A DNA stretch of 60,928 bases, filler included. It is 11 parts of 11 records of this genome, joined end to end, with 100 filler letters (N's around TTAATTAATTAA, not from the genome) between each part and the next. Parts side by side here need not be neighbours in the genome. Positions count along the whole stretch, not along the records: positions 54,915 to 60,928 come from SRR7504441_10474; 10 more parts are not named here. One strand, written 5' to 3'. Position 1 is the stretch's first letter; each line of letters begins with the position of its first letter. This document shows, piece after piece, positions 1 to 60,928 of this stretch. The notes below the pieces were generated by a model, which was not told where the DNA came from, did not search any database, and worked only from the letters and a program-made list of their open reading frames with translations. The translations under genes and the position numbers were made by a program.

Positions 1-54
1 CTAAGCACTGCGAGGCAGAGCGTGATTGCCGATCGATTACACTTTGTGCTTCAG

Positions 55-3000
55 GTGACGATCGTTTCAACTGCCATTTGAAGGGAGCTGAGCAGCACTG
101 CCGATATCTCCTACCAAACTGCGGGTTTCGCTCCCATCCACGCTGTAAGACGTACTATCAACGCCCATTGGAACTGGGCAAGAATCACTGGACCAAAAAC
201 CGAGTTGCCTTCTCAGGCAACAAAGCCGAAGTCGAAGCAGCCTGCAACGAAAACAGTGACTGCGTTGGCTACACTCAGCCTCAGGTCACCGATCAAGATT
301 CGTGGGTGGTGTTTTGCAGGCAACGCAGGCAGGCATGGCCTGGTCCGTTTGGCCCGGCACTGGATCTATGCATGCGAACTGTCGATATCAATCCGGACGC
401 CGTTTACAAGCTGCTGTACACTAAACCAACTGCCAGTGAGCAACGTCCGTATTGGCATACAATCGCCTCAGTCGCCTCGCATTCACCAACGAGGCTAGTA
501 GTGCCATCAAAATTCCAGACGCCGCGGCAGCATGCCGAGACGAGCTTCGATGTTCATGTTGGTCCCAACGAACACCCTGATGAATGCTCACACAAGACTG
601 TGTATTTACCCTCCAGCCTCGCACTCGTTTGTCCTTCCTTCGTTGATTTCTTTGGTCGGCGCTTTGAAGTCGCGGTCTCTGGCTCTGCACTCACCGTAAG
701 ACCAGCCGGCGTGCATTGTGCTGGTTGGTCTGAGGATCTTGTTGTCACTTGCCAACTGCCGTTTAGCAGCCGAGCGTCAGCAACAGGCCGGCCCCGATAT
801 ATTAGCACGTCCATGGGCTCTTACTCCACGCACAGTTCATTGTCGCAAGAATCACACTGCCCGAGCGTGAGCTGCCCAGCTGGGCCAAACAGCCCTCTCG
901 CTCTGGTCGCTTGCAACTCCACAGAAGCGCAACACTTGCGACTTCCGGCCCAAGGAACAATTGGACCCATTATGCTCAGAAACGAGTCGCTGTGCCTGAC
1001 GATCGTGTGCGACAAAGCGCCCTGCTATGTCACTCCCCGGCTGACCAGGATGTGGCAGTTCAACGCAGAGAATGCCACAAAGACAACCGGCGTTCCGAGC
1101 AGCGATGGCTGGAATCTGTGGCGCAACGGCGAGCTCTTTGGAGTAACCGACGTTCCTGTAGCCGGTAGCTACGTCATCTCTGCGCGAGTGTACGCCAACC
1201 AGGCGGGGGACGAACTGGCTCGCTCCCAGTTGATGGTAGATGGTGCTGCTGTTGCATCTTTTGACGTGAAAGCCGATTCTGCGAGTGCCATGGAGATCAT
1301 TTCAGCGACCCTTCACCTGGAGCCCGGGTTTCATCGAATCTCCGTGACGTTCGAGAACGACTTTTACAAGCCGGACCTGGGACTCGACCGGAATCTCATT
1401 GTCGAGTGGCTCAAAGTGGAACTCAGAGGGACAGAGCCACAGCAGGGTCCATCTGTCAGAGTGACAGCGTGTGGCGACAGCCCGCAGCTATTTGAGGTAG
1501 GTCGCGATGGCCGCATTCGTGCCTTTGGGATGGCTTGGATGAAGCAGCCGGTGCTGTCCCAGTTGCCGCACATCGCAGTCTCCTCCTGGTGCCTTGGGGT
1601 GGGCGCTGGCGCCCTAATGCTTGAGCCTTGCTCGGTGTATACCATCCTCGGTGCTTCAGAGATTCCACGGTCAGTGGGAGAGTTACCAGAGTACCCGGAC
1701 AGTGCATCCAACTGCGACTTGCAGTGCTACCTAAGACGATACCCCGAGCTGTGTGGCAACAGGAGCCACTGTGTGCAGGGAGAGCATAATTACTTTGTTG
1801 CTTGGTACAATGCCAGCGAATTCCCAGTCAGCGGTTCCAGCTTTGGTTCTTCTACAGACGCCGAGAGTGTGTTCTTTGCGCTTGTCGGCGGCAATCTCCC
1901 GGCTCTACTCTGGGACAAAGCGTCAAACCAGATGCGCGAGTATCTGGCGACGCCAGCAGAAGCGGCTACAATGATGCAGTGGGTTCTTCTGCAAGTGCTC
2001 CCTCACCTTGATAAACCGAAGTTGGATTTGCTCACCTCACAGCCATGTGTGAGGGTCTGTCCCCCAGCCACAGAGCTGCCTGCGCCTCTCGTGAAAGTGA
2101 GCGACTCATTCTGCTTTGATGGGCGGGGCGAGCTAACAGGATCACTGGAGCATACTGCGGTAGCTCAGCCACTCGCTGGCCGGGGCGAGCGTGGGGGCAG
2201 GTATTTGAGGCTGGGTGCTCTAGCAGCTCCCCGGTGGCGACCAGAGCCAGCTGCCACCGATTATGCCCTGCAGAGTTTCCAGTCCCACTCGGATCTCCAA
2301 TGCGCGGCTGTCGGAAGCATGGTAGTCTTAGCACCTCTTTTGATTGGTGTGCATTTAACCTGACCCAAGGCCAGCCGCTGTGCCGGCTGGTTCTTGCCTC
2401 CGGATCTCACTGCTCGGTCACTGCGTGGTCGCCACCCGGACTCAACTTGAAAGTGCACAGACTCAAAGCACCCAACATGGCGTGTGGCCACGGTTTAGTA
2501 CCAAGATTGCAAACAAGCTGCAAACGTGGAGAGATGTACACGTACTCTGCCTGCGGGCTTGAAGATGACACAGATGATGCTTTGGCAGAATTGCGTGATT
2601 CGGCCGTGCCAAGCTTGCTAGACCTTTGCTGGGAGGACCCTGGGGCAATTGTATTAGAGTTCGACAGGCAAGTCGAATCTGCCGCCGATGATGATTCGGT
2701 ATACACGCCGAGTGCGTCGCTGCTTTCGATTCAAGGCAGCATTGTGCGTGTTGGCATCAGCTCGACAGATTCATTCAAGCATGCGCTCCAAGTGAAGGCT
2801 TCAGCCTTCAAATCGACCGTGTCTGGTCGAGGCACTGAATTTTTGGATATCTCTTTGATCAGGAAGTGCCTTTCCGAGTCGGGAAATGAATCCGGGAGCG
2901 CGATGAAGTGGATCATACTGTCATGCCTGGGCCTGGCTGGTCTGGTGGTTCTGTTACTTGCATCGGTGCTTCTACTCAAGCGGCACTGGGCTGTAATTCG

Positions 3001-6000
3001 GCGCTGCTGGGTACGAGATGGTATGGAGCTGCAGCATGTGGAGCTCGACGAGCTCAATGAGGACGCCGCCAGAGCTGCCGAGGTAGAGTTGAGCTCCCCA
3101 AAAAACAAAATTGCGAGCCCTGAGGCCGATTTGGCCGCTCTGGTTGACACTTCGCCGAACCTTCGCGACGATGGGGGTAGCGAAGGGGAACCGTCTGAAA
3201 CGCCACAAAGAGTGCTCAAGGCACTTTGGTTCACCTCGCTGATGCTCCGCCGCCCACGGCTTTGCTTTGGGGCTGTTGTAATCAGTTATGCCATTGTGTG
3301 GCTACTAGTGATTCTCGGCAACAATGCATCTCTGCACGTGGAAATGGGGCTGGATGGCTTTCTGGCGGACGATGCTGTGGCCGAGCACGCCCAAGTTGTA
3401 GGAACGGTGGAGAGTCTGACCAACGCCGATGCCTACCGTGCAGAGTTGGGAAGCCGACGCGCACACCACATCAGAGCCTATGATACGTGGACACTGTCGG
3501 TGTTTTATAAGTACGATGGCGACGACATCTTCGAGGACAGCAACTATGAGGCTCGAATGTCAGAAATCATCCAGACCGAAGCGGCGATTACAGGCTTTGC
3601 TGGCTACGACAGGTTCTGCATGCAAGTCTGGACAACAGACATGAGCGCACCTGCTTGCGCACTGCCGCTCTCTGTGGTCCCGTTACTTACGCTGTCGTCC
3701 AAGAGCACGGCGATACCAGCTCAGCTGATGAAAGCGATCATAACAAGACTTGGACTGTACGGTCTGGTCGAGAAGGGATTCACTCCCAAGAACCCCAAGA
3801 CAAAGGTCTTAAAATCTGTCTTCCGCTTCTCTCCTGCTTGGAGTTCCGGCTACAGGGGCACGGAAGATGAGAACAAAAACTTTGCCGAGTGGGTTGCAAA
3901 GGTGGCGGACACCATCAAAGATCGTCACATTAGCGGCGTTAAGATCCTGATTGGAGGCAGCTATGTCACCAAGAGCGAGATCGATGGCTACATCCTACAC
4001 GATGCCCTCATGGGCATAGCGAGCATGGGCTTGTGCTTTATGTGACAATAGCTATAATCTTGGTACAGGTGGATAACCATGTCGGCAGGTACATGCTGTG
4101 GCATATCAACGATTGGTTTATTGCATCTGCTGCATTTATTCAGATGCTCATGTCTTTCCCGATCACGTGGTGTTAGCCTTTGCAGTACTCGTTTTCTTAC
4201 TCTCTGCTTGCAGGCTGGTGTATCTCCACATTCTGCAGGAATCGTATGTCGGAGTGCTGGACCTACTGAGCCTGTTCATCTGCATTGCAATCGGCGTGGA
4301 CGACGTTTTTGTGTTTCATGACGCGTGGACGAAGGCACAGATCCTGCCCACAGTGGAAGAGAGGCTCGGGTTCACTTACCGTAAAGCCGGCATCGCGATG
4401 CTCATCACATCCACAACAACAGCGATGGCGTTCTGTGCCAATATGACCAGTTCAATACCTGCGATACGGTCATTTGGCTCGCTTCTGGGTGTCCTGGTAA
4501 TCGTCAACTATATCCTGGTTGTCACGGCATATCCAAGTGTTATTGCTTTCAGGCACCAGGTAATGGGCGCCAAGCCGGCTACGTCGACAGAGGCCCAGGA
4601 CACAACTGACCTTGCGACTCCAGGCTCATCAGAATATCACGAGGTAGGCCCAGATACCAAGAGCGATCACGAGCCATCCACTGAGCCAGCACACAGCATC
4701 ATGGATGGCCCAGCAGACCAATACGAAGACAAGCAAGAGGAACAGGGGCCGAATGCCCTCGCCCAGGCTCATGAGACGAATGATCTGGATACGAGCACGA
4801 CAGCGGGATATGCTGTGGTGGTCGCTGCCAGTCCCAATGAACGTGCCGAAGTGCAACAGGCTGAGCATCCGCCCGAAAGCCCCGGCTCAACTCGATGGGC
4901 TGCCTACCGTGAGCGCATTAGTGACCGCCTTGACTGCATCGCCAGCACAGCGGTTGAATGCATTTGCTACAAACACCGGATCGCGCTATCTATCTTGTTT
5001 CTGGTGCTGGTGTGCATTGCATTGGCGCTCATCACGCAGATGCCGTTCGCCCACCAAACAACGCAGCTCTTTGCAGATGACACCGATGTGCAGCAGTTCA
5101 TCAATCTCGACAAAAAGGCCTTCCTGAGTCAGGGTGCGAACCCAAACGCAAATAAGGACATTCTGAGCGCGGCTAAAGACGCGGTGGGCGGGGCTATTGC
5201 TGCTGCAGGCGGTGACTTCAACCTTGACCCGGGAGACTTCCAGCCGGGGGAAGCAAAGCCGCAGATTGATCTCACAGGACTGATGGAACTAGAAGAGAAA
5301 CCGCCCCCAGAGGACAAGGACACGTGCCAAGTTCACATCGTCTGGGGATCTGCCGGGGTGGAGGGAGCCAGTACGGGATCTGACAGCGGGCTCGTAGTTG
5401 AACGCCAGTTGCTCTTCCAACCAAATTTCGATGTGACCCATGAGCAGGCACGAAGCGACCTATAATGAACTTAAGTGCGGTCAGGTGCAAGGCCATTTGG
5501 ATTGGGCCTGCGAGCACCTGCGTGAGAGCGAGCTGCTGATTGAGACTGGCGATCCGTTCGTCGTGTGCCCGATGTCTGAGTTCAAACACTGGCTGCAGCA
5601 GCACCAGATTGAGTTTCCAGTGCCTCGGCGGGACTTCACTCGCCTGTTCTACCAGTTTTGGAAGGTCAGTTCTTGAACGAGACTTGTCTTACCTTCTGTC
5701 TACGCAGGTGCACCATCAATTCATTCGGATCAATGGGACCCAGCGGATCAACTATAGGCGGATAGGAGGAGCTTTGATGGCAGAAGCCGAGATACGGCGA
5801 GTCTTGTTTATGCAAGCGATTGTGCAGAGTCGGGTCCAGGCAAGTCGAGGTACCCCCAGCTTAGAGGCTTGTCGACGGGCGGGAGCAGGCAGCTCGTGGG
5901 ATCTGCTGGAAGATTATGATCGTTGGCAATCCCAACTCGACCAAATCAACCAGCGGGCTGAGCAACTTGGGATAAAAGGCGCTTCAGCCTTCCAGAGCTG

Positions 6001-6707
6001 CCAAGACTGGAAGCTGATGGACACTGAGGTGCGAGCAGTCCGAGGGATCGTGCTGGCGGTCTCAGTCTCGTCCGTGTTTGGCGCGTTGAGTATCTATTTC
6101 TTTATTGGGAACGTCAAGGTGGCCCTGGTCTCTGTGTGTGCCATGGTGGGGATTGTCACACTGACGTTCGGGAGCTTGGCCCTGACTGGCGGGGAGCTTG
6201 GGATCGTCGAGGCACTCACCATGTCGATGCTGATTGGACTGTCAGTCGACTATGTGAGTGTTCCACCCTTGCCCTGGGCCTGCCTGTGACGGTCTGCAGG
6301 TGATTCACATGGCGGACTCTTACGTCGAGTGTGGCGCCTCCTCGATTTTGATCCATCACGAGGACGGCACTGAGCCCAGATTCATCGCTGATAAGCAGAC
6401 CCGAGCTGCGACAGCACTAAGTTACATGGGAGGCACCATCATGCACTCGGCGGCAACCACCTTGCTAGCTTGCTCAATCTTGGTGCTCTCCTACTCGACG
6501 ATTCTGTACCAGGTGGGGGCCATCATCTGCTTGAACATCATGTCCGGGTGTGTCGTGTCACTGGTGTTCTACCCAGCGGTCTTGAGCTCGATCGGACCGT
6601 CAAGAATGTCGCATTCGAGCGAACCAGCGACCATTGCAGCTAGAGCAGGGTTTGCAGTAACGTTTATTGTGCTTGTGGTGGTCACGTACAGCCTCATAAA
6701 ACTATAG
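55..6707 (+). CDS. Dispatched/Patched-family (RND, sterol-sensing domain) membrane protein with a large N-terminal ectodomain (ricin-like and CBM60-like modules); 5'-partial, multi-exon
   Basis: ORFs 78-2363, 2234-4045, 4098-5465, 5440-5676, 5540-6289 and 6258-6707 join through short introns (e.g. 2201-2244, 5448-5484). TM4 motif IAIGVDDVFVFHDAW; RKAGIAMLITSTTTAMAF; TM10 motif IGLSVDY|VIHMADSY. NDFY...DRNLIVEWLKV module at about 1105-1425. Confidence 0.8.
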
Positions 6708-7118
6708 GTAAACAGTTAACTATCGATCTCCACAATTCAAACACAACGTATTTAAACGAACCATATCTAGATGCGCGAGCCGTGCCGCACGCGGCCGCAG
6801 GCCGCGCGTAGCCCGGACCCACGTCCGTCATGATGCTAATGAGGCTCCGTTTTTGGCTAGATCGCAAGTTCGTAAGCTTACATGATTGTATTGTAGTCAA
6901 TACAAGCATTGAGGCGCAATAGAGGCGCAATTCACTTGAGCGGCCTCCCTTGCCTTGATATTGCCTTGATGCAATAAGTGCAAATCAGTGCATAATAAAT
7001 CATCATTCAATACTAAGCAAGCTTATGAACCTAAGTCTATAATCATGCACTAGGAAGCTAGAGTCTGTCACGTCTAGTCACGTCTGGCCCCATCTTGGCT
7101 ACACAGCTTTGCCGCCTT

Positions 7119-9731
7119 TTAAGGTTTAGCCGGAGGGCCATCCAAAAGCGAGCCAGTCAAAAATGCCTTGAGCACTGCCACTTTCTTCTTGAGCCTGGCC
7201 ATCTCCCGCCCAGTGGATACAATCTTTCCTTTCACTTCCACAATCGTGCTCTTGCGGTTCTTGATGTCCTGCTCAATTTCGGCCACGTGAGTATTGATCT
7301 GATTGATCGCCTCCTCCGACGATGCTTGCTTGGCTTGTGCATGGGCAATCTTAGCCTTAGCCTCGGATGTTTGAGCCCGGCGCTGTGCCTGGTCTTGGGC
7401 TAGTTGGTCGGTCACTTTGTCCAGCAGCTGCTTGTGTTGCTCCACTGTGCCCTGCATCCGCTTGACCTTCTCCTTCAGCTGCACCACCTCGGCCTTGAGC
7501 TGCTTCTCCTTGTTCGCCTGCTTCTCCTTCTCGGCCTTGGCCTGCGACTCCGCCTTTCCTGCGCTGGCCACACCAGCCTGCAGCTGTCCGAGCTCCTCCT
7601 TGCTTCGGTCGATCCGCTGTTCGAGTCCGGCCAGCTTGAGCTGCTCGTCCTCCGACTGCTTGCCGGCCTGCAGTGCATTTGCCTCCAGCTCTGCGTTCTC
7701 CTGCTCGAGTCCGGCCTGCTTGCGACGCGCCGCCTCCACAGCCACCTTGCCCTCTGCTCTGGCTTTCTCAACCGCGCCTTCCGCGCTCATCACCGCTTTC
7801 TGCTGCTCTTGGTTGTCATTCCGGGCCTTCAACAGCGCTTGCTTTGCCTTCTGCAGCGCAGCTTGCGATGTCTGCGATTGGTCGGTGTACTGTGAGAGCA
7901 ATCCTGCCACCTGCTTTTGTTCCTCCTCACTGTTGGTCAGCTGGGCCTTGCTTTTGGCGAGCTCCTCAGCCAGCTTGTTGCTTTGGGCCTTGGCCTGAGC
8001 CAGCTGCGACCTGCGCTGCTCGAGTGAAGCTAACCGGATTTGGGTTTCACTCCTGAGCCTGTGAGCCTCCTCCTGGGCTTGGTCCTGCTTGGCCGCGGCA
8101 GCAAACTGCTTGGCCTTGGCGTCCTGAGCTGCCTTCCGCTCGGCAGTCAGCCTAGCCTGCTGCTTGTCGATATCAGCCCTCAGTTGCTCACGGGCGCGGA
8201 CATGCTCGTCTGCGATCCCCTTCTCCTTCTGGATGGCAAGCTCTGCTGATTCCTCATCTGCGCTCTCCTTGGACAGTTGCTGGCTGCTGGCGTCCTCTTT
8301 GGCCTTGGAGCTCATCTCAAGGCTGCCCAGCGCTTGCTTGTCCGCGCTCACCTTTGCCCTCAGCTGTTCGACCTCGCGTGTGATCTCACGCTCCTTTACT
8401 TTGTCCTCAAGGATCGTCTGCTTGAGCTGCTTGGCTGTCTGGCTCGCATCCGCCTGCTTGAGCTGCTTGGCTGTCTTGCTGATCAGCGCAGCCTTCTGCC
8501 GTTCGGCCTCTTGCTTGCTGCTCAGTGCGAGCACCTTGGCCTCCAGCTTGGCTTGGTTGGCTTGCTCCCGCTTCAGCTCGGCTGTCTGTTGCTGCACCTG
8601 CAGCAGCCGCGCCCGCAGCCTCTTCTGGGCCTCCGACAGCTGGTCTCGCGCTGTCTGGGCGTCCAGCACCGCCGCCTTGGCCTGTCGCTGGTTCTCGTCG
8701 GCTGCCACTTTGCTCTTGCTCACCTCTGCGGCGCTCTGCTCGGTCTGTTGGCTGATGGCTGCCTGCTTGGCCGCTAGCTCTGCTTGCTGGTCACGCGCTT
8801 GCTTGAGCTGGTCGTCGGTCGCCTTGTCCTTGGCCTGGAGCGCCGCCAGCTGCCCGCTCACGTCTGCCAGCTGCATCTTATCGAGCGTCGAAGCTTCGTG
8901 TGCCTTGAGTTGCATCTCTCTGGCCTGATCAAGCTCACTCCTCAGATCCCCGCTCCCCGACTCCTCCTGCCTGAGCAGGCTAGACTCCTTTGAGATGATC
9001 TTCTGCGAGCGCTTGATTTGCTCCTTCAACGCCGCGATCTTGGCGCTGTTTGCATCCTGCTGCGCCTGCAGTGTCTGCACCCTCTCGGAGGCGGCGCCGT
9101 CGTCGGCCAACAGCTTGGCCAGTTCGGTGGCTTGCTTCCGCTTGCGCAGTTCGACTGCCTGGAGCTGCTTCTCGAGGGAGCCCTCCTTGGAGTCGAGCGC
9201 CCCGTCCGATTTTCCGGTCGAGGCGAGCGCGGCTTTGGTCTCTGTGAGTTGTTCACCGAGGCTCTCCTGTTGCTGCTCGAGCTGCTGGACGGCATCCGAC
9301 CCGAGCTTGAGCTTGTTGCTGCTCTGGGCCTGCGAGTCCTGAAGCGCCTTGAGCTTGCCAGCCAGCTGGGCGATCTGACGCTTTTCCTTATTGATCTCAG
9401 CCCTGGCGAGCGTGATCTGCGTGTCGACTTTGCCGCCCTCCACCTGAATGATCTGCGCCACGTTCTGCTTGACCGCCTCCTTGCCCTCCTTGGCCGCGGC
9501 CGCCTCCTGCATCTGGAGCGTCTTCACCTGCTCAGCTCGCTTCTTCTGCTTGGCTGCATCCTCAGCCTCCTTGGCCTTGATGTCAGTCAGCTCCGCCTGC
9601 AGCTTGGCTTCCTTCTTCTCGACCAGCACTTTCTGCTTGCCCTCGCTCTGGAGCAGCTGCTTCATCTTGCCTTCCACCTTCTGGGCATACTTCTTCATCT
9701 TGCCAATAGAGCCCTGCCTCAGTGCCTCCAT
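7119..9731 (-). CDS. Long coiled-coil protein (Q/K/E/A-rich), probably 5'-partial
   Basis: 870-aa uninterrupted ORF with heptad-like composition; runs to the contig edge; TAA stop followed by an AT-rich spacer. Confidence 0.75.
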   Translation of the reverse strand: MEALRQGSIGKMKKYAQKVEGKMKQLLQSEGKQKVLVEKKEAKLQAELTDIKAKEAEDAAKQKKRAEQVKTLQMQEAAAAKEGKEAVKQNVAQIIQVEGGKVDTQITLARAEINKEKRQIAQLAGKLKALQDSQAQSSNKLKLGSDAVQQLEQQQESLGEQLTETKAALASTGKSDGALDSKEGSLEKQLQAVELRKRKQATELAKLLADDGAASERVQTLQAQQDANSAKIAALKEQIKRSQKIISKESSLLRQEESGSGDLRSELDQAREMQLKAHEASTLDKMQLADVSGQLAALQAKDKATDDQLKQARDQQAELAAKQAAISQQTEQSAAEVSKSKVAADENQRQAKAAVLDAQTARDQLSEAQKRLRARLLQVQQQTAELKREQANQAKLEAKVLALSSKQEAERQKAALISKTAKQLKQADASQTAKQLKQTILEDKVKEREITREVEQLRAKVSADKQALGSLEMSSKAKEDASSQQLSKESADEESAELAIQKEKGIADEHVRAREQLRADIDKQQARLTAERKAAQDAKAKQFAAAAKQDQAQEEAHRLRSETQIRLASLEQRRSQLAQAKAQSNKLAEELAKSKAQLTNSEEEQKQVAGLLSQYTDQSQTSQAALQKAKQALLKARNDNQEQQKAVMSAEGAVEKARAEGKVAVEAARRKQAGLEQENAELEANALQAGKQSEDEQLKLAGLEQRIDRSKEELGQLQAGVASAGKAESQAKAEKEKQANKEKQLKAEVVQLKEKVKRMQGTVEQHKQLLDKVTDQLAQDQAQRRAQTSEAKAKIAHAQAKQASSEEAINQINTHVAEIEQDIKNRKSTIVEVKGKIVSTGREMARLKKKVAVLKAFLTGSLLDGPPAKP

Positions 9732-9831
9732 NNNNNNNNNNNNNNNNNNNNNNNNNNNNNNNNNNNNNNNNNNNNTTAATTAATTAANNNNNNNNNNNNN
9801 NNNNNNNNNNNNNNNNNNNNNNNNNNNNNNN
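9732..9831. other. Artificial contig linker
   Basis: N44-TTAATTAATTAA-N44 (stops in all six frames), identical at ten sites. Confidence 0.99.
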
Positions 9832-10052
9832 TCAAGGGGACACTTGTAAATACTCGTAGAGTCCGGCATAACCAACTTCTAAGACAGCTGTAAATAGAGC
9901 CAACACGTGCCGCTCTCGTCGATTGACTTAATAACGTACGTATTCTGATTAAACATCCCGACCCGACGCCTCTACAGTATGTACACGCAAGCTAAGATTT
10001 CTTGCATTAGCCGACAGGGCCCTGGATAACGGACGCTCGAGGATCAACAGCG

Positions 10053-13000
10053 ATGTGGACCACCACCCTGGTGCTGCTTTGCTTGCTGCTCCAGTGCGGC
10101 TCAGCAGCCATCGCGCTGAGCGCAGGTGGCATTGCCCTCAGCCTGGACCCAGCCTCGCTCAGCTACAGCGTCAGCGTCGGGGGCGTGGCCTGGTTCACCT
10201 CGCGAGACCAAGGATATAGCTACAGCGCAGACGGCCAGCTCTTCGCGCTCGCTGACAAGTCGCTGCACAACTTGACCGGCCCGGTCCGGTCCGCGGGCAC
10301 CGATGCAGCTGGTGCCTACGAGAGCCTCCGGATCGACTGGGCCCGCAACTCTTCCTCTTCGCCCAGTCCAGAGTGGGTCACGACATTCAAGCTTTACAGC
10401 CGGAGCAGCGCTCTGGTATTCGAGCAGAGCTGGCCCTCGGGCCTGAGCGGTACCCGCGGCTCAAGTTTCCCGGTACTTTTCCAGGCGAGCAATGGTGTGG
10501 AGCAGCTGGGTGCGTTGGAGTACACCGGCTCATCGTGCGGGTTCATGGTAGCAGCTAAGGGGAGCTTTCCAGGAATCAGTGGAGGCAGCGGTAAGGGCTA
10601 CATCGTGCTCACGCCACGGGATCAACAGGGCACTGGCGCCAACGCCTCCGTCGCAATTGGACCCGTCACGGAGCACTTTGCAAACCAAGCCCGGAACGGT
10701 GGCGACCATCTGATCTATGGCATGGCCCCGAGCTTCAGCTTTGTACCAAAACGCTATACAATCGAGACCGTGCTGACCGCCTCCACGCTCAACAACGGGA
10801 AACAGCCGATAACCGATGGGCCATGGGCATCCGTTCGTCCCGGCGGGGTGAACGCCGCCTTGCTGCAGTATGGTGATTTCGTATTGCAACGCCATAATAA
10901 GACCCGCGCGCGAGGCGACCACAGGATTGAGGTATGCTACACCGCTAGCATCAATCATTTGACGCTTGTGTGCAGACGGCATATCTCGGATATAGCACCA
11001 CGGCGTTCTATTTCTACAACCTGTGTGACTGCAAAGACAAGCCTGCTCCGACTGCAAAGTCGGGTGGCAAGCCGGATGCACACAACCGCCAGAGTTGCAG
11101 CGCGGAGGGCTCCGAGATACCAAAGCGGCTGCTTCAAGATGCATCGACGCCGGGAGTGTGCAGCAGCTATGCCGACTCGCTGATTGCTGTGAATGCTGGG
11201 CTCAAGGAGCAAGGAATCCAAGTGAAGCACTTCCTTCTCGACTCGTGGTGGTATGGTGAAGGGTGGAATGGCGGTGCTGCTTACTGGGAAGACATTCCAG
11301 CGTGCACCGGCAATGACACTAGCCAAGAGCCTGATGCATACCCAGCCGACACCTTTCCACTCGGACTGCAGGCATTCCACAAGACAATCGGGCTGGACAA
11401 GGCGATCTGGGTGCACAATGGAGAGTGGAATACTGTGTCACCCTATCGCAGGGCCTATCCGTTTGCGCACAATGAGGAGCATGGCCCGCCGCAGGGACGA
11501 GAACTGTGGGATCACCTGTTTAGCAAGAACAAGCAGTGGGGTCTAGGGACTATCAAGCAGGACCATGTCGGCAGTCAGATCAGCAAGACCCGATCGTCCT
11601 TCACCAACGTATCTGTGCTCAAGAGCTGGATGACAGGCATGGGTGAGGCCGCAGCTGATAACGATGTAGGTGTCCTCTACTGCTGCGCGCCGCCAAATGT
11701 TCACATGAATGGGGTGACAGTGCCTGCAGCCTATGCGGTGCGAGCCTCACCCGATTATGTCTGGGGGGCTGGAGGGAATGCGATTAAGCTTCCGACAGTG
11801 CAATGGGCAATAGGGCCAGACAATGCATTCCACTGGAACGGCCTAGGCCTGCTACCATACAAGGACACCTTCATCTCAAACAGTAGCTCCACACAGCGCT
11901 CCGGTGACTGGTCGAATGATCCAAAGGACTGGCCATCCTTCAAGGGGTACCACGAGACCAATGCTGCTACTCATGCCTTAATGTCTCTGCTCTCGATGGC
12001 ACATGTCACGTTCGGCGATGCTGCTGGAGAGTCCAACAAGACGCTGCTGATGCAGCTGGCTCGTGATGACGGATTGCTGCTCAAGGCCGATAGGCCAGCC
12101 ACTGCAATCGACGCGCAATTTCAGGTACGTGCACACTGGTGCTTCCGCTTGAGCCTGGTGTGATCGGTGCTGTGTAGGCAATGCTCTTCAACGCCTGGCC
12201 AGGGAGCGATCCAGGTCCCTCACCAGACCACGGATCGCTCTTTACAGCTGCATGCGACCCATCGAACCCGCTGCAACAATTTGCATATACTGGCAACTCA
12301 ACGCACCCTGGGGTTTTCAAACTCGCTGCCCTCGGGGAGAGGCAAGGCTGCATTGATGTGTCTGGCTGCAGCAACAGAATCGGAGCAGCGGTTCGTGTCT
12401 ACAACAACACGCTAGGTGCATGTGGTAGTACGAGCGTGTGCAGCGGCATCAACGAGCTATGGACGCTTGCAGAGAACAACGACGGTCCCGGTGGTCGGCG
12501 CCAGGTGACGCTGCTGTCAGGCTTGAGCTCGAGATCGCAGCCGCTGTGCCTTGAAATACAAGGAGGTGGCGGCCAGCTGGTGCGTTGTGATCCGCGCGCA
12601 GCACCACAGGGCTGGTTCCCCTCTACATCCCACCCATCCTCGCAGCCCTTCAGCCTGAGCACCACTGATCATGATGATGCGATGTGCCTTACTGCCGCGC
12701 TACCCACCAGCAGCCATTCGGACATCAAGCGCAGCGGTGTCAACGGCGCCTTCGCATTTGCTACTGAAGAGGCTCAGCAGGAGCTTGCAGCACAACTATT
12801 CCCTCCAGACGCATCGCTCTCCTCAGGCTACCGAGCCGCTTATACCCAATCGGCTGGACTGATGGAGCAGATCTCTCACAAGCAGCGCGCCCTCAATGAT
12901 GTCTGCGAGGGTGAGTATGGCTCGCCTCAGGGCCCATTGGGCGAGGTATATTCTACACACACGACAGTGCCTGGGGCTCAGCCAGCCAGCAGCTACACCT

Positions 13001-13503
13001 GGCGGTACGTGGTGGGGGTGCAGCTTGCTACCGACTTCAATATATCTGTGCATGATCTGGCGCTCCCACCAGGCAACCAGCGCTTTGTCAGCTACAGATA
13101 CAATGATGCACACACGTTTCACCCAACGCGTGCAGAGCTCCAGCCAGTGGTGGGCAGCCGTGTGCTCACTCTACACAAGAGTGACGACGAGAGCTGCTCA
13201 ACCGCACCGCGATTCAATATCACAACTCGGTGCTTCCCATTCGAGCTACATGCGGTTGCTCCTATCGCGTCCAATGGCTGGGTGCTTACCGGAGAGGTCG
13301 GTAAATTCATACCTGTCTCCAACCAGCGGATCACGTCTGTCGAGGAGCTTTCGACAGGGGGATTCCGGGTTGTGCTCAAGGGTGCGCCTAAAGAGAGGGT
13401 TATGATGGGTGCCGCAGATATGCGCACTAATGCTCCTGCAGTGTATGAAGAAGCGACAATCGATGAAAGCGGCGAAGCCATCTTGACTCTCCAAAGCAAA
13501 TGA
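10053..13503 (+). CDS. Secreted glycoside-hydrolase-like protein (uncharacterised clan GH-D/GH36-like TIM barrel) with a ricin-B-like lectin insert; 3 exons
   Basis: Signal peptide. GT-AG introns 10932-10975 and 12125-12177 restore the frame. Motifs LLDSWWY, FPLGL, WGLGTIKQDH, RASPDY, QWAIG, PYKDTF. QQF/CID/ELW/CLE/QGW ricin-type pattern at about 12250-12700. Confidence 0.65.
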
Positions 13504-13921
13504 ACTATAGCGCGTTCATCTCAGCTTTATTTACGAGTAGATCAGAATTAATTTCAGGTATACTTGTAGTGGCAGTAGAGATGTGCGCATGCAACGGATG
13601 CATGGAGTCTACACCATTTAGAGTTAGTCATGGCAGCTAGCTGCTTGTCGTGGCTTCAAGGCCTCTTGTTCTTCTCGTTTTTCTAAATTAGTAGACTTGT
13701 TGTACTCGTACACGCCGTAGTTCTCACAACTGATCCTCAAAACCTGGGTTGGCAGACTTAAACAGTAGGACAAGATCTACTGACCGGTTGCAAAGCGGCC
13801 GGTCAGTCTACTGTCAGTTACATGGGCACAGCACAGGTAGATCTACTTATTACCGGTCATCAGTCAGGATCAAGTCCCGATCAACTGATCATCATCAGGG
13901 CAAGGTGCAAGGCTCAATGTG

Positions 13922-16704
13922 ATGGGAACAGTGCTGAGCCACTTGCGGTCCGGCAAGGCCAGCAGCGCTGACCGGGGCCCGGCGCTGACTGCTGTGGTTC
14001 CAGGTGCCGTCGGGGCCTGGCTGTTGCCTGTCTCGGCTGCTCCAGGACCCTCGGCTGCTGCACGAGCTGGTCGAGCCGGCCGAGCAGGACTACTGCGCCG
14101 ATGTGGACGACTTGATGTGCCCGGTCCGCCCCGCAGCAGCGGCTCAGTCCCCGGGCAGCCAGCTGCGCGATTATCCACCGGCAGTGCTCAAGACGCTGGA
14201 CGCGATTTTCGAGGGACTGTGCCACGATCTCGGGCAGCACCAGCCCGTGGTCACCCGCGCCGGGGTGGACTCGCTGGCTAGCAAGGCATCGGTCGGGGGT
14301 GGCTGCTTGGATGACTGTGCTGGGCAGCTGGGCATACCGGCTAGCCATATCGATGCGCACGTGGCTTCGAACAAGGCGGTGGCCGAAGCGTTCCAGTCAA
14401 TCGACGGGCACCAGCTGCTGGACGACGAGCCGTCGGGCGAGGATAGCTTCACCAGGGAGCAGTGCGTCCGCACCTGCCGGCCGCCGTGATGTGCCATCCC
14501 CAGGTTTCTGTCGCTGTGGAAGCCAGCGATAGCCAACCTCAGCTTGGGTGGGTGCGCGCGGTCCGGCCGCCGAGCAACCGGATGGCCAGCTGACGAGGCC
14601 GAGATCAAGCAGTGCTGCGCCAAGCTAGAGCGGCTGGCGCTAGGAGACGAGAGCGGAACGAGCCGCTCGAGCCCCCCAGCCAGCCCAGTGATCCGGCAGC
14701 AGGCCGGAATGATCCAAGCAATGGCTGAGTGAGGGGAGCAGGCGGGCTCGGAGGCGGTGGTGGCTTCGTGCAAGGCTCGGGTGAGGTCCCTGAGACAATC
14801 TCTGCGCCAAGCTAGCACTCTTAAGCCCCGCCAGAAGCAACTGGAAGTGGCGTTCAGCAATCTGGCGAACAAGGTGGTGAGCGTGAGCTGAGGGCTCTGA
14901 CGGCACGCAGGAGAAGGAGGATGCCCAGCTGGAAAGTGTGCTCGGGCGGATGGTTTCTGACGAGAGCAGTGCAGTGTGGGAACAGCAGGTATCATGACTG
15001 GGCCGGCATCTGCTAGCGTATGTTGTGCTAGGCTGCCGGAATCTTGGACGAATTGCGGAAGAAGCGGGACAGTTGCGATGGCTCACTTAAGGAATTGCAA
15101 CAGGAAACCACGGTAGCAGTAGTCAAAGGCTTCGTTCATGAATCACTGTGCAGGCTACCGTGGAGCGCAATTTGAAGCGGTTCTTGATCAGCATAGGGGT
15201 TGGAACAGACAGCCAGGAAGCAACTCTAAGGTGGCTCACTGATGTGCTCAGCTGTTGTGATGCGCCCACAGGCCGCAGCTAACCGCCATGATCAAAGAGG
15301 CGCACAAGCTGGCAGTCCAGTGTACGCGTGGTGAGTTGAAGCGTGTCAAGGATAAACTCACAAAGTTTGAGCCGTATGTCAAATCTCTTGAGGACGAGGC
15401 CAAAGGGGGCGTGTGTGTGGATCCGCTTGAGCCCAACACATTACTTGCGGCTGCAAACAACACCCGAAGCATGTCAGCGGGCCTGATTCAGCAGGTCAGA
15501 TCCTAGGCTCGAACTGTCCTGTTTGTGTGACCATTCTCTCAGATTGATGAATGCTGCAAATTCGAGTTGGAGCGGAGCAAAAGTGTTGCTGCAGCCCCAG
15601 TTGCTCGTCTACAGTGGTACCATCTCTTGACATCCAATGAAATGATGGTTGGGCAGGGACTTGTTGCGGTATGAAGTCATCCACCTGCGGGCCAAGCAAG
15701 CTAAATTTAAAGTGGTCCGCGAAACACTTGCTCACGATGCATTGATTACCAGGGTCTCGCCATTCGCGTCAAATTGCCTGTTCACTGTGGTGTGTGCAGC
15801 AAGTGAAGCCTCATCTGCTCGGGACGAAATGGACCAAACAAGAGGTCGATGCCCTGCTAGATAAAGTCCAAGTGGTCCGAGCAGATGCACAAACAGCATG
15901 CCAGGAGGTGGCCTGCTAGTATTCTGCCAGGATTGACAGTGCCGACAGATCACAGAGATGAGATTCCTCTTCTCATGCAATAGCTCACTCAGTCTAGACC
16001 AGCTCTGTGAGGAATTTAGGGTAATTCCTTCCGCGACTCTGGGGAGCCACTACTCACCTAAATATCACAGGCATCAATCCAAGACTTACAGATGCAACAG
16101 AATTCATCCAAATTCAAACGCCTGGAAAAACAACTCTCAGATTTGTCGTCACAGGCATTCTTCCTGCATTTCATGATGGATCACTTTTATCTGTTCAGGT
16201 CATCTCAGAGCAACGACGCCTCTCGTCTCTAACAGATGAGGGGAAAGAGGCTATGATAAAGTGTCTCCAAGCCAAGTCCAACAGTTTTGTTGCCGCTTTG
16301 TCTGAAATTTTGGACAGGTTAGAAGCATCCAAGAAGACGAACATGCAGCAGAGAGAATTTCTGGATAAAAGCGTCGACTCTGTGAGTCCTGATCTGGCGC
16401 TAATATGTATAGCCTGACATCTGCTGTTGCACTGAGAGCTGAGTGGTGTCGTGCTCCCTCTTTAGCTCCATTCTGCGGAGGAGAAAGCATTGCTTAAGAA
16501 AGTTCCAAAATTGAAGGAAACCCTTCAGCAAGCGGTGAGGAATCTGTTCGGTTGGCCTGATGACTTATCATTTGTTTGTCGCAGGAGAGCGATTTGAAAC
16601 GAGCAAAGGAAGAGCTTGCCCAGCTGCTTGGTGATGAAGGGCTAGCAAGAGTAGGCAACAAGACCAGCATACAACTCCATGACGTTGTTACAATAGTTGA
16701 ATGA
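13922..16704 (+). CDS. Intron-rich hypothetical protein with coiled-coil segments (exon structure uncertain; possibly more than one gene)
   Basis: Chain of short coding-like exons (e.g. 14004-14489, 15288-15506) separated by about 40-50 nt GT..AG segments; last exon ends ...QLHDVVTIVE-TGA before an AT-rich spacer. Confidence 0.4.
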
Positions 16705-16787
16705 TCGTTAAATGTGTAAGTATTTCAATATTACTCGCATCAAGAGTATTAGAGTAAGCTACTGACTACCATTGATCAGTTCTAGAT

Positions 16788-18396
16788 CTAAAGTTCTGGC
16801 TTCTGTTGTGAATTTCCCAGTAGGTGCAGCAGATTGGACATCATGTTCGAAGCTGCTTCAGATTTGGCTACTTCCGTCCCTCCTGTAACACCTTCATAAC
16901 AAAGCCCAAGCATCTTGTTTTTCTTACCCATATTTGCTTGAAGGTACTGCAGTTTAGTCAAAGCATCAGCAGGCTGCTTGTTGTTTGCTAAACCACGGGC
17001 CTGCAATGTTTCCATTTAGTACATGGATGCCTTGTCAAGCTGCATGACCTCTTCTAGTAGCTCTTTTGCTTGTGTTTCCTGTGCTGCTGTCAGGTACTGA
17101 CTAATGTGCTCCTTCCAGATTTGAGTCTGGTTTAGGGTTGCCTGGCATAAGACTCAAAGAATCCTGCAACTAGCAATTACCTGAAGCTGCCGCATCTCAT
17201 CTATGAGGAGGAGCTGGTCCTTATCGTTTGTCATACCACTAGTCCTGTCCCAGAGTCGACGAGCCTGAGTTTCGAGTGTATTATTGCGCTGCAGCCACGC
17301 AAGCGGTCAATAATGCTGCGAGTGAATCGATTTGGTGCTACCTGAAGATACTCGACCACGGTTTTGACTATCTGTTCTGTAGTTTCAATGCCTTCTTCCG
17401 CAGTCTGAGCAATTTTGTAGGGTGTGCCAGTTTTGTTGTCACTTGGGAAGACATAGAACGAGGGAAGCATTTTGACGTTAAAGCTGACCACACAAAAGCA
17501 CCCATCAGGAGGGACTGACGCACACTGTCATGTTACCGTGCCATCAGGTCTTTGCTTTTATCCGCATTTACTCGCACTGCTGCAAGCTGCACCGTGCTGT
17601 CACTTGCTGCGGTTGCATCGGGATACCTTGGGGTATTTCCTCACTCTAGCTGTGATTAAATTGTATGTGCTTTTAAAGGCACTACAGTGCTTGCACCATG
17701 GAGCGAAAAACTCGACCAGCACCGTCTTTGTGGGATCCTCCACATATTTAGCCCAGTCATTGCTGGTCACATCCCGTGCTTCACTGTCACCAAACATACA
17801 TTTGTTGGGCACTGGAAGGCCTGTGTCCCCAACCCATCAGATTTCACTGGCAGGCTTGCTGCATACCCATCTTTTCTTTGACCGCGAATGCCATTTTCCA
17901 AGGGGTGTTTGGTGAGATTACGCTGCACGTCCTGTAAGTTGGGCGCAGTTTGGCTGGTAAGCTACCTCGGCGTGGTATCTGGGCCCGCGTCTTTACTGAA
18001 GAATCGGACTGCTGGCACTTTTGATACGTTTATTCTGGGGCCGCGCAGGTCGTCGTAGTCGAATAGGGTCACGTTGGCAGTCATAATGTCCAGCTCGTCG
18101 CTCAAGTAGCTCATCTCCGATTGCAGCTCATCAAAGTCGGGTCGGAACCTTTTGCAGGCCGAGCACCTGGCCCGGTCTCTGCTCAGCAGGCCGGTCGGCC
18201 GCCGATTGCGGCACCAGGGCGCGTAGAACATGACCACCATGTTCCTTTTGCCGACGTACTGGTTGAAGTTGAAAGGTGTGAGCTCGAGCATGGTGACTGG
18301 CTGGCTCCATGGTGCAGGGTTAGGCTGGGCTGCCAGCACAGCAGTGCAGGCTAGGCACAAGCACACTGCGATGCAGATCACGACTCCCACCCGCAT
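16788..18396 (-). CDS. Protein disulfide-isomerase family protein (two thioredoxin domains plus helical C-terminus, ends KPEL)
   Basis: Signal peptide MRVGVVICIAVCLCL. FYAPW|CSAC after removing intron 18167-18214; second site EFFAPWCKHC. Intron 17001-17048. KDEL-like C-terminus. Confidence 0.85.
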
Positions 18397-18487
18397 GCTG
18401 GCGCCTCCGCTTCGTATTGTGTCTGGATCAGGCAAACTCGACGTCACCGCCGTAACGGAAGCCTTGGGAAGAGCGATCGGAGAGACC

Positions 18488-18591
18488 ATGCGAGTGTGCT
18501 TGGTCAGGGCTCTGGTGCTGTGCCTCCTGCTGGTGCCGTGTGCGGCCGATCCCGCCAGCACCGCCGATGTCGCTGACGAGATTGCTCTCGC
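18488..18591 (+). CDS. 5' fragment of a secreted protein (signal peptide only)
   Basis: MRVCLVRALVLCLLLVPCAADP..., truncated by the contig end; divergent from the PDI. Confidence 0.55.
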
Positions 18592-18691
18592 NNNNNNNNN
18601 NNNNNNNNNNNNNNNNNNNNNNNNNNNNNNNNNNNTTAATTAATTAANNNNNNNNNNNNNNNNNNNNNNNNNNNNNNNNNNNNNNNNNNNN
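18592..18691. other. Artificial contig linker
   Basis: N44-TTAATTAATTAA-N44. Confidence 0.99.
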
Positions 18692-19380
18692 AGGCGAACC
18701 GGTGTACAGCGAGGAGCAGCTCGCGCAGTTTGCCAGACTCCGCCACGCCTGGGTCGAGGACGGGTTTCGAGGTGACGACCAGGTTGGCTTCTCGAACGAA
18801 ACTGAGGCCAGGGCGTTCTACGATGCGCTGGACCAGGTGCGGGCGTAGGGTCTTCAGGCTGAACTGCCGGCAGGAGGGCAACGGGGTCGTCACGATGGGC
18901 GATTTTGTCCGCTGGCAAGTGGAGTTTCTCTATGATAAGGACTTCAAAGGCCCCTGGGATGAGTGGGACGTGGTGGAGAAGTCGTGGCTTCGAGGAGCCG
19001 ACGCCAAGATTGGACTTCCGAGTCACGTAGATCCTGCGACCGGGGAGCAGATTCTGGGCAGGCCGGCGGAGCTGGTTGCGCTCTTTTGGGCCCAAGGCCT
19101 CTTCTTTAAAAGGTACAAGGAAGCCGACGAGGCCGACCAAGAAGCGCTTCGGAGGGCACTAGGTTTTGGAGAAAATACAAGGAGGGAGGAGGTAGATGGA
19201 GAAGTGATCGGAGCCTGGAGCCTGGACCGGTCGGACAAGTCAACGATCGACGGGATCGAGACGAAGGGGCGCTATGAGCTGGTGGAAGGCGGTGCAGACA
19301 TGATGGCTGCAGCCATGGCCGTCAAGATCCCTTGGGAGCAATGGAAGGCGAGCCCTATGATCGAGAGCGTGTGCAACTAG
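18692..19380 (+). CDS. Hypothetical protein, 3' fragment
   Basis: Protein-like ORF (...GDFVRWQVEFLYDKDFKGPWDEWDV...) ending in TAG before an AT-rich spacer; no recognisable motif. Confidence 0.5.
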
Positions 19381-19657
19381 AGTCCTCAAGGAGGTGGGGT
19401 GAACTTCCTTTAGCTTTGCGATAGCCGGTACAGAATTCTGATCGGAGGTACCTACAATTGAACCCAATAGATGTTAAGAATTATATTAGATTATCTAAAG
19501 ATCGTCTCTCGTGATCTATTTAATACGTACATACGGTACGTGTAGACATGACATTGTACAGCTGACTTATAGTAACTACATGTAGAGGAGAATTTAATTT
19601 ACTAGACTATTTAATTTATCGTCCAATTAATTATCTTATACTCTTACGAGTACGCAC

Positions 19658-21723
19658 TCAGTTGGCAGCCTCTGTGCGGTCGAGCCCCTCTAGCAATCGA
19701 CCAGCAACAATCGAAAGATTGTTGGTGGTCATATGATGGAGCTTGGTTTTGTCCACAATCTGTAGGCTCGGCTGCTCCAATACTCCAAGCGCTCCCTTGA
19801 GCACCTGAAAAGGGCTGTCACTGAGAAACCAGTACTGACAATGGACAACAAGAATTGGTGAACAATCAAAACATTATTAGACAGACCTCAAGAACCCAGA
19901 CATACTTGCCAATCTCTAGAAGCTGCATCCCAACTACGTTGCTTGATACGACGAGCCGTCGTGCTAGATGTTTTACTAGTCTATCCTCCAGGCTGCACAT
20001 GCAACGCCTTAACAAGTGAGCCACATGACTGGTCATACCCTGATTGTTGAATTCGTTGCATCAGCTCATTGGACATGCCAATCACATCGTAGTACTTTTC
20101 AAGCACCTCCTTGTTTGGTGTCATATACTGCCGATTGACACGTCGCCGGCCCAGAAAACGCCTGATAGCTCCCTGAAGTTTGAGAGCCCCACTCAAGTCG
20201 TTGTGCGGCGAGCGAGTTCGTGTGATCGGAGACCGGCTTCGCTTGGGGCTTTGTAATGTCGGCTGCTTGACTCTTTGAGGCGATGAGGGCGATGGGGATG
20301 ACCGAGGAGGCGATAGCGATCTCAGCTTTGTTTTGACCACCTGTTAAGCAAGATCATGCCAGCAGTGCGTGGGCTATACGTCGAGTTCGTGTGCTAATTT
20401 GTCTGTTTTAAGGCTCTTCTGGTCGAGCTTATCTTGCACTACTGCGACACTCCGTGATGCGCGAGTACTTTCCTCCAACTCGACTGACAGCTGCAGCATG
20501 CGTTCAGGCACAGGCCAGCAGGGCTGTCTGACCTGGTCCACCTGGCCTTTGAGGGTATCTGTTTCTTTCGCAATAGAGCGCAGCTGTTGCAATTCTGTTT
20601 CGTTGCGACTACACACAAAACATTACATTCGACGGTTACCAACAATGATGAGCACACACCTTTCTACACCGGAAACCAGACGCTTGAGCGTGATTACTTC
20701 TTCATCCCGTTCTTGCAACAGCTTGCGAAGGGCAGCCATATCGACGCTAGTAAACGCGCACGCTTGGCTGCACGCACATGGGCATATGAGAACATCAAAC
20801 GCATAGCGCACCTCTGGATGTCTTGTAATTGTTGTCTCAGAGTAGAGAGCTCGGCCTCCATGGAAGCTGCTGATTGTGATGAAAGGCACATGAAAGGACC
20901 GAGTTGAAGTTTGACCAATTTCTGCAAGTCGTTCTCTGTAAGAGCTCCTGCGCCTGTTCCCGGTTTGAACAAGAGCTCCAAGATGATGCTTCCATCGCGC
21001 GCGTCGATGCATTGCAACTGCTTCGCTTCTACCCCTAAAACGCGTGCTGCGTCACCAATGATAGCTTGGAGCTTGTCATCCGAAAACGCCTGGAAGTTTC
21101 CATCCAAACGAACAACGAAAAATTGAGTATCCTTGGGCTTTTGGGCATCTTGTCGGGTGCGTTGCGCCCAGAAGAAAGCATGCATCCCCAATTTACCCTT
21201 CAACATCCTGGCCAGCACACCCTGCAGCTGTCTCACTGCGCTCAGCTTGCCTTTCCTCTGTAGGGCATCAACCATGGCTGTCTCGTGAGCCGCTGCCCTC
21301 TGCTCCTTCATTATCAGCCTCCATAGCACAACAGCAGCCCCTACCTCCCCCTTGAGTATTCTTGCCAGCACGCTCTGCAGCTGCCTCACTGCACTTAGCT
21401 TACCCTTCTGTTCTAATGCATCCACAACAGCTGAATCCGTTGGTTTAGCGTATTCTTTCATCGTCAGTCTCCACAACACCACTCTAGCACCCACCTCGCC
21501 TTTGACCATCCTCGCTAGTACACCCTGCAACTGCCTCACGGCGCTCAACTGACCCTTCCTCGCTAATGCATTTAAGACAGATGCTTCGTGAGCCACTGCT
21601 CTTTCTCCATTCATTGAGAGTCTCCACAACACAATTAAAGCCCCTGTCTCACCCTTCAGCATCCTGGCCAGCACACCCTGTAGCTGCCTCACGGCGCTTA
21701 ACTGCCCTTTCCTCTCCAATGCA
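19658..21723 (-). CDS. Repeat protein: about 51-aa helical repeats, SEA-like segment, coiled coil, IQ-like motif; 5'-partial, multi-exon
   Basis: Four KG(Q/K)LSAVRQLQxVLAR(M/I)xKG..W repeats; ...ARDGSIILELLF; ALKLQGAIRRFLGRR; last exon ends DRTEAAN-TGA. Confidence 0.6.
21190..21719 (-). repeat. Coding tandem repeat, about 150-153 nt unit, at least 3.5 copies
   Basis: Recurring gccagcacaccctgcagctgcctcac-like blocks at about 21210, 21364, 21514 and 21667. Confidence 0.9.
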
Positions 21724-21823
21724 NNNNNNNNNNNNNNNNNNNNNNNNNNNNNNNNNNNNNNNNNNNNTTAATTAATTAANNNNNNNNNNNNNNNNNNNNN
21801 NNNNNNNNNNNNNNNNNNNNNNN
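21724..21823. other. Artificial contig linker
   Basis: N44-TTAATTAATTAA-N44. Confidence 0.99.
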
Positions 21824-21864
21824 CTCGCTCAAGACAGTAGAGGGGCTGTAGTTTCGCAATCAAA

Positions 21865-22554
21865 TTAAAACCTGGCGGTTAACGCCCCGGTGGCCGCCGT
21901 GTGCTTCGCTGGGCGCCTCTTGGGCTCCAAGCTCCACGAGGGCACCCGAGGCGACGTGCTGAGAAACCCGAACCGTGGCTTGTAAAGCCCCACCGGAGGC
22001 CCGACAGCCACTGGAGGATGCAGCGAGCGCGGCGTGGTCCGGAACTTGCCGCCTCGGATCTGGCTCCACATGCTATGTTGCCTCGAGTGCTGCACAGCCT
22101 GCCTGAGCCCCGGGGCCGGCGGGTGGGCTCGCCAGTTCCATCAGCTCTGCGAAGCTCTTGCCGCTGAGGTCGTGCCGCGGGCCTCGCGGATCCGGCCCTC
22201 GTGGGACGCTGATGGGCGCCAGTTTGCCCCCCGCCCCCTTGCTGCAGCACAGAATCGCCGTCTGGCGCCCAGCGGCGCTCCGACACTGCGCGCAGAGTCA
22301 GCCGCTTTCCAGGCCGGCGCGCACCGCGATGGGAGGGCCAGGGTCTTGCCGCATGCTCGCCGGCGGCTTGGCGTAGTACACCAGCGTGGGCTTGGGCCGC
22401 CTGGGGCATCCGGTCGGCCTAGCCGGCCCGGGCTGCACCTGGCCGGCTGGGCCGGCTTGGTGGGCGGGGCGGGCGGGGGCTCGGGCGGGAGACCCCAGCA
22501 GCCCAGCGGCTCTGACGGATCGTAGTATCCGACCGGTAGCTCCCGGGTCGCCAT
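21865..22554 (-). CDS. Small Pro/Gly-rich hypothetical protein (weak SHIPPO/ODF3-like PxGxY motifs)
   Basis: LPVGYYDP and GPPVGLYKPRFGFL motifs; exon joins not resolved. Confidence 0.3.
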
Positions 22555-22667
22555 CACATCCGGGTCGGCCGGCCGCCTTGTCCCTGCGTGCCCCGGGGAG
22601 ACGCTTCAAGGCGCTCACGCGGAATTCTTTTTATTTTTAATTGCTGCCAGGGGCTCCGTCTGAGGAG

Positions 22668-23894
22668 ATGCGGGCGGTCCGGGCTGAGGGGCAGCCGGAG
22701 GGGGAGTTCGTGCAGCAGCAAGTGATCAAAATGTGCCCACTCTGTCTGGCCTGCCCGCTCAGGCGCCGCAGGTACAATGTGCTGCTCCCGCAGTGTTTCC
22801 GGCTGATCGAGGCGCAAGCCCAGCAGATCGGAAGGATGCAGGCCCAGCTGGACAGCCTGTCGGCACAGATGGCCGACAAAGTGTCTGCCGAGCTGCTCGA
22901 CAACAAGCTGGCCGCTGTGCAGCAGCGGGTGGCAGCCGAGCGCCGACAGATCAGCGTGCACCAGGCGCTGCCAGCGGCGGGCTGGCTGACTGGGGCGAGC
23001 AGGTGGACGGGCTGGCGGCTTACCTGGAATCTAGGCCGATAGCGAGGCACACGCACGGGATGGAGGAGGTGCTGGAGCTGCCGCCGGGGATGGATGCCCT
23101 CCGACGGAGCTCGGAGGATCTGTGCGAGCAGCTGAAGCAAGGTGTTGACAGCCAGCTGGGGGTGGTCGAACGGTCGGCTGGTTGGGCGCTGCCGCCATTG
23201 AGGTGCAACCAGGCGACTCGAAGAGCAGCATGAGGAGCTGCAGGGACTAGCAGCAGGAATGCTAGAGGTGGGGACATTAAAAGCATTCGATATACTGAAG
23301 CTGTGTTTGATTGGCATGCAGAAAGCAGACAAGCAGCACCAGCATGGGACCGGTGATGTTCTGGAGCTCGAGGGCCAGCTGTCTGGCAAGGCTGCGTGCT
23401 CCCACACGGTCCACCCTGCCCCTGCATTGTCACCCAGCCCGGCATGTGGCAGCATGATATTGGGCATGTCGAAGGGCTAACAGACGAGTTAGATCAGAGA
23501 GCGCCGTGGCCGCATACGCACCCCGTGCCGCAGGTGCCTGTGAATCAGTTTTGGATCGTCAGTGGCGGGCGTGCAGGTCAGAGGACTTGATGAGTACATC
23601 CAGGAGCACGCTGCACCGTGTGATCATGGGCACGAGGTTGCTGCAATCGGTGACCTCGTGAGCCAATTGGACGGATGTGTCAAGAAAGCCGAGCTGGTCA
23701 AGGAAGCCGAAGAGGCCATCAAGCCCCAGATCGAGCAGGTCCGAAAGGAAGTCCACAAGATATGTTCGAAGAAAGCCGAGATCAGCCACACGCACTCGAT
23801 CGAACAGGCGCCACGCGGTGTGAGGCTGATGGCGCCTAGCAGTGCAAGTGAAGTCTCGGGGTGCGCCAAGTCTGGACCGGCATTCAATAAATGA
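22668..23894 (+). CDS. Coiled-coil hypothetical protein, multi-exon
   Basis: Helical exons (IEAQAQQIGRMQAQLDSL...; LVKEAEEAIKPQIEQVRKEV) separated by short introns; TGA then an AT-rich spacer. Confidence 0.45.
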
Positions 23895-23958
23895 CGACCG
23901 GCTATACTCTTTTTAATTTAAAAATGTATACACTAACGTCATGAAGACTGAAGTAGGG

Positions 23959-25267
23959 TCACGATGCTTTCGCGTCACTAGCTACTTCGGGGTGTTTTTT
24001 CAACTCGGTCGCAATCCTCTCTTGGAGTTTAGCCACATGTAACTGGCCCAACCATCGCAGAAGCCGGCGGGGCGGCCGTACCAGCGACTCGACCAGTTGT
24101 CCGGCCGTCATCGACTCAAATTCATTCGCTCCCAGCAGCTGCTCGAGCTTTGCTATCACCTTGGGCGCCACTCAGACCTCACACAGCGGGAGGTTGCCTC
24201 GGGAGGACGGGCAGCCGGTGCAGCATCTTCGGGCCGCGCTTGGTTGCCTTGCTCGTCGTCCCTGCAGCACAATGTGAGATGGCCCCTCAACTAAGAGGCA
24301 TACTCGAACGTGACCCGTCGGCGCTTGGATGCAGGTGAGTCCGCCTAGGCGCAGTCAGCTAGCATGGCCTGCTGCCCGAGACCTGCCCCTGCGGCGAGCT
24401 GGACGTCTTGAGAATCGAGGGCGACCCGTCTGGGCAGTCAAGTCAGCTAAGGTCCCCCAAGGCTGAGCTGTACCGGCTCGCTTGCTCGGATTGTCTGGAC
24501 CGTTCCCGTGTAGAGGTGCCTACAGCTCTCTCAAGGCCCTGCAGCAGCCGGTGGGCACACCACAGCATCTTGCGGCCGATGCTCGATCAACAAGCTCGGC
24601 GACTGACTCGCCTCTGGCACTGCCTCTTGCCCACCACCCTGAGCTGGACTGGCGCTTCCCGGCACCTAGCTTCCAATCACAGCCAGCCCGGCCCGTCGCC
24701 TACCTCAGTCTCCCTGTCGTCAGTCTGAACAGTCTCTGGCTCTTCGGCCGGCGGCACCACTGTCTCCTCGCTGCCCGCCGTGCCTTCAAGCTGGCCTTCC
24801 AACTCGCCCAGTTTGCTCTGCCCTGCTGCATCTGGCTCCCCCAACTGGCCATTAGCCCTCTCTGGATGCTCCGAACCGGCCTGCGGGCATTGATCAGCGC
24901 CAGCACCGGCCGCAGCCACCTCGGGCCCGCTCTTGCCACTCGCGGCGTTGGCCCTCGCCTGAACCAGGAACTCTACTTGCTCCGCCACCGCGCCCCAGCC
25001 CGCTCGCTCCGGCCTCGACCAGTCCACTCGCCGGAACCACCCGACCGCCGCCTCGCTCTGTGCGCCGGCATTGACGCACCGAAGCAATTGATTCCCATCC
25101 GCTGGCCAGCACCGCTCGGTGCGGAAGAGGCAGGCAGGCCGCACCTGAGGCGCCTCTTGGGCGAAGCGCCACCTCCAGCGCTAGCCCGGGCTGCACAGCG
25201 GCGGACTGGCCTGGGTGGCAGCCACTGGCGCAGGCCTTGAGTAGTTCTACCAGCTTCTCGCCTTCTG
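23959..25267 (-). CDS. Hypothetical protein, 3' fragment, possible C-terminal DEK-C-like helical domain
   Basis: Last exons VIAKLEQLLGANEFESMTAGQLVESL...LQERIATEL; structure unresolved. Confidence 0.35.
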
Positions 25268-25367
25268 NNNNNNNNNNNNNNNNNNNNNNNNNNNNNNNNN
25301 NNNNNNNNNNNTTAATTAATTAANNNNNNNNNNNNNNNNNNNNNNNNNNNNNNNNNNNNNNNNNNNN
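25268..25367. other. Artificial contig linker
   Basis: N44-TTAATTAATTAA-N44. Confidence 0.99.
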
Positions 25368-25383
25368 CCCCCCCCCCCCCCCC

Positions 25384-25739
25384 GGGCAGACACCATCGGG
25401 CCCCACTTGTCCGGGTAGAACTCGTCTTCGTCCAGCCCGTGCACCACCTGGTAGTAGCGGAACGTCCCAAATCCGCCCATCAGACCGGCCGAGGAGAGCG
25501 CAAATATGGTCTACCGGCCGGGTGAGCCGCAGAGCCAGGCTGGGCTACCAGGATGATCGCGTGCCGATTGTCTTCGCTGAGCTTCGCAGCGCCGAACCCG
25601 ATGGCCATCACGGCTGCACCGGCCGGTGGGCGGGCCGGGAGCCGGGCCGGGCACCGAGCGCTGTTCGCATCCAGGCCAGGTAGGTCCGCTCGGCGGCCAG
25701 GTAGTCGGACGGGTCGTTGTCCTTCACCGGCACCACCAT
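25384..25739 (-). CDS. DUF202 (YidH/Vtc1-like) small membrane protein, 3'-partial; not correctly shown in the ORF track
   Basis: Manual translation MVVPVKDNDPSDYLAAERTYLAWMRTAL|AVMAIGFG... across intron 25614-25654, then GFGTFRYY. Matches the LANERTFLAWxRT signature. Confidence 0.8.
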
Positions 25740-25847
25740 CCCCGCCCACACCGGCACCACGCCCGCCTGTGCCTAAGCAACAACGGAAACGAACAAAGCA
25801 GCTGCAAGCAGCAAAGACCCGCAGCGGCGAAGACCTGTGTCGACACG

Positions 25848-27455
25848 ATGGCCTTGCTGCTGTCCGACGAGCTGTGGCGGACCATCCTACTGCTGACGGG
25901 CAGCCCGGACCCGGTGATAGCCGCTGGAGCCGCCCACTCCCTTCTCCGGCGGGTGGTCCGGGACAGCCAGCTCTGGGGCCGTCTGGCTGCTCAGATCGAC
26001 CGCAGCGGCAGCCTCAGGCTGGGCGACCGGCCTGCCCCCGCCCGGGCCGCCCGGGTGCTCAGCGCGGCGGCCTGTCGGTACGTGCGGGGGAGCAAGCTCC
26101 ACTGCTGCCACAGCTGGCCGTTCGATATGGCCGGGCTGCAGCTGTTTGCGTCCGCCGAGCTCGCTGGGCACCACTGCGTGTTCGGCGGCTGGCACGCCCG
26201 GCTGGGCCCGTGCGCTGAGCTGCTGCTCGGCCGGACGGATCAGCTCCCCGGTCGGTCTGCGGACGACGAGACCCTGGTGGCGGGCAGGGCCAACTGGCGT
26301 CTGCCGCGAGAGTCTAGCCTGGCGGACGGCCTCGGCGCTGCTGGCTGGCCGAGCAGACGGTACGGGCACACGCTGACCTTGAGCGGCCCGGCCGGCGAGT
26401 CGGCGCTGCTGGCTGGCGGGCACAGCATGCCTGGTTTCTGGAGTGAAGCGACGTCAGTCTGGCTGCTCCGGCTGGACACCAGTGGGCTGCCAGACTCAGG
26501 CCCGACCGCCCGCTGGGAGCAGATAGAGTCGAGCGAGCTGCTGCTCAGGGCGTACCACTCGGCGGTGACCGTCGACGGGCCTCGGTTCGCGGGAGGCGGC
26601 GTGCTCCTTTTCGGTGGAGCTAACCAGCGCGAGGCTCTTGGCTCGCTCACGTTTTGGAGTCTGACCAGCCAGATTTGCACTGCTGTTCAGACCAGCGGCG
26701 CAGCCCCGAGCCCGCGGGTCGGGCATACAAGCACGGTGGTGGGTGGCTCAATGGTGCTGCTGGGAGGCACTGCAGGCGTCCAGCCCCGGAGCCTGAGCTG
26801 CTGCCCAGACCCGCTGTGTGTGCTGGACTTGCACACACTGGTTTGGTCCAATGTGAACATCCCCGTCGCCTCTTTCCGGCACCTGATCCAAGCCAGCTCG
26901 TTCCACACCGCAGCGTTGGTCGCGAGCAAGTTGCTCGTGTTTGGCGGCGGGGGCAACGGCAGCAGCAGGCTGTTGGTGATGGAGGCTACAGGCTTGACCG
27001 CTGATCAGCCGGAGCTGGTGCTGTCCAAGGTGGAGGCCGAGGGCGAGCACCCGCGCTGTCGGCTGGCACACGGGATGCTGCAGGATGGGCTCGATCTATA
27101 TGTGCTGGGAGGGGTTACCTGGGATGGGAGCGAAATGACCGCGGGCTGCTTGATCCGAATGGTGCCCAGATCGAGCTGCACCAAGATAAAGTTCCAAGGC
27201 AGCCACCAGCCGGAGCCCGAGCCTCTAGTCGACCAAGCCTTGTCGCTCTGTGCCTGGTGTGCCCGGAATGACGGTGTGAGTGATGATGAAATGGACGGCT
27301 TTCCGGTGTTTGGCGAGGGCGAGAGCCAGGAATCGCCGCCCGATAGCTCGGACCCGGATGCTAACAGCTCGACCAGCGGCGATGAGTTGCTGGCCGGGAA
27401 TGTTGACTTGAACGATGACGAGACCGAGAGCAGTCATAGCAACTCGAGCCACTGA
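25848..27455 (+). CDS. F-box-like / Kelch-repeat protein with an acidic tail
   Basis: N-terminal LLLSDELWRTILLL; repeated RxGHT...hhhGG units (RYGHTLT, RAYHSAV..LLFGG, RVGHTST..VLLGG, FHTAA..LVFGG, RLAHG..YVLGG). Confidence 0.8.
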   Translation: MALLLSDELWRTILLLTGSPDPVIAAGAAHSLLRRVVRDSQLWGRLAAQIDRSGSLRLGDRPAPARAARVLSAAACRYVRGSKLHCCHSWPFDMAGLQLFASAELAGHHCVFGGWHARLGPCAELLLGRTDQLPGRSADDETLVAGRANWRLPRESSLADGLGAAGWPSRRYGHTLTLSGPAGESALLAGGHSMPGFWSEATSVWLLRLDTSGLPDSGPTARWEQIESSELLLRAYHSAVTVDGPRFAGGGVLLFGGANQREALGSLTFWSLTSQICTAVQTSGAAPSPRVGHTSTVVGGSMVLLGGTAGVQPRSLSCCPDPLCVLDLHTLVWSNVNIPVASFRHLIQASSFHTAALVASKLLVFGGGGNGSSRLLVMEATGLTADQPELVLSKVEAEGEHPRCRLAHGMLQDGLDLYVLGGVTWDGSEMTAGCLIRMVPRSSCTKIKFQGSHQPEPEPLVDQALSLCAWCARNDGVSDDEMDGFPVFGEGESQESPPDSSDPDANSSTSGDELLAGNVDLNDDETESSHSNSSH

Positions 27456-27680
27456 TGGTTGATCGATCCAAGGACCGGTCTACTGGTTAATTGAGCGATT
27501 GGTCTTGCAAGTACCAGTGTCCATAGCTCCGGAGATTCAATATTAATTTGATGCAGTGTTATAATGAAATGATAGCACAGATCATTGACACTGACATTTT
27601 ATTATTAAACATTTATGTTACATTTAAATGTTTTAATACTTACGTATAGAATACTTGTATGTACAGAGTGTCAGAAGGAT

Positions 27681-28856
27681 CTATGAAATTGAATTCATAT
27701 GCAAAACGTTCCCAACAAAGTATTGTACTGGGATCAACACGGCCAGCTCCGCTAACAACACCACCACAGACATCTGCAGCTCGATGTTCTTCAAGCTGAA
27801 ATCGTCGGCTGCCGGGAACCCAAGCTGCTCCAGGCCGAACCGCTTTCTCTGTTCGCTGAACCCCTTTGCGGCTGCCCGCGATGCGGTGACAAAGAGCGAT
27901 CCTTTGGATGAGCGTCTGCGCCCGCGATGCTGCTCAGATTGGATGGAGGGGCCGCTCAGACCAACGCCCAAGGTTTCCTCGAGCCCTTCGATCCGGCCCG
28001 CGAGGTGATACAGCATCGGCAGCAGCACCAAGTTCCCGACCAGCAAAATAACGCCCGAAAGTGACCCACGGAATAGCGTGCGCTCATACGCCGCGTCCAG
28101 GGCTGCTAGCGCCCAGTCCTGCACACACACACAGCTCGGTCGCTGGCAAGGGGCGGCCTGCACCGAAAAGAGGAGCAGCGTCGCAGTGAAGTGTGCGCGC
28201 CTGTCCGTGTCGTTCTTGTAGATCGCGACGGCAAAGAACGAGGCGGTACACAGGACCGAGATGGCTGGTGCCACCGCCCCGCCCAGCGCGCCGGCGGCCG
28301 CCGCTCCCCCGACAGGTAGGGTGAGCATCCAGGTCTCCCGCCGGAAGTTGCAAGAGCGGGCCATCAGCCCGGACAGGGTGAAGTCGCTCCCGTCCGGATC
28401 CAGGTACAGCCCCCGGCACAGGAATATAAACAGGGTGGACCAGACTAGGTTGTAGCAATCGTGCCACCACTTATAGAACGAGACCCCTCCCGCCGGCTGC
28501 AATTGCGGCTCGGTCCAGCCGATCGCCGACAGCCAGCCGACCGGCGGGCTCGGGCTGGCTGGCTCGCTGGCCGCGTACGCGATGAGCGCCATGACCATCC
28601 AGATGCCCAGCGACTCCAAGTACTTGACGAAGAGCTTGTCCACCGCGTCCAGCTGCCGGGCGTCCTGGGCGGCCTGGGCCAGATGGGCGATCCCGTCCGG
28701 CATCGACTCGAGCGAGGTGAGCTCGGCAAACTCCTGCGCCGAGATCCCCGGCGGGAGTCTCTGCTGCTTTGAGCCCCGCCGGTTGCCGCCCGGACTCAAG
28801 GCTGGACTCAAGGTTGGGCTGTTCCCCTGTTTTCCCACCGGTTGCCCTCGAGCCAT
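27681..28856 (-). CDS. Multi-pass membrane protein of unknown function
   Basis: 391-aa ORF with about 6-7 hydrophobic segments; may hide an in-frame intron near 28120-28160. Confidence 0.6.
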   Translation of the reverse strand: MARGQPVGKQGNSPTLSPALSPGGNRRGSKQQRLPPGISAQEFAELTSLESMPDGIAHLAQAAQDARQLDAVDKLFVKYLESLGIWMVMALIAYAASEPASPSPPVGWLSAIGWTEPQLQPAGGVSFYKWWHDCYNLVWSTLFIFLCRGLYLDPDGSDFTLSGLMARSCNFRRETWMLTLPVGGAAAAGALGGAVAPAISVLCTASFFAVAIYKNDTDRRAHFTATLLLFSVQAAPCQRPSCVCVQDWALAALDAAYERTLFRGSLSGVILLVGNLVLLPMLYHLAGRIEGLEETLGVGLSGPSIQSEQHRGRRRSSKGSLFVTASRAAAKGFSEQRKRFGLEQLGFPAADDFSLKNIELQMSVVVLLAELAVLIPVQYFVGNVLHMNSIS

Positions 28857-28881
28857 CGCTACCGCTGAATTCAGCTGATGA

Positions 28882-28903
28882 GACCGCTGTTACAACAGCG
28901 GTC
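28882..28903. promoter_or_regulatory. Perfect 10-bp inverted repeat upstream of an ATG (paired MYB-like sites)
   Basis: GACCGCTGTT-AC-AACAGCGGTC, about 25 nt upstream of the ATG at 28856. Confidence 0.4.
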
Positions 28904-28981
28904 GGTTGAGAACTTGAGATTGCCCACTGCATGTCTGCGGCGACTGGCGGCGGTGGAGAGTGAGGCTGTGTCAGTCATGCG

Positions 28982-29081
28982 NNNNNNNNNNNNNNNNNNN
29001 NNNNNNNNNNNNNNNNNNNNNNNNNTTAATTAATTAANNNNNNNNNNNNNNNNNNNNNNNNNNNNNNNNNNNNNNNNNNNN
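28982..29081. other. Artificial contig linker
   Basis: N44-TTAATTAATTAA-N44. Confidence 0.99.
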
Positions 29082-29542
29082 GGCCGGGCTGGTGCTCGGG
29101 CTGGTGCTGATAGGCTTCAGCCGGCGGCCGCAGCTGGCCGGGCCGGGGTACATCGGGCTGCTCGCGGCGGCGGTCTACTGGAGGCAGGCCGATTGGAGCA
29201 GGTCCGGGGCCAGCTGGGTGAACCGAACTCGGGGCAGGGAGCAAACTGTCAAGGTGCAGTCAATGCTGGACAGCAGGAGCCTCGCGTGCCTAAGCTGCTA
29301 TTCAGGCTGTGCTCACGGGGGACAGGTTCTGTGCGGGCACGTTGCGGATGGTGGAATGGGCTGTCTTTGTGATCCTGCCGGTGGTGTGGCTGGTGTTAGC
29401 GTCCAGCAAAGTGGCGACTATGCAGAAGTCGATGGGCCGTGATCCGCAGGAGCAAGTGGGCTTGGGTGCATCCCTCGCCATGGTGCTCACCAGCATGCTG
29501 CCGACCATTTATTTCCTTATGATCGATGATACTCGCCCTTAA
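29082..29542 (+). CDS. Membrane protein, 3' fragment
   Basis: Hydrophobic exons (GLVLGLVLIGF..., WAVFVILPVVWLVL..., LAMVLTSMLPTIYFL) ending TAA before an AT-rich tract. Confidence 0.45.
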
Positions 29543-29769
29543 ATTGTTGACATTGATGCATTAATTTTGTTTTTTAAATTGATCACCGCATGCGCTGTAG
29601 TAGCGCAGTAGATTTACCTTCAACTTGACTTCACAAAAGGACCCTGTCAGCTCCCAAGATTACCAGAGCGCGCAACCTGCCGCCGCTGTCACTTTGACGG
29701 TTGGGCGGAGGCCTAGGGCTGCCGGCGGCGGGGAGGCAGTCGCGCCGTAGCTCCAGGCAGTCACCAACC

Positions 29770-30183
29770 ATGCCGTACGAGCACTCGTCGACAGAGTGAG
29801 CCCGGGTCCTTGAAGTATCGATGGTCGGGTGGCGCCGCTGCGGGCTCGGCGTGTCTGGTGGCGTCTGCACAAATTCGTCTATGGCATTCAGCGGCATTCC
29901 GGCCATGTCATCTGGGGACGAGTGCCGCCTGCTGTATCGCTGTATCTCGTCATCCGGGTCATGGCGCCGGGGCTGTGTTGCCCATCGGTGCTTGGATGCC
30001 CTAGCTGGCTTACTTGATGGTTCACAACTCGACTCTTCACGACTGGCCACTATCAAAGCCCATGTCGAGGGACTGTTAGGACACACCTTAGGACACACAG
30101 CTCCACCTCCACCAGCAGCTGCAGAGGAGGCGCCAGTTGACACGGCTCCACCGCCACCACCAGCTTTAGAGGAGGTTGAATGA
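29770..30183 (+). CDS. Small hypothetical protein with a Pro/Ala/Glu-rich tail
   Basis: ORF ending ...PPPPPALEEVE-TGA before an AT-rich spacer; start uncertain. Confidence 0.3.
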
Positions 30184-30561
30184 GTATTTGGCATTACTTT
30201 ACACCCCTCCTATCTAATTCTTAAAAACATGATCAATCAATACTACGTACATACTGCCTGACGAACTCGTAATTGTTGTACAAGAATTGATTCATTCAAT
30301 CTATGACTCAACTCGATCTTCAGTTTCAGTAGCAAATGGCAAGTGAGTACCACGTAGCTATCACCTTCATGCTAGCTAGGCCTTCCTGTGCAGAAGATCC
30401 AAGATACTACTTGTGTGAAAGTGAGAGCCAAACGGCGTGTGAGCCGGAGGTTGCGAGATAGTGAAGACTCGGGGGGTCTGGACGGGGCTCACAGGAGGGC
30501 TCACAGTCACAGTCACAGGCGTGACGCTGCAGCCCAGATCAGGAGGCGCAGGAGCTCAAGG

Positions 30562-32352
30562 TCACCTGGTTAGCAGCGGCGGGTGGTGGTGGTGGTGATG
30601 GTGGACTACAGTTGTCCTTCCTGGCGAGTTAGACCGGCTTCCGGCCTCAGTCGCGCTAATATCTTGATCCTGCAACGCACGCGACTCAGACTGACCAACC
30701 GACTCCAGACGCACCAGCACATGGCGAGGAGTGATCAGAGCTCTTCCCCTCATACCGCTCCGCGCTGCCTGGCGAGTCGCCTCAAGCTTGAGGCTGCGAA
30801 CCCGCTCCGCCTCGCGCAGCTCCCATATACGCCGAGCCTCGTACTCGTCCCAGACTGTATCTGCGCTGCCCTGGTAGATCCGCTCTGATAGCTTTTCTTG
30901 CTCCATCCTCCGCAACTCAATCACGTCGCTACTGCCTCGCGCCTCAGCCTCCTCCAGCAGGCGCTGTTGTCGCTGAGCCTCGGCTTCATCCCAGACCGAC
31001 CACTTGTCGTGCCGCTGCAAGTGCAGCGGGTCTAGACTTTCGGCCGCCTTCTCCTCCTCAGCGGCCAGCATTGCCTCCTCAGCGATCCTCCTCCTGGCCG
31101 CCTCGGCCGCCTCGGCTGCAGCCCTTCGCTTTGCTGTCTCCGCCGCTTCCTCGGCTCTCCGGCGCGCCACGGCCGCCTCGTGCTCCGCCCGGCGTCGCTG
31201 GTCCGCAGCTGCCTCCTCCTCTCTCCGCCTGCGATACGCAGCCTCGTCGCCCCCAGTGGATCGCCGGCTGGCAGAGGTGGCTGATGCCGCAGACGCGGCG
31301 GCGGCAGCAGCGGCAGCGGCTGCATCTGCGGCAACGGCAGTGTCTGCGGCCGCTGCGCTCCAGTCGACACTCGGAGCAGCAGCTCCAGGGCGACCACGAC
31401 CACGAAACTTCTTCATCCACGCGTACTCAGTCCTGCCACACGCCTCAGCGCACACCCAGCCAACCACCCACTTGTGCGGCGGCGTCACATCAGCGCCGGC
31501 GCCACTAGCTGGTTCGCTAGTCACTGGAGCTTCTGCCCTGGGCGAAGCCACTCGGGGTGATGTTGCCCTGGGCGAAGCAGGTCTTGGGGACGCCCCGCCT
31601 CGGGGTGAGACACCCTTCCACTCGTGGTAGGCCGAGAAGGACGAAGATGGCGGCTCGAACTGTCAGCCAGTGAGCCAGGCGAGCTGCGTAGGCCGCACCT
31701 CTGTCTGCTCGATATTCTTTGTCACCTTCTTATCCCTTAGGCCACGAGGGCTGCTCGCACCGGCTTCCCTCCGAGGGGTGCTGCCGCCCCTCCGAGGCGA
31801 GCCGGCATGACCAGCCCCAGCAAGCTCAGGGTCCTGGGCGGCCTGGACGGTAGGGCTGGCTGGAGGACTCCGCTTCCAGTCGTGGTAAGAGTCAAACCCG
31901 GAGGAAAGCTCGGGCTGCAGATCGGTCTGCGGGATCCCGCCGTACACCCCGCGATCGTGCCCCCGGGGGGTGCGCGGGCTGGGACGCACACCCGCGGGGG
32001 GCTGGGCTTTGGAGACGTCGAGGCGAGGCAGTGCTGGGGCCGAGTTTTGCTGCGTCTGGCGCTGTTTCCACTCATCGTAGGTGTCGAAGTTGGTTTCGGC
32101 TTCTGGATTGAAGCTGGTCTGGGGGATGTGGTCGGTCACGCTGTGGTCCAGCTTGTCCTTGCCCTCGAGCATGATCCGGGTGGTGCGAGGGCTGCGCGGG
32201 CTGCTCGGCCGGTTGTACTCAATCTCCTCGGGATCGAAGTAGGCCAGGCCGGACTGCGCCTTGAATGTCTTGGGCACCGGGTCCGCATCCACCCGCCCGG
32301 TCTGCTTGTACATCTTGTACGCCGGGAACGCTTCCGGAGACGACCTCGGCAT
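30562..32352 (-). CDS. Low-complexity repeat protein (three IxQT...FxxYxEWK repeats, many SPR/TPR motifs, E/R/A-rich helix)
   Basis: ORFs 31663-32352 and 30562-31551 join via GT-AG intron 31660-31698; the 3' end may extend to about 30377. Confidence 0.6.
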
Positions 32353-32501
32353 CCTTGCAACCGCTTACAGCTACCCGCCGTTTCTTCAGATCATCTCCAA
32401 CGGCATAGACGGCTAAGTACAATACGTGGGGATCAATATACGTACAGTAGGATCAACAATTACCAAGCATTTGATTCGAGTTCGTAAATCGTTACTTAAC
32501 A

Positions 32502-33701
32502 CTAGCCGTACACGCATCCGTAGCCTATACACGCGCAGATCGTCAAGGTAAGCACCGCCACCACGTATTGCGCGAAATAGATTATAGACAGCTCCTCAGT
32601 GGCTTTGGTCCTACCGTACTGCATGCAAATCCCCATGATCGTATCGGCGCTCGGACCGGCCGCTTCAAGTATCAGCAGGAACTTCATTAGGTCCCTGTCA
32701 TCCTTGTCCATCTCGCCAGGGATTGTTTTGTCCGCCAGCAGGATCACAAGCGGAACACTAACTGCCGGGATTATTACCATTTTAGTCAGTACCAAGGCCG
32801 CTGTCTGCCGCCAGCTCAACTGGACCGAATCGCCCTGGCTACTGACCGGGGCTGGGTCAGGCTTCTGCGCGATCGGGTTGGCTGTGACTTCCATCTCTAC
32901 CGGCCTCTCTTTCGGCTGGCTCCATCCTGCCCAGGTGCTCCCGAGGGCGGCCCCAACCAGCACATTCAGCGTGCCGATCAACGGTCCCCCCAGCACGCGG
33001 GCGGCCGAGCTGGCGAACAGCAGCTCCGGCTCAGGCCCAAAGAACCGATCGTGAATCGGGCCCACCAGCCCCATCAGCAGCCCAGCGTAGGTCGCGATCA
33101 TCGGCGGGTTGCACAGCCCCTTGGTGAGCACCAGCTGGCAACGGCCCTCCGGGGGCTGGCCCGGCAGCGGCTGGTAGAGCGCTAGACTGCACAGCCCGAG
33201 CAGGAACGGCAGCCAGGCCAGGTTGTAGATGAACAGGAAGGCGGTTGCCCTCTCCATGCAGCGGAGGTCGTCGCCGTAACGGACCTGGTCGAGCGGGCTG
33301 GCGGCGCAAACTGGCTCGATCATCACCAACGGCAGCCCCAGCGAATTAGTCGAGGTGAGTGCTAGCACCGCCACCATCCGAAAGTCGCTCGGCAGTCGCG
33401 CGAACCAGACCACCACTGCGCCGATCAGGAAGTTGAGCCCGATGTGGATCGCCCCCCACACCGCGAGCGCCCATGCCCCGTCGGCCAGCAGCTCGGCCGA
33501 CAGGTTGGCTCCCAGACTCACCGCGATCAGCGCCGGCATGAACACGCCCATCGCCAGCCGCCCAAGCTGCCGGCGGGTCGGCCGGTCGAGCGTAGGATCG
33601 CCCATCGGGAGCAGGGCGAGGGCGGCCCCGAGCACCAGGACTGAGCTGTACGTCAGGCTGATCTGCACCCCGCGTACTGCCACCGTCCCAATGTCCACCA
33701 T
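32502..33701 (-). CDS. Auxin efflux carrier family (PILS-like, Mem_trans) transporter
   Basis: 5+5 TM layout; GVFMPALI, STNSLGLPLVMI, LCNPPMIAT, VLVGAAL, KMVIIP, LEAAGPSA match AEC/PILS signatures. Confidence 0.85.
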   Translation of the reverse strand: MVDIGTVAVRGVQISLTYSSVLVLGAALALLPMGDPTLDRPTRRQLGRLAMGVFMPALIAVSLGANLSAELLADGAWALAVWGAIHIGLNFLIGAVVVWFARLPSDFRMVAVLALTSTNSLGLPLVMIEPVCAASPLDQVRYGDDLRCMERATAFLFIYNLAWLPFLLGLCSLALYQPLPGQPPEGRCQLVLTKGLCNPPMIATYAGLLMGLVGPIHDRFFGPEPELLFASSAARVLGGPLIGTLNVLVGAALGSTWAGWSQPKERPVEMEVTANPIAQKPDPAPVSSQGDSVQLSWRQTAALVLTKMVIIPAVSVPLVILLADKTIPGEMDKDDRDLMKFLLILEAAGPSADTIMGICMQYGRTKATEELSIIYFAQYVVAVLTLTICACIGYGCVYG

Positions 33702-33792
33702 CCCGCCCCGGGTGGCTGCTGCAGCTGCCGAAAACACCGGCCCGGCGACGGTTGCGCTGCAGCAGGCTCGGCGGGCGGCCAGCCCGTCCAGT

Positions 33793-34029
33793 ATGCGCAG
33801 GGCTAGCCCAGACGCAGCAGATGCCGCGGGGCTGGCCCGGCGGATCATGAAAAAGGCCGACCGTCACTCGCAGAACGGGGTGCTCAGCCTGACCGAGCTG
33901 CGCACCTTCCTGCCAGACCACCCGTTCACTGTGTGGCTCACCAGCCAGCGCGGCCGGCTCCTCCGGTACGACGCCAACAAGGACGGCGGGATCTCGATGC
34001 GCGAGCTCGAACGGGCCTGTGCCGACTAC
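33793..34029 (+). CDS. EF-hand protein, 5' fragment
   Basis: Canonical loop DANKDGGISMRE and a degenerate loop DRHSQNGVLSLTE; truncated by the contig end. Confidence 0.7.
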
Positions 34030-34129
34030 NNNNNNNNNNNNNNNNNNNNNNNNNNNNNNNNNNNNNNNNNNNNTTAATTAATTAANNNNNNNNNNNNNNN
34101 NNNNNNNNNNNNNNNNNNNNNNNNNNNNN
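34030..34129. other. Artificial contig linker
   Basis: N44-TTAATTAATTAA-N44. Confidence 0.99.
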
Positions 34130-35773
34130 TGCCCCTTCGTCTTCATCGTCGCTCGGTCCCTCTGGGTCATAGTCATCGTCAGATTCCGACTCCTCTGCGC
34201 CACCATTCCCCGCCTTCTCGGCTGCCGCCTCCTGCGCGGCTGGTTGATCCGACGGCTTGGCCTCCTCAGGCTCTGCTGCCTCCTCAGGCTCCTCCTCCTC
34301 CTCATCGTCGTCCGACCCAGCAGCCGCACTGGAGCTAATCAGCCCTGCCACCCTTCTCAACTGCCCACACCGCACAGCGCCGCACCCTTGGAGGTCATCT
34401 TCCTGAAATACTTGGCCACGCCCTCGTACTCGCCCTCGTCGATCATCGAGAAGTCCAGCTTCTTACCGCTCTGCGAGCCACTCAGTCTGAAACTGCCTAC
34501 GAGCCCACCTTCAGCAGGAAGTTAATCTCAAAACTCCGCCCCACACTGGTGATCTCGTACTTGTCTATCTCGGCCGCTTCAAGGAAGGTGTATGGCTTTG
34601 AGAAGCACATGCCGACCCTGTAGAAGAACAGCAGCCCGTCCTGTGACAGAGTGAGCCCAAAGCACTGGACCGAGCCACACCTGGGCCCCCTTGTAGCACT
34701 TGAGCGACAGCCCGCCTTTGCTGTTGTGGTATGTCTTTAGCGACGGCGCAGAGGGCGACGAGCCGCACAGTGCCTTAAAGCAGCTGCAGAGCACCTCTCG
34801 CAAGGAACCCGAGAGACTGGCCCAGGCGTCAGGCGGGGGTGCACATCCAACGGGGCTCACCTTTCCGGGAGCGGGGCCACGGGTTTGTCGACAGTGCACT
34901 GGTCGGCGTCCGGTACAGAGATGATGACCTGGTGGACTGTCTGCTTGAGGTACGGCACCGAGGCCTTGAGAGCGAGCACAATCAGGGTCTTCTTCTCTGT
35001 CGGGGCCAGAGGCAGCTGGAACATGTGCGCTATGTTGTCGTAGTGCACCACCAAGTCGCCGCTCTTCCCCCGGAAGCACGCCACGCTCTCAGAGAACGAC
35101 ACCTGCTACAGGCTCGACCGGCAGCCCCGGCACACGGTCCACACCTCAAACCGTCCGCGGGGTGTGGCCAGGCTGAGGTTGGCGATCGGAGCCGCGGTGA
35201 GCAGTTTGGCCTGGCTCAGGTCGAACGACTCGACTTTGGCCTGCGCCTTGAGCTTGGACTGCTGCCCGTCCAGCGCCGCGCTCGCCTGCCGCACCCAGCT
35301 CACAGGCAGCCGGCGACGGGACGCACGCTTTGGACCAGATCGAGCAGGCACCCGACCAGCTCGCCGCAGCCCACCGGCGCCTCGCCCGCCAGCTTGCCCA
35401 CCGCGGCCATCAGCCGGGGTGTGACGGTCCCTGCGAACCCGCTCCGCTCGAGCAACTGTCCCAGCCGCTTCCTGTCGGCCGCCGCGGCCTCGAGCTGCTG
35501 CGGGCAAGGCTTGACCGCAGGCTCCTTGGCCGCCGGTTTCGCCGCCGACTCCTTGGCTTTGGCCACAGGCTCCTTGGCCGCCGGTTTGGCCGCCGGCGCC
35601 TGGGCTGGCTCGGATTTGCGCTTCACACCGGCGGTCTGCGCAGGCGGCGCCTGGTTGACTCGGTTCTCCTTGTCGCTGGCGGTGGCTGGCTCGGGCGGCG
35701 GCACAGGCTCCGGCTTTTTGGCCGCCGGCGCTTTGGCCGCCGGCGCTTTGGCTTTGATCAGCCACGAATCCAT
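34130..35773 (-). CDS. SSRP1/Pob3 middle-domain (Rtt106-like double-PH) histone chaperone-like protein with an acidic tail; 3'-partial, multi-exon
   Basis: LATPRGRFEV; YDNIAHMFQLP; LIVLALKASV; LKCYKGAQ; LDFSMIDEGEY; D/E-rich tail with DDDYDP; N-terminal PAAK repeats. Confidence 0.7.
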
Positions 35774-36120
35774 TTATTTCCCGGGGTATCTCGGTTTGAA
35801 TTTTCGGGCCCGCGGACTCGGTTTGACTGTGCGGTCGCGGGGCGGGGAGGCGGTGACCGGGTGCAGTCTGGGCGGACTGCGCTGGACCTTGCGGCGAGGG
35901 AGGACCACTGTGAGACAGTGGCGGTGCTGCGAGCGGTGAGGGCGGCGAGGGTGGCGGTGACGGGCGGAGCAGGCGGAGGAGACCAAGTGAATGATCGGCC
36001 ATTGCAATAATCGCGTTTAACTAGGCTCAGGCAAGCCAACGAAACCGACGATAAGACGCATGCGTGACAACGTGATAACTCAGCAGCTTTGCATACTGTA
36101 TTTTAATAATTAAATGCATC

Positions 36121-36963
36121 CTACGGCGCTTTGCGGCTACTCCACCACAACGATCCCCACGGCCAACGAACCGCCCATATCGTTACCACCGTCACCGCCG
36201 CGGCTACCACCGCACCGGCCGCAGCGCTCTTGTAACACCACCCACTGCCCGGGCTGTCTAACGGCTCTGGCAGCAGCTTTTGGGCCGCTATCAGCTCCGG
36301 CATGTCGTCAAATTCGACCTTGCTGTGGCACTCGAGGTGCACGTTTTGGCCGCAAATGGCCGGTTTCACATGGCCGTAGTACTTGGCGAGCTTGCGATAC
36401 AGCCGGAGCAACGGCCGGTGCACCCGCGAATTGGCAACAGCCTCCATATCCTCAGTCTGCCACCCGCACACCACACTCCCACGCACCTGCACCGGCGCTC
36501 GCCCGCAGACCCTCGTAACCCACCTGAATGGCTCGGTTGAAGAGCAGACACCAGGTGGGCACCCCCTGCCGCCACAGTCAGCCACGCAGGCACACCCCGC
36601 GCCGCCTTTTTGAGCGCGTCGGAAAGCGGCTTGTCTCCGCGCGTGCCATCAACCAGCGTCAATTCCCCGCCTGCGGCCCGTCCCTCTGACCCAGGCCGAG
36701 CCATCACCCAGCAACAGCAGCACCACCGCCCGGAGCGGCATCGCGTACGCCGGAAAGTACCCGTGGCCCTTATGGTGGGCCGATTCTGGCCCCGGGCCCG
36801 TCCGGCCGGTAAGCAAGCCGGCCGCACGGCTGGGGAAGTAGGCCAGGTCGTGGTGCGGGTACATTATGCCGTTGCTCAGGTTGGCCAGCACCAGCCGGCC
36901 GGGCCCCGCGCTCGCGGCCCGAGCCGGCGGCCCTTCCTCCTCGGAATCGCTCTCGGCCAGCAT
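36121..36963 (-). CDS. Hypothetical protein with a C-terminal TM anchor, multi-exon
   Basis: Exons LANLSNGIMYPHH..., ELTLVDGTRGDKPLSDALKK|GVPTWCLLFNRAI, RLYRKLAKYYG..., hydrophobic tail AVVAAAVTVVTIWAV. Confidence 0.55.
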
Positions 36964-36992
36964 TGTCGTTAGATCTACTGCCGATCTGAGCA

Positions 36993-37317
36993 ATGTCGTT
37001 CACCCAGCGGAGCTCGGGGGGAGGGCACGCGTACGTGGCCCGCCGGATCGAGGACGACGGCTATTCCTGGGCGGAGCTGTTCTCATCGGCGGTGCTGCTC
37101 GGTCTGGCGGTGCTGGTCATCGGTGGCGGGTGACCGAGCGCCGGCCGGGCCGTGCCGAGCTGGGGGCAGCGGGTACTACTTCCTGAACCTGATGTTCGGG
37201 GAGGCGCTGGGCAAGCTGTGGCGGTCGGCTCGGGGGCTGTGCTTCGGGGAGGCTCGGGCGGTGCGCAAGGAGCACAGCGGTCGACGGGGCAAGAAGAAGG
37301 GCTCGCGGCAGGGTTAG
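36993..37317 (+). CDS. Small single-pass membrane protein (about 95 aa), 2 exons
   Basis: MSFTQRSS...WAELFSSAVLLGLAVLVIGG|GGYYFLNLMFG...GKKKGSRQG after removing a GT-AG intron of about 40 nt near 37130-37169. Confidence 0.45.
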
Positions 37318-37380
37318 CGCGCAATCGGCCGGTGTGTGATAATATACAATTTTATGTACGTACTCAGCTAGACATATAGT

Positions 37381-38466
37381 TCACTGCCCGCTCCGCACCT
37401 TGTGGATGAGCCGCAGCACCAGCTCGGCCTCGTCTTTGCCGCTGGGTTTGCTATCATACCCGCCCAATTCGTGTTGATTCGGCCACATTTCAAGCAATTC
37501 AGCCGGCCCAGTTGGCGCGGGCCGGTCCCGCTGGAACAGCCTGTGGAGCAGCCGGGCCATGGCGGGTTCCACGTAGTGCAGCGAGACTAACTGGGCCGCG
37601 CAGCAGCCAAGCCCTGTGTGCAGCTCTTCCCCTATATTGTCCTTATAATCTTTGTACCATCCATCAACCCGGCCCGTTGCCGACCTCACTAGCCCGAAAG
37701 CATTAAACCGCTCCTCCCCGCCATCCGTCCGGGTGTTGCTCAGTATCAACCCGAGCTCCTGCAGGCACCCGCTCAGCGCAACGTCGTCGCTGTCCTTAAG
37801 GAAGTCCTGCGCTCCGACCTTGAGCCCGCAGCCGGTCTCCCAGTCTGCCAGCAGGCTCTCGACTGCAGCCCGGCTGAACACCATCCCAGCCCCGCCGCTG
37901 ACGAACTTGTCCCCGGCGTGGTAGCGCGTCTGGAGCCTGTTGCCGAGCATGAGCGGCTCTGTGGGGTCCAAGGTGGCGAGATAAGCCAGTAAGTGCTGGG
38001 GGAGCAGGAACGATATATCGTCCACCTTCACCACCCAGTCCGGTCGATCCAGCTCGGCCAGCGCCCGCCTGAGCCCCCACACCAACTGCTCGGTCCGGCG
38101 CTGCTTGGGCTGCCCTACTGGCAGGTTGAAAGCCATTCCCGCAGGGGCGGCCGGGCTGTTCAGGAAACGGACTGTCAGCGGACCGGAGGCCCAGGTTTCG
38201 AGGATGGCCTTGACCCGAGCCGGGTGCCTCTGCGGGTCCACGGTGGTCTGGGCCACCAGCACGGCCACCCGCGGCAACTTTGGCGGCGGCGGCGGTTCGA
38301 GCGGCACCGCTGGGGGAGGTGGGTGCACGCGGCGGGGGGCCGGATCCGGGCTGGGCGGTCGGGACTGCAGCGGCTGCGTGGGCAGCAGCACCAGCAGCGC
38401 CAGCCCCGCGAACGGCACCGAGCAGCCGACGAGCGCAGCCACCAGCAGCCGCCCGAGCCGGGCCAT
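37381..38466 (-). CDS. Glycosyltransferase family 31 (Fringe/C1GALT1-like beta-1,3-galactosyltransferase)
   Basis: Type II TM plus Pro-rich stem; ILETW, DWVVKVDD, LDPTEPLMLG, SGGAGMVFS, DDVALSGCL, CCAAQLVSLHY. Confidence 0.9.
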   Translation of the reverse strand: MARLGRLLVAALVGCSVPFAGLALLVLLPTQPLQSRPPSPDPAPRRVHPPPPAVPLEPPPPPKLPRVAVLVAQTTVDPQRHPARVKAILETWASGPLTVRFLNSPAAPAGMAFNLPVGQPKQRRTEQLVWGLRRALAELDRPDWVVKVDDISFLLPQHLLAYLATLDPTEPLMLGNRLQTRYHAGDKFVSGGAGMVFSRAAVESLLADWETGCGLKVGAQDFLKDSDDVALSGCLQELGLILSNTRTDGGEERFNAFGLVRSATGRVDGWYKDYKDNIGEELHTGLGCCAAQLVSLHYVEPAMARLLHRLFQRDRPAPTGPAELLEMWPNQHELGGYDSKPSGKDEAELVLRLIHKVRSGQ

Positions 38467-38545
38467 GAGAGAGCAGTCCACCGGCGCGCTGTCCAACGGC
38501 AAGTTCGGTTGGGATACAGCCGTGGGCAGCTCACTGGGCAGCGGC

Positions 38546-41500
38546 ATGGAGGCTCGCGGCAGGCACCGGGCAGGGGCCCGAACGCGGTGCCGGACGTCGG
38601 TCCACGCCCCGGCCACCAGGGCGAGGAGCCGAGAGTCGGAGCCACAGAGCGGCTGGCACGGGGGCCGTCCGCCGGGGAGCGCCGCTGGCAGGCTGCTGCT
38701 GATCGCGGTTGCCGGCTGGTGCTACCAGGCCGCTCGGGCGGACAGCACAGTCGAGCCGTTTAACTGTACGGAGATTACCCCGCCGCTGTTCTTGTACCGG
38801 GGTCTCACGCTCATGGAGCTGGATCCGACTTCGGGGGCGCTACGGACACTGTACGCCCTCCCACAGAACGTGAACGCTGCTGGGCTGAGTGCTGCAGATA
38901 GTAAAATGTACGGGACAGTGAGGGAAGCTGGGTCATCGTATGTTGTACGGTTCGACCAAAACAGCGTTGAATATCTGGCAACGGCCGCGTTGGACGGCTA
39001 CAGCATAGTCGCCGGTACTGTGGATTATTCAGGGGACTACTTCTTCCTGACTCGAGTGCCGAGCGGCGTGTCGACTGATACTGTTGGCCTGTACCGGCTT
39101 GCTGACGTGGCATCGATGCTCGGTTCCTCCAATCCAACCAATTTAAGGGAAGTCACTGGGGCGGACCGAGTGATCGACCTCTCCAGCACGATAGCGACAA
39201 GTTATGACGCGTTAGGAGACATCACGTACCTGCGGGCCGACCTGGAAAGCACCGGCACCGCTCAGGATTATCTGATTGGAGTGGCAAACAACGCGGTGGC
39301 CCTAGTGATGCAACCCTCAAGCGGTCGGTATTGGCAGCTCAGCTTGAGCGGCGATGTCCAGATGAGGCAAGTGGGAGCTGCCTTTACAGTGACTGAGGGC
39401 GGCGAGGAGTTGACACTCTTCTTGCACATCTCTGGCAAGCTGGTAGCACTCCGCGACATTGATCTCTCCACCGGCTCTGCTGTCGTGGGCCTGATGTCTT
39501 CAGTTGCTGGTGGTGACGGCCGGGGTGACGGCTTGTCGTGCAAAGTGCCCTTAGCTGCGACCACCACAGCGCCCTCTACGGCGCCCTCTACAGCGCCCTC
39601 TACAGTACCGCCTTACACAACTGAGCCGGCCGCGCCCTTCACACCTGAATCGGCGGCCGTGGCGACTATGAGCGCAGCCGTGGTCTGGACCTTGGTGGGA
39701 GTAGCAGTGCAGCTCGGAACCGTCCCACCTGTACTGCTAAGCCGGGCCGGACTCCAACGCCCGGTCGGGGCTGGTGCTAGTTTGGTGGTCGGGCTTTTGA
39801 CCACTGACCTTGTGCTTAGTGCAGTCCAAGTGGGTGGTTCATTCGGGCAGGCAGGTGAACGGCGAGGCGGGCTCGCAGATGCCACGGCTATCACAAGCCC
39901 ATGGGCCATCAGCGTGCAGCTGGCCCGAATGCTGTTTGGCGCCATGGTGGCCGCAATAGTCTTCTTTCCGGACTGTGGCGGCCGTGGATTCCTACATAAT
40001 GGGCTCCTTGCGTTTGTGCTGGCTATTCCTGGGGCTGTACTCGTAGGCACCTCATTGGGTTACGAATCCAAACAGGGATGGAGCAACATGCTCACGGGCG
40101 CAAACTGCGGCAGCAGCGAGGCTGCGTTGTTTTGGATGGTAGCGTGCCTTTGGACGACGCTTGTCTGGATTGTTTGGGGCATAATTGCAGGCCTCTGGCG
40201 TGCGCCTCGGAACACAAAGTGTTTTGTATGTGTGGGTGCTTTCTTTTTCTTCTGGGGCTCATTGGCCCTGACAGATGCCACCAGCGCATACACCCGATCT
40301 ACGCACCAAGCCGACTTTGCTGGTCATACGACCGAGCTCGAGATCGTGTGCCGGATGGCCGCGTTCGTGTGCCAGTTGACGTCTGTTGGGGTGCTCATGA
40401 TCGCAATCATGGCCGACTCGAACTGGTGGGCTCAGCTGTGCGCTGAGTGGGATGGCTCCAGATCAGTTTGCCCAAAGGGCGACCATCTGACCACCGCCGA
40501 GGAGGCGCATGAGCGGCTGTCCGAGCATCGGCTTATCATTCCGCCTGAAGAAGTCTGGGTGGACTCGAGTGCTCCGCTGGGTGGTGGCGGCAGCGCTGTC
40601 GTGTGGAGGGGAAAATACAAGCAACAGCCAGCCACCCAAGATGACTGCTGTTGCAGCTTCACAGAACGCGGTGACCACCGGGAGGTGGAGATAGCTGTGA
40701 AAAGGTTCTACTTCGACCGCTTAGTACCTGAGGTGGTCGACGAGGTTTTAGAAGAATGCTACATCTGCTCGATGCTCGAGCACCCTCATATCGCCAGATT
40801 CTACGGAGTGGTCATTCGACCGCCTCACATCGAGCTGATACTCGAGCTCTGTTCCCGTGGCTCGCTCCACGACGTGCTGTCTGAATCCAATTTGACACGG
40901 TCTGAGCGCCTTGCGCTGGCACTGCAGGCTGTGCAGATTCTTTGCTGGGTGCACTCAGAGTGGCATGTGCTGCACCGCGACGTCAAGAGCCTTAACTTCC
41001 TGTGCACAGTCGACCAGCCAGACGAAGCAGCGCCGCAGCTTCAAGTCAAGCTCGCCGACTTTGGGGCCTCGGCGCTATGCGCTGCAAGGCGGGGGTCGCA
41101 CGCTCCCTCTTAGCGCGACCGAGCCCACTGGCCAGGTACGCTAAATGGCACAAGCCAGGGACTTGGTGCATGCGGCGGTTTAGAGAAGAGGAGTCGCCTA
41201 GCTACAGTGTGCCGTGGGCGGCACCCGAGGTATTCACGCTGTACGGCGCTCGACTGGACTGACCATCGGTGCAGGTGCTGAGGAGAGAGCCCTATACATT
41301 AGCTTCGGAGGTGTTCTCAGCGGCCATTGTAGTCTGGGAATGTCTCAGTGGGCTATCACCATACGCCGAGTTTGAAGATCTGGAGATTGTCGAGCGAAGG
41401 ATCGCATCTAACAGCCCACCACTGAGGCCAGCAATTCCCGACGAGACACCCACACAGTTGGCAGCTGTGCTCAGCCAGTGCTGGGCTCACAACCCAGAGG

Positions 41501-41856
41501 ATCGGCCGCCACTTACCGAGCTAGAAGCAGCTTTGAAACATCTGGTGGACGAGCCGTCCGTGGTCACATCCAAAATGCGCGATGCTGGTTACGCGCAATT
41601 TGAAAACCCGTTAGTGGGCGACCTAGTTGCCAACCGCAACGTAGTATTTGACGACGGAGGGCGGCGAGAATGCATACGTCGAATGCACTCGCAGCACACG
41701 GTTGGGGCATCGCTTGAGACCAAGAGCCCGTCATCTGGAAAGGCGATTGAGTCGGAAATGGTCCAGTTCTGTCCAGCCCGAAGTAATGCAGAGCTAGAAT
41801 TGGCGCCCTGGTTTCGTTCAGGTGACCAAGATAACAAAGCTGTCATGACATTGTAA
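38546..41856 (+). CDS. 7TM-TKL receptor kinase with a beta-propeller-like ectodomain
   Basis: Signal-like LLLIAVAGW; beta-rich ectodomain; TAPS-repeat stalk; seven hydrophobic helices ending ADSNWW; kinase motifs GGGGSAVV, IAVK, HRDVKSLN, DFG, WAAPE, CWAHNPEDRP; two short introns near 41095 and 41230. Confidence 0.85.
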
Positions 41857-42136
41857 ATGATGTACTAGTAATCCATTGAAGTACGAATTAATTATTTTAA
41901 AAATTGACCGTGAGTAATCCGGTCATCAAGCACTTGTTTCGGCTATATTTCGGCCTCTGGGCGCTAGGCATTCAGGCACAAAATTTATAACATAGCATAA
42001 CTGTATGCGCAATGTGGTAACAAGGACTTAGTTCATTAATCAAGTTAGTACGAGTACTGATTTTACACTCATTGAACTTGTGAGTTGCGTGTCGTGATCT
42101 ACCAGTTGGGTTCCTGTGCCAATGTAATCACGCTAG

Positions 42137-42302
42137 TCATTGCTTGAAGGCTTGGAACAGCGTATAACAATAGTCGATCGGGCACCATATGGCCGTCCCA
42201 TTGGACCCAGGCCCACAATCTGGGTTCTTGCCTGCGTAAGGATCCCAGTCGGGGGGCCGGCTGGCCCTGGCGGCTGCCCAGGTACTTGGCGATGACTTGG
42301 GC
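42137..42302 (-). CDS. Possible 3' fragment of a gene
   Basis: GC-rich coding-like tail (...PDWDPYAGKNPDCG...WCPIDYCYTLFQAFKQ-TGA) at the contig edge; frame uncertain. Confidence 0.25.
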
Positions 42303-42402
42303 NNNNNNNNNNNNNNNNNNNNNNNNNNNNNNNNNNNNNNNNNNNNTTAATTAATTAANNNNNNNNNNNNNNNNNNNNNNNNNNNNNNNNNNNNNNNNNN
42401 NN
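42303..42402. other. Artificial contig linker
   Basis: N44-TTAATTAATTAA-N44. Confidence 0.99.
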
Positions 42403-42496
42403 ACAAGACAAGTCCGTTTTACAAACGGCCCCGAAATTTGAGACAAGTTCAACACAGGCTGCAAAGCAAGCTTGTGGGAGGGTCGGAAGCAGCGTG

Positions 42497-45400
42497 ATGC
42501 AACAACCACCGAGCGCGCAGAACATCTCCGCAGGTGCAGCCCCACCCACCCCGCGCCACTGGCCGCCCAGCAGCGGGCAGGCGACGTGAAGGCTCTGCTC
42601 TTGAGCAAACCCAAGCCATACGCTCCGTCGGCCCCTCCCAGCCATGAGGTGCCCCGCGCGCCGCCCGCCCACCGACCTGCCACGCAGAGCTCCCGCCGGA
42701 GCGTGGAGAAGATGGAGGCCGAGATGGCCTACGAGGCCTTCGAAGCGGCCGGTGGGTTGCCAGTCGGGCCGGGGTTGATGGGGGGCAGTGGCCGACAGGG
42801 ACCTTATTGCCGAGGAGCTCCGGATCCTGAATGGGAGGCTGTTGGACTCGCCCTCCAAGTCTGGAATCGACCGGCAGGCCCAGGCCACCATCAAGGCGCC
42901 GGGGCCGGCCGGCCAGTGGGGCGAGGGGCGGATGGCAGGGCCTGCAAGGGACCATCGCCAAGCTCGAGGAGGAGGTGGAGCAGCTGCAGGCCCAGAACCA
43001 CCGGGGTGCCCCGACGGCCGGCCAGTTTCACCGCCGGTGCAGAGCGGTCCCAGTTGATGTTCCAAGTGAAGCAAGTCGAGACTCAGGCGACTGGCCAGGC
43101 AGGGCCGGGCTGTGAGCTGGTGGCAGCTGGAGAAGGCCACTGAGGAGAGCGAGAGGCTCAACAACGAGTTGAATAGGGCCATCGACATAAAAAAACACGT
43201 GAGTGCTGCCCGCACAGCGGCCGAGCCAGTGGGTGGGCGTTGTAGAAAGAGCTGCAAGCAGCGTTCGAGATCGAGCAGTTTGCGACTCAGGCAGACCCAG
43301 CAGGAGCCCCGGTCTCATCTCGGGCGGCAGGAGGCGATTGCGCACGCCGAGGCGGCCGAGGCCGACAATGACGCTCTTAGCGAGAAGGTGGAAGGGCTGC
43401 AACGGCAGTTGGTCGAGGCTAAGTCAAACGGCTTCAAGCAGCAAGTGTCTGCCTGCGCTGAGCAGGCCGGGCCGCTGCGTCTTGCGATCGCCGAGCGGAT
43501 TTATTCGATTCTGGAGGACTTCGTTGAGGAGGAAGAGGGCGATAAGAGCCCTGTGGTCGAGCACCTGGAGAGCTGCTGCCGCTCGCTCTCGACCATGCAG
43601 GTGCACGAGAAGGCCTCGCTCGCGTGGGTGGTCCAGGATCTCGAGGACATGGGCGGCACCGTGGCCGCGTTCAGGGAGCTGCTCCATGCCGCCACCAGGC
43701 AACTCGCCTGTGCGCTCAGGCTCAACTGTGGGCCAGCGCGCTTGCAACTGCCGAACAGCCCAAACCGCAAGAGCAAGAGGACAACACCTCGGCAAGCTCA
43801 GAGGTGTCACGCAGCCCGAGCCAGCAGTTGAGCCACACTTTAGGTTTGCTCGCACACCAGCGCCGACGCGGGAGCGCCGGAGGGCTCGCAGTCGTCTGGG
43901 CGGTCGGATCACGGCTCTATCTCAATCGAAGAGCACAAGCAGAAGCTCAAGGAGGCCGAGGAAAATGTCAGCAAGATCCGCGAAGCGCTCAGGACCGCGC
44001 GCGCCGATCTAAAGGAATGCCGACATCAGATGAGGTCGAGCAAGGCCGATGCGGAGGATGCAAACAAGAAGCTGGCCTCCGTCCAGGAGGAGAAGGCAAA
44101 GCTCGAGAAAGACATGAAGCTCATGGAGGGCAAGCTAGCCCAGGTCGGGTCTAGTCTAGCCTGCAAGGGCTCATGGGCGAGTCGCAGGCGCTTCAGCAGA
44201 AGCGGGAGGCGTACACGAAGTCTCGCAAAGTCGACCAGGAGAGGGAGAAGCACCAGGCCGAGCTAAATAAAGTGATGGAGGAGACTGAACGGATCCGGCG
44301 CGAAATGGAGCAAAAACTGCACATCACCGAGCAAGAGCAGGCTGAGTACCAGACTGTCACCGGCGAACTGAGGGCCAAAATGGAGATGGAGCTCCGTCAG
44401 CTGCAGAAGGACCACCAGCAGGTGAGACCCGTGGGTCATGGCAGCTGAGGCTTGGTGCAGGCCGAGGAGGACAATGCGGCCTTGATGGAGGACCGCGTGA
44501 ACCTGATCGCTCAACTGACCGAGACTAAGATTCAGACCCAAGAGAACTTGCAGAAGGTAGTGTCTGAGAACGAGGCTGCATTTGAGGCTGTCAAGGCTGA
44601 GCTTGAGGCTGGAATCACTGAACTCGAGACCAAGCTTGTAGCTGCTGAAAAGGACGTGGAGGCGCACCGGCAGGTCGCGGATAAGTACCGGGTGGATCTG
44701 GAGGCGATGATGCAAACTGTAAGCGAGCATTCGCTCAGGTCGACAGAGCTGGAACACAAACTCCACGAGACTGCTGCTGTGGTCGAGTCACAGAACTTCG
44801 AGCTAGACACGCTAAAGAAATCGACTGAGCGTGCCAAGGCTGAGTTTGACCGGGACATCACGGAACTGACGGCCACTGTGAATCACATGGAGGAAGCTGC
44901 CGCCGAGAGAGAAAACAGGATAGCAAACAATGCCGAGCAAGCCATTGCCAAGGTAAAGGCCGATGCCCTGACAGAGCTTCAAATCAAGGAAGCGGCTACA
45001 AGAGCAACTTCGGAAGAGAAGATCAAAATGACGCTCGAGATGAAGGAACGGGCAGAACTGGAGCTGGAAGAGCAGATGAAGGCCAACATGGCCTACGAAG
45101 AGGAGCTCCAGAGGCAAAAGCAGGAGGTGACGCTGCAGGCGGCTCAGTGCTGAGCTCAATCTGCGTTCAGGTGATTGCAGCAAGGACCATGGCGCGCGAG
45201 GCGAAGCTTGTTCAGCAGCAACAAGGTGGCTAACTGCTTGGCCGCTGGACACTGATTGCTTGGTTCTTGCAGCTCCGTTTGCTCGGCAGGACGAGAACAC
45301 TGCTAGACAAGCGCCAGCTTGCCCTCCAGCTCAAATCAAACAGAGCAATCATAGGTCTTCTATGATGTGGCTCAAGCAGAAAAGGAGGCAGCAGCAGACA

Positions 45401-45538
45401 TTCACAAACAAGGAGAACGCTGATGAGCCTGCAGTAACTAAACTGGCGGCTGTTGATGGCAGCACACAGGAGGTGAGGAGTCAGGCCAAATTAGAAAGGA
45501 AGGCGGCACTGGCTCGGCTCAAGGAGCGGAGGGTATGA
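42497..45538 (+). CDS. Long coiled-coil protein, multi-exon
   Basis: Successive E/K/Q-rich helical exons (43112-43831, 44030-44266, 44173-44448, 44452-45153, 45260-45538) separated by short introns; KEN motif near the C-terminus. Confidence 0.6.
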
Positions 45539-45787
45539 GCGGCTCCCATCAATTGTTGCGGGCAAGTGCACGCAGCCGGTACAGTCCTTGAAAGGTACTA
45601 ATGAACTAATGAACATGAATTCAAAGTGGTCGATGCGCCAGCAATTGTGTGGCAAGCGATTTCCAGAATGGAGGGTTTGATAAAAACAAAGTCCTGAAAA
45701 CTGATAACTGATTTACTTTTGATAGGCAACTTTTACATGTAGGGGTTCTATTTAGTTATTAATTAGATACCTCGCAGATTTCAATGG

Positions 45788-45887
45788 NNNNNNNNNNNNN
45801 NNNNNNNNNNNNNNNNNNNNNNNNNNNNNNNTTAATTAATTAANNNNNNNNNNNNNNNNNNNNNNNNNNNNNNNNNNNNNNNNNNNN
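45788..45887. other. Artificial contig linker
   Basis: N44-TTAATTAATTAA-N44. Confidence 0.99.
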
Positions 45888-46089
45888 CACACCAAATGGT
45901 GGTGAGCAATGGACCGGCCTAGACCTGTGTAAAGTACGAAACCTTTTATCAGGGCATATGTAGCACCATGAGCACTAACTAGACCCCAACAAGCTATAGG
46001 AGCTATTTGCAAGACTTGCGTTCCGTACAATACATCGTGCTAGCGCCCGCATCACGGCTTGTAGAGCGAGTTCTGACCTCAGGCCAAAC

Positions 46090-47283
46090 CTAGTTCTGCA
46101 GCCTGATGTTGTCAGCCCAGACGAACCCGGTGCCGCCGCTCTTCCACACGCCAGGTCCGAACGGGCTGGGCAGTCCGATGTCGATGAAGCTATCCAGGCC
46201 GGTGCTACTCGGAGGGTCGAGAGGGTGCTGCCCGCCCACAGTCACCCGGTGCAGTATCCGGAGCCCCTGCTCCAGAGTCGAGTCGTGCGCGGTCGGGTCG
46301 GCCTTGTGTGCCACCGCCCAGTTGTCGATCATTACCAGGTCGCCTGCACGGTAAGCGTGCTTGTGGTGCAGCCCAGGGTCGTTCAGCCGCCGATTGTATT
46401 CCTGAAATAACTCGCGCATCTGCTTGACGTCAAGCAGCGTGCCCGTGCTTGTATCGAGCACCGCCCCAGTCATCCCCAGGTGAAGGTAGCAGTGCTTCCG
46501 CCCAGAGATCGGGTGTCTGAGCACCAGAGGGTGTACGACTCCCGACGTAGCATTCACCGACACCAGCGCCTCCCACCTCTGCTGGTCCGCGGCCGACAGC
46601 CTGTCGAACGCCGCGCCGGTGTGCGCAAACAGCGTCTCGCCGCCGGCGTTGGGCGCTTCGACAATGTAGTACCCCACGTGGGAGAATACCCGACGCTCGA
46701 AGCTTCCGTCGTTATGCCACTGCGGCCCGACTCCGAGTATGCCGTGCTCCGAGTTGTTCGACAGCCTGAAGATGTGCCGGTTGGGTGCCTTTGGGTGCAC
46801 CCCGTGGGTCGAGTGCACCCGCCGGCCGCCAAACAGCTCGCAGGCGGCCACCAGCTCGTCGCCGTCGTGCAGCTGCTGCCCGCGGAATACAATAAACCCG
46901 CGGTCGGCCATCACGGCCTGCAGCCGCTCCAGGATGGCGTCCGACGGCTGGCTCCGCAGGTCCAATCCGGTTACTTCAGCCCCGCACGGCTCGATGTTGG
47001 TGATGCTGAATTCTGGTGTCAGCCCGGAGTCCGGCGGGACCGTAGGCCGGTTGGCGGCAAGCTCGAGTTCTTCCATGGCGGTCCGCACCTTGGGCTGGTG
47101 GGCCACGGCCGACAGCAGCGAGCCGAGCGCCTGCGGCGGGATCCCGGCCTCTGCTGCCGAACGGAGCAGCACTGACTGCATCATGGCGCCCGCCTGCCCG
47201 GCCGGCTGCTGTCGGAGGGTGTTGGCGGCGGCGAGGAGCAGCTTGCAGATGGTGTCGGACGGGTCGTTGGTCGATGCGGGCAT
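46090..47283 (-). CDS. TauD/TfdA family Fe(II)/2-oxoglutarate dioxygenase
   Basis: GAEVTGLDL, GFIVFRGQ, WHNDGSF (HxD), GGETLFA, HPLVLRHPISGRK, GDLVMIDNWAVAH, RILHRVT. Confidence 0.92.
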   Translation of the reverse strand: MPASTNDPSDTICKLLLAAANTLRQQPAGQAGAMMQSVLLRSAAEAGIPPQALGSLLSAVAHQPKVRTAMEELELAANRPTVPPDSGLTPEFSITNIEPCGAEVTGLDLRSQPSDAILERLQAVMADRGFIVFRGQQLHDGDELVAACELFGGRRVHSTHGVHPKAPNRHIFRLSNNSEHGILGVGPQWHNDGSFERRVFSHVGYYIVEAPNAGGETLFAHTGAAFDRLSAADQQRWEALVSVNATSGVVHPLVLRHPISGRKHCYLHLGMTGAVLDTSTGTLLDVKQMRELFQEYNRRLNDPGLHHKHAYRAGDLVMIDNWAVAHKADPTAHDSTLEQGLRILHRVTVGGQHPLDPPSSTGLDSFIDIGLPSPFGPGVWKSGGTGFVWADNIRLQN

Positions 47284-47419
47284 CACGTGATGAAGTTGTA
47301 CACGTAGTAGATGGTGAGCAGCAGCGGGGGCAGGCGGTCCAGAGTGAAGGTGGCCTCCGGCGATGACAAGACGTAGACTACTCTTCCGTTAGAGTTCAGT
47401 TAGAGCACAGCCCCGGACG

Positions 47420-50400
47420 ATGAGAGTGGTGTGCGTCGTCGGGCTGCTGTTGGCTTCGGCGGCGGCGGTGGACACCGAGGTGTCGGCGCTGCTGAGCACG
47501 ATGTCGCTGGCAGACAAAGTGGGCCAGATGACCCAGATCAACATCGACAAGGTCACTGAATGCGTCACCGGGCCCGACGGCCAGCAGCAGATGACCGTAA
47601 ACAGGCCGGCGCTCCGGACCTGGCTCAGCCAGTGGCGGATCGGCAGCCTGCTCAACTCGCCGTGGGCCGGTACGCAAGGCCCCACCTGCGGGCGGCTCGG
47701 CTGGGACGCACGTTCCTGGCGCGGTGCCATCCAAGCCATCCAGGAAGAGGCTGCGGCGGCCGGGCTGCCGCCGATCTTGTTTGGGATCGACTCGGTCCAC
47801 GGGGCCAACTATGTCCGTCGGGCCGTGCTGATGCCGCAGCAGATTGGCCTGGCCGCCTCGTTCGACGAGCGAGCCGCTGAGAGGTTTGGATTCATCACCG
47901 GGCGGGACACCCGGGCCGCCGGGATCCCGTGGCTCTTTGCGCCGATCCTAGGGATCGCCACCCAGCCGCTCTGGCCGCGCGTGTACGAGACCTTTGGCGA
48001 GGACCCGCTCGTGGCTGCCAGGCTCGGGAGTGCTGTGATAGTCGGGATGCAGACGCCAGCCCCTCCAGGGGAATACCCGGCGCGGGCGGCAGCGTGCGCC
48101 AAGCACTACATCGGGTACTCGGATTCGCGGTCCGGGCACGACCGGGCGCCCGGCTGGATCCCGCACCGGCACTTGCTCCAGTACTATGCCCCGCCGTTTG
48201 AGGCCGCTGTGGAGGCGGGCGTGCTGAGTGTGATGGAAAGCTACAGTGAGGTGGACGGCGTGCCTATGGCCGCGAATAAACTGCTGCTCCGCGAGCTGCT
48301 GCGGGATCGAATGCAGTTTGACGGGATGATGGTGACGGACTGGGCCGAGATACAAAATCTGCACGGGTTTCACCATGTCGCCTCCTCTCCTGAGGACGCG
48401 GTTTGGCTTTCGATCAACCAGACCTCGATTGACATGAGCATGGTGCCGCTCGATGCCTCGTTCGCCCAGATTTTGGTCGGGCTAGTCGAGAGCGGCCAGC
48501 TGCCCGAGTCTAGAGTGGACGAATCGGCCGGGCGGGTGCTTCAGTTGAAGAAAGACCTCGGATTGCTCGAGACCCCGGTCCCAGGCTTGCACCAGGACAC
48601 TGCATACCTGCAGTCCGACTTGATTTCGCAGGTCGGATCGGCCCAAGACGTGGCGGTCGCTCGGGACATGGCCCGGAGCGCGATCGTGCTGCTGCAGAAC
48701 GGCAACGGGGGCGTGTCGAGAGAGTGCTGCCGAGGCCGGCCGGGTGCTTCCATAGGTGATGTAAGAGGTGCGCTCGACTGGCTGTGCTCCGGCTGGGCTA
48801 AGGAGGACTGCGTGGCCGGGTGGGCCAGCCTTGACGATGCCGCAGCTCGCCAGGAGTTCAGCAAGTGGGCTGATGCGTGGTATCAAAATAATCCACGGCC
48901 GGAAAGCTGTGACTTTTCGGGCTCAGCCGAGCTGTTTGATTGCAGCACTGGGCCAACCAACGTGTTGCTGCCCCTTCCAACGGACACACCGCAGCGTGTG
49001 CTTGTGACTGGCCCCACCGCAGACTCGATTGGGTCGTTGAGCACAGGCTGGAGCATCCATTGGCAAGGAGTCACGGACGACTCAGAATTCACGCACGGCT
49101 CATCGATCAAGGCTGCCATGGAGCAGCTGGCTGGGACTGTGGCGGCAGCAGGGTCGGTCGTGGAGTACACGGAGGGCTGCAAGATCCGGGCCCCGACCCA
49201 CGCCACGGCGTCTTGCGAGTTGGTGGACCTGCCCGGCACCAAGGCCAAGGCAGCTGCGGCAGATGTGGTCGTGGTGTGCTTGGGCGAGGAGCCTTACACC
49301 GAGAAACCGGGTGACATTGATCAGCTCGAGCTCAGTTCGGGCCAGATCGAGCTTGTCAAGGCCCTGGACGCGGCCGGGACGCCTATTGTGCTGGTGCTGG
49401 TCGAAGGCCGCCCAAGACTTCTGCAGGGAATTCAGCGGCTTCCTAACGTGCATGCGGTCGTCCACGCACTCGCACCTGGCCCTGAAGGAGGGCTTGCAGT
49501 GGCCGAGGTCCTATATGGCGCGGTAAACCCGTCGGGGCGGATGCCAATCACGTACCCTGGCTCAACCGGAAGCATTCACTACCCACATTGGCATGCAGTG
49601 AGCAGTCAGTGCGCCGGGTCTCCAACTTTCCTGTCAGCCGCAGTCCAGTCGTGCCCAGTGGACTTTCTATTCGGTCAGGGGCTTTCTTACACCACATTCG
49701 AGTATGAAGCGTTCCGTTGGTACACTGCCCCCTGGCGTGCAAGCTCTGCCGGAGAGCAGCAGACGACTCTGGCAATAGGCAGCAGCTTTACGGTCGATCT
49801 TGAAGTCCACAACACCGGGCCTCGCGACGCCAACCACTCGGTGTTACTCTACTTCATACAGCACTACCGAAGAGTCACGCCTGAGGCCAATCGGCTGCTT
49901 GGGTTCAAGCGAGTCTCGGTGCGCGCAGGCGAGAGAGCTGCAGTTTCGTTTGCGCTGCATACGAGCGACTTCATGTATGTTGGAGTGGACTTTGATAGAG
50001 TTGTTGAAACAGGACTCTACACCCTCGCACTTGGGCACGCCCAGTATGGGGCCCCGAGCGCCGAGGACGGCCTGCTCATGAATCTCACCCATGCTGAGTG
50101 CCCCTCGAGCACGGGGCAATGCCCAGTCTCGATGACCCGTCAAGCTGACAGCCCAGCGACTGAGCCGCCTACAGATCCGAGGAGCCAACCGACAGCCCCA
50201 GCGCCCAAGCCCGCGCTGTGTGGCACCAACACCGACTGCCCATCTGGGTACAATTGCTTCGACACCATAGATGACACGGCGACCGACGCTGCCGACGTGT
50301 TTCGTGTGGAGCTCTCCGATGAGGAGAAGTGTGCCGCTCACAAGCAGGAGACTGGATTGTGCACTTGTCTAAGGACCAGGCAGAGGACTAAGGCGCCCAC

Positions 50401-50674
50401 AGCCTCTGCCGACGATTCAAAGGCCAGTGGCGACACTTCTGACAGTGGGAGCGGAGTTTGGGCAGTGGTCTGCTTCTTCCTCGTTGGAGGTATTCTGGGC
50501 AGTCTGGCGGTGCTATTGACTCAAAAGTTCCTTATGAAAAGGAGCGATGACGACGACGTGCCTCGGTCAGTGGCCGGTAGAGCTCTCCAAGCCGAGGAAA
50601 CGTACGAGCAGCGGTCTCATGAAGGACACTCGATGCTTTCTGGCAATGTGTCTGTGGATCTTGAGAACCGATGA
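47420..50674 (+). CDS. Membrane-anchored GH3 beta-glucosidase with an inserted X8 (CBM43) domain
   Basis: Signal peptide; KVGQMTQI, GIDSVHGA, RVYETFGEDP, CAKHY, nucleophile MVTDW, GEEPYTE, NPSGRMPITYP, FGQGLSYT; Fn3-like domain; Cys-rich region; C-terminal TM. Uninterrupted 1084-aa ORF. Confidence 0.95.
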   Translation: MRVVCVVGLLLASAAAVDTEVSALLSTMSLADKVGQMTQINIDKVTECVTGPDGQQQMTVNRPALRTWLSQWRIGSLLNSPWAGTQGPTCGRLGWDARSWRGAIQAIQEEAAAAGLPPILFGIDSVHGANYVRRAVLMPQQIGLAASFDERAAERFGFITGRDTRAAGIPWLFAPILGIATQPLWPRVYETFGEDPLVAARLGSAVIVGMQTPAPPGEYPARAAACAKHYIGYSDSRSGHDRAPGWIPHRHLLQYYAPPFEAAVEAGVLSVMESYSEVDGVPMAANKLLLRELLRDRMQFDGMMVTDWAEIQNLHGFHHVASSPEDAVWLSINQTSIDMSMVPLDASFAQILVGLVESGQLPESRVDESAGRVLQLKKDLGLLETPVPGLHQDTAYLQSDLISQVGSAQDVAVARDMARSAIVLLQNGNGGVSRECCRGRPGASIGDVRGALDWLCSGWAKEDCVAGWASLDDAAARQEFSKWADAWYQNNPRPESCDFSGSAELFDCSTGPTNVLLPLPTDTPQRVLVTGPTADSIGSLSTGWSIHWQGVTDDSEFTHGSSIKAAMEQLAGTVAAAGSVVEYTEGCKIRAPTHATASCELVDLPGTKAKAAAADVVVVCLGEEPYTEKPGDIDQLELSSGQIELVKALDAAGTPIVLVLVEGRPRLLQGIQRLPNVHAVVHALAPGPEGGLAVAEVLYGAVNPSGRMPITYPGSTGSIHYPHWHAVSSQCAGSPTFLSAAVQSCPVDFLFGQGLSYTTFEYEAFRWYTAPWRASSAGEQQTTLAIGSSFTVDLEVHNTGPRDANHSVLLYFIQHYRRVTPEANRLLGFKRVSVRAGERAAVSFALHTSDFMYVGVDFDRVVETGLYTLALGHAQYGAPSAEDGLLMNLTHAECPSSTGQCPVSMTRQADSPATEPPTDPRSQPTAPAPKPALCGTNTDCPSGYNCFDTIDDTATDAADVFRVELSDEEKCAAHKQETGLCTCLRTRQRTKAPTASADDSKASGDTSDSGSGVWAVVCFFLVGGILGSLAVLLTQKFLMKRSDDDDVPRSVAGRALQAEETYEQRSHEGHSMLSGNVSVDLENR

Positions 50675-50705
50675 CTCCTTGCCAATGGATCTTGAGAACC
50701 GATGA
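50655..50705 (+). repeat. 20-bp direct repeat duplicating the GH3 stop region
   Basis: TGGATCTTGAGAACCGATGA at 50655-50674 and 50686-50705. Confidence 0.9.
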
Positions 50706-51038
50706 TTGCTTTTAAATTACTTTTAATGGCTTGGAGATGAAATCTGATGTTCAAATGGTATGGTCGAACTGCGAGTACAATTCGATCATATCATTCCGTA
50801 CGTATTCTCCGAGTACACTATGTTAAATGATTACAATGTCATGTATCCTAACGAACCCTTTGTACTAGAGTAACCTTCTTACTCGTACTCGTACCGTACG
50901 CACGAGTAGCCGGCCGGTGCGTACTCGTACAATAACTGCGTCAATACGTGTAAGTTATTAATGAAAAATATGCGAGGCCCATACCACGAGCGGACGCTCC
51001 ACTGCGCTTACTAACTATACTAGCATTGTTATAACATC

Positions 51039-51561
51039 GTCATACCCGGATCTTCATGCCATCGAGTCCATCCCGCCGCCTGCCTGCAGCCAGGACGCGC
51101 AGGCTCTCTATCTGGAGGTCCCGCCAGGCCGCCAGCGCCTCCGCATCCCGTTGGCGTAACAGCGCCTCGTCGGGGGGAGGCGGGGGCATCTCCCACATCC
51201 CACGGGGCAACCTTAGACCGAGTCCGCGGAGGTGGCCTCCTCCGCGGCCGTCCTCACCGGGCTAACGGAAACCCCTGACTGGCCGGCCAGTTGGGCCAAT
51301 TCCGCCCGCACCTCGCCCACCGCTTCAGCTGCTGCGGCGCACAGCTGCCGGAGCTCCACCGGCTGACCCGGCGGGGCCATCCGGAGTATCCTTTCCTCCA
51401 AGTGCGCCAGCCCCGCTTCCCGACTGCTGCGCTCGCGAGCGAGCTCGGCCTCCAGGCCGGCGAGCCGCTGCTCTAGTGTAGCAGCGGCGGCCCGGATCCG
51501 GCGGTGCGGCGTCCGGCGTGTGCGGGCCACGCACCTCCGTGGGCTGGAATACGCCCTCATG
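51039..51561 (-). CDS. Small coiled-coil hypothetical protein
   Basis: LEQRLAGLEAELARER... exon and a last exon ...EALLRQRDAEALAAWRDLQIESL...; joins and boundaries uncertain. Confidence 0.35.
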
Positions 51562-51594
51562 GTGCAAGCATCGAGCACCCGGCTGGCGGCAACG

Positions 51595-51694
51595 NNNNNN
51601 NNNNNNNNNNNNNNNNNNNNNNNNNNNNNNNNNNNNNNTTAATTAATTAANNNNNNNNNNNNNNNNNNNNNNNNNNNNNNNNNNNNNNNNNNNN
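51595..51694. other. Artificial contig linker
   Basis: N44-TTAATTAATTAA-N44. Confidence 0.99.
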
Positions 51695-51965
51695 ATTTGT
51701 ATCTCGCGAAGAGACGTTTTGTTAATTGTTTTATCGTCGTGTGTAATAAAAACGAGGTGCCCAGCAGTAATTGTTCATTTAATGCAAGAGCGAGCTCCAC
51801 AGCACATTTGAAGCTGGACGGCTAGACTGAACGACCACGAAGCTACCCGTCGATAAAATTCATCATCACATCATCTTCCAGAACCCATGCTACCACCTCC
51901 CTGGCTACTCACTTGCTTGCAGGCGGAGGCAAAGCTTGGTATGATTGTAAACTAGTCCTCGGAGC

Positions 51966-54734
51966 TCACTTCATACCGAGAACATCGCGCGCCCATCCCA
52001 TGATGGTCTGATCTGCCGGAAGTCCTGCCACGGCAGAGCCCTTGTCCTCGCCCTTCTGTTGCCAGGCGGCCAGCTCCATGTTGCACTCGTTCACTTTCCC
52101 CGAAGGCGTGTAGTACTGGTTGTCGTGCACGACGGTCTTGCCGTTTCCGTTGCAAGTGAACCCTCCGACATTAGTGCCTGTCATCACCAGCTTGTTCCCG
52201 TAAAAGTAGTCCTCGTGCCCCTCCAGCTGCGAGCACACTCCAAGCCCCTGCCAACCGGTCAGCCAAGCAATCCTACACTCCAGCGCCGCACCTGACCAAC
52301 GTACCCGTAGACGTTATTGTAGTGGTGGTTGTCGTGCCCGCCGAAATCGTTCTTCATGCCCTGGTTGCCATACACAAAAAAGTTGTCATGAGTGTGATAG
52401 TAGCACGAGCCGTCATCGCTGCCCGCCAGTCACACCGGCCGGCTGGGCTCGGCTCACTTATCCACGTTCTCTTGAGGCGAGTAATTATCAATGAAGAAGT
52501 TGTGATGAATCTCGCGCCACTGCATAATCATGCTCGGAGTGCCGTCCCGGACCGTTGTCAGGAAAGGCTGCCGGTCCCAGCTGTTGAAAGGCCCATGGTC
52601 GCCAGACTCGCGGCACGTGCTGAACACCAGATTGTGCGAGATCTCGTCGCCGCCTCCGAACCTGCTTGCACAGTAAGTCAATTGTAATACGACAACTCGC
52701 CCGTCGTTGGCGTTGATCCCCGCCCGTGGACCGTTGAAGAACACGTTCCCCGTGATGATGCTGGCAGCCGTCTTGGCCTGGATGAAGAACGAGCTCTGCT
52801 TCTCGTAAAGCCCAACCTCTCGCGCGCTGCACCCGCGCACAGTGGTGAACTTGGGGTGCTCCCCGTCTGTCCCATCAACGCCGGCCTGCGGGTAGTTCTC
52901 CAGCTGGATGCCCGGACGACCCGGGTCAGTAGCAGTCTCGTTAGTGAACCCCCATGCAGCGATGGCATTCCCTCCAATGAATGCAAAGTCCGAATCGGCG
53001 ATAGTCGCGTTCCTGTTGTACCCAGAGACCATGACACCGTTGCCATCCAAACGCTCAAAGCTGCAGCCTTCGATTGTAAAGCCCTCAGTCCCTTGGAGCA
53101 GAATGGCCCCAAACCTGCCTAGTGTCACGGCGCGAGCTTGGGACACACCGGTCGAGGGCCCAGTCCCCCGCAGACGGGACTCCATGCCGCTCCATGTACG
53201 TGTACGCCGTGCTTGTGTAGTGCACGTCCTTGAGGGTCACACCGTGCACAGGCTCCCACTGGCTGCCAGAGGCGTTCACCTGTCCGCACTCCCGCCGACC
53301 GGCCCGTCCGGCCCACCAGGATCTGCTTCTGGGGCGCGACGACGGTCATGCTTGCTGGCGGGGCACCGGTCCCGTTGTAGTACAAGTACAGCTCGCCAGT
53401 GCTCTTATCCCAGAAGAACTCTCCGGGGTAGTCGAGCTCCTCCATCACCTGCAGCCACTCAGCGGCCCGACGGAATGTCCAGGCACGTTCTCAATAAAGA
53501 AGTCGCCGCCCTTGTTCTCACCGCGCGCGCCTTGATTCCCGCCACGTCCAAACGTGAAGTTGTTGCTGGCGGCGTCATAATCCGCAACCTCGAACATCCA
53601 GTTAGCCCACCTGCCCGCCTGTATAAATACACCCGTCTAAATATAGCGCACCTCGCCGGCCGCCACACGAACAGCACAGCGTCACTCGCATCCTTGTAAG
53701 GGCTGTTCGGGAGCTTACCAGTGTGCGGCTTGACACCGGATGGGGTCCGGAACGCGAACGCGCCGCCGCCCGACGGGTGCTCAGAGCACCAGTAGCTCAC
53801 CGGAGGGTCGTAAACCGAGCAGAGTCCGTTCACACCAATCATGTAGTGCTGGAACCCGAAATCTGTAGTGTTCCGGGTGTGTGCCGGCACGCTGTCCGTG
53901 TAAAAGTCGACTTTGCCGTACTTATTGAAGTCCGGCGGAGTCCAGTCGGCGTCGCCGCTGTTGACCATGCAGCCGTACCCACAGGAGACCTCGATCCCGC
54001 CTGGAATATTCGGGTACCTGTACCCTCCCATCAACCCCCACTATGTCTCGAGCAGGGTGCACCGGGCCCGTGTAGCCCTCGCTCCGTTGAGTTGGAGCCC
54101 AGGGACAGTGTCCACTTGGCCCTTGATGTTGGCGCTGTATACGTTGCTCTCATTGTTTACCTTGTAAGGCTTCCAGTCCACTTTGAGCTCGACTCCGCCG
54201 GAGACTTGCGCCCTCTCGCCTGGGTGGCCCATGATGGTGAGCCCGCTGTGCTTGGCGGTGAGCATCAGGGTCTCGCTCAGGTAATGCACGCCCCCTCGCA
54301 GCACCACAGTCGTCACCCGCCGTTCTGCCGCCAAATCCACAGCCGCCTGGATCGAGCTGCCCCACCGCTCATCCCCGCCGCCCTCGGATCCGTCACCGGA
54401 GGGGAGCCTCGCGCCGGCCGTCCTGACGGGCGTCGTCCCCGTCCGGCGCCACGAAGAGCGCGTCAGCCGGCACAGGCGCCTCGGGTGTCACCGGAGCCTC
54501 GCCAGAGAGCTCCGCCTTGCAGTCGTCGGCGTTCAGGTCGAGCGCATAGTAAAGCGACTCGAACGCGCCCTGGCGCGGGAGCGAGGCCTTGCCGTACTCA
54601 TAGGCCAGCTTGCGCATGGCGCAGTCGAAGGATGCCGGGACCGAGCCGCGGTGCGGGGCCCGGAGCGGCCACTTGGCCTGGGCGACGGCCAGCAGAGCGC
54701 ACAGCAGCACGAGCAGCCGAGAGGGAGCAGGCAT
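51966..54734 (-). CDS. Secreted right-handed beta-helix protein, GH141-like; about 9-10 introns
   Basis: Signal peptide; LFVAPDGDD, VVLRGGVHYL, VSGG, RAR|YPN, EELDYPGEFF, CRESGDHGPFNSWDR, DDGSCYY; N-ladder beta-helix pattern. Confidence 0.75.
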
Positions 54735-54814
54735 GGATTGTTCGGTCCCGGGCTTGTGGCTCAGGAAGCCACGAGAGCACACCAAACGGCAAAATAACGG
54801 ACAAAGTGATGGAC

Positions 54815-54914
54815 NNNNNNNNNNNNNNNNNNNNNNNNNNNNNNNNNNNNNNNNNNNNTTAATTAATTAANNNNNNNNNNNNNNNNNNNNNNNNNNNNNN
54901 NNNNNNNNNNNNNN
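54815..54914. other. Artificial contig linker
   Basis: N44-TTAATTAATTAA-N44. Confidence 0.99.
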
Positions 54915-56085
54915 CGAGCGAGTCCATCGAGGCGTACACCTGCACAAGAGTCAGACCGGCCCTGGCTGCAAGGGCGCCTCCGGGCTGGTTCGCTGCTGGT
55001 TGCGCTTGTGCAGCCACCACCAGAGCAGGAGTCCACCGAGCAGCACCGCCACTATCACACTCCCGCATATCAGCCCGAGCTGCCACCCCGGCATCCCGTT
55101 GGAGCCTGTGGCCCAGCTCAAGCCTGGCGTGCGGCTCCCCGGGCATGACACCTTTGTGTTGGGCTGCCATCTTGCTTGAGAAGGAGATAGTGTGGCCGTC
55201 GCTCACACCGGTGAAGTGTTCGTCCTGAGCAAGGCCATTTTCCATTGCAACATAATGTTCATCGTCTCCGTCGAGGATTTTTTCACTGGCGGTGGAGGCT
55301 CCATAATCTACCTTGGTGCCTCCACTTGGCTGAATATCGAAGGTCAGTCCACCACTGAATAACGGCTTGGCTTGCAGCCTGGATCCGCGCGCTTGACTGC
55401 CCGCTGGCTTTACCAGTGATACAGTGATTACAAGCCTGTCGCTTGTTGCCTCCGCAGGGTATTCGTCCACCGAGTGAGCGTGGTAAGGGCACATCTGGCC
55501 GGTCCAATCATTCTTGACCTTGAAGAACACCAGCGCCCCCGGCTGAGGCTCAATAGAGATCTTGCTTCGAGGGAACACAAGCCGGCCGGTCCCCTCGGGC
55601 GCCCCATTCTGCAGGTAGATGAGCGCGATCGCGTCGGGGTGCCCGCCGCCCTGTTCCAGGCTCATAAACTCGTTGTGCACCGGTATCGCCGGGGTGCCTG
55701 GCAGCGACCTCCGCACCGGCAAGTGGGTCAGCCCGGACACATCGGCGTCGAGCAACTTCCCGAGCATCTGCCGGATCCGTTGGAGAACCTTGTTGTCGCC
55801 GACCGGCATCACGCCGCACAGCCGGGTGTCGTTATACCGGCCCGCCTTCCAGTTGCCCTGGCACCGGACCATCGGTGGAGCACCGCTCACCAAGCTCTCG
55901 ATCTCCTCCGCGCTAAGCACGTCATCCGCGAGCGCAAGGTGTGGTGCGGTGCTCAGCAGCCGCAGCCCGCCCGGCAGCCCTTGATGCTGTGTGGCTGATG
56001 TTTCACTCGAATATCGGAGCGCCGTTGCCACCAGGAGCGCAACCGAGACCGGGCCGGCCAGCTGGTGTGTTCGGCTCTTCTCCAT
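54915..56085 (-). CDS. Prolyl-4-hydroxylase-like 2OG-Fe(II) oxygenase, probably membrane-anchored; 3'-partial
   Basis: LLSTAPHLALADDVLSAEEIESL, VHNE, ALIYL, GRLVFP, IEPQPGALVFF, HAHSV, RLVIT; a downstream exon encodes TM LICGSVIVAVLLGGLLLWWW. Confidence 0.7.
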
Positions 56086-56134
56086 GATGAGACCAACCGC
56101 CCGCTCCCGCGATGCCGTTACCGTTAGAAATTTG

Positions 56135-59068
56135 ATGAACATGAATGCCCCGGCCCCGGTGGACCTGCGCACGGCGACCAAGGAAGAGCTCCAAGGGATT
56201 GCTGGGGTGGGAGAGGTGCTCGCCGGGAAGATATTTCAGCAGCGGCGGCGCTGGTGCTGCCTGGAGGACGTCAAGAAGGTCAAGGGGATCAGCGAGGCCA
56301 AATTTGCGCGGATGCTGGGGGACCGCCACTACTGGAGCCGCGAGCCGCTGCCGTTGGCCCCGGTGGACCACAACCGACCGGTCAACCGCGAGCCTGAGGG
56401 CTGCAGCAGCGGGTCCGACGAGTCCGACGAGCCGCGGGGCGACTCGGACAGCGACCTGGAGGATTCGGAGCTCGACCTGGAGGATTCGGACCGGTGTAGC
56501 AACGCACAGGATGAGGAGGCGGACGATCTTTCCGACCGATTTAAAACGGCCACTGCGCTTGGGCCCAGGGATGACGGCCTGATGAGCCCAGAGCCGCCCG
56601 CTGGCCGGAGCAATAGCACCGCGCCAGGGCTGCTACAGGCGACAGCCAAGGCTGCCGTCAGCGGGGTGGGCGCGCTGGCCAGCACCGCGTTTACAGTCAG
56701 CCGAGCGGCCGGCAGGGCAGTGAACAACATCATAAGCATGCGGTACAGCTCAGCCAAACCGGAGCCGCCCCGTCCAGTCCGGATCGGGCTGAACAGCCCA
56801 CATACCAATGCCTCCAATAACATTGCACCAGAAGAGCGGCGAAAGGCTCGAAGGGCTGTGCTGAGGTGCCGAGGCGGCAACTGGTTGCTGGAGCAAGCGG
56901 ATGATCCAGCGAGTAGTCATTTGTTTGAAGAGAACGAATTCGAGCGCGAGGCTCGGGCCAGGCTGGTGGATCAGTTGGGCTCTGAGCGACAGTTGCGGCG
57001 GCTGTTCCGACAAGAAGGGCTGGAGCGGCTGATGTGCGTTAACTATAAGGAGATGAGCAATAGCTGTGACGAAATTGAGCGTTGGTTGCAACGATCGCAC
57101 CGTTATGATGGCCACGAATGGGAGCTGCTGCTACCCTCGTGGGAGAGGCCCGTAGTATGGATGTGGGCTGCGGATGGGACGGCTCGGACTAGTCACGTTG
57201 TGCGCGAGAGTCTGCTCCCATTGAGGCTGCAGCCAGGCGGCCAGATGTTGCTGCACAAGTATGTGAAGCGACTCAAGCTGCAGATGTCGACCACTGTTGC
57301 CACCCGCCGAGTGCGTCTGGAGTTCGAGCCAGATAGGTTTGCGGCGGATGGGAGCAACATGACCGACGGATGTGGCCGGATGCACCCAGAAACTATGCTC
57401 CGGCATCGTGTGGACTATCTCCTGAAGACCCGGGCCAACCAGGCTATCTGGCCAGAGATGCTACGAGGCAATCCATTCATGCAGATTCGCGTCGACGGGA
57501 GGATCAAGGGCGGAGTCATACCAGACCCCAACGTGTCTCAAGGCGTGCTCAAGGTGACTGATTCGATGAAGAAGTTTGATTCGGGCTCGCCGGATTCGGG
57601 GATGGTCGAGGTTTGTTCGGTTGGGTTTGCGAAGGTGCGGAGGGAAGTCAGCCTCAGCTTGCACCTGCTATATGTGCTCGAGGCGCGTGGTTGGATGGCA
57701 GAGGACATTCTGGAAGTGTGGCAGGAAAATCTAGATGGCAGCTTGCAGAATGCTCTCGAGCCAGCTGAAGACGGGCTGCCTAAGAACAGCTACGATGATC
57801 TCCAAAAGATGCTCAGTGGCGGGATGAAGATCGGCGAGGATCCGTTCCTGACCCACAAGATCTATGAGCAACACATCAAAGAGCTCGAGGGCGCCTCGGC
57901 ATACTTGAGGGATCTCAAGAAAGACAAGCAAAAGAAGAAGCAATTCCAGTTACACCTCCGCCCAGAGCAAGCTGGATACTTCTTCATCGCCTGGGATGCG
58001 TCTGGGCAGTTACATGACGAGCAGTGCTACCTGCACTGTGATGGGAAATGGAAACATGGAAGAGTGGCACTGCTCAGGAATCCCTCGTACCGCTCGTACG
58101 ACGTGGTGGTTCTTGACTGTGTTGTGCCAGCAGCGGCAGTAGTTGAGTATTATCACGACTGGCAGTATCTGCCAACTGAAACCATTATACTGTCGGCAAA
58201 TATGAAGAACGCGACATCACTTGCAGGTAGACAATCAGGCGGGGACCAAGATGGCGACAAGTCAATAATCATAACAGATGAAGAGATTGTGCGGTTAATC
58301 AGTGAAAATCCAAAGCCACGACAAGCGAACGGGCTTGCTGAACATCTCAAGAACGGAGAGAGTAGGGTCAGCTGCCAAATGAGCCCGCAGGAAGTCAACA
58401 GTCAGCTAGCATTCTGGGCGAAGACAATGTCGACATCTTGTCACCAGATTGGGATCAACACCAATCATCTGCTCAAACTGTGGGAGGCCTATGGTGTGGA
58501 TTCCGAGCAAGCTGACCAGGCTGCAAATTTGTGTGAGCGGCAAGTGGACAGGCCCTGGCAAGCTCAGAAGCCAGCACATGCCATGTGGCCAACTCCACGG
58601 TCAAGCTGTCTGAGGTTCAAGCTACGAGATCATCTGGAGCGCAGAATCAAGGATATCAAGGATAAGAGGCATACCGCAATACTTCGAGCCACTGGAGACT
58701 CTGATGTGCTGGCTCTCATTAAACGCGAGGCTGGCCACTTACAAGAAGTCGAGGGCCGCGTGGAGAGGTGCATTCAAGATTTCAACAGTGACGTCGCTGA
58801 AAGCTGCAGAGCTCAAGACAATCTGACCGAAATCATGCGCGATAGTATCATGCCGATTCATTCGCAAATATTTCGGCAGCAATTCTCTGCGGTCGTCCAA
58901 GATCTGGCCGCACTTGCGGCGTACAAATTGACAATGAGCAGAGTCCGAAAGAATTTGACCGGCCCTTACAGCGAATCTAACCCATTGACCGGGTGCACGT
59001 TCGTTTACAGAATCGCGTTAGACAATTTGCTGCAATTGAAAGCTAAAGCTCGTATACAAGACAGCTAG
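56135..59068 (+). CDS. Cellular RNA-dependent RNA polymerase (RDR/QDE-1 family) with an N-terminal ComEA-type helix-hairpin-helix domain
   Basis: MTDGCGRM, MQIRVDGRIKG, SMKKF, WDASGQL, LLRNP, SGGDQDGD, QVDRP in the canonical order. N-terminal VDLRTATKEELQGIAGVGEVLAGKI...EDVKKVKGIS. Single uninterrupted ORF. Confidence 0.9.
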   Translation: MNMNAPAPVDLRTATKEELQGIAGVGEVLAGKIFQQRRRWCCLEDVKKVKGISEAKFARMLGDRHYWSREPLPLAPVDHNRPVNREPEGCSSGSDESDEPRGDSDSDLEDSELDLEDSDRCSNAQDEEADDLSDRFKTATALGPRDDGLMSPEPPAGRSNSTAPGLLQATAKAAVSGVGALASTAFTVSRAAGRAVNNIISMRYSSAKPEPPRPVRIGLNSPHTNASNNIAPEERRKARRAVLRCRGGNWLLEQADDPASSHLFEENEFEREARARLVDQLGSERQLRRLFRQEGLERLMCVNYKEMSNSCDEIERWLQRSHRYDGHEWELLLPSWERPVVWMWAADGTARTSHVVRESLLPLRLQPGGQMLLHKYVKRLKLQMSTTVATRRVRLEFEPDRFAADGSNMTDGCGRMHPETMLRHRVDYLLKTRANQAIWPEMLRGNPFMQIRVDGRIKGGVIPDPNVSQGVLKVTDSMKKFDSGSPDSGMVEVCSVGFAKVRREVSLSLHLLYVLEARGWMAEDILEVWQENLDGSLQNALEPAEDGLPKNSYDDLQKMLSGGMKIGEDPFLTHKIYEQHIKELEGASAYLRDLKKDKQKKKQFQLHLRPEQAGYFFIAWDASGQLHDEQCYLHCDGKWKHGRVALLRNPSYRSYDVVVLDCVVPAAAVVEYYHDWQYLPTETIILSANMKNATSLAGRQSGGDQDGDKSIIITDEEIVRLISENPKPRQANGLAEHLKNGESRVSCQMSPQEVNSQLAFWAKTMSTSCHQIGINTNHLLKLWEAYGVDSEQADQAANLCERQVDRPWQAQKPAHAMWPTPRSSCLRFKLRDHLERRIKDIKDKRHTAILRATGDSDVLALIKREAGHLQEVEGRVERCIQDFNSDVAESCRAQDNLTEIMRDSIMPIHSQIFRQQFSAVVQDLAALAAYKLTMSRVRKNLTGPYSESNPLTGCTFVYRIALDNLLQLKAKARIQDS

Positions 59069-59165
59069 TATTCAATAAACCAACTACTCAAAGTGTCTCA
59101 AAGTCTCACGAGTCTGCAATTGTGTGGTGTGACCGTAGCGCACGTGATTGTTATAGGATATATTA

Positions 59166-60800
59166 TCATATTGGCCGAATGGGTCCGGTTAGAAAATCTG
59201 GATTTCGACTAGGCTCTTGGGCCGTGGTGGCGTTACGTTCGACTCTGGCGCCGTCATGCTCGGTACTAGTTGCCCTGCACAGCAGCAAGCAGTTCTCGAG
59301 TGAGCCGTGCTCGCTGTCTGCATTGCAGTAGAACATCAGTTGCGCATCGATCCCGCACTGGCGCAGCCGCTCCACCCGCCCCATGTCGAGCAGCCGCTTC
59401 ACCTGCAGTCCGACCTCCACCCGCTTCTCCACCGTCATCTCCGACTCAGCCTGCCCAGGGCTCCGGCTATTCGACGCTTGTCCAGGCCTCTCGCCTGAAC
59501 CCAACTCAGCTCGAGCCCGCGCATCTGAGCACCGCACACAGCCCAGCTAGACATGCACCGCAGGTACTCAAACTCCCTCCGTGAGAACCCGATCGACTCG
59601 AGCCAGTGTTTGCCCACATAAGAGTGCCAGTGACACCTGCCCACAGACTGAATCGATTCCGCCCCAGCACAGACCTGTGGTGGCAGCAAAGAGCAATCGC
59701 CGCCCCGCGCACCGGGACTTGGGCCAGCTTCCCGCCGACCAGGCTCCGGAGCGCATAGTCGGTGGCCTGGCCGCACAGATGCTTGCCCACCCCAACCACC
59801 GGCCTGCCCCCGCTCAGTCCTGTATCGCACCCAACACTCACCGGCCGCCAATCTCCTCTAGACCGGACAGCTCGAGGTGCTTAATATCTATCCGGTGCCT
59901 GACGTACCCAACCCGTCGGTGGTACCTGTCTGTCGGTTAGGGCTGCCCCGGCCCGACCGACCGATCGTCCTTGCAACGCACACTCCCGCAGTCTAGCAAC
60001 ACGTGTACAGCCTGGTCGCCCGTGGCCGCAGCCAGCGTGTGACTCAGCCCGCCTTTGCCTGCCCCAAACTCCACATAGCACAGATCCCCCGACAGCATCC
60101 CCTGCCCCCAGCGGTGCGCGACGGATACCGGCAGCGCACCTCGCTACGCAGCACCGACGCAATAGCAGCGTTCTGTGTGCCGTGCTTGAGGGCCTTCTTG
60201 CCCACCGCTGCCTCGTCCGGCTCGGCCTGCTCCCCTGGGGCCGCGCTGTGCGCCGCCTCGCGCGCCCGGACCATAGCAGCCAGCCCATAGCTGTCCGGGG
60301 GCGCCTGAGCGAGCTCGGGAACCCAGCGGGCGGACGCCTCGGCCACTCGGGCGCACAGCCGACCAATCTGCTCCTTGCTGAGCTGCGACAGCGTGTTGCC
60401 CGCCCCGGCCGCACTGGCCACGGCATTGACCGACGATTGGTCCGGGGCCGAGCTACTCTCGTCCCCGCTGCCCGCGTTGGCGTCTTGCCGGTAAAACACG
60501 CAGCCTGCCCCCGCCTGAGCCGGGCTCGCCAGGCGGCGGCGCACCACTGAAGTCGGCCCGGCGAGCGGCATTGCACCGCTTGAGGTGCTTGGCCAGTCGG
60601 TTGCCCTGCTGGCGCATCTGGTCGCCGCAGCGCGGGCAGGCCACCAGCCCGTCCGGCTGCGCGTCGCCCTGGTGGTGCTGGCAGCGGTCGCTCCCGGCTA
60701 TCCGGGGCTGGGTGCAGTACCGCCGCTTCTTGGCCAGCCACTCGCAGCACCGCTGCTCATCCTGCTGCGCCGGTGGACCTCCCTCCGCCGCCGAGGCCAT
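59166..60800 (-). CDS. TRM13: tRNA:m(4)X 2'-O-methyltransferase Trm13, multi-exon
   Basis: CCCH finger CEWLAKKRRYC...CQHH; CHHC-type finger ACPRC...LAKHLKRCN; EFGAGKG; KHLCGQATD; IALCCHH; SSWA; KRLLDMGR; SLENCLL. Confidence 0.92.
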
Positions 60801-60853
60801 CTCGTCTTTTTTTTTTAATCTGGGTCGGCCGTTGGACTTAGTCTAAGTCAGCC

Positions 60854-60928
60854 ATGGCTGTTGTCGTTTCAGCGTGGCGCAGGCCGCTGGTCCTGTGCCT
60901 CCTGGCAATCGCCACACGCCCAAGCGCT
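60854..60928 (+). CDS. 5' fragment of a probable secreted protein
   Basis: MAVVVSAWRRPLVLCLLAIATRPSA, signal-like; cut by the window end. Confidence 0.4.
   Translation, partial: MAVVVSAWRRPLVLCLLAIATRPSA

Follow-up and report, generated by a model that had tools for sequence, protein, structure and literature searches.

A predicted single-polypeptide combination of a ComEA-type HhH domain and an RNAi-type RdRP in an uncultured marine protist

Silencing polymerases and HhH proteins already described

A key unsettled question in RNA silencing is what directs cellular RdRPs to their proper templates, and the known answers rely on partners, namely Pol IV for RDR2 and RPA plus a RecQ helicase for QDE-1. 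QDE-1 of Neurospora/Thielavia (PDB 2j7n, 5fsw, 7y7p-t) is the precedent for an RNAi polymerase acting on DNA; it uses both DNA and RNA templates, and its action needs separate RPA and a DNA helicase (PMC2950127, PMC9508822). The titles of PDB entries 7y7r and 7y7s of QDE-1 also name a 'DNA template'. Plant RDR2 (PDB 7eu0, 7roz, 7w82) belongs to the same family and, according to the PDB titles, acts at a DNA template via coupling. This coupling is a protein contact with Pol IV and not a DNA-binding domain of the enzyme's own. The N-terminus of RDR2 is an RRM. Helicase-RDR fusions (RDR-gamma), in which a nucleic-acid-handling module lies N-terminal to the RDR, are recorded in oomycetes, Dictyostelium, Hydra and Nematostella (PMC4791657).

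Bacterial ComEA and ComEA-related HHH_3 proteins provide the other half of the comparison. DNA binding is the established role of ComEA-type domains, and the C-terminal HhH of human KIF22 (Kid) acts as a DNA tether. Here we describe an ORF from a marine protist in which, judging from sequence, a domain of this type is joined to an RdRP. Both component families are known, and their combination is apparently new.

One reading frame with two domains

The window is the whole stretch of DNA analysed, 60,928 nucleotides in length, and consists of 11 concatenated contigs with spacers N44-TTAATTAATTAA-N44 between contigs. Physical linkage to the fusion gene is restricted to positions 54915-60928, a 6014 bp contig of a metagenome-style assembly whose source is an uncultured marine single-celled eukaryote. 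The features of this contig are listed in Table 1.

Table 1. Predicted features on the contig with the fusion gene, in window coordinates
Feature	Coordinates	Strand	Basis
2OG-Fe(II) oxygenase-like gene, head-to-head neighbour	54915..56085	-	weak Pfam match, below cut-off
HhH-RdRP fusion CDS, 977 aa + stop	56135..59068	+	0 in-frame stops
ComEA-type (HhH)2 domain (Pfam HHH_3), aa 8-60	56156..56314	+	Pfam, phmmer, alignment, model
Linker without confident predicted structure, aa 63-269	56321..56941	+	model; collinear RNA-library contigs
Eukaryotic cellular RdRP domain (PF05183), aa 270-814	56942..58576	+	Pfam, RDR alignment, profiles, fold
Catalytic metal-binding loop D704-Q-D706-G-D708 (DxDGD)	58244..58258	+	alignment; RNA-library contig 58164-58420
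C-terminal helical region, aa 815-977	58577..59065	+	low-confidence model; without Pfam match
Trm13 tRNA methyltransferase gene, tail-to-tail neighbour	59166..60800	-	stop 97 bp from fusion stop

The genes on either side of the fusion gene are both of host type and are separated from it by gaps of about 50 bp and 97 bp. The oxygenase-like gene is truncated by the contig end, and its ATG (56085-56083) lies only 49 nt upstream of the fusion ATG, so there is no space for upstream exons. The Trm13 gene has at least three introns of 38-40 nt each. No paralogue of the fusion gene was found within the 11-contig stretch, and there were no Rfam matches on it. An alternative in-frame ATG is present at 56084.

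An earlier sequence-only reading of this DNA had proposed a single uninterrupted ORF carrying an HhH pair, an acidic linker and a full RdRP motif series, and this was confirmed by the frame, the Pfam matches and the alignments. The ORF is uninterrupted from 55991 to 59068 (+) and encodes 977 aa from the ATG at 56135; any unspliced or in-frame-spliced mRNA would encode the fusion because these 977 codons are stop-free in one frame. Both Pfam families that the same reading had named, HHH_3 (PF12836) and PF05183, scored above their cut-offs in this ORF. No stop falls in the ORF frame of the 621-nt linker, whereas the five remaining frames have 6, 10, 2, 2 and 6; shuffling left the linker stop-free in just 65 of 20,000 cases. 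What the sequence and the models show is both domains with their motifs, the HhH fold, and an unbroken frame from one domain to the other.

We considered whether the fusion might be an artefact of the gene model or the assembly, with splicing or an internal transcript start yielding the HhH and the RdRP separately, or a chimeric join bringing them together. Such an artefact would fit a contig of just 6014 bp, an assembly with very short and easily missed introns, an architecture for which a second example was not found among 158 relatives, and the finding that no RNA contig spans 56135-56940. However, both domains share one frame of 977 codons without a stop, and GC3 in 300-nt bins starts high at the HhH and falls from 5' to 3' (0.88, 0.75, 0.66 ... 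0.55) as a continuous gradient, without a renewed peak where the RdRP begins. The same 5'-to-3' fall was found in the GH3 (0.89 to 0.66), kinase (0.90 to 0.65) and Kelch (0.88 to 0.71) genes. The stereotyped 3' signature of the mini-introns of this assembly, GGGGCAG, does not occur in the fusion ORF; relaxed settings gave a sole candidate of 44 nt with its end at 58139, inside the conserved catalytic region, and its removal would break the frame.

RNA-library contigs also bear on this point. Four contigs of 149-257 nt, from three marine metatranscriptomes of three studies (two polyA), matched the fusion at 56315-56463, 56438-56588, 57758-57992 and 58164-58420, with at least 99% identity to the DNA for three and 95-99% for one; all are collinear with the DNA, although DNA carry-over is possible. 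Word shares of the RNA runs were 0.05-0.06, and the rest of the 6-kb contig was without RNA coverage, which is uninformative. Reads or transcripts over 56150-57400 had been proposed as a check on the gene: the first two contigs run collinearly through 56315-56588, directly after the HhH, whereas none of the four bridges the HhH and the RdRP. Taking these observations together, we consider an artefact unlikely. A single native gene for HhH and RdRP is the most likely interpretation, with a single transcript being inferred.

HhH domain, linker and polymerase

The N-terminal domain is, by its sequence, a ComEA-type (HhH)2 domain, but without ComEA orthology. It scored 33.1 bits on HHH_3 (PF12836; cut-off 27; aa 8-60) and 24.6 bits on HHH (PF00633; cut-off 24), and phmmer against the PDB gave the ComEA-related protein 2duy (3.7e-5) and ComEA 8dfk (4e-5). 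The model of ComEA proper, TIGR01259, reached only 27.8 bits (cut-off 152.35), with the match confined to the HhH region (aa 7-60). The two hairpins are G24-V-G26 and G51-I-S, the second having G-I-S rather than G-I-G, and G24, G26 and G51 are invariant in an alignment with 21 HHH_3 proteins. In the structural model, with pLDDT above 90 over residues 11-60, helices are predicted at 16-20, 27-39, 43-48 and 54-62. The top fold match is 2duy (TMt 0.80, rmsd 1.6 Å, 39% identity), for which the Foldseek E-value is just 6e-3 owing to the short domain. This is followed by ComEA 8dss, and KIF22 and XPF are also among the matches, through their DNA-binding HhH domains. The domain therefore has the family and fold of the bacterial ComEA and ComEA-related HHH_3 proteins (2duy, 8dfk/8dss). 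Unlike them, it is a single copy joined to an enzyme in a eukaryote, and it is without the signal peptide or membrane anchor with which the aligned bacterial proteins begin. The HhH of KIF22 (PDB 2edu), third in the fold ranking, likewise places this small fold on a eukaryotic enzyme, but it resembles the present domain only weakly (E 0.08, 23% identity) and is attached to an unrelated catalytic unit, a kinesin motor.

It is possible that the fusion is real but that the HhH has a different function, binding RNA (template or product) or mediating dimerisation or partner recruitment in what would be an ordinary RNA-templated RDR. Below the two ComEA matches, the weaker fold matches include HhH domains involved in protein contacts, namely those of PsbU (photosystem II), the ERCC1-XPF dimerisation region and the NusA-N complex. 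In addition, the acidic tract beside the domain, with 22 D/E, could compete with nucleic acid, and QDE-1 is a dimer in crystal structures. However, the closest relatives in both sequence and fold are ComEA-type domains with their DNA-binding role, the hairpin glycines are invariant in the alignment with 21 HHH_3 proteins, and the domain is basic, with a net charge of about +4 over aa 1-68 when counted from the sequence. We regard this function as somewhat unlikely.

The linker includes the acidic tract at aa 85-135 (56387-56539; 22 D/E and 4 K/R in 51 residues), followed at aa 235-240 by the basic cluster RRKARR. A 14-nt direct repeat occurs at 56152 and 56356, with a spacing of 204 nt. This repeat raised the possibility that the linker is a decayed second HhH repeat, which was rejected: in-register identity was 37%, no better than at other offsets, and the peptide score was equalled by 21 of 500 shuffles.

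The RdRP is predicted to be a divergent eukaryotic RNAi-type two-barrel polymerase that is catalytically complete. PF05183 was matched with 129 bits (cut-off 23.8, E 3.1e-37) over profile positions 12-538 of 582, as compared with 258-318 bits for five full-length relatives, which points to its divergence. The RDR motifs MTDGCG, QIRVDGRIKG (with one extra residue) and LLRNPSYRSYD aligned with those of five full-length RDRs, and within SGGDQDGD the alignment with other RDRs shows no variation at G702, G703, D704, D706, G707 or D708. Variation at the second residue of the DxDGD loop is common among RDRs (PMC4791657). No helicase family was matched in the fusion protein by Pfam at E <= 1. The locus thus differs from the helicase-RDR fusions, which have an ATPase module where this protein has a 55-residue passive predicted DNA-binding domain.

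With QDE-1 the fusion RdRP shares PF05183, the DxDGD loop and the motif series. A profile that included the fusion protein found RDR2 at 2.5e-68 and QDE-1 at 6e-63, and a profile of the small clade found QDE-1 at 1.4e-4 and RDR2 at 0.044. The full-length AlphaFold model, made from a nine-row alignment, is poor (mean pLDDT 48, pTM 0.36); against the PDB, this poor model ranked QDE-1 (3.9e-16) ahead of RDR2, with phage two-barrel polymerases behind both, and its TM values against QDE-1 and RDR2 are just 0.24-0.27. QDE-1 is therefore the top match in both fold and clade-profile searches, with RDR2 scoring below it, and this profile and fold ranking leans weakly towards QDE-1 over RDR2 as a likeness and not as a phylogenetic placement. 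With the fusion protein alone, phmmer against the PDB returned no QDE-1 chain at E <= 1. QDE-1 also differs in being without an HhH, and its structural-alignment identity with the fusion is just 15-18%.

Possible function, origin and relatives

The domain combination suggests a polymerase tethered to DNA during its work. DNA binding, catalysis of RNA synthesis, the templates used and a link to silencing are attributed to the protein by analogy, only from what is known of the two families. Our preferred reading, which we put forward tentatively and with somewhat less than even confidence, is that this is a native intronless nuclear protist gene for a single HhH-linker-RdRP polypeptide that would hold the polymerase on DNA and feed silencing. 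The basic (HhH)2 domain would contact DNA at its sugar-phosphate backbone, regardless of sequence, keeping the polymerase, through a flexible and partly very acidic linker of about 200 residues, on DNA or chromatin so that RNA would be made locally. The enzyme might copy ssDNA into aberrant RNA and then dsRNA, in the manner of QDE-1, or it might turn nascent transcripts into dsRNA where they are synthesised, like RDR2 beside Pol IV. The RNA product could then enter a small-RNA silencing pathway.

The sequence-only reading had envisaged an enzyme that loads itself on DNA and produces aberrant RNA or dsRNA. This is a reasonable idea, while its version for ingested DNA found no support. A more far-reaching form, a self-contained DNA sensor, seems distinctly unlikely. 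Here the HhH clamp would load the polymerase on naked, damaged or invading DNA (for instance that of giant viruses) with no helicase or RPA, and the DNA would be transcribed into aberrant RNA and dsRNA. The acidic tract would mimic DNA as an autoinhibitor that is freed on DNA contact, and the protein would give marine plankton a QDE-1-like pathway in one polypeptide. Under the preferred reading of a DNA-held silencing polymerase, the natural joining of an RdRP to a generic DNA-binding domain would hint, in the manner of a 'Rosetta stone', at DNA-proximal RdRP action beyond plants and fungi, in marine protists, and constructs with and without the 60-residue domain would offer a simple means to probe DNA tethering. 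If it is a one-off in one uncultured lineage, the fusion would be a mere domain-shuffling curiosity.

The contrast between an intronless fusion gene and an intron-bearing Trm13 gene was upheld, but the retroposed or viral/mobile origin once read into it was unsupported. Had the gene been taken up recently from a viral or mobile source, or arisen as a retrocopy, it would stand outside the host silencing machinery. Besides the introns (at least three) of Trm13, such an origin might be read from the viral label of the top language-model look-alike cluster (63 members, score 0.91, PF05183 on 25%) and from the HhH part, whose closest clusters and sequences are prokaryotic or phage. Against this, the assembly is rich in long intronless ORFs (870-1084 aa, with GH3 at 1084), the composition and GC3 gradient of the gene are like those of other genes of the assembly, its flanks are of host type, and no terminal or target-site-like repeats surround it. 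Two IMG/VR scans gave no tblastn-confirmed relative, tblastn against 50,697 phage records gave no match, and the best PHROGs score was 21.8 bits as compared with 129 bits on the eukaryotic PF05183. A YonO-like phage or bacterial affinity had also been raised, but phage polymerases rank below QDE-1 and RDR2 in the fold search. A foreign origin is therefore very unlikely.

The absence of a described HhH-RdRP fusion, assumed in the sequence-only reading, agrees with our searches. The literature search found no description of one, although supplementary or InterPro architecture tables may still hold an example. The 158 relatives fetched comprise 16 with a match to the RdRP part and 142 with one to the HhH part; none matched both. 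Word-indexed homologue searches with the whole protein, with residues 265-977 and with the alignment each passed none of 8000 scored candidates, and metagenome scans for an orthologous locus gave pattern matches, none of them confirmed by tblastn. The three closest relatives are gene fragments of 138-240 aa with 36-46% identity. Two of the five full-length relatives, P0047 and P0059, have DEAD/Helicase_C domains, P0047 also having RecQ_Zn_bind, and the one cluster with a name among the ten looked up is a fungal RdRP (P0131).

Architecture of the HhH-RdRP protein

We identified a plus-strand ORF that is open throughout (55991-59068), as the sequence-only reading had claimed, and that encodes 977 residues (P0001) from the ATG at 56135. 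A second in-frame ATG, at 56084, overlaps the start codon of an opposite-strand 2OG-oxygenase-like gene; a start there would add 17 residues (MMRPTARSRDAVTVRNL), rich in R, S and T.

The N-terminus of P0001 matches HHH_3 (Pfam PF12836) at residues 8-60, scoring 33.1 bits where the curated cut-off is 27, and two ComEA-type proteins were matched in a phmmer search of the PDB (about 4e-5). The NCBIfam ComEA HhH models cover the same 55 residues with scores far under their whole-protein cut-offs, so this is a ComEA-type domain rather than a ComEA orthologue. It is basic (net charge about +4), and aligning it with 21 short HHH_3 proteins shows no variation at the hairpin glycines G24, G26 and G51. 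In the AlphaFold model built from that alignment, residues 11-60 have pLDDT >90. By fold the domain is closest to 2duy, a ComEA-related protein of Thermus (TM 0.80 on target, rmsd 1.6 Å, 39% identity), then to Geobacillus ComEA and, more weakly, to KIF22's HhH domain, PsbU, XPF, Tex and TEFM, in line with the earlier assignment to the ComEA type. On either side of the HhH module lies one copy of a 14-nt direct repeat (GGCCCCGGTGGACC, encoding APVD), exact and placed at 56152-56165 and 56356-56369, a spacing of 204 nt or about one HHH_3 repeat period. The two 204-nt units showed no further mutual similarity; the repeat may be due to chance or may be a trace of module gain.

The RNAi-type polymerase domain (RdRP, PF05183) spans residues 270-814 (E 3.1e-37, 129 bits). 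Alignment with five full-length RDRs showed that MTDGCG, QIRVDGRIKG, LLRNPSY and SGGDQDGD are kept, the last with its three catalytic aspartates (D704, D706, D708), and the motif series was thus complete, as first read. A profile including P0001 reaches 2.5e-68 against Arabidopsis RDR2 and 6e-63 against QDE-1. The model of the whole protein is of poor quality (pLDDT 48, 9-row alignment); its fold search still ranked QDE-1 first (3.9e-16), then RDR2, then phage two-barrel polymerases; QDE-1 stands weakly above RDR2 both here and in a small clade profile. Profile search places PF05183 and HHH_3 in one ORF, and the evidence for both domains shows the description of 56135-59068 as an HhH-RdRP fusion to be correct at its coordinates.

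P0001 joins a basic ComEA-type domain, of a DNA-backbone-binding family, through a long, flexible, acidic linker to a complete RNAi-type polymerase. We infer, at somewhat under an even chance, that the HhH would tether the polymerase to DNA. Such tethering is attractive because of precedents among the fold matches, which include QDE-1 structures with a DNA template and, by their PDB titles, structures of RDR2 bolted to Pol IV. According to PMC2950127 and PMC9508822, QDE-1 can copy DNA as well as RNA and depends for its action on RPA and a DNA helicase. The main rival, which we judge unlikely, is a non-DNA role of the HhH in contacts with RNA or protein, a use known for some of the HhH domains among the fold matches. 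The probability left beyond the alternatives weighed here and below goes to further readings, a decaying gene among them. The architecture was confirmed, the interpretation as a DNA-targeted silencing polymerase is partly supported, and ingested DNA as its target is unsupported.

Continuity of the gene and its introns

The 60,928-base window is broken up by ten pairs of 44-N runs, each around TTAATTAATTAA (N44-TTAATTAATTAA-N44), and consists of 11 pieces that are 3.0-9.7 kb long and have a G+C of 52-64%. Since these are separate contigs, neighbourhood across the spacers is not real, and the true neighbours of the fusion gene are those on the final 6014-bp piece (54915-60928). The nearby oxygenase-like start codon leaves no room upstream of it.

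Neighbouring genes and mini-introns, in window positions
Feature	Position	Strand	Remarks
2OG-oxygenase-like gene	ATG 56085-56083	minus	head-to-head with the HhH-RdRP gene, 49 nt upstream of 56135
Trm13 (tRNA methyltransferase)		minus	downstream of the fusion ORF; stop 97 bp from the fusion's stop
Trm13 mini-introns	60544-60505, 60139-60102, 59841-59804	minus	end in GGGGGCAG; bridge frame switches
Mini-intron	2160-2200	+	cutting joins 719 + 614 open codons
Mini-intron	54396-54357	minus	cutting joins 138 + 105 open codons
Mini-intron	37130-37169	+	38-41-nt class

HhH and RdRP share one frame. Their 621-nt linker (residues 63-269, 56321-56941) has 0 stops in that frame, whereas the five others have 6, 10, 2, 2 and 6, and only 65 of 20,000 shuffles were stop-free. 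A 51-residue tract of this linker, described earlier as acidic, holds 22 acidic residues. Third-position G+C (GC3) drops markedly downstream of the start codon in genes of this assembly: from 0.89 to 0.66 in GH3, 0.90 to about 0.65 in the kinase, 0.88 to 0.71 in Kelch and 0.82 to 0.67 in 10053-11183. Three ORFs lack the fall (4098-5465, 2234-4045 and 12181-13503), and the first two of them are apparently interior segments of larger genes. In the fusion ORF the series is 0.88, 0.75, 0.66, 0.67, 0.69, 0.70, 0.55, 0.54, 0.55, high at the HhH and with no second peak at the RdRP, where a separate gene would begin; this fits a single transcription unit of native composition. Most long ORFs of the assembly have a GC3 of about 0.88 over their first 300 nt and of 0.55-0.70 further on (for example 47420-50674, 38105-41113, 25626-27455 and 56135-59068), and the fall is a usable marker of true gene starts here.

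Two 150-nt contigs of a polyA metatranscriptome are collinear with 56315-56588, immediately after the HhH, and further RNA-library contigs map to 57758-57992 and to 58164-58420, a stretch that crosses the catalytic loop. As none of these contigs bridges the two domains, and such libraries can contain DNA, the matches favour one gene weakly. No transcript spanning 56150-56950 was seen, and a gene-model or assembly artefact is a further reading, which we consider distinctly unlikely. The fusion comes from a single 6-kb contig.

In Trm13, stereotyped GT...AG segments of 38-40 nt bridge the frame switches, three in number where several introns had been noted, and their removal restores the Trm13 motifs. 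The same class occurs on other pieces. These mini-introns are ultra-short (38-41 nt) and GC-rich, start with GTG/GTA, end with (G)GGGGCAG and join long open frames; we know of no description of such a class. GGGGCAG occurs 0 times in the fusion ORF, and the one candidate obtained there under relaxed criteria would disrupt the reading frame within the conserved catalytic region. An intronless gene is therefore most likely, as had been proposed. The mini-introns are unlike those described in PMC3491373 for the Mamiellales big outlier chromosome, which are 40-65 bp, AT-rich and motif-less. ORFs 3-2363 and 2234-4045 (+) are apparently a single gene of >1300 codons that a 41-nt mini-intron interrupts; ORF 3-2363 contains a CBM60 xylan-binding module.

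Relatives, novelty and origin

The window pieces carry eukaryotic genes (Patched/sterol-sensing domain, Kelch repeats, protein kinase, GH3 glycosidase), and sequences 95-100% identical to pieces of the fusion gene occur in three metatranscriptomes, marine or seawater, that stem from three studies. This points to the assembly of an uncultured marine protist.

HMMER was run exhaustively over 1.84 billion representative proteins and yielded 332 matches at E <= 0.001. Among the best 150 of these, 142 matched the HhH only, mostly with 2-7 tandem HHH_3 repeats, and 8 the RdRP only. Most of the 21 aligned short HHH_3 proteins have a hydrophobic, signal-like N-terminus, and LTD domains were found in 2 of 12 Pfam-scanned HhH relatives, one also with PKD. 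Three RdRP relatives are fragments (138-240 aa, 36-46% identity) and five are full-length RDRs (22-25% identity). None of 158 fetched proteins matched both parts on local re-search (16 RdRP, 142 HhH), searches for related loci yielded no orthologous one, and full-text literature search, supplements aside, found no description of the fusion. Among papers on the distribution and origin of RdRPs, PMC3417536 leaves it out of all three "RdRP" passages, and the main text of PMC6396948 has "HHH", "helicase" and "fused" 0 times. As far as searched, the domain combination is unprecedented and lies in a divergent protist RDR; given the limits of the protein, locus and literature searches, "not found" differs from "does not exist".

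The intronless state had been taken as a hint of retroposed or viral/mobile origin. Intronless ORFs of 870-1084 codons are common in the assembly, which makes that state uninformative on retroposition. The top look-alike cluster by language model carries a viral label (score 0.91; 25% of its 63 members have PF05183), but no mobile-element repeats flank the gene, no relatives were found in IMG/VR or phage records, and the best PHROGs score was only 21.8 bits. Foreign origin therefore seems very improbable, and the hint was not borne out.

Helicase-RDR fusions are known from oomycetes, from Dictyostelium, from Hydra and from Nematostella, according to PMC4791657. Two of the five full-length RDRs, P0047 (1508 aa) and P0059 (1392 aa), carry N-terminal DEAD/Helicase_C domains, P0047 with a RecQ zinc-binding domain as well. 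In combining a RecQ-type helicase with an RdRP, P0047 parallels the QDE-3/QDE-1 pair of Neurospora, whose two members are separate.
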